DNA of 63,893 bases, counting the filler, from Choristocarpus tenellus KU-1152 (taxonomy: Eukaryota > Protista > Phaeophyceae), in NCBI GenBank assembly GCA_964200185.2. It is 10 parts of 10 records of this genome, joined end to end, with 100 filler letters (N's around TTAATTAATTAA, not from the genome) between each part and the next. Parts side by side here need not be neighbours in the genome. Positions count along the whole stretch, not along the records: positions 31,270 to 51,477 come from CAXNAD020000413.1; 9 more parts are not named here. The stretch is one strand, 5' to 3'. Positions 1-63,893 of this stretch are shown piece after piece (the stretch's first letter is position 1; every line of letters begins with the position of its first letter). A model generated the notes under the pieces. The model was given only the letters and a program-made list of their open reading frames with translations, made no database searches and was not told where the DNA came from. Position numbers and translations under genes: made by a program.

Positions 1-29
1 TCTCCCCTCCCCCCCAGATACTTTGGGTC
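1..29. mobile_element. MITE family A terminus at a contig edge; similar truncated ends at 3462-3483, 19193-19212, 31270-31290 and 51441-51468
   Basis: CCCCCAGATACTTTGGGTC, or its reverse complement, abutting gaps or the window start. Confidence 0.75.
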
Positions 30-281
30 AGTCACACCTATCTAATTTATCGTGTAGAAGAGACAAGACCCCAAAAGGAACTACTGAGACACATTCGCAT
101 GTGCACTTTCTGTATTGTCTCTTGAAAACCCACACAATCTGGAACCTCTTCCTGTATTGTCTCCTCTTGGCCTTCCATCCACCAGCATAAAATACAAAAT
201 CTCATCGTATGGACAGCATGGAGTCCTTTTTTCCAGGCACATTTCACTCGAAACATGATCACTAGTAGTGCAGAAACATAT

Positions 282-746
282 GAGTGAAAGTATCTGAGTG
301 AAAGTACCAAAGAGGGTACGAGGTTTGCCCTGTTTGTCCATTTGGGGCTTGGCTCCCTCGGGAGTTTCATGACATTTTCCTACTCCAAGGATAATGACAC
401 TTCCTAACAAACACGGTAGCCAAGATTACACCAAAATCGCATCATTGGATTTTGACCCCCAAATGGACACAACTCTACCCTCTAAGATACTTTGGCTCAT
501 CTTAGAGGGTACGAATTTTGTCCTGTTTATCTATTTGGGGCTTGGCTTCCCACGGGTTTCTTATGGCATTTTCCTATTCCAAAATATTTTGGAGTAGGTG
601 AAATGCATACATTATGAAAAGGTGTGTACGGAAAAAGGATATTGACACTTCCTAACAAACACGATAACCAAAATTATATCAAAATCACAACATTGGATTT
701 TGGCCCCCAAACGAACGCGGCTCTACCCTCTAAGATGCTTTGACTC
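282..746. mobile_element. MITE family B: outer copy (282-746) with a second, internally deleted B copy (296-498) inserted in its left inverted repeat
   Basis: The outer terminus GAGTGAAAGT-ATCT-TAGAGGGTACG is split by the inner copy, which is flanked by ATCT/ATCT. Both copies end in CTACCCTCTAAGATRCTTTGRCTC. Confidence 0.85.
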
Positions 747-1968
747 GTATGTCATATAGTTGGGTAGTCTTACCACGTTTCAAAAATGTACAACAAAAAA
801 ACGAAACAAGCGGCAAATTAGAGGATCTTGGCACAAAACAACAACAACAGACCATCCTATTCTCAATTTCTTCAAGGGCATTATGGTACGAGGCAGGCCT
901 TTGGATCACCACACCAAGTTGTCACTCAACCTCAAGATTCATACGCTCAAGGTTGAAGTACGTGTGTGCCCTTTACAGGATTGTATGACAAGGACAACTC
1001 ATGAGGAACACAATGAGTCCATAAAACCTGTTTTCACCGCCAGAAACTCCTATGGCATTGCATTGGATTGGACTGCAACCGAGAATACTGATCACATCCT
1101 GTCTGCTAAGCCATCCAATTAATTCAAAAGCAAATGAGGTCACACAAACATGATCCCTACTACCTGTTGACTACTTTCCTCACTGTTTTCTTGGGTTTTC
1201 TTTCGTCTTGTTTGTGGTATGCAAAGAGTGTTGATTGAATGGATGAAACAGATTCGTCTCTGAGTTTCGTTTTTCATGGGATCGTGTGTCATTGATTGCA
1301 TAAAATAATGTCCCGCTCTCTGCTGGGTACTAGCATGTAGTGTCTACGTCTTGACTGGTTTCCTCTTTCTGATGCTGATCTCGTTATTAATGCTTTATTT
1401 TTATTTTTTGCCTTTTATTTCACTTCTCTGTGAGCTGCAATTCACTACATGTCTGGTACCTCCAAGACTAAAGTTTAACATATTGATAACGTAATGATTA
1501 CCTGAAGAACAATATAGAAAGAATAGATAGCATATAAAATATGGTAGATGCTAGTAGTAATCCAGCAATAGACACACAAAAATGCTCCTCACTTTCTGGT
1601 TGTACCCAAGTCCCTTGGACACCAGTTTCTTGGCCAAGCTATCAGCATGAGGATTGCTTGCAACAAATACAGGTACCCTCTGAAACATTCCATGGGGAAC
1701 AAAATCGAGAATTGGGGGTGGGGTTGCACAGATGAGGAGGCTAGTCCAGATATCTCAACACCCCTCTGGGGGATGGAGTAGGAAGAGGAATGGGTAAAAG
1801 CTCATTTCCCATCAACCTGGCATCTTCTTTACAACACTTCAGCATGAGTACTTGTAAATAAGCTTATTTTCCAACCAATGTACCCTTAGAAAATCCAATA
1901 ACTTGTCAAAGAAACGCAAAAATATACAAGATCCTATCAACAACACATTCAAGGATTGCCCAAACTCA

Positions 1969-2226
1969 GACCCAAAGCGTTTAAGAGGGTAGGAATTTTG
2001 CCCTGTTTGTCTGTTTGGGGCTTGTCTTCCCACGGTTTTTCTTTGCCCTTTCTTGGTTTTCTAAATATTTCGGAGTAGGTAAAACGTATACAACTATGAA
2101 AGGTGTGTCCAGAGCAAGGATAATGACTCTTGCTAACAAACATGATAGCCAAAATAACATCAAAATCTCAGTATTAGATTTTTGAACCCAAACAGATGCG
2201 TTCCTACCCTCCTAATGCTTTGACTC
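1969..2226. mobile_element. MITE family B, full copy
   Basis: Termini GACCCAAAGCGTTTAAGAGGGTAG...CTACCCTCCTAATGCTTTGACTC; TSD TCA/TCA; collinear with 499-746. Confidence 0.9.
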
Positions 2227-3483
2227 TCATCTGACCAAAAAAAAAAGTCAGCAGACACGTCAAAAATGGGTCTGTGTCAGTAATCCTCCGTGCAATGGAT
2301 GTTTCTGTGGTATGCAAAATGTTTCAAATGTGCTGTAAAAGGCAACAGCTATCATTACCAGGGACTGCACTCACCCGATCAAACAATATGCCCAGGATAT
2401 TCATTCCAGTAATATGCATATGCCTTGCCCTGGAACCGCCACTATCGACTCTGTAGAAGCAAGATGGAACAGCAGGAATCAATAGATAGCAGTAAGGGCA
2501 TTGAAGAGGGATGGTGAAGCTTAGAGAAATATATTAACTACCGAGGAATGATAAGAACGGCAGAGACAAGCAGGCGAGACCAGTTTAAGATAAGGCATTC
2601 TTGACAACAAAACTGAAAAGGCTCCTGGAGGTCAAGAGGATGGGGGTGGAGTAATAGATCACCAAGATCGTGCAAAAATGTATCACTGCAACAAATAGAG
2701 TGAAAGTGTGGGGAAAGGTAAGTAAGAAGGAAGGGAGGATAGGGGGGGTATGGACCACAGGACGGATTAGATCTTACCAAAGAGTGCAACGATATCTCAG
2801 CCTGTGTAAATTTCTCTCCTAAAGATCTAAGGGGGGTGTGCATAGGTTTACAGAAGATGATACCGCGAGTGAAAGGGTGATATGGGCATAAAATATCACA
2901 GTAGTGTCACTTTGGAGATTACCTTCACAGGTGGTCTGGGAGGGGTGCTTTGACTGTACAGAAAATAGACACATACATACACACGATGCCCTCAACTCAC
3001 TCAAACACCTCACCTCGCATGAGCACCCCCTGTGTAACCCTCCTGTGCTTCCAGCAGGTTGACAATGTTGCTCATTTCCAGAGACAGTCGATTTGGTTGT
3101 CCTTCACCTAATTTTGTGTGGTGCCCACAGTTGGAAGTGATTGAGGAGGAATGCAGGGGTCACAACATGATCTCATTTACTAAAAAAAATTGTGAGCCAA
3201 CAAACAAAGGAGAAAACATACAATAGAGCATGATAGATAGATATTTCGCCCATTGTAGCTATAGTCTAGCAAGGTGTTCTAGTGTGCCCCAGCTAACTCA
3301 CTAACGCACCAGTAGGGCTAGCAAGTCAAGCTCTTTGGTATTCAATAAGGTGCAACATATACCCCAAGAACGGAAATATCAGTCAAGGTATGACATTCAA
3401 AAACCACAATTTTCTTGCCTCACATACCCCAATCCTTCATGTTCCCCCTACCCACCGAGATGGGTCAAAGTATCTGAGGGGTG

Positions 3484-3583
3484 NNNNNNNNNNNNNNNNN
3501 NNNNNNNNNNNNNNNNNNNNNNNNNNNTTAATTAATTAANNNNNNNNNNNNNNNNNNNNNNNNNNNNNNNNNNNNNNNNNNNN
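3484..3583. other. Artificial contig spacer N44-TTAATTAATTAA-N44; also at 8999-9098, 19093-19192, 22118-22217, 26137-26236, 31170-31269, 51478-51577, 56500-56599 and 60918-61017
   Basis: Nine identical 100-nt spacers. TTAATTAATTAA puts stops in all six frames. Confidence 0.98.
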
Positions 3584-5831
3584 GTCACCTATTGGTGTAG
3601 CCGTACCATGTGCTTCGATATAATCGATGTCTTCAATAGTAAGGTTTGCATTCTTACATATTCTCATTATTTGGAACTCACTAGCCAATCACTTCTTGAA
3701 GGGGGATGCAAAGACCAAAAAATTGTGTTGTTCTGTAGCACCTTCTATGAGAGTAGGGAGGAATAGGAAGCATGTTGTTGAACATCTTGATTACTGTGAT
3801 CGCTCATCACGGGTTCAAACCTCCCGCAAACCCCAGCAAAGAAAATAAAATAGTTATTAGAGTTTAGGAGTATTATTGAACACTTGACTGAAAACAGACA
3901 ACCTTCAGTCCATCAAGTTGTACGCGACATGATCTCTTGTTTCCGATTTCTCCTGACTTACATGAAAGAAGGAATACCAAATCTTTTCCTCGAACACACT
4001 TTCACTAAAAATTGACGTACACAAAAGGGGGTGTAAGGTTCGTATTCACGAATTTTGACTGAACTCCCCCACTATACCTCCAACCTAACTTCTGTTGTAC
4101 TTACGATACCAGGTTTTCGTTAGTTTTTATCCTGGCACATCTACCAAAGGTTAAGAGGGCATAATGTATATATTATGTTGTTAATAATGATGGCATTACA
4201 CGAAATTTCAATCCTTCACCCTGTCTAGTAGGAATATACTTAGACGGGATTCGACTCATATCGGAAGCATGTTGTAGGATCGCGTTGTAATGCCAAAAAA
4301 AAGTTTGTTGAAGAGTATGTGTATCAATGGACGAATCTCGTAACACAAGTAAGTGTGCAAATGCAGAGAACTCTTACTTGTAACTATAACAAGAATATAC
4401 ACTAAGTAGGAGTATACTACATTTGAAATTCAAGTATGGTACTACTCTTACTATATAATAACAATATAGAGTTAATGACCGATGGGGGAAGTGAGTACAA
4501 CATTATAATAGTTCAATACAAAATCGCAAACAACCATTGCCAACAGGACTTTCTTCTTGGTTGTCTCACACAACTCGGGTTGTAACATTTTTTGACCGTC
4601 CTGATGGTCTGCCTTTTAGGTAGTTCGCAACAGAAGTCAACCTCTATAGTTTCACTTCACTCCATCGGCAAAAGAATAAAAATGAAAACGGTACCTCAAC
4701 CAATCTCAACACAACGAGCTAAAGAGGGACCAAGAATTGTGCAAAGGAACTAACTCTCCCCCTCTCCTCCTGTTGTCTCTTTCATCATAGAAGGTCCATA
4801 TTGATCCGCATGACAAGCAAAAGCAGGACTTACAAAACGAAGCGGCAGATGCAAGCTAAGTAAACAATGTATTCTAGCACATACCACCACAATTTCCTAG
4901 ATAGAAAAGGACACAACAAATGCAGTCAGACAAGCAGAGGACAACTCGACTGAACTAATGATGTATGATACACAGGTTTTCCCCAACTCCTTGCCATGGA
5001 ACAACTCTCGTATTTTCAGCTTTCTCAATCCGTCACCCTTCACTCCCTTCTACGTACCATTTCACTGTATCTCTTTCAGAAAAAATACTAATATGTTTAT
5101 GTATGCATGACCATTTGCTTTCTCAAGAAACGCCTGTTCCACACCCTGGGCATCGATCTTCTTCCTGCCTCCACTGGCAGCTTCAGCTGCCCAACACACC
5201 ACTCCATTTCTACTGCCTCCTATGCATCGATCCTCTCACCACACCTTGGAAACACAAGGCCAGCAAAAACCCTCGACCTACTCTCAAAATAACTCCTAGA
5301 GCCAGGCATTCTTTGCTAAGAACAATGTCTGGGGGGAGGGGACTCACTCCAGGAATCACGTACCTATGGGCAAGCCAAACAGAGTCAAAGGAGACCCAGT
5401 ACAGAAGCGGTATATCACCACCTCTCTGCACCCCACCCCAAATTCCCTACCTCCAAATTGCTTCTATCCCCTGTGATTTGACCCATCCCCACCCACACCT
5501 TGAAACAACACATCGACGACAACATCGGGGCCCACAAGCACAAAATTAGTACAAACTCAATTATCAACTATCAGACCCGACTCCATCCCCGAACCAAGGG
5601 TCCTCCAGCAGACTAGAGCCTCACTTGACAAGAAGAGCAGGAGAGGCCAGCACTACATGGACTAACACACACAATCACCAACCCATACAAAAAAACTCCA
5701 ATTGCATGATCATCAGATGCGCCACCCCCCCCCCTCCTCTACTTTTTTTTTCTTCTCAATATCTAGCATGGGACACTTCGTTCTCTGTTTTCCCGCCCCC
5801 ATTTTCTTGTAGGGTAAGAAGAAACCGGCCC

Positions 5832-7280
5832 TTAGAAGAAGGCGAGGAGGTCGTCAAAGGAGCGCTCCAGCTTCTCGAGCTTCTTGTTCAAGATATCCAC
5901 CTTTTGGGGTTTCAAGAAAAGAAGGCGTGTAGATCACCATGATAACCTCCCGACAACGGGCTGGACTGACTTCCTAGGGGTAAGTGAGTAAGCATCACCG
6001 GCGATTCTAGGTGCTCCCACCACCAACAAAGTTTGATTGCAAACCACACACTCAATCAAGGCAGTAAACCAATCATTTTGCAGATACGCACTACACACAT
6101 TCTGGAGCACACATGGAAGGGTTGGAGCTTTGTAAAAAGAGACTACAGCAGCAGTACGGGTTCGTCAAGAAAGCGTAGATAGACTGTAGCAGGACACAGC
6201 GAATCGGTGAACAATGTCCTCACAAAACGTTGGGCAGCGAAAGACACACCTGGGCTGCCCAAACACTTCAAAATAAACAAAATAAATAATAAATAATAAA
6301 AAAATAAAAAATGTGAACCAACGCGCGCGCGTGTGCGTACACCGTTGGATACATCCGTATACATCTGGATACATCTGGATACATCTGGATACAACGGGAT
6401 TATCATCATAATCAGACCGATCTTGTCTTCGACTCGAACAAAGAGCATCAGACCTCCAAGCATCAGACCCGTACCTTCCGCTTGGAGCGCGGCTTGTCCT
6501 CCTTCATCCGGGAAGCGTCACCGAATTCGATGACATCCTGAATCATATTCCTGTCAGGCATGTTAGGCAGTGCGGACAAGAACGTTCACGAGGCACAGGA
6601 CACATTGGACATAGGGTTAGGGTTAGGGGTAGGGTAGGTGTTATGCAAAAGAGAGTTCAGAGAGGGTTAGGGGTTGGGATTAGGGTTATGAGGGATGCCA
6701 AGACAGGGCATGGGGTTAGGGTTGGTTGGGGGACACACAATGAAAGGGAACACGCCATAGAAATTTTAGGGAGACTCAACTGAGATGGAGAAAGCAAACT
6801 AATTGAGGACGGAGAGGGGAATACGGATGAAGTGCTGAGTGCATAGGGAGGGGAGCTACGATGACATGTGAACCGACTGGTTGAACCAAAGGTGTTGATA
6901 TGTTGATACGTTGACACATTGATACACGGTCTTGTGCACCTGCACACATGCTCGCTCCGCCACCTTATCACGAACCCTTTCCTCACCTCATCAGCGGTGC
7001 TACTTGCCTCCAAGTAGCACACGCTGATAACCACACCACACTGTTCATACATACACAGTATTGAGAGCGGGTCGGACTTGACCTCCGCAGCTCACTCGCT
7101 ACGTGGGAGGGGGGGATCATTCACGAGTTTGGTGGGATGTCTTCACCTGATCAGGCGGTCAGTGCCGCGCTGTGTGTCCTCGTCGAATACACTGTTTGCC
7201 TCATTGAGTGCCACCCGAAGCTGAGAGAAGTTGAAGCTGGTCTTGATCTTTTTCTGCAGATCTGCCTGGTCGTTCTTGCT
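5832..7280 (-). CDS. 3' exons of a small helical protein of unknown function (resembles a conserved ochrophyte, probably plastid, protein)
   Basis: Exons 7280-7147 (SKNDQADLQKKIKTSFNFSQLRVALNEANSVFDEDTQRGTDRLIR, phase 2), 6550-6475 (NMIQDVIEFGDASRMKEDKPRSKRK), 5900-5832 (VDILNKKLEKLERSFDDLLAFF*). Canonical splice sites and coding-like codon bias. Absent from the ORF track. Confidence 0.75.
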
Positions 7281-9739
7281 CTGACCTCAACACAGCCACC
7301 ATATTACACAGATATGAGGAGGCGATCGGGAGGGAATCGGGACTTCAAACAAGGCAAAAGCGCACTGGGACAAAGTCAGGCGCCAAAGTAGTCAGGACCC
7401 CAGGGAGAGATGTGAACAAAGGCTCCAAGTTCATTATGGGACGGCCTCCATGGGAGCAACAGCCACAACTTGGACCAAAAACCGCCTCTGTTCTAAGGAG
7501 AGCAACCAAGGCATATCTAAGGGCTAGACAGTCCACAATCCGTGTTTGTAGACGCTAGCTCAACACTACAACCATGGGGCAACCTAGTACAGGCCTGACC
7601 TGTCTCACGTCAAGATCGGCTTGAACAACATCGTAAACCCTATTCTGCACTTCACTAGCAGGATCAATCTCAACCTAAACACCACAAGGAGTCGTGGCGG
7701 TCAACTCACTACCACCGACACTGTTAAGGGCCTGATTTCCTGGAACCTCTCCAACCTGATGGCAACCTGCACCAAATCCTCTTACCACCAAACCCAGAAC
7801 AACACCCACTTCAAGCAAAACCCTTCTACTAAACCTTTTTCACTTTTCTTATATCTTCCTCCCCAATTGGACCTTGCACAACACACGTCCCATGCTGCCC
7901 TAGCATTTAAAAATGCTAGGGCATCTATCTATATACAAGCACATAATGACATCATGGGATTGCAGACATAGCCAGCAACAGTGGGAGGTGACACAAACTC
8001 TACCACTACGTACGGTGGACTCTACCAACTATCATAGATTGAACGATAAGCGGTAAGCACTAGAATCTTGAACAAACTATGAACAAACTATCACAGATTC
8101 GCACCTCACACTGCCTCTACCCTTAACACACACCCAACATTTACACCTCTTTACCCTCACACACCCTCAAACAAACTACCCTTGTGCACAGTAAAATTGG
8201 GGGCTTGCATTGCACAAAATAAAAAACAAAGCACACGATTGTAGTTGGGATAAAACACAAAAACATGTATCCCTCCCCTCATGGAGAGAGTGTGTCAGAA
8301 TCAAGCTTTAAACCAGGTAATGATGAAATACGCTCCAATAATCGTTTTCACTACCCACGAGAGTTTCAATCAAGAGGTCAATAGAACATTGGGAAGGGAG
8401 TGGTGATCCTAACGAAAGACACATTTGAGAAGAGGAACTATTGACCACGGCAGTGCTTCCTTCTCAAGGCCATCACATGTCCTCCACTTGGAACCATGAA
8501 CAGTACTTCAGTACAACAGGGGTCCAAGCTGAAGATTTTACAGTGCTTGTAAATAGGGCTGCCATGATATGTACATACATCCATAAGAAATTGCCAATCG
8601 AAACATCCCAGACTGTTACAGTAGCATCTTGAACTGGTCATGAACCTGTTTGAATTAGCACCTCTCTCTCTCTCATAGCAACAACTAATGATGTTGTTAG
8701 ACAGCCATGCTCCTGGTGACAACTGAGACAAGATCTATTTGTTACTGAGATCAATTGCATCCAAACTTCATCCTTCCAGATAAGGGACCGAATCAGATGC
8801 CTCCCTTTGAACTTGTGCTCACAACAGAGGTTAAATTTTTCAGAATGCCAGTATCGTTTCGAGCAATAAACAACAAACTGCACAGAGATTAAAAACCTCT
8901 GAGACTCTCCTTTTATGTACACCAATAAAATCAATAAAACCCTGTTGAACACGAACAGAGAGTCTCCCCCCCTCCCTCTCCCCCTTCCCACACTCATCNN
9001 NNNNNNNNNNNNNNNNNNNNNNNNNNNNNNNNNNNNNNNNNNTTAATTAATTAANNNNNNNNNNNNNNNNNNNNNNNNNNNNNNNNNNNNNNNNNNNNGC
9101 CCAGTTTTTTTTTTTTTTTCTTGGAGAGGAGGGGTAAGATGCCCCAGTTTCGTGCCCGTTTTTTGTTAGTGATTTTCCTTCGTTCCGGCATGTTTTTTTT
9201 TTTTGTGGGTGCGTTTAGATTAAGAAAAGTGCCCTTACACTTTACACGTTCACTCAAATGGCACGGAAACCATTACAGGGTCGCGCAGGCCCCAAACGGG
9301 CACCTGCCCCACCCTCTCTAGGATACTATCGGTCCATGTACGCGATAAATGTATTTGTATCTTGTTGTAGGGAATAGGTAAAGGGTGCGACGATGGTGCT
9401 CATTAGCAAAGGTGTCTCAATTGTTTCTTTTGTAGAGAAAGAAGAGTGTGGGAACCCCTATGGGAGTAACTTTCCATTTCGGAAGAAGGATGTAGAAGAG
9501 TACGACAAGACATTAATTGAATGTGCATTACCATGCTGATGTATAGCTTGCACAAACATGAAAGACACATATATGAAATATTGTAGTTGAGAACGGGAAT
9601 CGTATATTTCGGATCTCAAGTAAAAGAAAGTGCATATGGAAAATCTTGAAGTCAGACTCCCAAGAGGAGATTCATGAGGTTTGGCGGACTCTGCAGGGCA
9701 GTGTTGACTATTGAGACTGGCACCCTTTCTCTTCTTCAT

Positions 9740-9915
9740 GGCTCAAGGTATCTGAGGGGGTGTGGCTATCCATTTGTGGTCAATTTTTTCATGTCACGAT
9801 TTTGGCATGATTTGGTTGCATACGTCGGATGGATAATGAAAATGTACTTTTCCCGATTTTGGTCCAAATGAACACCCTGGTGTAGACCTCCCTTCCCCAC
9901 CAGATACTCTGGGTC
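9740..9915. mobile_element. MITE family A, full copy
   Basis: GGCTCAAGGTATCTGAGGGG...CCCCACCAGATACTCTGGGTC; flanked by TCAT/TCAT. Confidence 0.88.
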
Positions 9916-12693
9916 TCATTTGTGTAGAAGCTGCACTTCTAAGAGGACCGATATTTCTTAACCTCAACGCTCTTTGTGTGCGCCTTCTCCCAGTTCTGAC
10001 TCAAGCATTGCATCACTTTGTCAGCAAGCATATGGTACATGTAAAATCTATGGGTATTTGGGGGCGTGCGTTGTTGTTGTTGTTGAAGTTGTGTATGGCA
10101 TTGTTGCCAAGAAAGTAGGTGGAAGTGTTGCTCAAATGGACGTGACACAAGATACTGTAATTCCTACAAACTTGCACTGCTATGTTAATATATATTATGC
10201 ACGGCTCGATCATCTGTCAGGGAGAGATAGACAAGTTTGGCTTGGGGGAGATGATCAAAAGTAAATAAAAACGTATTCGTGTATGACTCAAGTTTTGCCT
10301 TAAAATGGAGGTCAATATATACCAATTGAAAATTATTTTGAAGCTGTGAGAGTACATGAAGGATTGTGTCAGGGAATGAAAAAAATTCCTCTCTTGCACA
10401 CAATTGTAATAACTCGCTGCTCAATTTTGTGTATAGAGATTGTTTGTGTCCTTTCTCCTGCCACCTCTGAGTCATGTTCTTGACGTAGTAGAGTCTCAAT
10501 TTCACGGAGGTTGATTGGCAAGGGAGTTCGAAGTTGGTATTGAATACAGAATACAGACACTCAAGAGGGGGTTGCAAGGGACGCCCAGGAGATTGAAAGA
10601 CAATCTTCACCACACTTTAGTCTGAGTCACAGATATGAACACAGGAACACAAACAGAGTGAGACCACCCTCTAACCTTGGTCCCTTGGATCATGCAGGTT
10701 CGACGACCAACATCTTCCATAAAGGTCCGATGAAGGGAAGTCCTCACACTCGCATGCATCCGCTCCCATTTAGCCACTCGCATGCACCCACCTGGACCTC
10801 AAAAAAACACCCTCACACTTGTCCAATCTGAGTGTCAGGAAATTGGTTGCAAAAATAAGGAGTGTTTGTCAGGACAATTGCCTACGTACCCACTTTCTGA
10901 TACACAATCTGTTACAGGCGAATAGCGTGGGTATTTCTTCCCGCGCTTTAACTGGCACGAGCACTATACACGCGTGGGGAACCCCAAAAGGGAGAACTCC
11001 TATTTGCCTAAAAGTTGCAGAATAAACTGTAACTCGGATAGTTGCAGATGGTCATGAATGAATGGTCGGAAAGGGTTCTGAGATACATACCAGTATTTAC
11101 GAACCCGAAAACCTCCCCAAAACGCAAATGATGACTACTAGAGTTCCTAAAAACGGCTCAAAACGACTCAAAGCGGCTCAGTTAATTCTGACCTAACAGA
11201 GAGACCCACATAACGCACTCTTAACTGATGCTAAACTTTATATACATTTTATACTCATTGATTCAATTAAGAGTACCCGTGTTCTGCTGAGCTGACGTTC
11301 GATAATCTGGGAATTGGACTTGACTGGTACATCCTGGAAAGGTGAGCATCGAGGGGCGCCTGCAACAAATCTGGGAACGATGAGTACGAACAGGAAAGGG
11401 GCAAACAGTGTCAGTCTGCTAATGAAATCTACTGCTGAGGGTATGGTAGCAAACCAAGATAAATATCCCAGAAGGATACTTGTCTGCCCCTCATGTGCAG
11501 GATTGAGTACTTAAGGCAAATGCACCCAAACAAATCCTCCTAGTGTTTGATGGGATCGCGAATAGACCACGTAGACCACCGTTATGTGATACAGTGCACA
11601 ACCCTCCCCCAACCATATCTACCTATCCAGCAGCACCCTGGATCTCGATTGGGAGTCCCTATAAGCGTTTTTCTAAACACACGTGCAACAAGAAACTCAA
11701 ATGACGCACCTTTCGTTCCCAAAAATTCGTTCCTCAAATGATAAAAAATGGTTTGCTTTGTTCTATAACGATGAGGATATTTGTAAGTAGATATAGAAGC
11801 CTACGAACGTATATAGGGTTATGGGCTCTTTCAAACTTTTCCAAGATTTCGTTGACACTCCAATTATTATTAATACACATAAATGGGTGAGATGGACTTG
11901 AAACGAAGCTTATTCACGAGGTTGAGAAGTTGGCGCAAGCGCATCGAGACATCAGCTTTTATGTCACAGCATATCATTGTTCGATTTTTCAAACGAGTAG
12001 TCTTCCCCTAATATCGCACGAAAGGGGTTGATCGCTGACATTGCCTTGAACTAGGTGTGGTGTTTAGAGTGCGTTTATGGTGCTCTGCTAAGTAAGGTTT
12101 CGTGAAGCAGCTAGTCAGTGTTTGTTTTGAAACTGATATCATCAAGAAATATGTGCAGGAGTTGAGGGACGAGTTCTCTGTACAAATATAGGGGTTGATG
12201 TTTGAAGCTTCTTGCATCATTTTGGCATCTACCAAATTAATCGTTGTCAAACTTGAATACACACTCTCTACAAAAAGTAGAAGAGGTATGGAAACACGCA
12301 CCAATCAATGACGATGAACTATTTAAGAAAATAGTATTGTTCAGCCTGGTGAAGTTTGCACTGTCTAAAGTTCATTCTTCCTGATGTTTTTTTTACAATT
12401 TGCTACCAATGATTGTCGGGCAAAACATGAAATTTATTGTGTGGAGGAGGGTATCGGGTACAATTGAAGGAATGGGATAATTTTTCGGTCTTGATGAGGA
12501 GGTTGAGAACAACTTGAGTAGAGAAGTCAGCTGAGTCTTGTGTACTTGTGAATGTGTAATCTTAACAAGGACTACGTCACCGTTGTTCTACAATGGATTT
12601 TACATCATGTGATGCATGTGGGAAAGGTGTTCCACATCGATTTATTGGGAAAGTGGGCGTTGATCAAACTTCTAAGAACACTACGGTGGAGCT

Positions 12694-12921
12694 CAGGGGA
12701 GATCCCGTCTTCAGGAGCACCCACTACAGCGGGGAACACTTTTTATTTTCACTAGTTCAGGTTATTTTTGGTTAGGGTTAGGGTTAGGGTTAGGGTTAGG
12801 GTTAGGTTGGGGTTAGGTTGGGGTTAGGTTGGGGTTAGGTTGGGGTTAGATTCTCGAAGAAGAGTGCGGAAAGTGTTCCCCGAGGACAGTGGGGGATCCC
12901 GAAGACAGGGGATCTACCCTG
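12694..12921. mobile_element. Non-autonomous inverted-repeat element enclosing a telomeric (TTAGGG)/(TTAGGTTGGGG) array
   Basis: Left arm CAGGGGAGATCCC-GTCTTCAGGAGCACCCACTACAGCGGGGAACACTTT vs reverse complement of right arm CAGGGTAGATCCCCTGTCTTCGGGATCCCCCACTGTCCTCGGGGAACACTTT (~50 bp). Array at ~12770-12849. No clear TSD. Confidence 0.65.
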
Positions 12922-13803
12922 TGCACTGCAACGTAGAAGTGTCCAATTCTTCTGTTTATCAACCGCTATTAATACGTCGCTCCCCTTTTCGCCTTTCATT
13001 TTTGTTTTCTTTTTTTCTTTTTTTCTTTTTTCTTTTTTCTTTTTCTCGTGGAAATGGAAGTGAGGAACCATCGCTGTTCTATTTTTTCTAAGATAAAAAT
13101 TCGGTAGTTGGAACAATCGAACTCTCTAAATGCCAAACCCACTCTAACCACTATGCAAAATATATATATATAATTTTTTTTTGGAGGTATTCTGGTTTTG
13201 TTGTGATGCAAAATCCATGTGGCAAGCGGTGTGGATTGTGGACCTTCCTTCTCTACTCTTTACCACCTACCTGTACGTCACGTACGAACAATAACCTCAG
13301 CGCAGAGGACCATGAGAAACTTGAGAGTATCACGGGTAGAGTATGTCCTGGATGACGGCATAATGTAATTTATCTAGCAGACAATGTAATTTATTATTAT
13401 GCCCTCTGACATTTTGCAGATGTGTCAGGGGAAAACCAATGAAAACTATATACATAGAAAACTATATACATACATGTATATAAAATGTCCTCAACATAAG
13501 AATACTACAAGACAATGCGTGGAAACCAGACAATGTAACAGGGATTTCAGATGATTATTGCAAATTATCTCAACGTCACCTAATGATCGTTGAACATTGC
13601 ATGCGTGTCGTTCTTGTCATGTACAACTAACTATACACATACAACTGCATTTTTTGTCAGACAGATGACGTCCACAATTTTGTATGATCGGTTTGCTTAA
13701 CTTTCACTTGTAACTTCGCCAACGATTCAAGTGCGACAACGATCGTACAGTAGTGAGGTTGATAGGATAGGGCGGAAGGGGGTACATACCACGAGTGGTA
13801 GGG

Positions 13804-14082
13804 ATGCGCGCGATTTCTCGAGCGTTGACCGCGCATTCTGGCCTTCTAACACCCTTACACCTCTACACTAGGTCACTATTCCAGTCACATCTGTCCCCCC
13901 CCTCCTGTACCTGGTTCACTAGCGACGGTGCCAGGCGAAGAAGTTCAACTTCCATACCTTGTAAGGAGAGCGAATCGGAGGGACTTTTGTTACCAAATAT
14001 GGATGCGAAACAGCTACGGGTCGGCTTCATTGGGGCTGGCATGATGGCATCTGCTCTGATTAACGGGGTCATTGCTGCCAAG
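13804..14082 (+). CDS. Pyrroline-5-carboxylate reductase, first-exon copy A, with N-terminal extension (putative mitochondrial presequence)
   Basis: ATG 13804 (MRAISRALTAHSGLL..; internal ATG 13999) runs to MDAKQLRVGFIGAGMMASALINGVIAAK|GTGAGT (phase 0). The GxGxMA Rossmann motif is typical of P5CR. Downstream exons were not found before the gap. Confidence 0.7.
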
Positions 14083-14298
14083 GTGAGTTACTTGCAAGGG
14101 GGGATACGTAATTCCGGTGTTGGCTTCAATTCAGTCACATCTGGGCAGGGTTGGCAAAGCCGTGCTGGCGTGCTCGACCTGGGTCACTACAGATGTGTTG
14201 GGAGATATGAACAAAAATCTTTGGGCAATCTCCTAGCCCAAGGGTCGAGTCACGGATTAGTTGATGAGGCTGCTCGGTGGAAAGGAGTACTCTACACT

Positions 14299-14427
14299 AT
14301 GTTGAAGGAAGCGAGTGGTTGCGAAGACTTGCCCACAGAGATGGACCAGAAGAAAGACCTTCGCGTTGGCTTCGTCGGGGCTGGTAACATGGCCACAGCA
14401 ATGATGGAGGGCATCATAGCCGGCAAG
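14299..14427 (+). CDS. Pyrroline-5-carboxylate reductase, first-exon copy B
   Basis: MLKEASGCEDLPTE-MDQKKDLRVGFVGAGNMATAMMEGIIAGK|GTGGGT (ATG 14299 or 14341). The donor is at the same codon position and phase as in copy A. Confidence 0.7.
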
Positions 14428-16556
14428 GTGGGTCGGTTACAAGAGCCGATCTGATATTGTGTGGTGCGGTGGAGGCAGTCACATTTGGGAAGGAGTAGGG
14501 GAGGACACGGTTTGGTGTACTTGAATCGAACGTGAGCAGGGATGCGAATTCGGCAAACCGAGAGTGCCCCGTGGCTGCATGAACTCCACTGGTATTCTTG
14601 TGCAGAGGTGCCAAAAAACTTTATTCCCATTTCAGACTCGAACTACCTTATGGTAGAGTACCCCATCCACCCTTCTGTTTAGGATCGTCACAGTACCTTA
14701 ATACTACTCCCCCCCCTCTCCCAGGAGTGATGGATATAAAAGATCAAAGGAGAGTGTAATCACGCGTTGCGAACTTCTGTGACCCACTCATAGGTGTTTT
14801 GAGATTTCTTAAGCTCTCACAGAAGTTGTAACGTTTATTCACAGTGCAGCATGAATGCTATGCTTGAGGCTGGGGTGTGGGTGAGCCCAATGGCAATAAT
14901 GCACCAGCACAGGATCATGTCAACACAATAGGGTGTATATGTTTATTATGTTGCATAGTGACATGGTCGAAACAATTGTCTTCAAAATGAAAACGTGCGA
15001 TAACTCCCGGGAAGTGAGCAAGTAAGAACCCAAGCCTAAACAATCCTTTCAAACGATACGCACATACACACACACATATATATACTCGAGTATATAGATG
15101 CATATTTGTGTATTTTGGAGTCCAGACATTTTGGGACAGTTTAACTTCACTAAGCTGACGAACGTAAACTACTTGCAGTGAAAAAACTATATATATATAC
15201 ATATATTCAGTGGTGCTTTTGTTGTTAAAGGCAACAGAAGGACAAGAGGCACGACATTGATGAACGGATGGTGCTTCAAATCGATTTTGAGATTGGGGTT
15301 TGAACTTCAACTTAAGGTTAGCACAGGGTTTGGAGCATACCATGCTGAATGTGATTAGATCTCCTTCCCCATTCAAGTAAGACTGACCTTGGTTAGGCTT
15401 GATAGAGTTGTCCCCACGTAGCTAGAGGTTTGTCCGATCAATTCTGATTCGGAGGCGAGTGTTTCTTTTGCTTCTTTTTTTTTGGATACATTTTTTATGT
15501 TAATTTAGTGTTAGGGTTAATGGAGATTGTGGAGTGTGATTCTTTTTCTTGCACATCCTTGATGTGAGAAGAACATGCGTTTGAAACTAAAGACTAAGAT
15601 TTACATTATATTTTTTTTAATATCTACTTGAAACCAGTTACATTGCGTACTCTGCGTTTGCATTATCCTCTCTTCTCGATTCCCTTGTTGAACAGTGGCA
15701 GTTTTATTATTTATTTATTTTTCTCTTTTTTTTTCTTTTTTTACATTTAATTACTACGAACAGATTATATATTTAAATCAAATTAAGAACAAAAAAGAAG
15801 GTTAAGTATGGTTTGAAGAAACCCTCTTGTGTGGATTGCGAGAGAAGGGAGATTTTTTTTTTACACAGTAAATTAACTTTAGAAAGTGGTCTCAAAAAGT
15901 TAATACACGTTGGTTCATCTTTTTTAGTTGAAGTTCAGATGCGTTTTTTTTTTTTAAATGCAGACGAATATTGTAGTTACACATTTCTCTCTATTTTTTT
16001 TCTCAAGGGCAATGAAACAAGGAGTTCAACCCTAACCCTAACCCTAACTCCATCACAGAATATATGGTTAGTTAAAATATGTTTCATTTATTGTCCATTG
16101 AACAACAGTATCAGTCCGTATTGAGCTGTTGGGTTTTTTTTTATTGTTATGGGTCCCTTTGACTCAACTCGTGATGCATTGCGTTGAAGACGTGTCGACA
16201 GACAGTCTTCTCCCTCCAACTCTTATACCTTTCTAAGGTGTATTTTTAATATATATATATATTTGGTATGGGAATGCCTTCCATTGTCAACTGACTCTAT
16301 GCTGCACAAGGTTCAAGAGAGCCTTTGAATTCAAGAATAGAATAACTATACTTGATTGAATTCGTGTGACAAATTCAGAGTGGTCACACGATGCTTACGA
16401 TCAGGAGTGACTGTACTCATGATTCCACAAGAAGGTACCGCACAACTTTGAACTGTTTACTCCAAAAAAGGAGATGAGAGTAAAAAAATAAAAAGACCAA
16501 AAAAGGAGATGAGAGTAAAAAAATAAAAAGAGATGTGCCACCGGGGGGAAAGTTAA

Positions 16557-16749
16557 AAAGGAGTCAAGAGGAGTCATCCATTTTATTATTATTATTAAAT
16601 TATTAATATCAAAGGAGTCAAGAGGAGTCATCCATTTTATTATTATTATTATCAAAGGAGTCAAGAGGAGTCAACCTAGAATTATTATTATTATTATTAT
16701 TATCAAAGGAGTCAAGAGGAGTCAACCTAGAAAGCACTAGACTCATCCA

Positions 16750-16782
<33 letters not shown>

Positions 16783-16783
16783 C
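16557..16783. repeat. Compound repeat: AAAGGAGTCAAGAGGAGTCA units interleaved with (ATT)n
   Basis: Four copies of the motif, separated by variable (TTA)n tracts. Confidence 0.8.
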
Positions 16784-17918
16784 ACTGACCTAGTTTGGTT
16801 TTAACTTGTCTTGTTGTATTTAATTAGGAAAAGAAATATGAATGAGAGTATGAATTCGTTATGACACTTCAGTAACAGTAACTGCACCGAGTGAGGATGG
16901 CAAGCAACCTTTGCTCTGCCTCTATGTAAGACGCTTCCTCCAATTATTGTCAAACTGAGAATCAGAACATTAACGCATCCCGTTTGCACAACCTTTGAAG
17001 AAAGAAAATGTGCCCCAAGATATATATATATATTGTGTTGATGTGCTAAAAATTTAAAATTAAAGGATTGTATTGTCTTGCGTCTCTCTGAAATTGTATT
17101 CTTGTTTATACACTTTTATTATCTTTGTCAAGTATTTTCTTCTCCTCTTGAATCATCGTTTTATTATTGTTCTGATTTCACATCAAGTTGAACAAGAAAG
17201 CGGATTTGATTGACTGACTACATACGTAATAATGTATATACATACATATATATACGTACATATATACATATCTAGGTGCATACATGCATGCTGTGTTTTA
17301 TTTGTTCCTTTTTTAAATTCTACAGTATTGATAATTAAAGTCTGTACATACGCATTTGTTCTACAATATTTGTTCTACAATGTTAATACTTAAATTCCGT
17401 ATATATACTATCACTTATTCATTCACTTTATTTTTTACTATATTCTGCATTATTGATTGAAAGTGAGTGTTTGTACCCCCAAGAGAATGGATACAGCACA
17501 TGAGAATCCGTATTCAAGATATATATATATATATATATTTTTTTTTTGGGGGGGGGTGGGACCAAAAGCAGGGGGCAGGGAGCATTTTTCTTTTTTCCAA
17601 ATGACTTGATTTTAGTGTTGCGGATCCCTTGAGTACTACGAAACTGTCATGTGGCATTGAAAGGTGTTTTGCAGTAGCATCATTGTCTTGGTAACAAGTA
17701 TCACCCGCATCAGACATTAGGATCAATGTCTCTAGTCCCCACTTTGATCCTCTACGATGGTGTCGATGCAGTGCTTCATTTCAAGCCCCTCTTCACCCTT
17801 TTCACCCTCTTCAAATGACCATTGTCAACCAGATGGCCAAGCCTGAGAACATCATGGCGAGTGATATTTACCAGCCTAGCCTGGACCGGCTCTCTGCGCT
17901 TGGGGTCCAGACCACCAA

Positions 17919-18088
17919 GTCCAATCAAGATGTGAGGGAGATGTGGTATAGTGAATGTCCAATCAAGATGTGAGGGAGATGTGGTACAGTGAATGTCCAA
18001 TAAGATGTGAGGGAGATGTGGTATAGTGAATGTCCAATAAGATGTGAGGGAGATGTGGTATAGTGAATGTCCAATCAAGATGTGAGAG
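17919..18088. repeat. Minisatellite, 37-38-bp unit, ~4.5 copies
   Basis: GTCCAAT(C)AAGATGTGAGGGAGATGTGGTAYAGTGAAT repeated head-to-tail with no spacers. Confidence 0.9.
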
Positions 18089-19030
18089 ATTGGAACCTAT
18101 TTGAACTTGGTAGATGATTTGATGGATGGCGACTGAAATCACTCATTTTAAAAATTTTACTGAAGAGTATAGCAATGGTAGTACAGATTAGTAGTATTGG
18201 TGTGGATAGGAGAGGGTTAGGGTTAGGGTTAGGGTTGGTGTTTGCAGCCCAATAGCACGCTTATGTATCTTGTTTTACATTTAGGGATTGGTATTACTTG
18301 TGGATGTATTTTTGTTTTTTTATTATTTTAATATATATATCTATATATATATATATATATTGATGCCTTGTGATGTCTTGTGATGTGATTGGTTGTCCAA
18401 AAAGTTAAATACAGAAGAAGGTGGAGTTAAGAAGACACTAGGTGGATTTGAATAAAGGTTTCGATAACCCTCTGCTGTAGGTGCAATGCAGTAGGGGTTT
18501 GGTGATCCCCATCCCTTCACTGATCATGAGGGTGGCACGCTTAGCCAGGAGGTGGGATGGGCTTTTTTGTGTCCCTTGGGGTGAAGTATTTGTTCCGTGT
18601 TCTCTGAAGGGGCCTTGTTTGACCTAGCTGTGGCAGTAGACATTGGAGACACAGATACACACACAGACACTTCTTGCAAGAGTTTTGAAGGGCTCTGTGT
18701 ATGTTGTGTGTGTGTGTTTCTTTTTTTTGGGGGGGGTGGGGTTGTAGTGCCTACTAGGGAATTAAGTGGGAATACGTGGTATTAGGATGCCGACCATGTT
18801 GCCTATGGAGGTGTAGGGAGGTAGCACTGTTAAGCGGCGATATGTTAGCGTTGTATCCTGCTATTGATGGAGTTATTGCTTTCTAGGTAATAGACCTGGG
18901 GAGGGGGGGAGAGAAAAAAATCTGTCAATTAGCAGCATGTGCCCTAAATCATACACACTACCTACCAACTGTGTTTGCTCCACCTTATTTCATGATGCGT
19001 GAATGTAATGCTGATGTCCCTTATTCATCT

Positions 19031-19078
<48 letters not shown>

Positions 19079-22025
19079 ACCCCCCACACCACNNNNNNNN
19101 NNNNNNNNNNNNNNNNNNNNNNNNNNNNNNNNNNNNTTAATTAATTAANNNNNNNNNNNNNNNNNNNNNNNNNNNNNNNNNNNNNNNNNNNNCCCCCCAG
19201 ATACTTTGAGCCAGAGACCACGAAAGAAGCAGGTAGAAGACTTTGTAGAACTATGTTGATAAGATGAATGTAGTGTGTAAGAGTTGAAGAAATCTGTGTT
19301 ATTTTACGTCCACTCTCACAAGCGAATGTGCAAAATAAGACAATCGTAAGGTGTACCCTGTATTGTGTATGCGAGATTATGGCATTGGACTGAGTCCATG
19401 TGATGTAACTAATGAGATAGCACATCTGGATTATGTATGGGGTTTGGTATTGCAATTAAACTACTCTGACGTGGCTGTTGGCTGATGTATGAGACACAAT
19501 TAGTAATAAAGAAACAATTAGTAAGAAGACACCCCACAAGGTCACTCTTCTCATTTCATCCACCCATTCTTTTCACGTTCAGCAAAGGGGGTCATGTGAG
19601 GCTCCACACACCTTCTTGTCTTCACCACAGATCAAATGGCAATACTTTCCAAGGATAATTGCACACATGTGTCTGAGAAGGTAAAACAACCCTCAACAGG
19701 GAAGGTGTTCCCTTAAATCAAGAAGACCAGCATAGACACAAGCTTTGGATAGGTGGGGATGGCTGGGAGAGGTCATATATATATATATATAATTACAGCA
19801 GCTGAACACGGTCATGACCTCTTACTCCCAGGTGTGGCCCAGGAGTACAGCGATCAACTAGGGAAATGTGCAGGACAGCAATGAGAGAGATCCTGTTGGA
19901 GGTGATGTGATGGATGCAAGGAGAGGAGGCCACGATCTAAAGGGAATGAGAAGGGAGATATATGAGGCAAGGAAATGAACGGGTATCTTTGTCAGAGTAA
20001 AACAACAGTACTACTGGGAGCAATCTCGAGGCAAGTGAGTTTGCTCGGCATGATGAGTACATGGGTCTTGGCCATGCAGAAGTGCAGCTCCTCATGGGGA
20101 ACCACCTTTTAAGGGATTAAGGGTCAGGACGAAAGGAGTTAGCCTAATTACTACAACAATCATGTTCTGGAGAGGTAGGTGTATGTCTCAGCATTGTATT
20201 TTGAGAAAAGTAGTACAAATATGTATGAAGGAAATCACTGTCTAGTGAGTGGAGCTGGCAATTGTTTCGAGAGGCATAATAATCCAACAGGAGGGTGTAG
20301 GTAATGCATGTTGACATAGTCAACCCATAGTCAGAGGCAGGCAGGCACACCACCACAATTAACATTGGGAACCTTCTCAGGGACGGGTTTGGGACATGGG
20401 AGCACAGGTACGGGAGAGACAACATGGTGGAAGCAGGTATAGTGTCTGCATCATCATGGCAGTAAGTCGAAAACACTCATTAAGTTTAAGTAGTCCAAGC
20501 ACTGATGGATGTCTTATGAGAACGGGGAAACCTTGCTTGTAAAACGATCAGAACAGATTCCTGTGGTTGTGGAAGGTACTGGTGGTAGGTAAAAGTGGTC
20601 AAGACAAAAATTACTGATACTGCCAATGATAATGGTGTTACAGTTTTAGTATTATTGTAGTAAAGGAAGCAATTTCAAGGTGTAACATTGGAGAAAAATA
20701 AATAATACATATTTTTACCATTAATTGCAGTCGGAAGTGGGAAAGGGTGTCCTTTTGAAAAGAAAGGCTGCAGGGATTGAAATGTGAACAAGATTTCGCC
20801 TCTTCCTAACTCAACTCAAACAGGAAAAGTAGTATCTGTTGCGCTTGAAGCAGTTTTCCTAATAATAATATTTTATTTATTTGTTCTTACTTCAGCTGGT
20901 TTGACCGAGCACAACAAACTACTTCTTCTGCTGTTGCTGTTCTACTACCAACAAAATTAGCTCCAGGGAAACAGGTAGGGCCTGAGTCTTCTGGTCTGTG
21001 GAATGATCACACAGCCGTTACTGCAGTCAGTCACTGGATTACAGTAAGAAGGGAGTAGTTAACCTAATCACTCCTTCGTTCTTACTGGGTGGAGAAGATG
21101 AAGCAAAATAATTGTAGCCATTACTATACTAGTGCCATTTGGCTCTGTCTAGAGCTCTATGCCAACAGCACAGTAAAGTCACCTGGAATACCACATGTCA
21201 GCGCTGAGAACCCCACATCCACTAATTGATTGCCCTTCTCCCTACTTTTCTCAATCTCAAGCCGAGCACAATTAGTTACTCCTTACATGGCTTGAAGACT
21301 CAGCCACCTTGTACACCCCTTCTGCATTTCTTCTTCGTATTAGCCCCATCTAACCCATCCTCCTCCCTGCACCCACACCAGGATTTGTTTCCCATCATCT
21401 TATCATCTCTCTTGCCACAGTACAGACTGACAACTCAAAACAGACACACACACGACTATTAATAGTTAAGATTTGCGGGGTCACAGCCCTTGTAGTAAGA
21501 CCAGAAATATCTGGGGAAAGTATGGCACTTGTTGCATCTATGTAATATACTGTATACTGTATTAAGTCAGGAAGAAAAATTGGCACCCATCTCAAAAAGA
21601 GCAACTAGAGATAGAGAGACTATCACATCCTCACGTAAGGTCAAGGTTCAATGGTGACCACTTTGAGACTCCCCCTGCAGTGTCTCTCTCTTGCCACACG
21701 AATGAAGGTGGGCACACAAACACACACATAACACACTAATCATGCATGGTGGTGGCCTCAACGAAACAAGAGCAAAGGACATTGTGCTCATCAGCCCAAG
21801 ACTTGATGCTGAGATAGTAACCGTGCACAAAATGCTGCATCAAACACCCATGCTTCCTTGCTCGCACAGTGCTAAAACTCACAATGCTTTCCCAACATTG
21901 CTACTTCATAGTCAAACAAAATCATCAAATCATGTTACCTCCGTCTAGTAGAGACCTGCAGCACCTCTTGCAGTTCCACCTATCCTCGCAGGACTATTTA
22001 AACCCTGACTGGCACTCAGTCCTCG

Positions 22026-22088
<63 letters not shown>

Positions 22089-23095
22089 CCCCCGCGGGGG
22101 CACCCGCGCTCGGCGCCNNNNNNNNNNNNNNNNNNNNNNNNNNNNNNNNNNNNNNNNNNNNTTAATTAATTAANNNNNNNNNNNNNNNNNNNNNNNNNNN
22201 NNNNNNNNNNNNNNNNNCAGGGAGATGGGCACGGAGGGGTGTGTTGGATTCTTGGGATGCCTCCCTAGCTCCCCCCCCCGGGGCGCAGGAGTAGGTAGAT
22301 GGGAAGCACAGGAAGACAGTAGTACAATATTGATAGTGGTGAAGTAACTGATAGATCACACTTACAGTGTTTTACAGTGTTTTCATGTTTATGATATTTT
22401 ATTTCTTTAGGGCTTGTACTGACATATATATAGTTTTCTTTGTTTTCCCCCGGACACATCTTCAAAATGTCAGAAAACATAATAATAAATCATACTGTCA
22501 TATTATTTGAGGTTTGATTCCAGTAATCCTTGATTCCACACGATCTCGTTATTTAGACAGATTCACATGAAACATTTTCAAGAGGTCAGTTATCACAGTT
22601 GGACTCCCTTCAGATGTGCCCAGTGGTGAGGGATTCCTTTTTGAAGCCCCTTCCAGTCTCACTCGTGATTCACTTCACTCTCCACACTTGTATTGGTCTA
22701 ACCTCATCTCGCCCTCTCGGTTACTGTTTGTCTTGGTCTGTCTGTTCGTTCGTCTTGCCTGGTGATTCTCTTCACCACCCTTGCCTGAGTGAACCCCACA
22801 CTGCCACAGAGTCACATGAATTACATTGGTGACCCTGGTGAATTCAGATATAGGATGAGAAAAGCAAGAGTTACCACATCATCAGTAGGCCCAACTTCAA
22901 GATCAGACACAGCTGATAGCAACAGCAACAGGCAGGGCGTTTTGCAGAGTAGAGTGTGAATTAAGTCAAGAAGACCGTGACCAGGATTAGAAGAGTCAAC
23001 GGCGATGACATCCAAGAGTGTACGTACATACTCATGCATCTGTTGCCGTTTGCAGTTTGGTGTTTCTGTTCACTGACTTGTACACTAGAAATCGT

Positions 23096-23504
23096 TCACT
23101 TGTAGTATGGAGTACGTTCGAGGGAGTAACAAGTCCAATCAGGCAACAACCACTTGGAGCATAGCCTATGACCTAGATATAGAACTTTGTTCTGTTGAAT
23201 ATTTCTGAGACTTTGCAGTGTAGTCTTAGATACGACAGAGTGCAACACAGTTACTGCTCGGTGATCAAGGTAAGGAACCGTCGAAGTGAGTATCTTCTGG
23301 GAGGGGGTGGAATACAATACAACTAAATTGGTGGTGAAATTCGTTTTCTGTCAGATGTTGCTGTCCAAAATCTCCCCAGAACCTCTCTGAGAGGGTGGAT
23401 GGATGGGTGTCTAACTGACTTTTCAGGATGGGCTTAATCGATCGTGGAAGGAACAAACAACGAAGATCACATGACAAATGCGGTAGAGGATGAGCTACTT
23501 TCAT
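23096..23504 (-). mobile_element. Possible decayed Ty3/gypsy reverse-transcriptase fragment
   Basis: KVLYLGHRLCSKWLLPD resembles the V-x-YLGH-x-IS-xx-G-xx-PD motif; frameshifted. Confidence 0.35.
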
Positions 23505-25326
23505 TGCAATATTTGTATTTAATCACAGTTTATGGTACAACAAAGTTTATCCTTTAAATATCTACTAGAAATTCCCCTTCACCCTTATACTTCAGGTCAC
23601 GATTATTTCTTCACACTTTGTCAGTAGGTTTCCATCTGTCCACAGAATGGCACACACCTGGACGACTGTATTGAGGAAAGACTGTTGATAATTAATCCTG
23701 TCAAGCATTGCTGTACCTTACTCGTAACTATCAAAACAGGTTACTGCAGGGCGCAATACTGTGCTTGGGGGGGAAGAGAAGGGGAAGCTCCATGAGGTAG
23801 TATCCACTCTGCTCCAGTAGACCCAGGAAGAAAGACATCAAGAGGGGGGCAGTGTGCCTGCCAGAGTAAAACTTCAAGATATATATTGAGCTAGACTTAC
23901 ATGTATGTCGTGTTTCGTTGAGAGGCCTATGTGTAACCTTGATCTTTAAAGTGGAAATGAAATCATCACAGATGACGCCTGGTCAGACAGCTTAAAGGCA
24001 AATCATATTTTAGTCTTAACCATCCTCTCCGTCCAATGTTTATATATACTTAAGAATGATGCGTCGTAAGGAACATTGTGAAGGGGGTGAAAACAATCCG
24101 GAGCCTGATGTGACCTAGGTTGAGCTTAGGTCTGAGCAGCAGAAAGTGAAGCATGCGAAGGTGTGAGCAAGAAAAACAATCAAGTCCGCTTGGTCGAGGG
24201 TTGATATATGGCCCTCCTTCAGATTGGAACACGAGGGGGAGAATGCTCAGCCAATCAATCTCCGTCTCTACGCTCGATCTGTTGTATCGAAGAAGGCGAC
24301 TTTTCTGGAGCCAAGGTCGCCAGATCGGGTGATTCAAAGTCACTGACTAATCGAAGAAAACCGCCCCTCAGAGTTCCACGTCTAGTACATGGAAAATTCT
24401 CGTCGGTTGGAGGAGGGTAAAAACAAGGATGTAGGGTCCAGGTTGGAAGGTCAGTGACGTATGGAGACTCTCATTCGAAGGGCGAAGGACCAAAGTCGGT
24501 TATGCACATCGGTCTGACAACATTTCGAGATAGACATTCATACACGTAAGACTCTCACACCAAAGTAGTAGCGTGTTCGGGAGTGGGAAAAGAGCGTACG
24601 ACACGTGAGTGCGTCAAAAAAAGAAAATAGTCTCTGGTGAGGACCCTCACCAGTCGCCTTGCAGCACTCCACACCACTTGGTGCTTGGTAAGTGCTACGA
24701 TTACAGTAAGTACCTAAGAGATTTTTCAACTTATAAAATGTAACACTAGCAAAAATGTACATCTTAGGTAAAGTTTCGAGGTGCATACTACACAATCTTT
24801 GGTGGGTGCTTGGGGACATGTATGTGTACTCAATGTAACAAGAGAGCGACACCTACAGTAGCCCGCTATACATAGTGTCAGATACTGCAGAGCGCTATAC
24901 CACATTACAGTGAGGTGGAGCATTAGGGCATCTTCTTTCCATTCACTGCTTCACACCCAATTAATTGGTCTTCCGAATTCAATTATCTCAATTCTTTTAT
25001 GTTCCAATACCTAAATAAAATACTTGTCTATTATCATTTGGCGAAATACCATTATTGACACATTAAATTATTCATACCACTAGCACCGAAACCATGGAAG
25101 ACAGCGCGTAGGGAAAAAAGTGATGGAACTCGACACAATCCAAAGCCTCCCAAGAACTGAATAAATTATAATCGCTGCAACCCAGACAAAGCAAGAACTC
25201 TCATGCAAAAAAAGGAGTAGAGTGACTCTTTTTTAGCAGCATTTCGGAAAAGTACATAGCTCAACCAAGAAGGAAAAACGCATCAATGTCCATCAGCACA
25301 CGTTCATTAACACGCACAAATCTATT

Positions 25327-25473
25327 CTACAGAGATACTCTAAGAGCCTCGATGGCAGCTCTCTCCTTTTGCCGCTTTCGTTCCCGTTTCCGACGGTTTT
25401 TTGCATTTGTGGAAACTTCAATCCTTGTCTCCTGGCGCTCAGTTGATGTCTTCTTTGGCTTGGGGCGAAACAC
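25327..25473 (-). CDS. Probable terminal exon of an unidentified gene (basic, NLS-like)
   Basis: ttgctcag|VFRPKPKKTSTERQETRIEVSTNAKNRRKRERKRQKERAAIEALRVSL*. Candidate upstream exon near 25585-25631, but the frame is ambiguous. Confidence 0.4.
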   Translation of the reverse strand: MFRPKPKKTSTERQETRIEVSTNAKNRRKRERKRQKERAAIEALRVSL

Positions 25474-27570
25474 CTGAGCAATTTTCAATCAGGAACATGA
25501 ACTGGTGGCAACTGCCTCCATGATAAGGGGAGAGAGGGGAGGGGGCAAAACTTCCCCAAAAGATACAGGCAGTGCGTTTACCTACGTATCCTTTTCCGAC
25601 TGCTTGGAGGGGGACTTGTTGGTCGGCTTCCTTCAAACCACATACGACTCACCATCTACCAGGTTGGAAATGTAAAGAGATAAACCAATCCCTATCTCAT
25701 CATTGGTCAGAAAAGCTATGTTTGAGAAAGAAAAAGGGTGAGCAGCTCTCATGAAACGCTCACTTTTCACTGGCCTAAAATTTCCTGCTCCCAATAACCT
25801 CAGAGACATTCCGGATGGAATGGGGGTCCAAAGTGAAGAAGAAAATATTGACAATGAAAGAGTATTCCAAGGGCTTTATGGAAAGGTTTGAATTGAATTG
25901 AATTAAAGAATCATTTCAAAAACACGTGGTGGGACAAATAATGTGCTACATAGGGAAGACAACATAAGCAAAAGTGTTTAGGATCGAGCAGAAGCAGCAA
26001 GCACTAAAACGACAACACAAGACTTCATCCAATTTAGGTCTGCCCCACCCTAACTTCGATAAGACAAGCCCTAAAACGTGACAAACTTGGAGATCCTGAA
26101 ATGTGTTTGTGGGGGCGCGCGTGCGGGGGGGGGGGGNNNNNNNNNNNNNNNNNNNNNNNNNNNNNNNNNNNNNNNNNNNNTTAATTAATTAANNNNNNNN
26201 NNNNNNNNNNNNNNNNNNNNNNNNNNNNNNNNNNNNGTGATGCTGGTCGTGATGGAAGATGGGGGGCTGGGTGGGGGGGGGGTGGGGGGTGGTATTAGGT
26301 GAATCGATGCCCAAGATTGAATTTTTTTATATTGTTGTTGTCTGGTCTCTATCACGAGACTGTCTGTGACGTATACAGATGTTGATGAAGTTTTTGCAGG
26401 TTGCCCGAGGTGAGGCTGGTCTAGCTTCCGTCCTTTTGCTGTGGGGTTGGGCAAGGCTTCACGTGTCTTGTTTTTTTTTTTCATTATTCCTAGACACCTA
26501 GGGTGAAATCTTTTTGAGATTCTTCTTCACCTTCCGTTACCAGCTATCTTGTATCCTGGTAACCCCAGTCCAATACCCACCACTCTCTCTCTCTCTCTCT
26601 CACACACACACGCGCGCGCGCGCGCGCGCGCGCCAACTGTATTGAAGAGTTAAATCTTGACACGGGGAGGTACTTCTGATGTTCTTTTTAAGAGCACCAA
26701 CGTGTTATCTCTTTTGTTTTGGGTTTCAATGCAGTCCTTCAGAGAAGTTTTGAAGTGAAGGTCGCTTCTTTGTCCTAACCCTAACCCTAACCCTAATTTT
26801 GTCAGCTTGGCAGGTGTGGAGAGAGTACACCGATTGTAGGTTTGTGATTTTGGATGAACTTAGGGGGCAAGTGAATGTATATATATATATATAAATATAT
26901 TTGCGACGAGTGGATGCTACTTGCACCCTGGCACCCTTTTTTAGTGATGGTGAACGGAAGGCGATGAATATAATAATAATAATAATAATAATATAGTGGA
27001 GGCGGTCGTTTCAAGGATGTGAAGTTCTTCACACCATATCTTCCGATCGAGAACCTTTTTTTTTAATTTTAAAATGAAAAACGAATGGGATGACTTTGTG
27101 TGCTCATCCTCAACTCGCTAGAATAGAAGTCTTATCTACCGTGTGATTTTTGGTACTGGTTTCTTTTGCAATTCACTGAATCAATACTTAAGATCAAGAC
27201 ATTTGAGGGGTTCGTCCGTCCGTCCGTCCGTCCGTCCGTCCGTTCTCCCAAAAATATCGAAATGATTGAGTTGATATGCTGCTTGTCGATCAATTCGTTT
27301 TGATATCATCTCCACAGAGAGTCAAGATCTGTCATATGCTTGAAGTGACTACTTCCGCCATAATATTAAACAATTATAGTAATGTACTCACCCAAGACTG
27401 GTTTATTGCTTCAAGCATGAGTGCTGATTTGTTTAATGTTTTTCTTGCATGTGTATGTATGTATATGTGTATGTATGTGTGTGTTTGGTTGTTGAGTGTG
27501 TGGTGTGATTGTCATTTTCAATCTATCTGGTAACACCCTCTATTTTTTTTAAATATTTTCTTCCTTGCAG

Positions 27571-27654
27571 GTTGCTGGGACAACAGCGTGCTTACCTATT
27601 CTGTGGAAGGAGCTTGTATATTGTCAACCCTTCATGGGGCACATGAGGTCAGCG

Positions 27655-27693
<39 letters not shown>

Positions 27694-30600
27694 ATTGAAA
27701 GTATATTATGCATCTTTTTCTGTGTTTATATTTTCTACTTGTAAAATTTATTCTCTATTGTGCGTCTTAGATTTTTTACTTTCTTTTCTTTTTCCTATGT
27801 TTTATTTTTATTTTCATTCCTTTCTTTTTTATTGTTTTTAACCTTTCTGAACATGGTTAAAGGCATTATATTACTACTAATAATGCCAATGGTTAAAGGC
27901 ATTACATTACTAAAAATAATGCCAATAGCATGTAACAGTATTAAATACTTCGAATGGTAAAGTAGATAGAGATGTTAGGTTGATTTTTTTATTATTATTT
28001 TTATATACTTTTGTGTCGAAATTGTTCTGTTGTGCATATTTTAAGATATTTTTTTGAGGACTTGGCATTTTGAGGACTTGTCTGGTTTTTTTTGTACCGG
28101 ACCAGGCTGGTAGTCAGGCAGACAGACAGACCCCTCTTTTCAAATAAAATTATTTCAAATACACTAGAGGTACTGCCTGCTTAACGGAGAAAAACTCTAA
28201 GAGTGATAATCACACAAATGTTGGTTGATGGTGTGAAGTTATCCATTCGAGCAAGATGTGATATGTCATTCATTTCACCTCTGTCATATCAAAAGCATTT
28301 TTCTATCAGTAACAATGTTGTGACTCAAAGTATCTGGGGGAGGGGGGGGTCTACACCAGGGGTGTTCATTTGGACCCTAACCAGAAAAAGTGCTCTGACA
28401 TTATCCATCCAACACATGCAACCAAATCACACAAAAATCGCGACATGGAAAAAATTGGCCCCAAATGGACAGCCGCCACCCCCACCCCCAGATACTTAGA
28501 GCCTGTGCTATACTAGAACAGTTCTTAGTTTACCAACCAATTAAGACAGTTGTACTCTGACTTTACGCATTACTTTCTATTCAGATATAATGATGTATGT
28601 AGTTGTCCTGTTGCAAGTTAGATTCCATTTGTGGTTACCTCCTCAATGCCATCGTGCACTTAACTTCTTTTGTGAGGTGGGAGAACACTTTCATTAACTT
28701 TTCTACAAGTTTTGAACAATTTCGTTAACTTTTCTACAAGTTTTGAACAATTTCATTAACTTTTCTACAAATTTTGATCGATTTTTTTTACGCATACTGA
28801 GCATTATTTTCTTGTCCTCTAAGCTTGTCCATAAGCTCAACCCTAATCAATGCTGTTTGGTATGCTGAAGGGGGGGAGGGGGTTAGACAATAGAGTGTCA
28901 TTGACATATTAGTATTCCTTTAGTCAGGATCACGCATACACACACATACACACACACACACACCCCACACACCACCATTTCTCCTCTCTTCCCTCCTCTC
29001 TTCCCTCCTCAATCTTTGCATCTTACCCTTGCTCCCTGGCGTCCCCAAACACCGCTGATTCTTAGTCCAACTCATTTTTCAATCCTATTTGATCTTTGAT
29101 TGTTATTATTATTGTTATTATTATTGTTGGTAGGATGGAGTCAGCTCTCTCGTGTTGCATGAGGGGGAATGGCCTGGTGAACTTCAGGGACCACGGGCAG
29201 AGGCAGGAAGGAGGGGGTCTGGGGTAGGGGAGGAGGCATCGAGGGTACTTGCTACAGGGTCCTGGGATGCAGCAGTGAAGGTGTTTTATCAGTACTTGTT
29301 TGTCTCCCGATGTCCTACACCACGTGCTATTATTTTTATTTATTGTAAGGGGTGAAAAGTATTGTATATTTTGTTGTCCTCAACAATATTGTAATAATAA
29401 TAATAGTTTTTTTTTTTTTTTTTCAAGGACCAAGAAGAGAGATTCCATGCAGAGGTTTCTCGTGGAGACTTTCCACGCAGGGATTTTTTTTTTTTTCTTT
29501 TGATGATGTAACAGATGCAGAAAGGCATTCTGTAGCAAGCACTTGTTTTGCCTGGCCTTGCTTCTCTTTGTTCTCACAAAAACACCTGTTAAACGGGTGT
29601 GGGCTGGACACTTGCTTGACTATTTGCGATTTGAAGGTGTGGGAGATAAGTCCTGGAGGCACGATCTTGCCCACCCCCCTCCTAGAGCTGTTTGACCTGG
29701 AAACCCAGGTGCAGGCGGTGGCAGTGAATGAGGGGGGTGGGATGGTGGTGGGGGCTGCCGAGGACGGTATGGTTGCTGTGTGGGATGCTTGTGTTGGCAC
29801 GCTACTTTCAACGTGAGTAGGTTGAGAACCACTTTTTTTTTTTTGTCTGGACACTCTCTTTCTGTGCGGCATAGTGCTTGTTGTGTGATTGTGCACTTTG
29901 GTACGCTGCTGCAGTCTATAAAAAACAAGTGTTAATGTGTTGATGGTCTTCACCTCTTGGTTGCATGATTGTGTTGCATTCTTACCTGTATGTGCATGTG
30001 CACAGGGGATGGGACTGCGGGGGCGATGGCAAGGGTACGTATTCGTGAGGTTGAAGGGTAAGGGATATAGAAGGGTGAATGTGCTGTCCTTTTTGCTGAA
30101 TGCAGGTCTCATGATTTTTCTATTGATTGAAATGTTAATGTTCATTTTATTGGTGTGTATGTTGCTGTTCATAAAATGTCTCGTAACCCTCGATCTCACC
30201 AGTCTGTTCATAAAGTGTTTGTGGTTATTATTTATTAATGCTATCAGTGCTGTTGCTGTGTGCATGTGTTTGGCTTTCGTTGTGGTGCAGCACAGGTGCC
30301 CTTGCATGCATACTGTTTTTGTTCTAATGGGGTCTGCGTTGCATGTAGATGTGTTTGACCAACCTTGACCCAAGTGCGCACTCTAGTGCATCCCAGACAC
30401 TGTTTTTTTGGATGTATGATCTTGGTCACATTTGATGCATGATGGCATGCCACATATGTACATATACATACAGACACATGCAGCATGGACAGAGCCTAGA
30501 GTACGTGGCCTACATACAGGCATCTCACACACGTGATTAGAGGTGATAAATAGAACGAATGTCAGCCTAGCCCTAACCCTAACATTTTGTAGTACAAACA

Positions 30601-31026
30601 TAACGTAGTCTATATATATATATATATTATTATTATTATTATTATTAGAGCATCTTACGTTGTGTTATGTGACATGGCAAGCATTGAAGACAAGATTAAC
30701 CTAACCTATTGACAGATTCAAAAGGCAACGTTGTGTGATGGCACGTAATAAAATTCAAGAACAGCAGCACTGCATCACCCATACACACATAAGTACTCTC
30801 TTGTCCTATCTCTCACGTCTGTTGTGTGGGGATGCAGCTTCAATGCCTCTTCAACCCGAACTCCTGTGGTCTCGGTGAAGTGGGGTGCCTGTCCGGCCCC
30901 CCTCCCCGGAAAGGGTCATGGGAGGGACAGGGTTTTTTCTGCAGGAGATGCGTGTTTGATAACAGCCTCGGCAAGTGGTCATCTGCAACGGTTCTCTCAT
31001 TCAGGGGTTCTGCTGGGATCATTGAG
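27571..31026 (+). CDS. WD40-repeat region of a FAN/NSMAF-like (BEACH-WD40) protein; internal exons only
   Basis: Exons 27571-27647 (CWDNSVLTYSVEGACILSTLHGAHE), 29134-29280 (DGVSSL..LATGSWDAAVK), 29637-29812 (VWEISP..LLELFDLETQVQAVAVNEGGGMVVGAAEDGMVAVWD..), 30838-31026. All junctions are AG/GT and phase-consistent. The WD repeats parallel human FAN (SWDNNVYFYS..GHDDAVS..SASWDSTVKVW). The BEACH domain is not in this contig. Confidence 0.8.
28322..28503. mobile_element. MITE family A, full copy (intronic)
   Basis: GACTCAAAGTATCTGGGGG...CCCCAGATACTTAGAGCC; TSD TGT/TGT. Confidence 0.9.
28689..28776. repeat. 31-bp tandem repeat, ~3 copies
   Basis: TTTCRTTAACTTTTCTACAAGTTTTGAACAA. Confidence 0.8.
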
Positions 31027-31290
31027 GTACGGGCATTAGACCTGGATCAATCACTTCTTTCTTTGAACTGCATCTTACCTCTGGAGTAGCTGTGTCTATA
31101 TGTGCGTGCGTGTGTGTGTGTGTGTGTGTTTTACACTTTATGTGTAAAGGGGTTGGGGGTTGGGGGGTGNNNNNNNNNNNNNNNNNNNNNNNNNNNNNNN
31201 NNNNNNNNNNNNNTTAATTAATTAANNNNNNNNNNNNNNNNNNNNNNNNNNNNNNNNNNNNNNNNNNNNCCCCCCCAGATAATTTGACCC

Positions 31291-31444
31291 TATCCTTGTT
31301 CCGGACACACCTTTTCATAACATATACATTTTACCTACTCCTACATATTTTGAAGTAGGAAAATGTCATAAAAACCCCAAGGAAATCCAAGCCCCTAAAT
31401 GGACAAACAGGGCAAAACTTGTACCCTCTAAGAAACTTTCACTC
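31291..31444. mobile_element. MITE family B, partial copy interrupted by a family A end (31270-31290)
   Basis: TATCCTTGTTCCGGACACACC...GGACAAACAGGGCAAAACTTGTACCCTCTAAGAAACTTTCACTC. Confidence 0.8.
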
Positions 31445-31661
31445 CCTGTCCACACATCAGTTCTATTCTAAGTCACCTGCAAAGATTCTTTTACTGGGGG
31501 GTCTTCTCTGCTCTGCCAACAGCTGCCCCCTTACTCCCCGTCAGCCCTGCTCCGGGTAACACTCTCATTTTTTATTATTCCTGTATCCGCTGCTACTCTA
31601 GGACATGTGCACGACTGCGCCTACCTCTACCGCCTCTTAGCCTAGACAGCTAACTGTATTA

Positions 31662-31842
31662 GGCTCAAAGTATCTGGGGGGGGGGATGGCGACTGTCCAT
31701 TTGGGGTCAAGTTTTCATGTCGTGATTTTTGGGTGATTTACTTGCATTCGTCTGATGGATAATGTAAATACACTTTTCCTGATTTTGGTCCAAAATGGGC
31801 ACCCTGGTGTAGACTCCCCCCTCCCCGCAGATACTTTGGGTC
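31662..31842. mobile_element. MITE family A, full copy
   Basis: GGCTCAAAGTATCTGGGGG...CAGATACTTTGGGTC; flanks TTA/TCA. Confidence 0.9.
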
Positions 31843-31951
31843 TCAATAGCACAGTAGCCATGTAGTTCACCAATTGCTTCATCACTTTCTTTCCTGCTTC
31901 TTGGCCCATGCCATCTATTCGAATGCTCCCTTGTCTTCTGGAATTTCTCAC

Positions 31952-33687
31952 CTGTCATGAAGTTCTACTTGTAGCATGGTAGTCTCCACCCACTCTTCCA
32001 CCCAGTGCCTGTCCATTTGCCCCAATAGAAAGGCAGATGTGTGCCTGAACGATGCACTCTTGCTGTGCACCTGTCCTCCAGTCCACAGTACTCGGGAGTG
32101 AAGCCCCCCCCCCCTGCCTCCTGCCCTATCACCATCCTCAAGATCTTCTCTGATACATTTGTCTCCTGCTGCTGCTACCGTGTTCCCATAGAATGGACGG
32201 CATACAACATAGACTGGCTTGCAATGACGCTGGAGCAAGGAGAATGGAGTTGGTTTCACATTCTTTTGCATGCTAGGTGATGAAACCCTTACCCCTGGAA
32301 GCCCTGTCACAGCTCTAATAGAAATGGCGAGGGGGTTGAGCTCCTGTAAAATCCCTTGGGAAAACAGAGGCCTCTGACCCTGTCTGCCTTCACCCATATC
32401 TGTACCTTTGGTCACCTCAGGCGAACTGAAGATATCTCCTGTCGCGGGTACAGGCGCTCCCCTACTACTTCCTCTACTACTTCCTCTACTACTTCCTCTG
32501 TTCTCTGATAGAGAAACAGAGATGCGAAGGTATCGAAACCCGATTGGGGGAGGAGGTGCTCCCGTGAAGGGGTTGGTTCTGAGATGTTTTTCTGCTGGCA
32601 AACTACTTGCCCTGGCAAGGTCTTCGTCATTGATCCCCAAGTTGCCAAGTGTAATTGTCACATCCTCTTCACCGGCGAGAAATGCGCTGAGGTCAAGGGA
32701 CCATGAAGCAATAAAATTTCGACCTGGTGGACCGGATGCACCAGTAGTAGAAAATGTTGCTGCTTGTACAGGGGTCACTCCATCACCAAGATTCCTCCCT
32801 GGACCCGGGGACTGGGCTGTAGCATCGCATTCCGATCGGTCGGCCAGGGTAAAAGATATCAAGGGACTGCGGTCGAGATTAAGAGCCACCTGTAGCAAGG
32901 GTCAAAACTTCACACTTACTCTTCTGATAGCTTCGTGCGTAGGGAGATGTTGGGAGTAGGAGTTTGGGACTAGGAGCTGGGGGAGAAAGATACTGGGTAG
33001 GGGGTGAAATCATGGAGTGATGGTTTGGCCATCTCAACTCTGACCACATACTTGTATGCATAGCCTTGGCTGGGGTGTTATTTTTGTCTCCACTCGCTCG
33101 AAAGCAACCTGTAGGACGACTGAGGTGTCATGTTTGTCTGGAACAGTGATGCCGAGAGGTGATAGGCGAAAGAATTCTTCCCAGCGCTTCAGGTGGGAGC
33201 ACCGCTGAAATCGATTCAGTCCAACTCCTTCTCTCACCTCTTTTTCTCCCCCTCCCTTCAGCTGATGTCTCCTCCTGTAGCACCATACCACTGTTTTCAA
33301 TACCCCCATATCTGCATCTTCCTCTACGTTTTCCTCGCCTGTTCCCTTTTCCTCATCCGCTGCTTTTCTCGCATTCTCCAAGCCCTTGATATCCCTCCTT
33401 TCCCAGGATGTCCCGTTCATACCCACGACAGGAGTGGTGATCCGGTCCCCATTTACGAACGTGTACCTGATCGTTGGCTCCACCAGGAGTGGCCGTACCT
33501 CACCTTCAACCGCATTCCCTTCATCTGATTCGCCCTTTGTCAACGGGGCATCATCTATCAGGCAGGCCTCTATTCCAACAACCAGGCAAAAGGGGGCATT
33601 GGCGGCAGGTTCGGGGGGTTCACTCGAAGTCTTTTCCACAGCATCCGCCTTGCTGTCCTTGGCTTTCTTTTCCTTCTTGGGTGGCAT
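31952..33687 (-). CDS. CFAP92/KIAA1257 (DUF4550)-like flagellar protein, first two exons (3' part not seen)
   Basis: Exon 1 33687-33238 (MPPKKEKKAK..GGGEKE|GTGAGA, phase 0). Exon 2 32889-31952 (ctacag|VALNLDRSP..HDR, AG|GTGAG). Motifs LDLSAFLAG, QELNPLAISIRAVTGLP, LQRHCKPVY, FRHTSAFLLG, LQVELHDR match my recollection of CFAP92 (KKLNPLTI..LERLCMPVY..VVEVHDRD). Confidence 0.7.
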
Positions 33688-34348
33688 TCTATTAATATAC
33701 TAAAACTGGAGGAAGAGATATGTGTGTGTGATACATGGAATCAAACATTTGGGTACATATGTTGCTGCATCTAGTAGGCACCCACTCTCCGCGCAATTTC
33801 TAAAAGTGAGGAGGGCAAATATATCATCACACCTTGAGCATACATCATTGAGGTCTACGCTCTGGGGCTCTACTATTATTGTACGTAGAGTGTGTATCGT
33901 CCATTATTTTGCGTTGTGGTGTTTGTGTGAACGGTTTCATACTTGAACAATATTGGGAGGCAGTTCTATTCATCCTCACATAATTAAAATGATAACTGAT
34001 CTACTCGTGTTATTTGTATTATTCCATTTATATTGTCTTTCAACTTGGGTCTCTATCATTGATCATGCTCCACAACCCCAACTCATGAGAGGACAGAGGT
34101 GGGGGAAAAGTGAGTCTCCTAAGTTATTTTTTGAATAGGATCATGTATCCTTGCGTACAAAACTACAGCAAGTAGGGGTAGTTCGCGGTAAAAATACTGG
34201 TAGAGGCACCTTTATTTGAGTTTTGACTTCATATCTTGACCTCCATAAAGACCTGATGGGATCTATCTAGCCCTGGACAATCCCACAAACCTACAGACAT
34301 TTGCTCTTCTTCTTTTACTCAGCATTATACTTTTCCGGAGCACCCAGT
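33688..34348. promoter_or_regulatory. Probable bidirectional promoter/5'UTR region
   Basis: ~660 bp between the divergent start codons of the CFAP92-like and RING-H2 genes, within one contig. Positional inference only. Confidence 0.45.
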
Positions 34349-37300
34349 ATGCCGAGTGCGGAGAAAGAGGGAAGTCATCACCCCTGGAATGGTAGAGAAA
34401 CACCCGACCAGGCAAACCCAGATTCTACCGGGGCATGTTCAGGAGAGGGGAATGGAGAGCGGATCGAACATCAAGAAATAAATGGGGTACCTGATACTGG
34501 GCATGCCCCCCACACTGAAAATGCAATGGCTGGAGACATGTGGGATGTTCAGAGTCAAACGGAGGACAGTGGACGGCACACCGAGTCGAGTGGAATGCGA
34601 GATACAGGGGTGAAGGTGGAGATCCCAAAGTTTCAGGTGCATGTTGAAGGTGAGATGCAAGTGAACATCGAAGGAGAGAGGCCACCCCCTCATGGGACTT
34701 CTCATTGTAAGTGCAAAGATATCTTGTTGTAGGGAGGTGAGGTTTATTGCTACATGTAACTCAAGGCGACGGAGGTGTGCGTGCGTTGGGGTTCGTTTAT
34801 GAGATCTAGCCTTTTCTTTGTGAGAGATCTATTGCATGGCCTGATCGCTCATAAGCAGGTGGAAATTATTCAAGGAGTTGCGATATGATGGCATATGAAG
34901 TTGGAATAATGGCGGGCAAGAATGGTTGGAGGATCCACCTCTATATTTTTTTCGCTGGTACAATTTTGTTTTGCTATCAAGTAGTTGACGCTCATCCACC
35001 GCCACTCCCTTTCCCATCTCATATCCTCTCCTCATGTAGTTGGTTGGTGGGGAGAATGCCTGAAGGTGGTATGACTGCCCCAAACTGATCGCTTGGTTGG
35101 TCTTGCGATACAGGTAGTGTGCACAGTCCTGAACTAGACACAACATCAGTGGAGATATTGCTATGGCATATTGATCAGGACAGCCCTACTCACCCATATC
35201 AAATATCTCATAACCCCAAAACAACTTTCGCCTAGGTAATGCATTGCCGCGGTTGAAGACTGATTTACGACAGTACACAATGAAGATGTAACCTCCGACC
35301 CCTTTATATGCTTTCAGTGTCAATGGATCCAGGAAAGGGCAGTGCTTTGGAAGGCAACTCACAATTGTCAGATCCTCAAGATTTGCAGATGGACCCAGCA
35401 GCACTCATTGCAGCAGCTTCAACGCCTATGCCAGGAGATGAACTCAAGAATGTTCAACCCCCCCCTTCCCCAACACTCCCAGCGCCTCTGCCAGAGGATC
35501 TGCATGTAGGCACTAATCCCCGAGTAGCTTTCCGCAGTCAAAGTATTTGGGACAGGCTGGCTCGACCACGGGTCTCACGTGCCCCACCTGAGATAATGGA
35601 GCGCTTAAGGCAGAAAATTGTGGAGAATGCCTGCGGGATAGTGAATCCTCACACAAAACACCGTGGTGGTACCCATGTAATCTACCCTGGGAGACCGCCA
35701 CTTACGCAGGGGGGTGGCAGGGGCAGAGGGATTGGCCCTCGTGATGCTCACTACCGCCAAGACCTCGCTCCAAATGGTGCTGCTGCTGTCACTGCAAGAC
35801 TGCGATTTGTGGCTGCACGTAAAGTAGCAGTCCATGGTTCCCGCCGATGTAGCAGTCCCACCTTCCCAGGTGCAGGCAAGCGGTCAAAGTCTGTTCCAGG
35901 GGGCCGAGAAGGGCGTGGAGCTGGTCGGATGGGAAGAGGTTACTCTTGCACTCGCAAGGGTTCCCTGGTAGGTCGAGGCGGAAGTGTGTTAACCAACAGG
36001 GCCATACGTGAGCCGACAGGCAGGGGCAGTGGTGGTGCAACAGGTGGTGCTGATGATGGGGCAGGTGAAGAGGGTGAAAATGTCATGAATATACTTGCAG
36101 ATGTTGTTTCATCAGTTGAAGACCATGTGATCAGGGCCACTGCAAGTCTTGATCTTATAAATGGCATAATGGCGACCTCCTCTGGTGAAGCCTTGAGTAT
36201 GCCTCATCCGTCCGCAAATTTTGTGGCACAGAGGATTCATCAAGCAGTGTCACCTGCAGAGGCACCTCCACAAGCCAGTCTCTCCACTGATGCGGAAGCT
36301 CATGAGAAAACCCTTGAGTCTGTGATTGGACTTACTCACCCTAATACCATGAGCTCAGCAAATCCATCTGGAGTAGCCTCCATTATCTCCGCTGGCACCT
36401 CTGCTACAGTGGTGTCCAGAGAGGACCCAGATGTGGACTCGGTGGTGGTGCCTGTGCAGGTAGTAGACTCTAACATGGCAGTGGTAGCATCAAGTGCTGA
36501 AGTATCAACAGCAGGAGACTGTATGATAAGGGCTCCAGTGCAAGGACCTGAAGGATCCATGGGTGTTATTGGGTTGACCACACCTCATGCACATGAGGCA
36601 CCAACATTAAATCCTATCGTGTCAGCAGGTCAAAGGCTGCAGGAAATAGGGGCTGAGGTGGTGGCATCTACCAGACAGGGTGAAGAAGCGTACTTGGAAG
36701 CTCAGGTAGGGTTGAAGAGTGGCCAAACCAGGGTATCTGTAAGGGATCAATGGGAAGAGGTGTCGCCAAGGGACCAGGTTTGTGAAGGTAGATTGCCTGT
36801 CAACCAGGTGCCAGGTGATAGGATAATGGAGGCAGGGGCTGCTGTGATAGAAGGCGCATCTGCAGGATCCTTGCTTTTTGAACGTACAAATGTGTCTGTT
36901 GTTCCTGGCGTGGATGATGTGGTAGGTGAGGTTCAACCTCAGAGGGAATTGGAGTCACATGTAGAAGTGGGGCGGAGACAAGATGTGACCCTTGCTCAGA
37001 CCCCTTCCTGTACTCAGGAAGAGCATGCCACTGATGAAGCAGTTGGAACTGAATCAGGGGTGCAGTCTGGGGTACAAGTTGAGGGGGTGGTTGAGGTTGA
37101 ACCTACAGATTCCACCATTATTGAGTCTGGGACCCAGGCAGATGTTGAAGATGGGAATGGGGTTGGACTGGGGGTACAATCTGGGACCGGCTCTCAGTCC
37201 AGTGGGCACAGCAGGATGGATTCAAATATGGTAAGACTTTCGTTAGTGACAGAGGAGCCATCACAAGTTGCCAGAGACACCAGGGAGAGTTTAGCACAAA

Positions 37301-39450
37301 GTGTCCCTGTGACTGGGCTCAATGAGAATGAGAGGATATCTGATGCCAGATCTAGGCTTAATAGTCTTCGGACAAGACTTGCATCGCGGAGGATCCCTGA
37401 GACTAGAACAAGAGTAAGAGCAGCTGATATTGAATCAAATCTTGAGAGACTCGGGATGAGATTTGACAGGATTAGTGCAAGAACAGCAGCTTTAATGGCA
37501 GATGATGATCCAGGCCCTGCTCCTATTGGATCTGAGACGAGGCGTGCAAGGAGGGCGGCTAGGATAAGTATGACTGGTGGTACCAACCCTGTGGTTCAGT
37601 CTGGTAGTGCAGAATCTGCGGTTTTGCCTGCCAGGACCACATCAGAGGCTGTACCCTCCATGAGTAGCAATGCTTTGGCTAGGGTTGCAGCAGGAACTGA
37701 TGCAAGCCATTCTCAGCAACAACGCACCTCAAGGAGATCTGTGACAACGAGACAGGAATCTGCGGCACAGAACAACAATGTGAATCATAGGGCACCAAGG
37801 AGGAGATCTATAACAACTGTGTTAGGGAGGTGCAGCATGCAGGGAAGGGAATCCACTGGTTCTTCTACAAGTGGTTCTACTCATATCAGGACCAGCGGAA
37901 TTCATGGCGGGTTGGGTGGCAGGGGTGGTGGTGAGGGTGGTGGTGAAGTTGGTGGGAGTTTGGAAGGTGAAGGCGAGCAGGAAAGAGCCAATCCATCCTT
38001 TCCATTAATGCCTTCTCAATTGCCTTTACCTCCTCCACCTTCACTTACTCAGACAGTTTCACCTCCACTTCCCACATCTCAGGCGGGTTTGATTCTTTCC
38101 CCCCTTGTGGGAAGTGATGCCAGGGTTGAAACTGAAACTGGGCAAGCACACACAACCATCACTGCGGGGCTACATAGTGCGATCAACAGCATAGAAGCGG
38201 AGCGGGAACGCCTGCTCCGTGAAATTGTGCGACTCCGCAACCAACAGGCGGAATCATTGCAGCAGTTGATTGCCCTGCAGCGTGAGCAGGTCCGAGTACG
38301 GCAACGCCAGACACATACCTTGTCCAACATTCTTGAGGGTCTTGTACGAACTGTTGCATCAATGGAATCTCTACCGGAGGCTGCACTTAACCACCTAACC
38401 ACTGCCAATCTGAGCACACATCGTCGACTTCTGCTGCTCGTGTCTACCCTGCACTTTCCCCCAGTGGAAGACCACGCAGAGACTGGGGGAGAGGCAGGCG
38501 CCACCACCTCTTCATTGATTGAAAACAGTGCTTCCTCATCACGCCCCCGAGAGTTGGAGGAGCTTGAGAGGGGAGTTGTGTCTGCTATAGTTTCCTCTAG
38601 TGACCTCCTTAACAGTGTTGCACCTAGTACATCCTCCACAGCGCCCAGTGGTGCTTCCTTCCCGGGCAGTGATACGTATTCATTTGCGAATGCCTTTCAT
38701 GCTCTTTCCGGTCAGTCTCTTGACAGTACCATTAGGTATCTCATCGAGGCTCGAGAATCGACTCGTTTATCAGATGGTGGGAACGAGGATATCTTCTCGC
38801 TGACTGAGCAGCGCCATTATGCCACCAGCAGTGTGTTGGGTGAAGGGGGCACCGTGTTGACTGATCAGCAGTGGGTGGACTTCCTGCTGGCAGATGCTCA
38901 AGTAACACGCAGTGAGGACGTCCAACGAAGGCGGGATGATATTCGAAGATTTGCTCAGAGGACAGTTGCTAATGAAGCTGCTGTCGCTGCAGCTCTTGCT
39001 TCATTCCAGGACGGTATTGATGGTGCTGGAGGAGCATCCTCACGCTCAGGGGGCTGCAGTATGGCAACTATTGCATCACTTCGCCGGGCTACTTACCAGC
39101 CTGGTACTGCAGGTGGTTCTGTTGACAGCACCCATGAGTGTGTGATATGCCTCTCAGAGTTTGCTGTTGGAGACATGCTGTGCTACCTGCCCTGCTCCCA
39201 TGTTTTCCACCAGAGCTGTGTGGGAACATGGCTGGCAAACCACAGGTCATGCCCTACATGTCGTAGTAGGATCCCGGATGTAGGTTCAAGGACCCGGGTC
39301 AGGGGGCGGGGGGTGACCGATAGTGGGCGTGGGACTAGGATTAGGGCCAACATAAGAGGGACTCGTGGATCAAGAGCAGGACCAGTGGTAGCCACTGGAT
39401 CTGAGGTGGGGAGTGAAGGTGCTGGTGCTGGTGCAGAAGCAAGTGTATGA
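34349..39450 (+). CDS. Large RING-H2 zinc-finger E3 ubiquitin ligase (~1500 aa, mostly disordered, coiled coil, C-terminal RING)
   Basis: Exon 1 34349-34706 (MPSAEKEG.., donor T|GTAAGT, phase 1) joins exon 2 35318-39450 (acceptor ctttcag|TG, phase 1), which lies inside the 1380-aa ORF. RING-H2: CVICLSEFAVGDMLCYLPCSHVFHQSCVGTWLANHRSCPTC. Coiled coil: IEAERERLLREIVRLRNQQAESLQQLIALQREQ. Confidence 0.9.
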
Positions 39451-42133
39451 ACTGAATTTGAAAAAGTTTGAAGCTGGAGTACAGGAGTTGGGACTTAGAA
39501 GGGGAAAGAGAGAGAAATATGTGAGGATGTAGGGGGGGTTGCAACGCTTTGACATCTGTAGGTGGTGGGTTAGGCAACGGTACCTTTTATCTCATGAGGA
39601 GGGGATGTGCCTGGTTTTTGGTGTTGATCCAAGTATCAGCGCTTCATGGGTGCTTTGTTGCTTCCTGTGTTGGATTGAGAAGGGGAGGGGTAGGCCTTTT
39701 CGATTTGGTCACCCAGGATATCTACTGATGTGGAGTAGTTCTGTACTAGGGAACTTCATCACATTTCCAAACTGCTTCGCTCATTTTGCCGTCATGTGTG
39801 TGGGTGAGTGGGCAGGTAGCTGATCCTCTTGGGGGCAGTAGGTTGTAAACGAGCTTGGGATGGTTCCCCTTGTTTGGGTATTGCGTAAGTGGACTCTTAT
39901 GGTGTTCTATGAGATCCCCACGATGACATGAACTGAAGTTATGAGAGTGAAGATGGGGAGTTGAACTCCATTTTTCTTTCCCTGACCCTTTGGACCCCCA
40001 ATCACCTACCTGCATTTTTGTTGTAGTCTTGACATATTCTGTGGGTTTGAGTTTGGAGAAGAAATTTGTCTTGAACCATGCTAGGTATCTCTTTGTCCTT
40101 GGTTGGGACATGGGGCTACCGTTGTTCTTATTTGAACAGAACACTCCCTTCCATGAAATGAAAGAGATGGAAGGAACAGCTACCTTGCCTATGTGCTGTG
40201 CCTGTGTTGTATGTTTGTGTACTTCTTTGTTTCTGCTTTTGTTTTTTGTCCTACCTAGAGATCCAATGTGGGGAACGTGGGTGGTGTTTTGCTCATGTTA
40301 GAACAGTAGGGATCCGAGTGTACTGCTCTGCAAATGTTTGTTGTGACACAAACCACACACACAGACACAGACACACTATGTGGTCGACTTGCACAGATCG
40401 ACGCTGGAGTGCAGAGGGGGAGGCAGTTGGTTGGAGATTGCCGTGTGAGGAACAAAGGGCCAATTTTGGTCAGGGTGTGAGATGGATGGATATGTTGTGC
40501 GAGTATTTTCTGACTGCTTTTCTCCATTTGCCTTGCCTTTCTGAATCTTGGCTTGTTCCAGCCTACCCCCAGCAGGGCTATAGCAGCACCTCCTGCATTG
40601 CCCTTTGTTGGCATTACATGCGTTGCGCTGACAAGAACCAGTCAAGAGATGTTGAACCCTTGGCTTCCCACTACTGTAGTATACTGCTATGTGACATTAC
40701 AAACACCTACGTACAACATGGTATTCACTGCACTAGGGGGGGTATGCACCCCTCGTTCTTCTCCACCATTGCGTCGAGAAACTGCCATTTACACTTGTCT
40801 CTGCTACCGTTGGATGCTTTATCTCTTTTTGTTGCAGAACTGTGCCTCAGTCTGGCGAATTTCTTAGGAGGGGTTTGTTGACCTGTAGTGTGAGTATATC
40901 TTCTGCATTATTGAGTTTCCTCCCCCAAGGATGACCATGGCTTCATGCCCAATGACTTCTGATGACATGTATGGTCGTGCCCTGTGCAACGAGCCAAGGC
41001 ATGTAGCATTTGCAGCTACAATAATTGGCTGAATCCTTTGGTCACTCCAGGCAACCTATTTCTAACCCAGCATGCTAACCCAGCATGCCGTTCCCGCATT
41101 TTGTGAGTTTGGAAACTCGGTATGGAGCGCAGACAGCTTTCATCCGACTGAAGACATCAACTTGTCGTGGTTCAGACAATACCCGCCTTATACTGCCATA
41201 AGGTACAGTTTGAAGGTGTGAGGCCAGGTTGAATTTAGTTAAACTTCTGACTTGGACTATTTATGTTCGACTCACCGGCACCACACTTGCCTGACTGTTC
41301 CACATTCCATACTCTGAGGCAATCTCCACAATAAATGTCAGAGTCCAGAGGGGTGCTACTTTATCAATGGTTGCTCAGTCCTACTTTACCCCACTGAACA
41401 AGACTACACTTCTCTGATGCCCTGTCTTCTCATGTAGCTGTCTTGAAGCACTAATGATACTGGCACTGATAAGTACCACCTCATATAAATTGTAGTGACC
41501 AAAGTGGACGGTAGCTCAATAGCACCAGCAATCACCTCTATGTCGCAAGAGACATGGCTCCCTGTGGGTAGGATGTTTGTAGACGAAATTCTGGAACTCT
41601 GCTTATGTTTTCTCCCCCCCAGAAGTCATGCTGTATGAGTGATTGAGGAAAATATTATGAAGAAAATGTATGAGCTTCATGTTTTATATTGGACATGAGT
41701 GTAAGTGTCTGGAGAATTGGTAGCATTAGAAGTAACTGGTTGTGCCATTAACGGACACATGTTGGAGTTGATTTTCCAATGCCGGGGTTCCTGGACAATC
41801 ACACAATTAAGTCGAGTACAACAGACAGCCTGTCAAAGGAAATATACAAGCAAGTGAGCACACACACGCACATCCACACCTCTGCAAATACTCCATAGTT
41901 CATAATGAGATAGTAGTTAAGTCAAAAACATTACCACTACATCCTTCCATGTTCTGTGGTCTATGTTTCCTTCCTAATCTCTATGTCATGCAATACATAC
42001 CATTGTATGATGATAGCTAATGTTCAGGCTACCTAGCTTGAACGATGAAGATCATATGATGTATGGTGCACCTAGGCACCTGCAGGTGAGTACTGATGCT
42101 CCAACACCATGTATTGCTAGTTTTCGCACCCCT

Positions 42134-45100
42134 CTATATACCGTTTTGGAATCTACCACAGCTCCCGTCACTGGCTGAATGAATACTGCCGACTATAGGT
42201 GGGTTTGAGGAGAAGAGAGCAGCCCCGTTTTGGCTGAACAAGTGAGCAATTGATGGGTGGACCCATTCAGAAGCTCTGTTGCTAGGAGAGTCAGCACTCT
42301 GCCCCTCAGTGGTTACCCTCTCAAGACCTGTCATCTTAAGTCCTGCTTGACCATCGGTGCAGGGTCACATGTGTTATGGAGGAAGGACACGCAACAAGGT
42401 GCCAGGTTATCAGAAAATGGAAATCGGTCACAATGTACATTTGATCACACTCGAATGCTTAGAATAGTTTAGGCGTTTTGGGAGATTGGGACAACTCTCT
42501 GCTCTCCAGAGGCACAATCTGTACGTGAAACAATTTATAGGGCAACCAACATTAAAGAACGATCCCTTACACATTTTTCGATTAATCTCGCCTTTCTTTT
42601 TGTCAACTTTCCTGTGCAAGATTTGTGAATTCCTCCTTGATGTGAAAGCTTATCTTTTATTTTCATAGCCAGCCGAATAATTGAGACAGGTACAAGGTTG
42701 AGCATGCATCGTTTCCCACATCACTCTTTCCACCGTGTACCCCATACCTGGGTCATGCTTGTTGAGGAAGGATTGTAAATACAAGTAGGATCGCAGTGCA
42801 GCATTGCGAAGGCCCTCTGGTACACCTTCTTCTTGTCTTTCCTGAGTGGGATTGGGCGTGGGGAGGGTTGAGAAAGAGAAGGGGGAAAGGGTGGATATAG
42901 TTAAGGGGCATAAAAGAAGAATTAGGGATAGGGTTAGGGTTAGGGTTAGGTTTGGGGTTAGAAGTGATGCTGAGAGAAATATCAGTAAGATTTTGGGGTA
43001 GGGAAGGTTGCAGAATGAACTCATCCAATGGCTCAACGTGAGAAGTAGTATATTCCATTGGTTCAAGTCAATCTTGAAAGATCGATGCAGTCTCCAAGGT
43101 AGATCAGGTACTGGATATTGAATCAGATGTCTTGGCCAGCCTGATCTCGACCCTAGATTGGCGTATTGTTGACTGGATTGAATGTTGGATAAATAATTCT
43201 TGATGATGCTCAACCCAATATCCCACCTCTTTATTGGTCTTGCTGGGGCTGTGGGGATGCAAGGTGCACACTGCTGAATGGCGATTGAACGCACAGTACA
43301 CAGTACTACAACAGAGGGGTGAAGATAGCATCAACGATGTCATTGGTGGGAGGAACATGTTGAGAAAGCCAGTAACTGTGAGGATGCTGACAAATATATA
43401 CAAAATTCGCCCTTTTGCTTCCAAATTTGTGTATGATACAGTATTTTCTTATTATGTCGGAAATGTTTCAAACCATAGAGAAAAAAACACTCTCAAGTCA
43501 ATCTTGGAGCATTACTCATAGAAGTATGGGTGAATTGCAGAAGATTGAAAACTGGCTCATAATGAAAAACGTCCACAAACTGGGTACCTCTCATTTACTT
43601 TGGCTCAGGAAGTTCATAAAAATTACACTACCGAAACAACAATTACATCAGGATCAGAGATCGGGAAGCCCATATGGTCTGCGCTGTATTTTGGCACTGG
43701 GATAGGGATAGGGATTGGGATCAGGAAAGGTAGTTAACTTTTGGGTGTGTGTTGGTTTGCACTTATAGTCCTTGCAATGTGGAACACTGCTGAAAAAAAT
43801 GCTGCTCTTGGCATCGTGCCACCTAACCCTAGAATCTTGTTGATATTTAAAATTAATAATATTGTTAGTATTGTTATCCTTTTCATTGGCACTACCCTGT
43901 AGTCTGGGATTAGATATGCAGAGGGTGGGGGAGGTGAATGGGCAGAAGTGATGCGGTGGAGGGTAGTGACATACTTCAGCCAATGGTTCTGCATGGTCTG
44001 GGTACCATCAGGAGGGAGGGAAGAGTCGTAGGGTGGTGTATGCACAGCGGGAGGAGGAACACATGATAATATTATGATTCAATTGGTGGTCTATTGTTGT
44101 CTCGAGGTTGGTGTTAGGTTTAGGGTCAGGGTTAGGGTACAACATTCTGTACATTCCTATGTAGCACTACTGTAGGAATCTCGGGACTTGTAGATGCAGC
44201 AAAAAAAAAACACCTTGCTCCATCTTTGTACTCTCACTGGTGCCCTGATCTCCTTCCCTCATCTCCCCCTCTCAAGCATGAAAATATCACAAGCAAGAGA
44301 TCATGTTACCTGCAGAAATCGAACCTCTATGGCACATAGCAAGCGCCAAAACAGTATGGACCACATAGTACACGTACACGAAACTCTCCAACAAATCCTG
44401 GTAAGTCATGCACACAGATGCAAGGTACCCATCTGCCCACCTTTTTGTGGATGGTCATAAAGAAGGTGTTGACCGGGCCGCTAATTTCGCTTGCAATACT
44501 TTCTTCGATTCCATCATAGACGAGGTTAACCACCTTCTCCTGCCACCCTCCCTCCTCGCCTGCAGGTGCCGGAGGAGTGGGGAGGTCCGGCATCTCGCCC
44601 TCATCTACAGCTGCAGTGACAATGACGCAGCCAAACTTTAGGGCACATCCCAATTTTGTCGCCCAATCATATGGGAGTGTCAACCGATACCCTTGACCAT
44701 CCTTGCCGGACCTGGCATTTATTTAGGGCACATGAATTATTGAGGACAACAGCTTGATGGTCGTAGAAAGTACAGCATTCTGATCGGAAATCAGAACAAT
44801 TGCTCCACATCCTATGTTGTCGGTCAAGAGTCAACTGTTGTGGAGGTAAAGCGTGGAGGGAGGAGTAGAGTGGAAATGGTTATGGATGTTCTCAATCTGG
44901 AGGCAGGTACTGTCCATTTCTTATTAGGATTAAGGGGCTAAACTATTATAGCAAAGTGCTCTTATTTCAGGAGGGGGGGTGGGGGTCAATCTCTTTTGCA
45001 ATTGTGTATTGGTTGAGGACAATTCTATAGCAGCTGTTTTGTGAACTATCCTGAGTATCATATACCAAAATATCACTGGCAGAAGCAGAACATATATCCT

Positions 45101-48100
45101 GTAGTTTCTCTGCTCAACATCAGTTTGAATATTTATTTGTCTCCATCCATGCAAACTATCCAAGTTGATGCTGAAAAGAGGAAGAAAAAAATAGGAGTAC
45201 TCTCTGGAGCAACCAACCATGTTGTGATACTGTAATTAATGAAGAAATGACATCAAAGCGCTTGGATAACAATATGAGATGCTGAGAAGGTGGCTGAAGC
45301 ACTCATATCCAACATAGAAAGTTTGAAAATATGGAAATGAATCTGTATCTGAGGTAAAAACAAACGACCCATAGCACTTAAACGTGTAGGAGCTTTGCTC
45401 TGTTTGTCGGTTCGGGGCTTGGCTTCTGTTTTATACCTTTTTCGATTTTCTGTGTGAAAATTTCGGATTTCAGAGTAGGTAGAATGTGTATGGCAATGAA
45501 TGGTGTGTCCGGAGCAAGGATTTTGACACTTTTCTAACAAACACAATAGCCAAAATTAATCCAAATCGCAAAATTGGATTTATTACCCTGAACGGACGCG
45601 GCCCTACCCTCTTAAAGGCTTTGGCTCAACACAGTAGAGACATCAAAATGTATCCAGTGTTGAACACCATCACGCTGACGACAGGAACAGAGTTTAGAAT
45701 GCATACTGCGTATCACTTCATCATTCCACCAGTCCTTCAAGTCTACATCTTCCTCACTCAACACCACTAGGAGTCTTTGTGTCACTCTATCTCCTCCATC
45801 ACCTCCACCTTTTGTCTGCAGCCGTGATGTGACATCTGCCACACCCTGAGGCTTCTATCCTCAGGGATACTCCTACCCCAGTGTTACCCAGGATCCTATA
45901 CAATTTCTCCCCTGTAACCTGCCTCAATGTTTCTCACTCAACTTAGTTTTCACTGTATCAGCACATTAAGCAAAGAGGGTAACAACTTAAGCGCATTGGC
46001 ACAAGGTGGACTGTTGTTGCCCATCTCCCCCAAAGTTTACCTTGCTACCAACCCCTTTTTCAATACCCCTCTCTTGCAAGAACCCTGTCTTCATTTTATG
46101 ACACTCAACCTCCTAAGTAACTCACTTGGCAGGTATCATGGTGATGGGACACACAAAATTCAGTCTCACTGGCTTCTTTAACCACTCGTCTGTGGTATCT
46201 AGAGGGGGTGGGTTTCTCTTGTATGGTGGGGTATCTGGGGTGATCCACACAAGGCGGGGGCAATCCACTATCTCTGCATCATCTACCTGTTTGTTGGGGG
46301 GAGGGGGGAGTCCAAAGGGTGGTTTGTAGAACGGTTCATTGGTGTGCTGTGTGTAATACTCTAGATCTCACGGTGATGGCCATAAAAACTCAGCCTAATC
46401 TATTGTTTTTTCATCAATGTCAGCATCTTCAAGGTCATCCTCTGGAGCACCATCCTTTGTATCTCCTCCTGGAGGGCACTATTGAGCAGGGGCAGAAGTC
46501 AACACAGGAGGATGTAACTTGGAGTATTCACGAAGGGCATGGCCTTTGCGAGTCGTGTATAATGGGATTATAATGTCTACATGTACAGGGGAAAATAATG
46601 TAACAAGACCTTTTGTGAATTGACACACAGGAGAGTGCATTAATGATATACTCCTGAGAACAAGGGTACCGGCATCTACCAAATGCCCCCCACATGGGGG
46701 GTAAGGATAGTGCATTCATGGTGCTGTCACCATGAATATGGATGCACACCTAGCCATATACAGTATGCAAGATACTGCAAAGAGCAGATTCGAGGGGCAT
46801 GGAATTCATGGTTACGACAACACCAAGAACTTAACTAAACTACATTGAAATACTAGTAACAAGTTACACAGAAAAAAGCTACCACCACTCTACAGAAGCA
46901 ACTACTCCACTCACGATGTCTCTGAGTTGCTGTATGTATCCTCTTGTTGCCATCACTGCAGGACTTGACAGCAATTTCGCAGCTCCACTTCCTTCTGAGG
47001 GGCTATTGGACCGGCCATCTTCCTTATGTCCACCTTTGCCAGGAGGAGGGCTCCAGGGGGGGGTGTTTGTACCTCGGCTTGTCATCTGAACTGGCCTCAA
47101 GGCTGAGATTTTTGTAGTGGAGTTGACGTATTGGAACAGTGTAAGAGAGCTGTGTGAGTGCAAGGTGTCAAAGTGAGGAATAAGGTATAGTGTTGTTAGC
47201 TAGCCCAAACCTTTAAGGTAGAGGGGGACATGGAGCCAAACATGTTGATAGATGAATTACCTCGAAAAAATATTGCGTGTCTTACTTCGTAGGTCTCCTA
47301 GATTTATTGCACTACTACAATTGCAGAGTGTACTTCTGACACTATGGGGTGTACATGGTGGTGCCAAGATAAGGGTTAGGATTACCTTTTCAATGTGGGA
47401 AAACCATAGAGTTGTGCCGAACAGCGTACACCTCGCCTGATGCGCACACCAAACAATCACGTACAAGCAAATAAATAGACAAATGGACACATGCTGCGGT
47501 AGACACATTCACTCATGTAATCAAAACTCTCTCTTGCATGCACAACAACAAAATGAAACTTTGATTGGGAGGTCTCACATAAGAAAGTATCATGAAAACG
47601 CAGTGAGAACACTAGACCCTGAGCAGGGCATATTGAAGTGGCAGTGATCTCCGGCTCCCAGTAGATGCCCCTGACAGCCAAGGACCCCAACTTTGCCAAT
47701 GAGGCGGCATATTTTAATTCACGTCTAACAGAGGAGCTTTTCTGAGGAAAAATTATGGTTGTGTTTGTGAAACATAAAACAGAAATGACCGTGGGGGGGG
47801 CGGGTCATGGCATCTCTGTGGTGAACATTGATATGTTTCTTATGCTCACTTTTATGTCATAAAGTTGATATAGCTGATTACTTATGATATAGTCAGAAAA
47901 GGGGGTGTTAGTTCTTGCGGCAACAGGCAAGTTATAAATTCGACTTCAAGGTCATGGCTTGTAGTAGAAGTAGTGCTGAAGAAACTGATTGCAAAATCAG
48001 TGGAAGGCGGAAGGTAGGGGGGAATGAGGGAGAGTAACATATTCGACCCTCGCCTGAGCAGCAATGGACCAACACAGTTGAAACATGGAGGCCTCCCTTA

Positions 48101-50988
48101 TCAAGTCTGAAGTGCGCCCCTCATCGCCAGGTACTCTTGTGTAGGCGTTGGTGATGCCTAGGCCATTGATGCAATCGATGGTTGGCTTGAACAGGTACTC
48201 CTCCTGGGCTGCATAGCTCAAGAACACTGACTCGACAGCCTTGGATATTTTAAACAGAGGAGGTAGTAAGTGAGTGGACATGTTCATAAGAGTATGAAAC
48301 CTGATGTTGCAAACAGGTGAGCTCAAGGTGGAGCAATTGGAGGCACAGTTTTTGATGTCCACGGCTTCCATTTAACCAATATAATAACCTTGACTGGAAT
48401 ATGAATGGAATGATATGAAGGATTTTTCTGCTTGACCCTTTCTTGATATCTTACCTGCACCACTGGGCCCAGAACAATGGTCTTCGATGAACTGTCTTGC
48501 TGAGATGACACTACCTCCATCTCCACCTGTGCCTGCGCTAGCAGGAGAGGTCCGATATAGAAATCGATAACACCCCTTATCTTGCCTGAGCTGATGGTGT
48601 GAGGTGTCCGTACCTCGAGGGGCAAGCAATGAAAATCCTTCATCCACTTGACCGTTGCCTGCACGGGGTTAACACAGCAAGCCTTTGTCGTGTGATAGGA
48701 GGACAGGAAAGACGCGAAGAAGGGTGTGTTGGAGTGTCTGTCAGCGAGGATATAGGGATGGTTGAGAACCTTACAGTGTAGGACTCCAGTCCCAGATAGA
48801 TATACATACGACAATATACAGCTCTCTTTACTCATTTTTTACTTTCGAAGACCCTGGGTGAGAGCTGGCTAGTGAGGTTAGAGAGTCATGAAGGCCATAA
48901 ATTTTTCTGATTGGTTTGCAAACTAGTGACTTCTGAATAACACAAGGAGGACGGAGTAGGAGGCAGTAAGCCTCAGCGGACAACTTTCCTGAGGGGTAGA
49001 GCTATATCGTGCTGCCATTTGGCATAGGATGATAAAGGATTGGGCCAAAGCATTTAGAGGGTAGGGCCGCGTCTGTTCAGGATCATAAATCCAATGTTGC
49101 GATTTTGATTCATTTTTGCAATGGTGTTTGTTAGCAAGTGTCCATATCCTTGCTCCAGACACACCTCTCATAGTCGTATAAATTTTATGTAACTGTGTGT
49201 TCATACAGAAAACCGATATAAAACACTGGTGGGAAGTCAAGCCCTGAACAGACATACAGGGCAAAACTCCTACGATCTTAAATGCTTTGGTCCATTGTGC
49301 CAAAGCATATTCACCGGATACTTGTCTGGGTAAAGTCATAAATCAGTACTGCACAGGTGATTTTGGAAGATTATCTTAAAATAGGGTACCAGACACTCTA
49401 ACTGAAGAGGGTGTGAAATATTATTACCTAGATAGGCCAGCCATTTCTGTCAAATTACTCTAAATGGCAGGGACTCGAGGGCGTAGCAGAACAAAGATAC
49501 ATTACAAGATGGTGTAGATACAACCAAGGAATGGCATCGAGGTGAAGGTTTCTTTTCAGGTTGGATCAAATCTAACTCTAACCCCCACACTAACTTCGAA
49601 GGTTTGTCACACCTTGGGGAAGCACGGGCGGATAACCACCTCAGTTCCTGGAGGTATAGCTCTATCGCCGTCCTCAACCATGTCCTTGTGGATGTAGGAC
49701 ATACCATTCACACTCGCATCATGCGCTCTGTGAACAGCCTTGCCTACTGCCGGCTCGAACATGTAGGCATTGATGTTGTTCCACTGGTAGTGCCATATGA
49801 ACCGTTGCATGATGCAGAGGTTGTAGATATAGGATCAGACGTGTGCACTGTGCTTGAGGGTATAGTGAAACATACAGACCAAGTGTGTGCTTGTGTTGCT
49901 TGACTGTAAAATAGGCAGCTGTTGCCCTCCCAAACCTTTCCTTGACACCAACAGATTGAGTGCTCCAAAAGCTGCTCTGTCAGGAAATAACGTTATTCTT
50001 GCCTATGCACTATGTATCATGATTCTTATTCTAGAGGGTCAGAAAGAGAGAATGTGGAACACCACACCAATCAGCCCCTAAACTGTAACAAGAGACGCAA
50101 AGTATCTGGGGGGGGGGAGGGTCTATGCCAGGGGTGTCCATTTGGGTCCAAATCAGGAAAAGTGCATCTACATTATCCATCGGACATATGCAACCAAATC
50201 ACACAAAAATTGCAACATGAAAAAATTGACCCCAAATGGACAGCCGCCACCCCCCCCCTCCAGATACTTTTAGCCAGACCGTACAAGAAACATTGGTGTA
50301 TTCCTCGAGATACATAAAAAAAGGACTGTAGAAGCCGAGCCCCGAACGGACAAACAGGGCAAAACTCCCACACTCTTAAATGCTTAGGACCCAAAGTTTC
50401 TGGGGGGGGGGGGGGGATCTACACCAGGGTGTCCATTTGAACCAAAATCAGGAAAAGTGTGTTTACATTATCCATCAGACGTATGCAACCAAATCGCCCA
50501 AAACTCGCGACATGAAAAAAATTGACCCCAAATGGGGAGCCACCACTTCCCCCCCCCCCAGATACTTTGAGCCTTTGGGTCAAGGCTGAATGACGTAGTA
50601 ACATTTCCGCCACTACATTCATACAAACGATCCCTTCTCAAGTCCAAGTACCCTTTGCTGTGCTGGTCCTATCCCCTGCGACATCCCCTCCTTTCACATG
50701 TATTTCCCCTTGCAGTACAATGAATAGGAAATTTGCTGTGCTGGTCCTATCCCCTGCGACATCCCCTCCTTTTTCATGTATCACCCATTCCAGTATGATG
50801 AATGGAACATACCTGCTCGCCAGCCTTGATGCTGCAGGGATATGCTACCCTGAAGCAGGCCCTGGGGCTCATCTCACAACCAGAAGGCTCCACAGCTGAT
50901 TCTGACCTTGATGGTGGTGCTGATCCAGGCGAGTGACTGCGGTGTCGGTTGCTGCGAGGACTGGAAGTTCCATTGCGTGAACGTTCCC
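42134..50988 (-). CDS. Multi-exon gene (5' incomplete): low-complexity linker + beta-sandwich domain + TIR (Toll/IL-1R, TIR_2-like) domain + ROCO/TORNADO1-type C-terminal domain; ~600 aa visible
   Basis: Phase-consistent exons (minus): 50988-50813 (..ACFRVAYPCSIKAGEQ), 49783-49613 (WNNINAYMF..IPPGTEVVIRPCFPK), 48682-48455 (ACCVNPVQATVKWMKDFHC..GVIDFYIGPLLLAQ..GPVVQ), 48239-48054 (AVESVFLSYAAQE..IREASMFQLCWSIAAQ; GC donor), 47741-~47579 (KSSSVRRELKYA..VRGIYWEP..), ~47090-46915, 46286-46126 (VDCPRLVWITP..EWLKKPVRLNFVCPITMIPAK), 44711-44441 (SGKDGQGYRLTLPYDWATKLGCALKFG..), 42841-42748 (..ALRSYLYLQSFLNKHDP), 42342-42134 (GLKMTGLERVT..EWVHPSIAHLFSQNG..). The 47579/47090 junction and the final stop are the least certain boundaries. 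Confidence 0.8.
45366..45627. mobile_element. MITE family B, full copy (intronic)
   Basis: GACCCATAGCACTTAAACG...CTACCCTCTTAAAGGCTTTGGCTC; TSD AAC/AAC. Confidence 0.85.
49042..49293. mobile_element. MITE family B, full copy (intronic, opposite orientation)
   Basis: GGGCCAAAGCATTTAGAGGGTAG...CTTAAATGCTTTGGTCC; TSD ATT/ATT. Confidence 0.85.
50094..50275. mobile_element. MITE family A, full copy (intronic)
   Basis: GACGCAAAGTATCTGGGG...CAGATACTTTTAGCC; TSD AGA/AGA. Confidence 0.9.
50388..50573. mobile_element. MITE family A inserted into the terminal repeat of a partial family B copy (~50325-50581)
   Basis: The B end CTCTTAAATGC-TTTG-GGTC is split as TGC TTAG [A copy] TTTG GGTC. Confidence 0.85.
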
Positions 50989-51385
50989 CTTCAACGAAAT
51001 TGAGAGAGATTAAGTGGCAGAGGTCAGAGTGGGAAAAGAGGGGTGAAAGGGGGGTCAGGGGGTGGTGGTTAGGGGGGGATGGTTAGGGACAGAACATGCT
51101 ACGAGAGTAGGATGTCAAAAAGGAAAGGGAACCCAAATACGTGCCATAGACACGGTCTTGTGATCTTGAACTACTCTGTCAAAAAAGTTGATTGAGGGAG
51201 GAAAACGTCCATGTGGTAGACTAATGTTTGAAAGCTTTCCGCTTTCCGCTAACTTGGAAATAAATTTTGCTGTCGGCCAAGCGGTGTGACCTTACTTACA
51301 CAATACTCTGAAGTATTTGCTTGAAAAGCTGGAGTAAGTAAGTAGTTCTTATATCACACCGTCCGAATCGACTGAAAGGAAGCCC

Positions 51386-51416
<31 letters not shown>

Positions 51417-51937
51417 TTATATATACGTCATTTGGATGGAGGGTCAAAGTATCTTGGGGGGGGGGGGTGGTTAGTGANNNNNNNNNNNNNNNNNNNNNNN
51501 NNNNNNNNNNNNNNNNNNNNNTTAATTAATTAANNNNNNNNNNNNNNNNNNNNNNNNNNNNNNNNNNNNNNNNNNNNAGATAGGTCACCTTCAGGGTATA
51601 CCTTCTACATGATATTCAAGATAGGTAATCTTCAGGGTATACCTTCTGTGGAATGTGGCTCTCACACTGGTACTACTTTAGTTGCAATATACCAAACTAG
51701 CTCTATAAGTACTTACAGAAAAAAAAACTGTCTCTTCTGAGACCATGTTGTGAGATATCCTTGACAACGCCAGCGTAATAATATTACGTGAGGGTGAGCA
51801 TTATCCACCCCGTCTACAACATCTGGAACGATCGGCCAGGCAGTGGTTTCGAAGTATACTCTTCCTGTTCTTCTGGCCAATTCAAGCACTGGAAATCATC
51901 CCAAGTGCTCTATATTTGAAGAAGTGTTCCGAATACA

Positions 51938-54900
51938 ATGTTATTGGGACCTCGTGGTATTCTCTTGGCAGTCTTAGCCTTGGTAACAAACGTCCCTGCC
52001 GAATGCGCTACCGAAGAAGTCCGCCTTATACTACGGAGCACGGTAAGCGGAGGACTGTCGACATGTAATGAAGGGTTAGTTCCTGTAGTAGATCTACCTT
52101 GATGTGAGCACCTTCATCCCCTTCACAAGTTCCATCCGTATATTGAATAACAATCTATTTGTGCCCCTCTAATCCCAAGTATCATTCCGCTTCCCTGTGA
52201 TGCCTCTTTTAAAACCCATCCAAGGTTGATGTGGACCTAGATGTGTACTGGATCAACACTTGGAAGCGCAACGAACTGGTGGCCCAGCAAGATAAGCCAA
52301 TTCCTGGTTACGGACAAATAGCTATAAATTCATACGTCGGGCACAGCTTCCTTGTAGTAGATCACGAGGTGAACTTGGTTGCCACTTTTGGAAGTTGTCT
52401 TTTGTGCCCACACTTCGTTGTGCTCGGTTGGATGCTGTGTGTCGCCTACGTAGCTCGAACTGCCATGCCCAGTACTACCCTCTCTTTCTCACCAAATTGA
52501 TGTCTGGCGGTAAGAAACTTGAGTTATCAGGGGAAGCTTCGGGTGGATCACACGTTTTCGTCTTGGTGCCAGCATGTTCCACCCTCTTCTCATTCTGAGT
52601 ATGGCACATGCCAATAGTTGCTGGTTAGGCTCACATATGGGCAAGGCGGTCATGCGGCGGATTAGTGTGTGTGAGTGCACACGGGTCGTATGACGTCAGA
52701 CTTGCTATCTGGGCTATGTTGACATACACTGATACATCGTGGCTACAGTTGTAGACTGTATATAAGCATATGTAGTATACCCCATGGTGTTTGCAAACCT
52801 TCAGGAGATCATTGAACACATCGAGTCCCCTGGGCTTTTCATGGGTGAAGACTCCTTCTCCTGCCTGGATTCTGCTGCTTAGAAGTGTGCAACATTGCCT
52901 CCTGCAAACCACCCTCTGATGTTACCCACCGCTCCAATTTTGAAGTGCCCACTACTATGATGCACAATATTTATTATTGCCTTTTTGGAAGGTCTATTTT
53001 TTTTACTCTCTCCCTCTCTCCTTAGTCGCATCACATTTCGCTGCCTCACCTTGCCCGTGTTTTCCTTTCCCCCTCAGTTTACGGATGGACTCACACACTA
53101 TAATGATAAGGCTGTAAATCCTGTGGCAGTGACCTCACTCACCATGACGGAGTTTGACATGGAAGTGAGTGATCCCCAACCCTCAACTTCCAGTTTTCAT
53201 TTCTGTACACTCAGATGAGTACGTACTGTGGCACTGGTGAATTAGACCTGGACTACTGCAACGCTGTGCCTGATTGGGTGTTATCTCCCCCTCTCTTCTG
53301 CTCTGGATATCTTCAGCCTGTGTTCCTATGTTGTGTGGTGCTGTCCTGATACCAAGTGTCGGATCTTTCCGACTCTTTGAGTTGACTCTACCGAAATGAA
53401 CTGAATTCATACCACAGGAGGATTTCAGTCATGAGTGGTACATGTGTTTTTTTGCAGCAAGCTTTTTTTCTCTTAAACATCATGGCATACCTCCCCCCCC
53501 CCCACCATTTATAATAGGGCTTCCCTCATCTCGTCTTGGCTCACTTTAACCCTTGGTGGGTGGTTGTTGCCATGAACTCTGACATCTTGTGGCTCTATGC
53601 ACAGCACAGGCGAGCGTCATCAGGGGACCAGCAGGAGAGCTACTTGTAACCTATGAGAGCGCATTAACACGCACCAAGACCTTGATGGACCAGGCTGTTG
53701 TGGCTTGCAGCAAGAGCATCTTAGGGAGTCATGCAGGTCGGACCAAAACCACTTCGGTGACAGGCACAGGGTCGCAAGTGTATGATTCAACCACTGCAGA
53801 ATCAGGATCGTGCGCCTTGGAGGAAAAAACAGAAACTTCGCCAGAGTTTCTTGCTTGCCTAACCAAGGTGATCTTCGGGGTTAGGGTTAGGGATGGAAGG
53901 GTTGTGTGGGTTGAATCAGTAATGAGGCTTAGAGATTATGCTTTTTGAGTGTGTGAGTTTGGATTGATTTGTTGAAGGTGCTGCTGGGTTTGAAAAACCC
54001 GTTGCCCCCCTTCCCCCTCACTCTTTGGTGGCATTTTGTTGGGTTTGAATGAGGAATTCAGAGTTTGTAGGTGTGAGGTGGACACCCGCACTATGGGGTG
54101 AAGGAAATGATCTTTTCCGTCTGAGACACTTAAAAAAGGGTGTTGAATTACTTGTATGCCACTGTCATCAAATGGTGCACAACCAGGAAAGGCAAGGAGT
54201 TTTTTTGTGATGAGAGTGTCCTGCCACTGCATGCCATATATTGACCTTTTATTGCCCAGGAACAGTCTGTGCACATTCCTTACTTGAATTTAGAGCACAC
54301 AAGCCCCTGCCCCCCCCCCCACCCCCCAAGGACCTGATTGCGTGTTTGGGGATTTGGTTAAAGGATGTCAATTGAAGCGATTTTTTGCTAAATTGGGGCA
54401 TTTGCTCCATGAAGGTTACTGAATGGAGAGGTTGGGGATTGTGAGTGGGCTTGCTTCTGACATACCGCCTTTAATGTTTGGTAGACCCCCTTTTCACACA
54501 TGATAGGACTAGAGCTCTAGAGTAGAAGCAGCTACAAGCTCCGAAACGGTTTTTTACTTCACCATAACTTTGGGCTGTATGTTTGGTCTACATATACTTC
54601 AGTGAACCAATTACGCCTCTAGTATTATTCCCCCGCCTTGAAACTTCTGTGAATTTTTTGAGCATTACTACTTAGGGTTAGGGTTAGGGTTAGGGTAAGG
54701 GTAAGGGAGGGAAGTTTGGAGTGTAACATCTGCAGCTATACGAATCCAGTCTGTCAACAGTTTCAGATGTCAAAATAGGTTGGTTAACTGCTATTAACCC
54801 TAACCCTAAGGTTCTATCGATGGGGTGAATTGTTTGTCGTTGTGGGGATGATGTGTGCAGTTGCCAGGTATTGCAGTTGTTACCTCTCAGAGAGTCTCTT

Positions 54901-56137
54901 CAGAATGTTACCAATGTTTGAAATCTGTGAATGTTATTACCAATGTTTGAAATCTGTTGATAGAAATGATAGAGAGGTTTGCTGAGGAGATTGTCGGTGG
55001 ACAATGTTAAGTAGGTGCCAGTCATGTTGCAGCTTCTGAAGGGCGTCGAACAAAGCTCCGGAGTGGGGTAAAAAAAGCAGGAATTGATTGATGTGGACAC
55101 AGGGTCAACATGTCTCCTCCGACTGAGAATGATGTAAGGTCACCGTGTGGACAGATGTGCTTGTACCTTTTTTTGACTTTGATTGATTGGCTCGTTTTTG
55201 AGAGATCATGACCTTCCCGTGGAGGAGTGTTGCCATCAAACAGGTACACCTTGATCGTGTCACAAGGGTGACTGTTTAGTCACTAGGCCGAATAAAAATA
55301 TTGGCAAGACTAGAACAGTACTAGAACAGTACTAATGAGACTGATATTTAGGACTCTTGAACGGTGCTGTAGTAGAAGATAATCAGCACCGTTTTATTGT
55401 CTGCAAAATTCCGTTTTGGCTGTTGCCCTGCTTGCGACAGTTACAGAAGTGACAGTTACAAAAGTAATAGCAGTAGCAGCAGTAGTAGTATTGTTTTTAA
55501 GAAGATTTAACTTTCCAAGTTGAATTTGGAGGTAGTTGATGGGCAAGTTGATACTTGCTTATCATGCATGGATGGGGCAATTATTATTATTATTATTATT
55601 ATTATTGATGGAAGTGAACAAGGTGGAGCCTTGCGTTCAAGATTTTTGTTAAAAAAAAAATGATGTTTATGCGCAATTTTTGGAATTAATCATTTCTGAT
55701 GATCATTTTAGTAGGTTCTTTTTTTTCGCCCCCTCAGTCTGCCCCCCGTCCCCCCAAAAAAAAAAAAAAGAAAAAAGAATGAGAAATGAAATGATTCAAA
55801 AGTGTGTTATTTAAATGAACGGCTTTAAAACGAAAGCCGTTTGTGGAACCATGTATTATGGGGCATTTTTTTTTTCAAACTCTGAGAGAAACTTGAATAC
55901 ATCCCCCCTCCCCCCTCCCCCCTCTACCTTTTTGATTGGAAGGCGATGGCAAGTGACCTTGCTACAAAGGAGAAAGAGGCAGATAAGACCCTCCGCATGC
56001 TGGAGGTGGTGGGGGACAGGGCAAGGAACTACACCTGTGCAGACCCAAAGATGGAAACCACTAACACATCCCTACGGAGTTTTAAGTGGAACTATGCTGG
56101 TGGTAAAGGCTGGGCTGGGGGCTCCTATGATGTCAAG
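51938..56137 (+). CDS. Secretory protein: signal peptide + VHL-beta-like domain; N-terminal part of a probable stramenopile prolyl 4-hydroxylase (3' incomplete)
   Basis: Five phase-0 exons: 51938-52042 (MLLGPRGILLAVLALVTNVPAECA..), 52225-52368 (VDVDLDVYWIN..PIPGYGQIAINSYVGHSFLVVD), 53078-53164, 53610-53867, 55943-56137 (..RNYTCADPKMETT..FKW..). The NYTCAD..W motif recalls the segment preceding the P4H catalytic domain in diatoms. The catalytic domain itself is not visible. The exon structure is more certain than the function. Confidence 0.65.
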
Positions 56138-57064
56138 GTGTTTATTGATGTTGGCTAGGCGAAGGGAAGGGAAGGGAAGGGAAGGGAAGGGTATCCCCCC
56201 CAAAAAAATTGAAGTTGGATTGCGTCGTGAGGTTGACGTATTTTGATGCGGGATGGGGTTTCCCAGTGGGTTGGGAGGGGGTGATAGGAGCTGTGCCCGC
56301 GGAGGTGTTTCTTTTGCAAGGGGACGGGGTTTGGGTTTGACTTTGTGTGTGCGTGTGTGTGTGTGTGTGGGACTTACCAATTTTTAACTACGTTTCATTG
56401 GAATGGGATAGGAACGGCCAAGGAACGGGCCTTGGTTGAACACCAGAAAAAAAAAATGAAATAGAAATGTTGGAATTATAAATAGTTTTTGGAAACAGGN
56501 NNNNNNNNNNNNNNNNNNNNNNNNNNNNNNNNNNNNNNNNNNNTTAATTAATTAANNNNNNNNNNNNNNNNNNNNNNNNNNNNNNNNNNNNNNNNNNNNC
56601 ACTGCAAGCGTAACCCTGGTATTCAGGGACACTTGGGCACCGTTCCTACGCGGGGGGGTCGACGGGGGGGTTGCCATGCCGACGTTCTGACCCTCGACGG
56701 GCCAAGTTCTGCCCTCAAAATCACCCCAAAAGACCCCTACTTTGACGGCTTGAAGCACCTCTTGTTTGTACGTGATGATACTCGAAAGCTGAGATTATCA
56801 ACCCGATTTCATTCTGTGGGGTTATCTTCCGATTCGGCGCCTTTCTCGTTCAGTGAACCCATATGTTTCGCAGCACAAACTTATGGCATAGAGGTACGTA
56901 ATTTTAGCTATGACACCTGATGAAAAACCTCAAGAAAAAGCATGTTATTTTCGGAAACATTTTTAGTAACAGTACTGATGACGATGTGTACTATCGCTGA
57001 AAAAAACGAGGCTCAAAAGATCCCTCACAGTGGGTGTATTTTTTCGAATTGGCTGCAGTAGCAG

Positions 57065-57500
57065 CTACATCATTGTTGGTGGGTGAATATGGCAAGTGAC
57101 AAAGTGCTTGGACCTCTGCGAAATCAACATCCAGAAAGAGACCTTGCCTCGGTAAGGAGCTGATCCAGCGTTTGAAAATGCCCCAGCATGCAACACGACA
57201 TCCATGCGGAAGTTCCAGTCTCTACTGTGAACAAGGCTCCCATCCTCCACAGTCAAGGGATACCCATTACCTTGCAGAATTTGGCCTAGGCGTTTCAACA
57301 TGGGCGTGTGCTGGCGTACTTGTCCTCCAGTCCCTAGGGCAGGTGTGGCAACGTGGGGTGTCGACATTATGTCTCCTGCACCTGGCAACTTGGCACCTGT
57401 TGTTGGATAGGGCCTCTTCCCACCCTAGAGATTTCCCAAAGGAGATTCCAGCGTGCTGGTTTTAAGGGTTATGTGGAGGCCCATGTGTTGGATCCTTTTC
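57065..57500 (-). mobile_element. Decayed non-LTR retrotransposon 3' region (zinc knuckle + restriction-like endonuclease, CRE/R2-type)
   Basis: Frameshifted PSCQ..CRH segment, then GGQVRQHTPMLKRLGQIL..LTVEDG..FRMDVVLHAG..YRGKV. This fits the RH..E..RxD..D RLE pattern of brown-algal CRE-like elements as I recall them. Confidence 0.65.
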
Positions 57501-58150
57501 CACACTGGCTCTGGTGGCGGGTTAGTGGTAGCGAAGGACTTTCCCTCCCTTGTTCTCCTCTACATCTTCTGGAAGGTTGGTCTGTTGCGCCCGAAAGGAG
57601 TTTGAAACGGATCCTCTTCAGAAGAAGGTGAATAATCTTGTCCTTTGCCCTCCTCATGATCCTGAAATCATGGTCTACTAGAGTGGGGATGAGGTACCTC
57701 CGTGACAGTGGCGGAGGTTGTCGCTCCTGTCCAGTTTACCCTGTTTTGACCAATTATTCCATCATATTGTAGAAATAGCTGTCGATACGTCGTAGCAAGT
57801 CGTCTTCGCTTATCAGATCCACTGTATGCAAAGTTATGCTTGATGGATTGCCGTGATTGATATCCAAGAAGGCCTACTCTTCATGAGGAACTCGTTGTTG
57901 GTGACCACTCTGTGCTCTGATTTGTGTTACAAGAGATGGTAGGAGGGTATGTATCATTTTACCATAATTTCATGGTTGTCTATTCTGCATCGAAATTTAC
58001 ACGTCGTAGTTACATGAAAATAATACCATCGTACATATTTTTCCCCTATAAATGTACTTAGTTGTTACATACATTATTGTATGTTACTATACATCAATAA
58101 ATGTTGAAAATGTCCAAAGGTCGAACACAACAATGTTCAGCATACACAGC

Positions 58151-60917
58151 ATGTGGAAACCCCTCAGCAGTGTTGTTGTTACTTGTGTCCTCCTGTTGCC
58201 TGTGGTGGGCTCACTATCAGCGCTTCCATCGATTAGGCGTGTGCGTGCAACTTCAATGTCTATGGACTTGCGGGATGCACTGGATGGAAAGTCTGCATCC
58301 GAACTAGTCTCCATTCTCTTAGCACTGGAGGGTCGTGTTGTAACACAAGGTAATATTAGGCTGATCGTCCTTTCATCTCTCCACAAGTGAAACATATTCC
58401 CTACTTCGAAACCATGATTCCCTCTAATCAATCCCGACTATCGTTGCGTAAAATGCTTGTAAATACGCCTCTTCATGTGTGTCCATGCATGTCCCCATGT
58501 CGAAGCTAGCGTGGTGGATGCGGCAAGGTGCACGTTGTTGGGTGGTGGCGTTTGCGAGGACAGCGAAGACGTGAAATCGAACACTTTTGAAAATACCAAC
58601 TCAGCTTCTCCTTCTCACCTCCCCTTGAAACGACCGAGATTTGATGGACGGCATTCCCTGAGTGGAGTGAGTGCGAGCCCGTCCTGCGACAATCCAGGCA
58701 CGACCCACGATAATAAGACCTCAGGTATACCAGACAAAGAGTCCCTAAAGCAGAGAGACGTAGCTTCCAAAGTGCAAGAAACCGATCCAGTACGTACCGC
58801 AAAGTGCTCAGAGGGGGGTCGAAAGAAGGACAATGAAGCTGTTGTGGGGAGGACGACACCAACCAGGCGCAACACACCACGATGCGGGATGAGGAAGTTT
58901 CAGAAGCCCTTTGATCACTCTCGCTTTCGGAAGCGACATATTGCTATCCGACTCATGTACGAGGGTGAAAAATACATGGGATTTGTGACGCAGGTGACCT
59001 AATCTCGAGAAATCCGTGCACTTTTACGGTACTCTGAGAACAACCTCAGCATCCGAATCAGATCCGACACATCCTTTATCATACTTGCGTCGGGTAACCT
59101 TCCTTTTCAAACCGTTCTATTTTTTTTTTTTGTACTCTTTACCAATATACCCAATAAGTTGCTTCCATATGTTTGTCCCACTTTCAAAATCGAAGGAAAA
59201 TTCGCGAGGAGGTTTGTCTCGAGTCTTACGCCACCAATGCTTCCACTACCACCACTTGAGGTCTGGAGTGTAGTTGCCAAAATTATCCACCCCTGAAATG
59301 TTTTTCATCATGAACTGCTGTCATCAATATTCCATGCTTGGCCCTAGCATCCATGCCACACTCAAACTCCAGTCTTTCTCTTCTTTAGTTTGAGGATACT
59401 TAGGGTTAGGGATTGGCATTGGACTTCTAAGCAAGCATGTCAATCCCCAACTCCCCACCCCCCACATTCCCCCCAGGGGTGGCTGAGTACCCTGTTAGCT
59501 ATGCCATTTCTCCCTCCCACATATTCTTCAATGCTCGTTCCTTGTTACCCATTCCTCTTCTTCAATGCTCCTTCCTTGTCACCCATTCCTCTTCTCATGT
59601 GTGTCTCTCTGCCTGCGTAACAATGTGTAGGGAGAAGGGGACGATGACACTGTGGAGAAACATTTGTTCAAGGCCCTGACCAGGACCAGGCTGGTGGAGG
59701 ATATGATACCTGGCATGACCTACTCACGTTGTGGTCGCACAGACAAGGGAGTCAGTGCACTAGGAAATGTGAGCTTGGTATGGTAGTGAATGTTTTTGGG
59801 GGACTATTGGGAGGGGAGCTGGGGTAGCTAATTATTGTTGTGGATCTCTAGTACTCTAAGAAGTTCAGCTATGAATGTCCATGTTCTACTGCTCATTATG
59901 AAGTGAGCTAGCTTTGCCTACGAGGTTAAGCAAGCTTAGCGATGTTTTCTATAAAATCGAACATGGCAGATTCCTCACAATATCCTATCAAAGAGTGCCT
60001 GTATCATTCTTGCAGCTCATGTCACTACACAATGTTGTGTAGGCAACCAGTTCATTGCCCTTCAAACCGCGCATGTCTTAGTGCCTGCACGTGACCATAT
60101 GAAGTGCAAATCGGATTGCATCCCTCGCTATTGTGTCACGCAAACGGTTAGTAGCATAAATTAGAACATTAGCCACTCTTCAAACTGAGGTGTATGTTGA
60201 GGAGGTGGTAGAGTGGTGCTGACCTGAAAGCACCTCGCCTCACAGGTGACTGTACCAGAAAGTTAACCCTCTCAGAAGGTATGTTTTGGTCATCATCTCT
60301 CATCATGGGGAACCAAATACCTGCTCAGTTTGCAAGGATGTTAGGAACATCAAATGACCGATCTCGAGTGTATCAGGGTTGATACCTGCATATGATACCT
60401 GCATATGATACCTGCATATGATACTTGCATGAGCTGATTGAAAAATTCCTAGTGGTTATGGCCACATTTCTGAGCACTGTGATCAAGTCCCACTACTATT
60501 GCAGCACAGCTGCAGAGCGAAAGACGACCTGCGGCTACTGTGTCAATGTGTTATTGTCAATGTGTTATTGTCAATGTGTTATTCTTATTTGACAGTGAGA
60601 ATGCATTCTATCTGATAGGTGATTGCTGTTGAGGCCCGATCGGCCTTTCCAGTAGACCTGGATGTTGAGCTTCCTGTTGATCCTCTGGAAACTATTGATA
60701 TCGACAAGGCAAGGGCAGCAGCGTCTCCTGCGACTACCATCCCCTCCGTTGACAAAGGTATCAATGAGTTTACTGCCAGCGATGGAGACTCAGGGTCAAG
60801 TGGTAGTGACCCTCAGGCTGATGCCACAAGAGAAACAGACGATTCTCAGGTCCTGGACAACGGCCGTGGGGGAGGGGGAAAGGGGGGGGAAGAGAGTCAA
60901 GGGAAAGAAGGAAAGGG
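58151..60917 (+). CDS. PUS3: tRNA pseudouridine(38/39) synthase, TruA family (PUS3/DEG1), 3' incomplete
   Basis: Exons 58151-58349, 58506-58993 (..KPFDHSRFRKRHIAIRLMYEGEKYMGFVTQ), 59631-59768 (..TVEKHLFKALTRTRLV..YSRCGRTDKGVSALGN, containing the catalytic Asp), 60619 to gap (VIAVEARS..). Phases are consistent. Confidence 0.92.
60380..60582. repeat. Short intronic tandem repeats (13 bp x4; 14 bp x3)
   Basis: TGATACCTGCATA at 60380-60430; TGTCAATGTGTTAT at ~60541-60582. Confidence 0.8.
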
Positions 60918-61040
60918 NNNNNNNNNNNNNNNNNNNNNNNNNNNNNNNNNNNNNNNNNNNNTTAATTAATTAANNNNNNNNNNNNNNNNNNNNNNNNNNN
61001 NNNNNNNNNNNNNNNNNAAAAAAAAAAAGAAAAAAAAAAG

Positions 61041-61209
61041 TGGAGGGGGGGGGTGTCGGCGTCCGTTTTTCACTTTTTTTTTTTCGATTATCACTTTTTT
61101 GGTGTGATTTGGTCGCACGTGTCGGATTTGAAATGTCAGCAAAAAAAAGAGTTGTTGGCCGAAACGGACGCCCCCTCACAAAGCACAACCCCCCCAACAT
61201 ACTTTGATC
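61041..61209. mobile_element. Divergent relative of MITE family A
   Basis: G-run start, GTGTGATTTGGTCGCACGTGTCGGAT core, ends CCCCCCAACATACTTTGATC. Confidence 0.5.
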
Positions 61210-63100
61210 GAATTTTAATTCCATTTCGCATGTTTTAGTTTTTTTACGTAGGTTTCGTGACAATCAGGTTCGGACGGTAATTTACTAGGTATATTAAAAG
61301 GCTATTGCTTTAGCGAGTAGGAAAGATTTCACGTGCTCAAAAGAGTAAAAATGTATGCTTTCAGATCGAGTATTGTGACGACGATGTATACATTCACCAA
61401 AAAAATGACCAAGTATTGCAGGGATGAAATTGTGTTGTAGATAGGTATCGATACGATGTAGGAGGTCTTGTTCACCTATCAAGTTGCATCAAAATACCGA
61501 ACGAACACCCTCTCCGTTTTGACCCGCGCTAGAGTTGTGCTTGACGGATTCCTGGCATTAAAATGTTCAACACGCCCTGCTCTTCACGAGGAACCCGTTG
61601 GTGACCACCCCCACTCTGATTTTATTCTGCAGAAGGATATCATTTTCGTGAGCGTACACATCATCCCAGTTGGTAATGCATTTCTTGTGATTATATATGC
61701 ATATCAATATTGTTCTGAGTGGTGCTATTTGTACGCGGATTCCGAGTCCTGTTTCAACGTTACCTTCAATATTCCACATAGTCACTTACAAACAAGCGGA
61801 TGCTGAATTCGGTTGGTATTTGACATGGTATGATTGCCAAAAAAGTATTATACTACATAGATACAATTAGTACTGAAACTTGAACAAACAATAAGGGTGG
61901 AACCATCATTGCCGTTGGGCATAGATCTCCATTGGGAGATCGTCGAAGCAGACGAGTCTCAGAAATCTGACCGGTGACAAGCAGCAGTGGCACAGTAAGA
62001 AAAGAACAAGGTTATGAAGTTCCTCGCCCAAATTTTTCCACTTACCCATACTATTAGTATGTACTTCGAAGTACTCGATATACATTTATCTAGAAAAAAT
62101 GTTGAACTTTTTTTTTATGTCTATGACCTACATGGGAAGACATAATTCGGTGATTGTGCTTCTGTCGGTTGTTTGACCACGTACCATGTTGTGGACTTTG
62201 GTAGAGAATGGTGGAGGAAAGTGCTATGGACATACGGTACCAAGTAAACAGAAAGCCAACATTTTCTGACAGATGCTGCGAGTAGCCAGTAGATTCGAAG
62301 ACAGGGGTGAAATGGAGCTTTTGTTGAATTGCTGCGTCCACAACACAAGGAACAAGGAACGCATAGAGTGGGTTATTTAAAGCGAGAAAGGTAACAGAAA
62401 GAGAGTCTGACAGAAGGGAGGGAACATCCTGAAGATGAAGTATGAGGAGTGAAGCTTCGCACAGACGAAATTTTGGAACAATGAGTTCACTGTAGATATA
62501 TGGATTTATTCGTACCACAGCAGTGATGGCATGGTCGCGGGGCATGTGGAGACAGCATGTTACAGGCTCAATCCATTGGATATAAGGAGGAAATTTGTTT
62601 TGAGGAGACATGTCGAGGTGTACAGTTTTCCTTTGAAGTTTTTGGGCAGTTTGTATTTTGCAGAGGAGCGATAATGGAGGAGGAAGACATATTGTGTGTC
62701 GGGCTGGCAGTACAAAACCGTTTGCACTAGAACACGTCGAAACAGAGTGCGCTAGGAACCGGCTGATGAAGATCCAGATCCTGCTGACAGCCAACTCAAG
62801 TATGGTCTCTGTTCCAGGATCCCAGCTGAAGAGTCCTAGGGTACGCTCGCAGAAGACTCAAACTGGCGGTCCAACTATGTAGAGGGTGGAGCCAAATACT
62901 TCATTGACATTTAATAGAAGGATAATGACGCAGTCGTAGCTCATCACACGGAAGTGACCTCAGTTATAAAACATTCGTACCATTACTTGTAAAGCTTTTG
63001 GTTGGGAATGGGGAGGTCTGACCTAGGCTACTAACCCTGGTACTGCTGGCTGTATCAGTACATTATTGATTAGTATATGAGCTGGACATTATATCTGTGA

Positions 63101-63281
63101 GACCAAAAGTATCTGGGGGGGAGGGGGGGGGTCTACACCATGGTGTCCATTTGGGTCATAACTAGGAAAATTGCACTTACACTATCCATCCGACGTGTGC
63201 AACCGAACCACAAAAAAATCGCGACATAGAAAAAATTGGATCCAAATGGACAGCCGCCACCCCCCCTAGATAGTTTGAGCC
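63101..63281. mobile_element. MITE family A, full copy
   Basis: GACCAAAAGTATCTGGGG...CTAGATAGTTTGAGCC; TSD TGA/TGA. Confidence 0.9.
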
Positions 63282-63703
63282 TGATGGGGAGTGAATAGAT
63301 GCCCTTTGCTGAACTTGTGACCCTTCAAAACGCCGAAATTGAGATCTTCTGTTTAGATATGATTGGACCATTTTATCTCTTGCCCTTCCTGATTGTATAT
63401 CGTCTTGCATTTGTACCTTTTTTACGTATTTGTGTGTGAATGTATTTTATTTACCTGTTATATTTCTTGTGACTGCATTTTTTTGTATTAATACCACTCA
63501 GAACACTATTTTAGTGAATAGGCGTAACATTATATCTCGGACGGTATCCGAACAGGTCCTCTAATACTGTGTTAGTTTATCAAGTGTAACAGATTGTGAC
63601 ATTCTATGACAAATCTCGAAGAACCCTTTTTTTCAACCGTGATAATGTGTGTACTCTCTTAAGAAATTTGATGGAGGGATGAAGTCGTATTGTCAAAATA
63701 GGT

Positions 63704-63878
63704 TACCTAAAGTATCTGGGAGGGGGTGGCGGCTGTCCATTTGGGGTCAATTTTTTCATGTAGCGATTTTTGTGTGGTTCGGTTGCACACGTCAGATGGA
63801 TAGTGTAAGTGCACATTTCCTAGTTATGACCCAAATGGACACCCTGGTGTTGATCCCTCCCCCCCCCCCCCCCCCCCC
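63704..63878. mobile_element. MITE family A, inverted relative to 63101-63281; right end lost in a poly-C run
   Basis: AAAGTATCTGGGAGGGGGTGGCGGCTGTCCATTTGGGGTC...; shares internal variants with the 63101 copy. Confidence 0.85.
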
Positions 63879-63893
63879 TTGGTTTAGTGGTGG

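Follow-up and report, generated by a model that had tools for sequence, protein, structure and literature searches.

Positions 50988 to 42134 of the window (the whole stretch of DNA that was analysed, 63,893 nt from the brown alga Choristocarpus tenellus KU-1152), read on the minus strand, carry roughly the last two-thirds (the 3′ side) of a gene that is conserved among brown algae. Its product contains a TIR domain that is divergent, so far unlabelled and closest to the prokaryotic TIR_2-type domains, followed by a C-terminal domain of ~230 residues that has neither a Pfam family nor a PDB sequence match. A SARM1-like, repeat-regulated TIR signalling enzyme is the probable, though by no means certain, nature of this protein.

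Gene Structure

A first-pass annotation had proposed that scattered sub-ORFs in this region form one multi-exon gene of ~600 aa. Splice phases, colinearity with orthologues, intron positions and junctions in transcript contigs all agree with that proposal. The only expression evidence comes from X3, one public run whose type is unrecorded but which is transcriptome-like.

50988 to 42134, minus strand: gene of 10 exons, E_a to E_j, in a phase-consistent chain.
50988-50813, minus strand: E_a, 176 nt, entered in phase 1; Ser/Arg-rich linker, then the start of a beta-rich region (..ACFRVAYPCSIKAGEQ); tblastn to P0016 205-257 and P0018 206-256; acceptor ttgaag/GG, donor CAG/gtatgt.
49783-49613, minus strand: E_b, 171 nt, phase 0/0; beta-rich (Ig-like) region, WNNINAYMFEP..DRAIPPGTEVVIRPCFPK; tblastn E 5e-12 to P0018 258-322; limits as Scytosiphon residues 259-323.
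48682-48455, minus strand: E_c, 228 nt; remainder of the beta-rich region, ACCVNPVQATVKWMKD..VDFYIGP..VLGPVVQ; tblastn E 1e-18; donor CAG/gtaaga at 48455, which a contig of X3 shows spliced to 48239.
48239-48054, minus strand: E_d, 186 nt; codes for the N-terminal half of the TIR domain (betaA-alphaA-betaB-alphaB-betaC), AVESVFLSYAAQEE..DLIREASMFQLCWSIAAQ; tblastn E 2e-9, alignments A2 and A6; GC donor CAG/gcgagg at 48054.
47741-47579, minus strand: E_e, 163 nt; codes for the other half of the TIR domain, from alphaC (SVRRELKYA, which holds the conserved Glu) through betaD (RGIYW) onward; tblastn E 1e-17; strong acceptor atttttcctcag/ at 47741, donor TTAT/gtgaga at 47579, observed in X3.
47102-46915, minus strand: E_f, 188 nt; low-complexity linker, then a helix (..AVMATRGYIQQLRDI) entering the C-terminal domain; both junctions GT..AG in X3 record 23.
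46286-46126, minus strand: E_g, 161 nt; C-terminal domain part 1, VDDAEIVDCPRLVWITPD..DEWLKKPVRLNFVCPITMIPA; tblastn E 5e-12 to 6e-14.
44711-44441, minus strand: E_h, 271 nt; C-terminal domain part 2, with SGKDGQGYRLTLPYDW, a hydrophobic helix ATKLGCALKFGCVIVTAAV, a Pro-rich loop and a helix VVNLVYDGIEESIA..; tblastn E 1e-15.
42841-42748, minus strand: E_i, 94 nt; C-terminal domain part 3, ERQEEGVPEGLRNAALRSYLYLQSFLNKHDP; phase-consistent canonical sites.
42342-42134, minus strand: E_j, 209 nt, with the stop TAG at 42136-42134; C-terminal domain part 4, (G)LKMTGLERVTTEGQ..ASEWVHPSIAHLFSQNG..; tblastn E 7e-10.

Spliced together, the exons give 1847 nt (2 nt plus 615 codons) with agreeing phases and no internal stop. 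Every acceptor is AG, and every donor is GT except the GC of E_d. This chain of exons is real and not a product of chance. In the exon outline drawn earlier, the end points at 42134 (stop) and 50988 (E_a acceptor) were exact, but two inner ends had to be corrected: E_d ends at the orthologous GC donor 48054, and E_e reaches 47579 instead of an earlier GT. For E_d, a GT donor at 48048 was dropped in favour of 48054, which is observed in X3 record 23 and is matched in Scytosiphon by a donor directly after the equivalent codon. The acceptor of E_j was fixed at 42342 because the LKMTGL motif lies within the tblastn match. E_i is short, and its match to orthologues appears only in the MAFFT alignment (to ..KEAKQSFTNLRSLLQKYDKG), where the exon corresponds to Scytosiphon residues 749-781. 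Six raw ORF pieces had no Pfam match at E<=1.

Since E_a is entered in phase 1, the gene must extend further upstream. Indeed, the N-terminus was expected to lie outside this piece, and the orthologues show an ankyrin-repeat block there. At the other end, the orthologues extend ~70 residues past the end of the window product, so that an additional 3′ exon after E_j may have been missed so far.

Orthologues and Synteny

Four proteins from brown algae, those of Scytosiphon, Hapterophycus and Ectocarpus and one EukProt entry, measure from 749 (partial) to 895 aa, and the exons follow their residues ~205-823 in colinear order. When three brown-algal proteins were searched against the window by tblastn, colinear matches were found for 9 exons, with E values of 0.004 for E_a, 0.01-0.17 for E_f (weak yet colinear) and 1e-18 for E_c, the best. 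Intron positions agree with those of the annotated Scytosiphon promiscuus gene. Moreover, a RING-finger gene lies downstream in tail-to-tail orientation, and the same neighbour is found in Scytosiphon. The window gene is the positional orthologue of the brown-algal protein. Within Ectocarpales the orthologues share 70-89% identity, and the gene is apparently conserved, syntenic and single-copy.

From N- to C-terminus, the orthologues consist of ankyrin repeats, a linker rich in acidic residues and Ser, the beta-rich region, the divergent TIR domain, a second linker and the unannotated C-terminal domain of ~230 residues. The beta-rich region is probably Ig-like. A first AlphaFold model of this region with the TIR domain, built from 8 rows, was poor (pLDDT 47), and the PapD/MSP-like Ig sandwiches that Foldseek matched to its beta-rich part are a hint only. 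In public records the orthologues carry an ankyrin-repeat annotation and no name beyond 'unnamed protein product', and the precomputed Pfam assignments of all four contain Ank families only. No description of a family combining ankyrin repeats, TIR and this C-terminal domain was found in the literature searched.

A Divergent TIR Domain

The presence of a TIR_2-type module had been suggested from sequence motifs. TIR_2 is the sole recurrent Pfam match among the orthologues, found in 4 of 4, at ~16-20 bits (E 6.9e-4 to 0.013), which falls under the 28-bit gathering cutoff. Single window exons gave no TIR-family match in Pfam, and PADLOC and NCBIfam returned weak ThsB matches only. Against PDB sequences, phmmer with the first TIR exon found nothing, and the TIR profile from alignment A2 found no TIR but two chance-level matches (E ~1.5) to a non-TIR protein.

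Structure prediction supports the module. A model was built from the Scytosiphon orthologue, to which the window sequence is 38% identical in E_d and 61% in E_e; E_e is also 61% identical to P0016, gapless over the exon boundary. In the model, beta strands and alpha helices alternate in a flavodoxin-like fold, which can be superposed on TIR domains of solved structure; confidence is low in its final ~26 residues (betaE/alphaE region). The region is therefore predicted to adopt a TIR fold, which is what the proposed fold check on this gene had asked about. The top PDB matches are NADase TIRs such as Roq1, RPPT, AbTir and SPARTA, and among structural clusters those of prokaryotic TIR_2/ThsB-type domains come nearest. 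In 13 of 14 aligned sequences, including the window (SVRRELKYA), a Glu is found that sits in the modelled alphaC. Judged by motif spacing and by what is known of plant and bacterial TIRs, this Glu is the putative counterpart of the catalytic Glu of TIR NADases. In the bacterial WxxxE motif the Trp is replaced here, giving R/S-V-R-x-E.

The domain could instead be a non-enzymatic scaffold, as in animal adaptors, acting by homotypic or heterotypic assembly with no NAD+ chemistry, while the ankyrin repeats and the C-terminal domain recruit partners. A prediction of the TIR homodimer (score 0.12, mark 0.32) speaks neither for nor against binding. The near invariance of the Glu at the putative catalytic position, the prokaryotic TIR_2/ThsB-type clusters and the NADase TIRs among the top PDB matches all speak against a pure scaffold, and we consider it rather doubtful, if a serious contender.

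An enzymatic TIR domain, the preferred reading, invites comparison with three groups of known proteins. SARM1 is an animal NADase with the architecture ARM-SAM-SAM-TIR. Where SARM1 has ARM repeats and tandem SAM domains, the algal protein has ankyrin repeats and neither ARM nor SAM in Pfam; it also has an extra beta-rich region ahead of the TIR domain and the ~230-residue unannotated domain behind it. There is no detectable sequence homology between the two beyond the fold, and the likeness is functional and architectural only. Compared with prokaryotic TIR_2/ThsB-type TIRs (Thoeris ThsB, SPARTA TIR-APAZ and AbTir), the algal gene is eukaryotic and intron-rich, its scores stay under the Pfam cutoff, it does not keep the Trp of WxxxE, and its flanking regions (ankyrin repeats, Ig-like region and C-terminal domain) are not those of defence systems. 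Among plant TIRs (Roq1, RPS4, RPP1, RUN1 and L6/L7, in TNL and TIR-only proteins), the TIR of Roq1 gave the highest structural Z, 11.1, and that of RPS4 superposes on the algal model with an rmsd of 2.2-2.4 over 92-98 residues. Between the end of betaC and the Glu, the algal TIR has the same spacing as the plant motif. However, identity to plant TIR proteins is 11-13%, the plant-specific alphaD region has low confidence in the algal model, and the algal protein has neither NB-ARC nor LRR.

Transcripts and Splicing

No run recorded as RNA contains the locus. In X3, spliced contigs confirm the junctions 48455 to 48239, 47579 to 47102 and 46915 to 46286, and the donor 48054. The acceptor of E_g is observed there (cut +2), and the loose end of a contig at 48241 is sequence located at 48449-48466, the joint of E_c and E_d. 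The sense transcript is represented by one contig at a depth of ~5 in one sample, and contigs lose rare isoforms. This sole assembled transcript uses another acceptor within E_e.

47671..47670, minus strand: alternative 3′ splice site, ..gtcag/G.

The joint, 47669 to 48053 with a shift of +1, is GC..AG (X3 record 23). Its use omits the first 71 nt of E_e, and with them alphaC and its conserved Glu; the resulting frameshift leads to a stop at 47592-47590; X3 has no depth over 47671-47741. Because the assembled mRNA loses the predicted catalytic helix and shifts frame, output may also be controlled through unproductive splicing. In addition, an antisense RNA more abundant than the sense mRNA is indicated by plus-strand GT..AG joints and by higher X3 depth over 42250-45294.

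These data could also mean that the gene is decaying or mostly silenced in this alga, with a weak donor context, a frame-shifting acceptor and an overlapping antisense transcript leaving little or no full-length protein. The out-of-frame form being the only one assembled, the apparent excess of antisense RNA and the C-terminus ~70 residues shorter than in orthologues would all fit. However, 10 of 10 exons are open, with splice sites intact at orthologous positions and conserved motifs kept, which is not expected of a pseudogene at such divergence, and the transcript evidence is the single shallow contig described above. Decay is very improbable.

The C-Terminal Domain

The motifs of this domain had been likened to the domain said to follow Roc-COR in bacterial and brown-algal ROCO proteins and in TORNADO1; that motif resemblance is the only likeness, and the algal gene and its orthologues are without Roc, COR and LRR. 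The statement that no Roc-COR lies in the gene holds, as Pfam finds none in the orthologues, which the window exons match colinearly: P0007 had no Roc/COR match (E<=0.1), nor did P0016, P0017 and P0018 have any in their C-terminal halves (E<=10), which gave only stray DUF matches.

A phmmer search with E_h against 1.84 billion representatives (E<=0.001) returned 15 matches, of which 10 are of brown-algal type (P0007 and nine exon-size fragments), one is P0014 and four are spurious bacterial sequences. The four, P0006, P0008, P0011 and P0012, are of bacterial repeat/lectin type, matched the Pro/Glu-rich loop and were rejected as relatives. The contigs with fragments P0001 and P0005 are too short to show an architecture. 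P0014 is the sole relative outside brown algae; it is located on an environmental, eukaryote-like contig, downstream of a weakly kinase-like region, and because of this arrangement the C-terminal domain behaves as a portable module.

In the first-pass proposal, the domain is the post-Roc-COR module of ROCO/TORNADO1, which would couple TIR to LRR-ROCO receptors or work as a death effector at membranes. Brown algae have many LRR-ROC-COR genes, which are viewed as candidate immune receptors (PMC11378527; PMC8307928), and the portability of the domain would suit such a role, as would the presence in it of the most hydrophobic 19-residue window (Kyte-Doolittle 1.56-1.75). However, Roc/COR proteins are absent among the matches of the exhaustive E_h search, a profile of the domain gave only chance-level matches to PDB sequences, and pattern scans of prokaryotic genomes and JGI metagenomes with A7 or P0014 found no related locus. 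Nothing of use came from feature searches of the ESM Atlas, for which E_g and the C-terminal part of P0016 served as queries. In a survey of brown-algal ROCO proteins, the architecture is LRR-ROC-COR with COR at the C-terminus, and the only extra C-terminal domains mentioned are peptidase or DUF900 (PMC11378527). The hydrophobic helix, proposed earlier to act at membranes, is indeed the protein's most hydrophobic stretch, but with a maximum of 1.5-1.75 (19-residue window) and a conserved Lys mid-helix it is borderline as a membrane span. We regard this proposal as quite unlikely; kinship with ROCO/TORNADO1 is unconfirmed rather than refuted, because the searches have limited reach.

Proposed Function

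Under the SARM1-like reading, the N-terminal ankyrin repeats, which lie beyond this piece, would keep the enzyme off or bind a ligand or partner. Self-association would gather the TIR domains, leading to NAD+ cleavage or a nucleotide signal. The C-terminal domain probably serves as a module in its own right, with a role in assembly, localisation or output, since the only strongly hydrophobic helix lies there and since it occurs behind a kinase-like region. Unproductive splicing may add a control of output. A bolder form of this reading, which we find unlikely, would make the C-terminal ~230 residues a new portable output/assembly domain of stramenopile-type signalling, combined with TIR in brown algae and with a kinase-like domain in another protist. 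The ANK-TIR protein would then be an active NAD+-cleaving executor in a so far undescribed pathway of stress, immunity or cell death, and alternative splicing of its catalytic helix would act as the gate.

TIR domains joined to repeat domains are widespread, and the gene is not a new kind of system; its most unusual part, the ROCO link, is the unconfirmed one. Its value is that a TIR domain missed by standard HMM thresholds, and paired with a domain of no annotation, is located in a conserved syntenic brown-algal gene that is directly testable in Ectocarpus, a genetic model. If it is catalytically active, brown algae would gain a SARM1-like NAD+-consuming switch, and the story of TIR enzymes a further independent eukaryotic lineage. 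According to reviews of brown-algal immunity, Ectocarpus lacks clear orthologues of plant or animal receptors, and the reviews turn instead to LRR-ROCO and NB-ARC-TPR families (PMC8307928; PMC11378527). The role of immune or cell-death effector suggested for this gene is possible, but the gene is conserved, syntenic and apparently single-copy, unlike expanded, fast-evolving families, so that membership in an expanded immune receptor family is unlikely. Such families are the ones usually proposed as algal immune receptors. Apparent single-copy conservation speaks against a diversifying receptor of the classical type, whereas a SARM1-like executor would be compatible with it.

Gene structure

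The first-pass annotation had proposed a single ten-exon gene encoding a TIR module. In six-frame listings, the motifs named there are present on the minus strand, spread over about 9 kb, and the gene is borne out by chained phases, colinear homologues and open exons. The analysis was confined to the piece 31270-51477, where the gene was searched exon by exon; exon limits were set from junction sequences, with homologues as guides.

Exons of the TIR gene, from 5' to 3'
E_a, 50988-50813, minus strand, entered in phase 1
E_b, 49783-49613, minus strand
E_c, 48682-48455, minus strand
E_d, 48239-48054, minus strand, GC donor
E_e, 47741-47579, minus strand
E_f, 47102-46915, minus strand
E_g, 46286-46126, minus strand
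E_h, 44711-44441, minus strand
E_i, 42841-42748, minus strand
E_j, 42342-42134, minus strand, stop codon TAG at 42136-42134

All acceptors of this model are AG, and the donors are nine GT and one GC (E_d). The exons add up to 2 nt plus 615 codons with TAG at the end, in unbroken phase and free of internal stops. Because E_a is entered in phase 1, the gene extends upstream, beyond the piece. Ankyrin repeats, which occupy residues ~1-140 of the orthologues, are absent from the piece because only 490 nt of it precede E_a.

Orthologues and synteny

Natural orthologues from public databases were used for searches and folding in place of the joined product of the window. An exhaustive phmmer search with exon E_h against 1.84 billion representatives (cut-off E<=0.001) gave 15 matches, namely nine exon-size fragments, P0007, P0014 and four bacterial proteins. 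The last four (P0006, P0008, P0011 and P0012) were rejected as relatives, being repeat/lectin-type proteins that match a Pro/Glu-rich loop.

Orthologous proteins
P0007, Hapterophycus canaliculatus, 749 aa, partial
P0016, Scytosiphon promiscuus, 895 aa, full-length
P0018, Ectocarpus sp. 12, 878 aa, full-length
P0017, EukProt, 880 aa, full-length

These proteins share 68-86% identity over their whole length, and their public records read "unnamed protein product" with ankyrin families as the only Pfam entries. In local tblastn, they matched nine exons of the window colinearly (residues ~205-823), with E values of 0.004 for E_a, 0.01-0.17 for E_f and, at best, 1e-18 for E_c; the short E_i was aligned to them by MAFFT only. 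In the TIR alignments, window exons are 38-61% identical to P0016. The Scytosiphon gene has exon limits at the same residues (259-323, 323-401, 400-464, 465-527, 528-597, 647-749 and 749-781) and has a RING-finger gene tail-to-tail with it downstream (16918-21107 of Scytosiphon contig L005). A RING-H2 ORF of 1380 aa (35308-39450, plus strand) likewise stands tail-to-tail with the TIR gene in the window, and it is colinear in its match with the Scytosiphon neighbour. From the shared exon limits and the RING neighbour, the window gene is the positional orthologue, carried by a more distant brown alga or a near relative of that group. One protein came from each of four public proteomes or genomes, and the TIR gene is conserved, syntenic and apparently single-copy, which speaks against an immune receptor of the classical, diversifying type. 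The RING-H2 ORF itself is a single exon, low in complexity and rich in Ser, Gly and Ala, with a C-terminal zf-RING_2 domain (E 9.5e-14).

The TIR domain

TIR_2 was the sole Pfam family matched repeatedly (four of four orthologues, best E 6.9e-4), at ~16-20 bits against a threshold of 28 bits; ThsB-type models appeared once each, and a profile of the TIR region found no TIR among PDB sequences. At the sequence level, the evidence for a TIR is thus weak but specific. After 25 fragments of exon size, taken from further assemblies of brown algae, had been added to the TIR alignment, AlphaFold2 modelled residues 396-524 of P0016 at pLDDT 73 (mostly 86-92 within the core), with the element order bA-aA-bB-aB-bC-aC-bD. 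The best PDB matches of this model in Foldseek are TIR domains, at probability 1.00: SPARTA TIR-APAZ, RPS4 (rmsd 2.2 over 92 columns), RPPT, Cat1, MAL, MyD88 and RUN1. The ten nearest ESM Atlas clusters (TM 0.62-0.67) are all bacterial or archaeal; TIR_2 is a listed Pfam family of nine, and the remaining one has TIR in its name. The agreement of three structure searches supports a TIR fold in the modelled P0016, and "bacterial-type", as the domain had been called, is a fair label for its nearest structural neighbours.

Upstream of the TIR, from the 3' end of E_a to E_c, lies a conserved beta-rich stretch (FRVAYP..YxFEP..IPPGT..VxWMKD..FEVR..VDFYxG). Its sole model is poor (pLDDT 47 overall, 55-69 over the stretch), and Foldseek matches of this model to sandwiches of the PapD/MSP type give only a hint that the region may be Ig-like.

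The C-terminal domain

The domain following the TIR begins with a helix encoded by the last part of E_f, takes in E_g to E_j and is conserved in all orthologues. Its motifs, each of which has an equivalent in the window, are VPRLVWIxPDD, DDWLKKxIRVxFLCPxSMKP, GxGYKMSxPRGW, KIGxALKIGVxVxAAASDAG, GDLVNAAFD, SxxNLxSLLQKxDKGLKxTGL and TEWVHPSVAELF. The domain matched no Pfam family (E<=10), no PDB sequence and no ESM Atlas cluster. No 19-residue window in the entire protein is more hydrophobic than the helix of this domain; with a Kyte-Doolittle mean of 1.56-1.75, around the classical limit of 1.6, and a conserved Lys within, it is a possible membrane span.

The first-pass annotation had likened this domain to the one after Roc-COR in ROCO/TORNADO1 proteins, a kinship that none of the searches supports. 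Pfam found no Roc or COR domain in the orthologues, and no ROCO protein was among the phmmer matches of E_h, a 90-residue query of short reach. Pattern scans of prokaryotic genomes and metagenomes, likewise of short reach with patterns from brown-algal sequences, found no locus. A survey of 111 ROCO genes from brown algae describes them as LRR-ROC-COR and names only peptidase or DUF900 as additional domains at the C-terminus (PMC11378527).

The only relative of the domain outside brown algae is P0014 (phmmer with E_h, E 3.7e-4; in BLASTP, 40% over the core FxCPxxxKP..GKGYxLxLPxxW), found on two environmental ENA contigs, L001 (69-2815) and L002. There, an ankyrin-like ORF, a kinase-like region and a coiled coil precede the P0014 copy. 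The kinase-like region is divergent, with a DLKPAN motif read by eye and a weak match to the Pkinase C-lobe (E 0.003, below threshold), and the ORFs lie in several frames, pointing to small introns or frameshifts. Given the sub-threshold scores and multi-frame ORFs, the arrangement only tentatively suggests a portable module, one that may stand behind a TIR as well as behind a kinase-like domain.

Splicing of the gene

Read mapping covered 6,000 letters of the window (42250-48249), where a telomere-like (CCCTAA)n run (42914-42963, minus strand) was skipped as a repeat. The locus was in none of the runs recorded as RNA and was found in three runs of one study. Two of these (X1 and X2) have even depth and no splice-like joints, and thus behave as genomic DNA. 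The third, X3, whose type is not recorded, gave spliced contigs. Record 23 of X3 (451 nt) joins 48131..48054, 47670..47579, 47102..46915 and 46286..46194. The second and third of its three joints are of GT..AG type and leave the reading frame intact (RGIYW..HDTFL / ..GYIQQLRDI / VDDAEIVDCPRLVW). A second X3 contig departs from the genome at 48241 and goes on with sequence found at 48449-48466, so that 48455 is joined to 48239, again in frame. The first joint of record 23, moved one base inside a 5-nt microhomology, is a GC..AG intron after E_d. The donor at 48054 (CAG|gcgagg; dinucleotide 48052-48053, minus strand) lies where the orthologous Scytosiphon gene has its donor GCTAAG|gttcgg; this intron is GC-AG in the window, whereas its Scytosiphon orthologue has GT.

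The acceptor used in record 23 is 47670, not 47741. Thereby 71 nt of E_e are skipped and the segment KSSSVRRELKYAASLAKLGSLAV is lost, deleting the TIR alphaC helix and shifting the frame to a stop at 47592-47590; X3 has no depth over 47671-47741. The sole assembled X3 isoform, from one contig at depth ~5 in a run of unrecorded type, is therefore unproductive. The skipped segment is conserved in the orthologues (DRVRNEVKYAGSLAKTGSVAV), which validates the acceptor 47741 for the productive form.

X3 also has plus-strand GT..AG joints within 42398-44566, 42398|43264 (8-nt microhomology) and 43377|44566 (donor AACT|gtgagg, acceptor cctcctcgcctgcag|G). Its depth is 8-13 over 42250-45294, above the 0-5 on sense exons further up. 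Joints and depth together point to a probable spliced antisense RNA across E_h to E_j, whose ORFs appear non-coding.

Possible function and novelty

In plant and bacterial TIRs, the catalytic Glu lies in a S-x-W-C-x-x-E-L region. The modelled alphaC holds a Glu (xVRxE[VL]KYA; window sequence SVRRELKYA) that 13 of 14 sequences share. Its spacing is presumably that of the catalytic Glu; the Trp of the motif is not conserved. The protein is probably a TIR enzyme controlled by repeats, much as SARM1 is. Ankyrin repeats would act as signal sensors or autoinhibitors, assembly or localisation would be driven by the Ig-like and/or C-terminal domain, and clustered TIRs would cleave NAD+ or produce a nucleotide signal. 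The frame-shifting acceptor in the catalytic exon could then be an off switch at the level of splicing. The main rival is that the TIR is a non-catalytic scaffold; prediction of a TIR homodimer gave no answer, neither for nor against. As for novelty, the orthologous proteins are already known in public databases, unnamed. What is new is the annotation and a variant architecture within the familiar class of TIR-domain signalling proteins, here coupled to a domain that lacks annotation; no system of a new kind is involved. Our literature search found no paper describing an ANK-TIR-C-terminal-domain family. Reviews credit Ectocarpus with no clear orthologue of receptors from plants or animals and name ROCO and NB-ARC-TPR families instead (PMC8307928).

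Other features of the piece

Dispersed repeats lie in introns at 43450-43649, 45450-45649 and 49053-49137, where contig depth in genomic runs is ~1,000-3,700 against 15-20; 45531-45615 and 49053-49137 are inverted copies of one element (87%). Another repeat family is common to the intron after E_a (50109-50531) and the opposite end of the piece (31712-31826), inverted and at 78-90%, and two 78-nt units stand in tandem at 50654-50809. The (CCCTAA)n run is interstitial, in the intron between E_h and E_i, and contigs break there. Two long ORFs at 31948-33687 on the minus strand, one of 316 aa and one of 217 aa that begins MPPKKEKKAKDSK.., had no Pfam match and perhaps belong, as exons, to a further gene at the margin of the piece.
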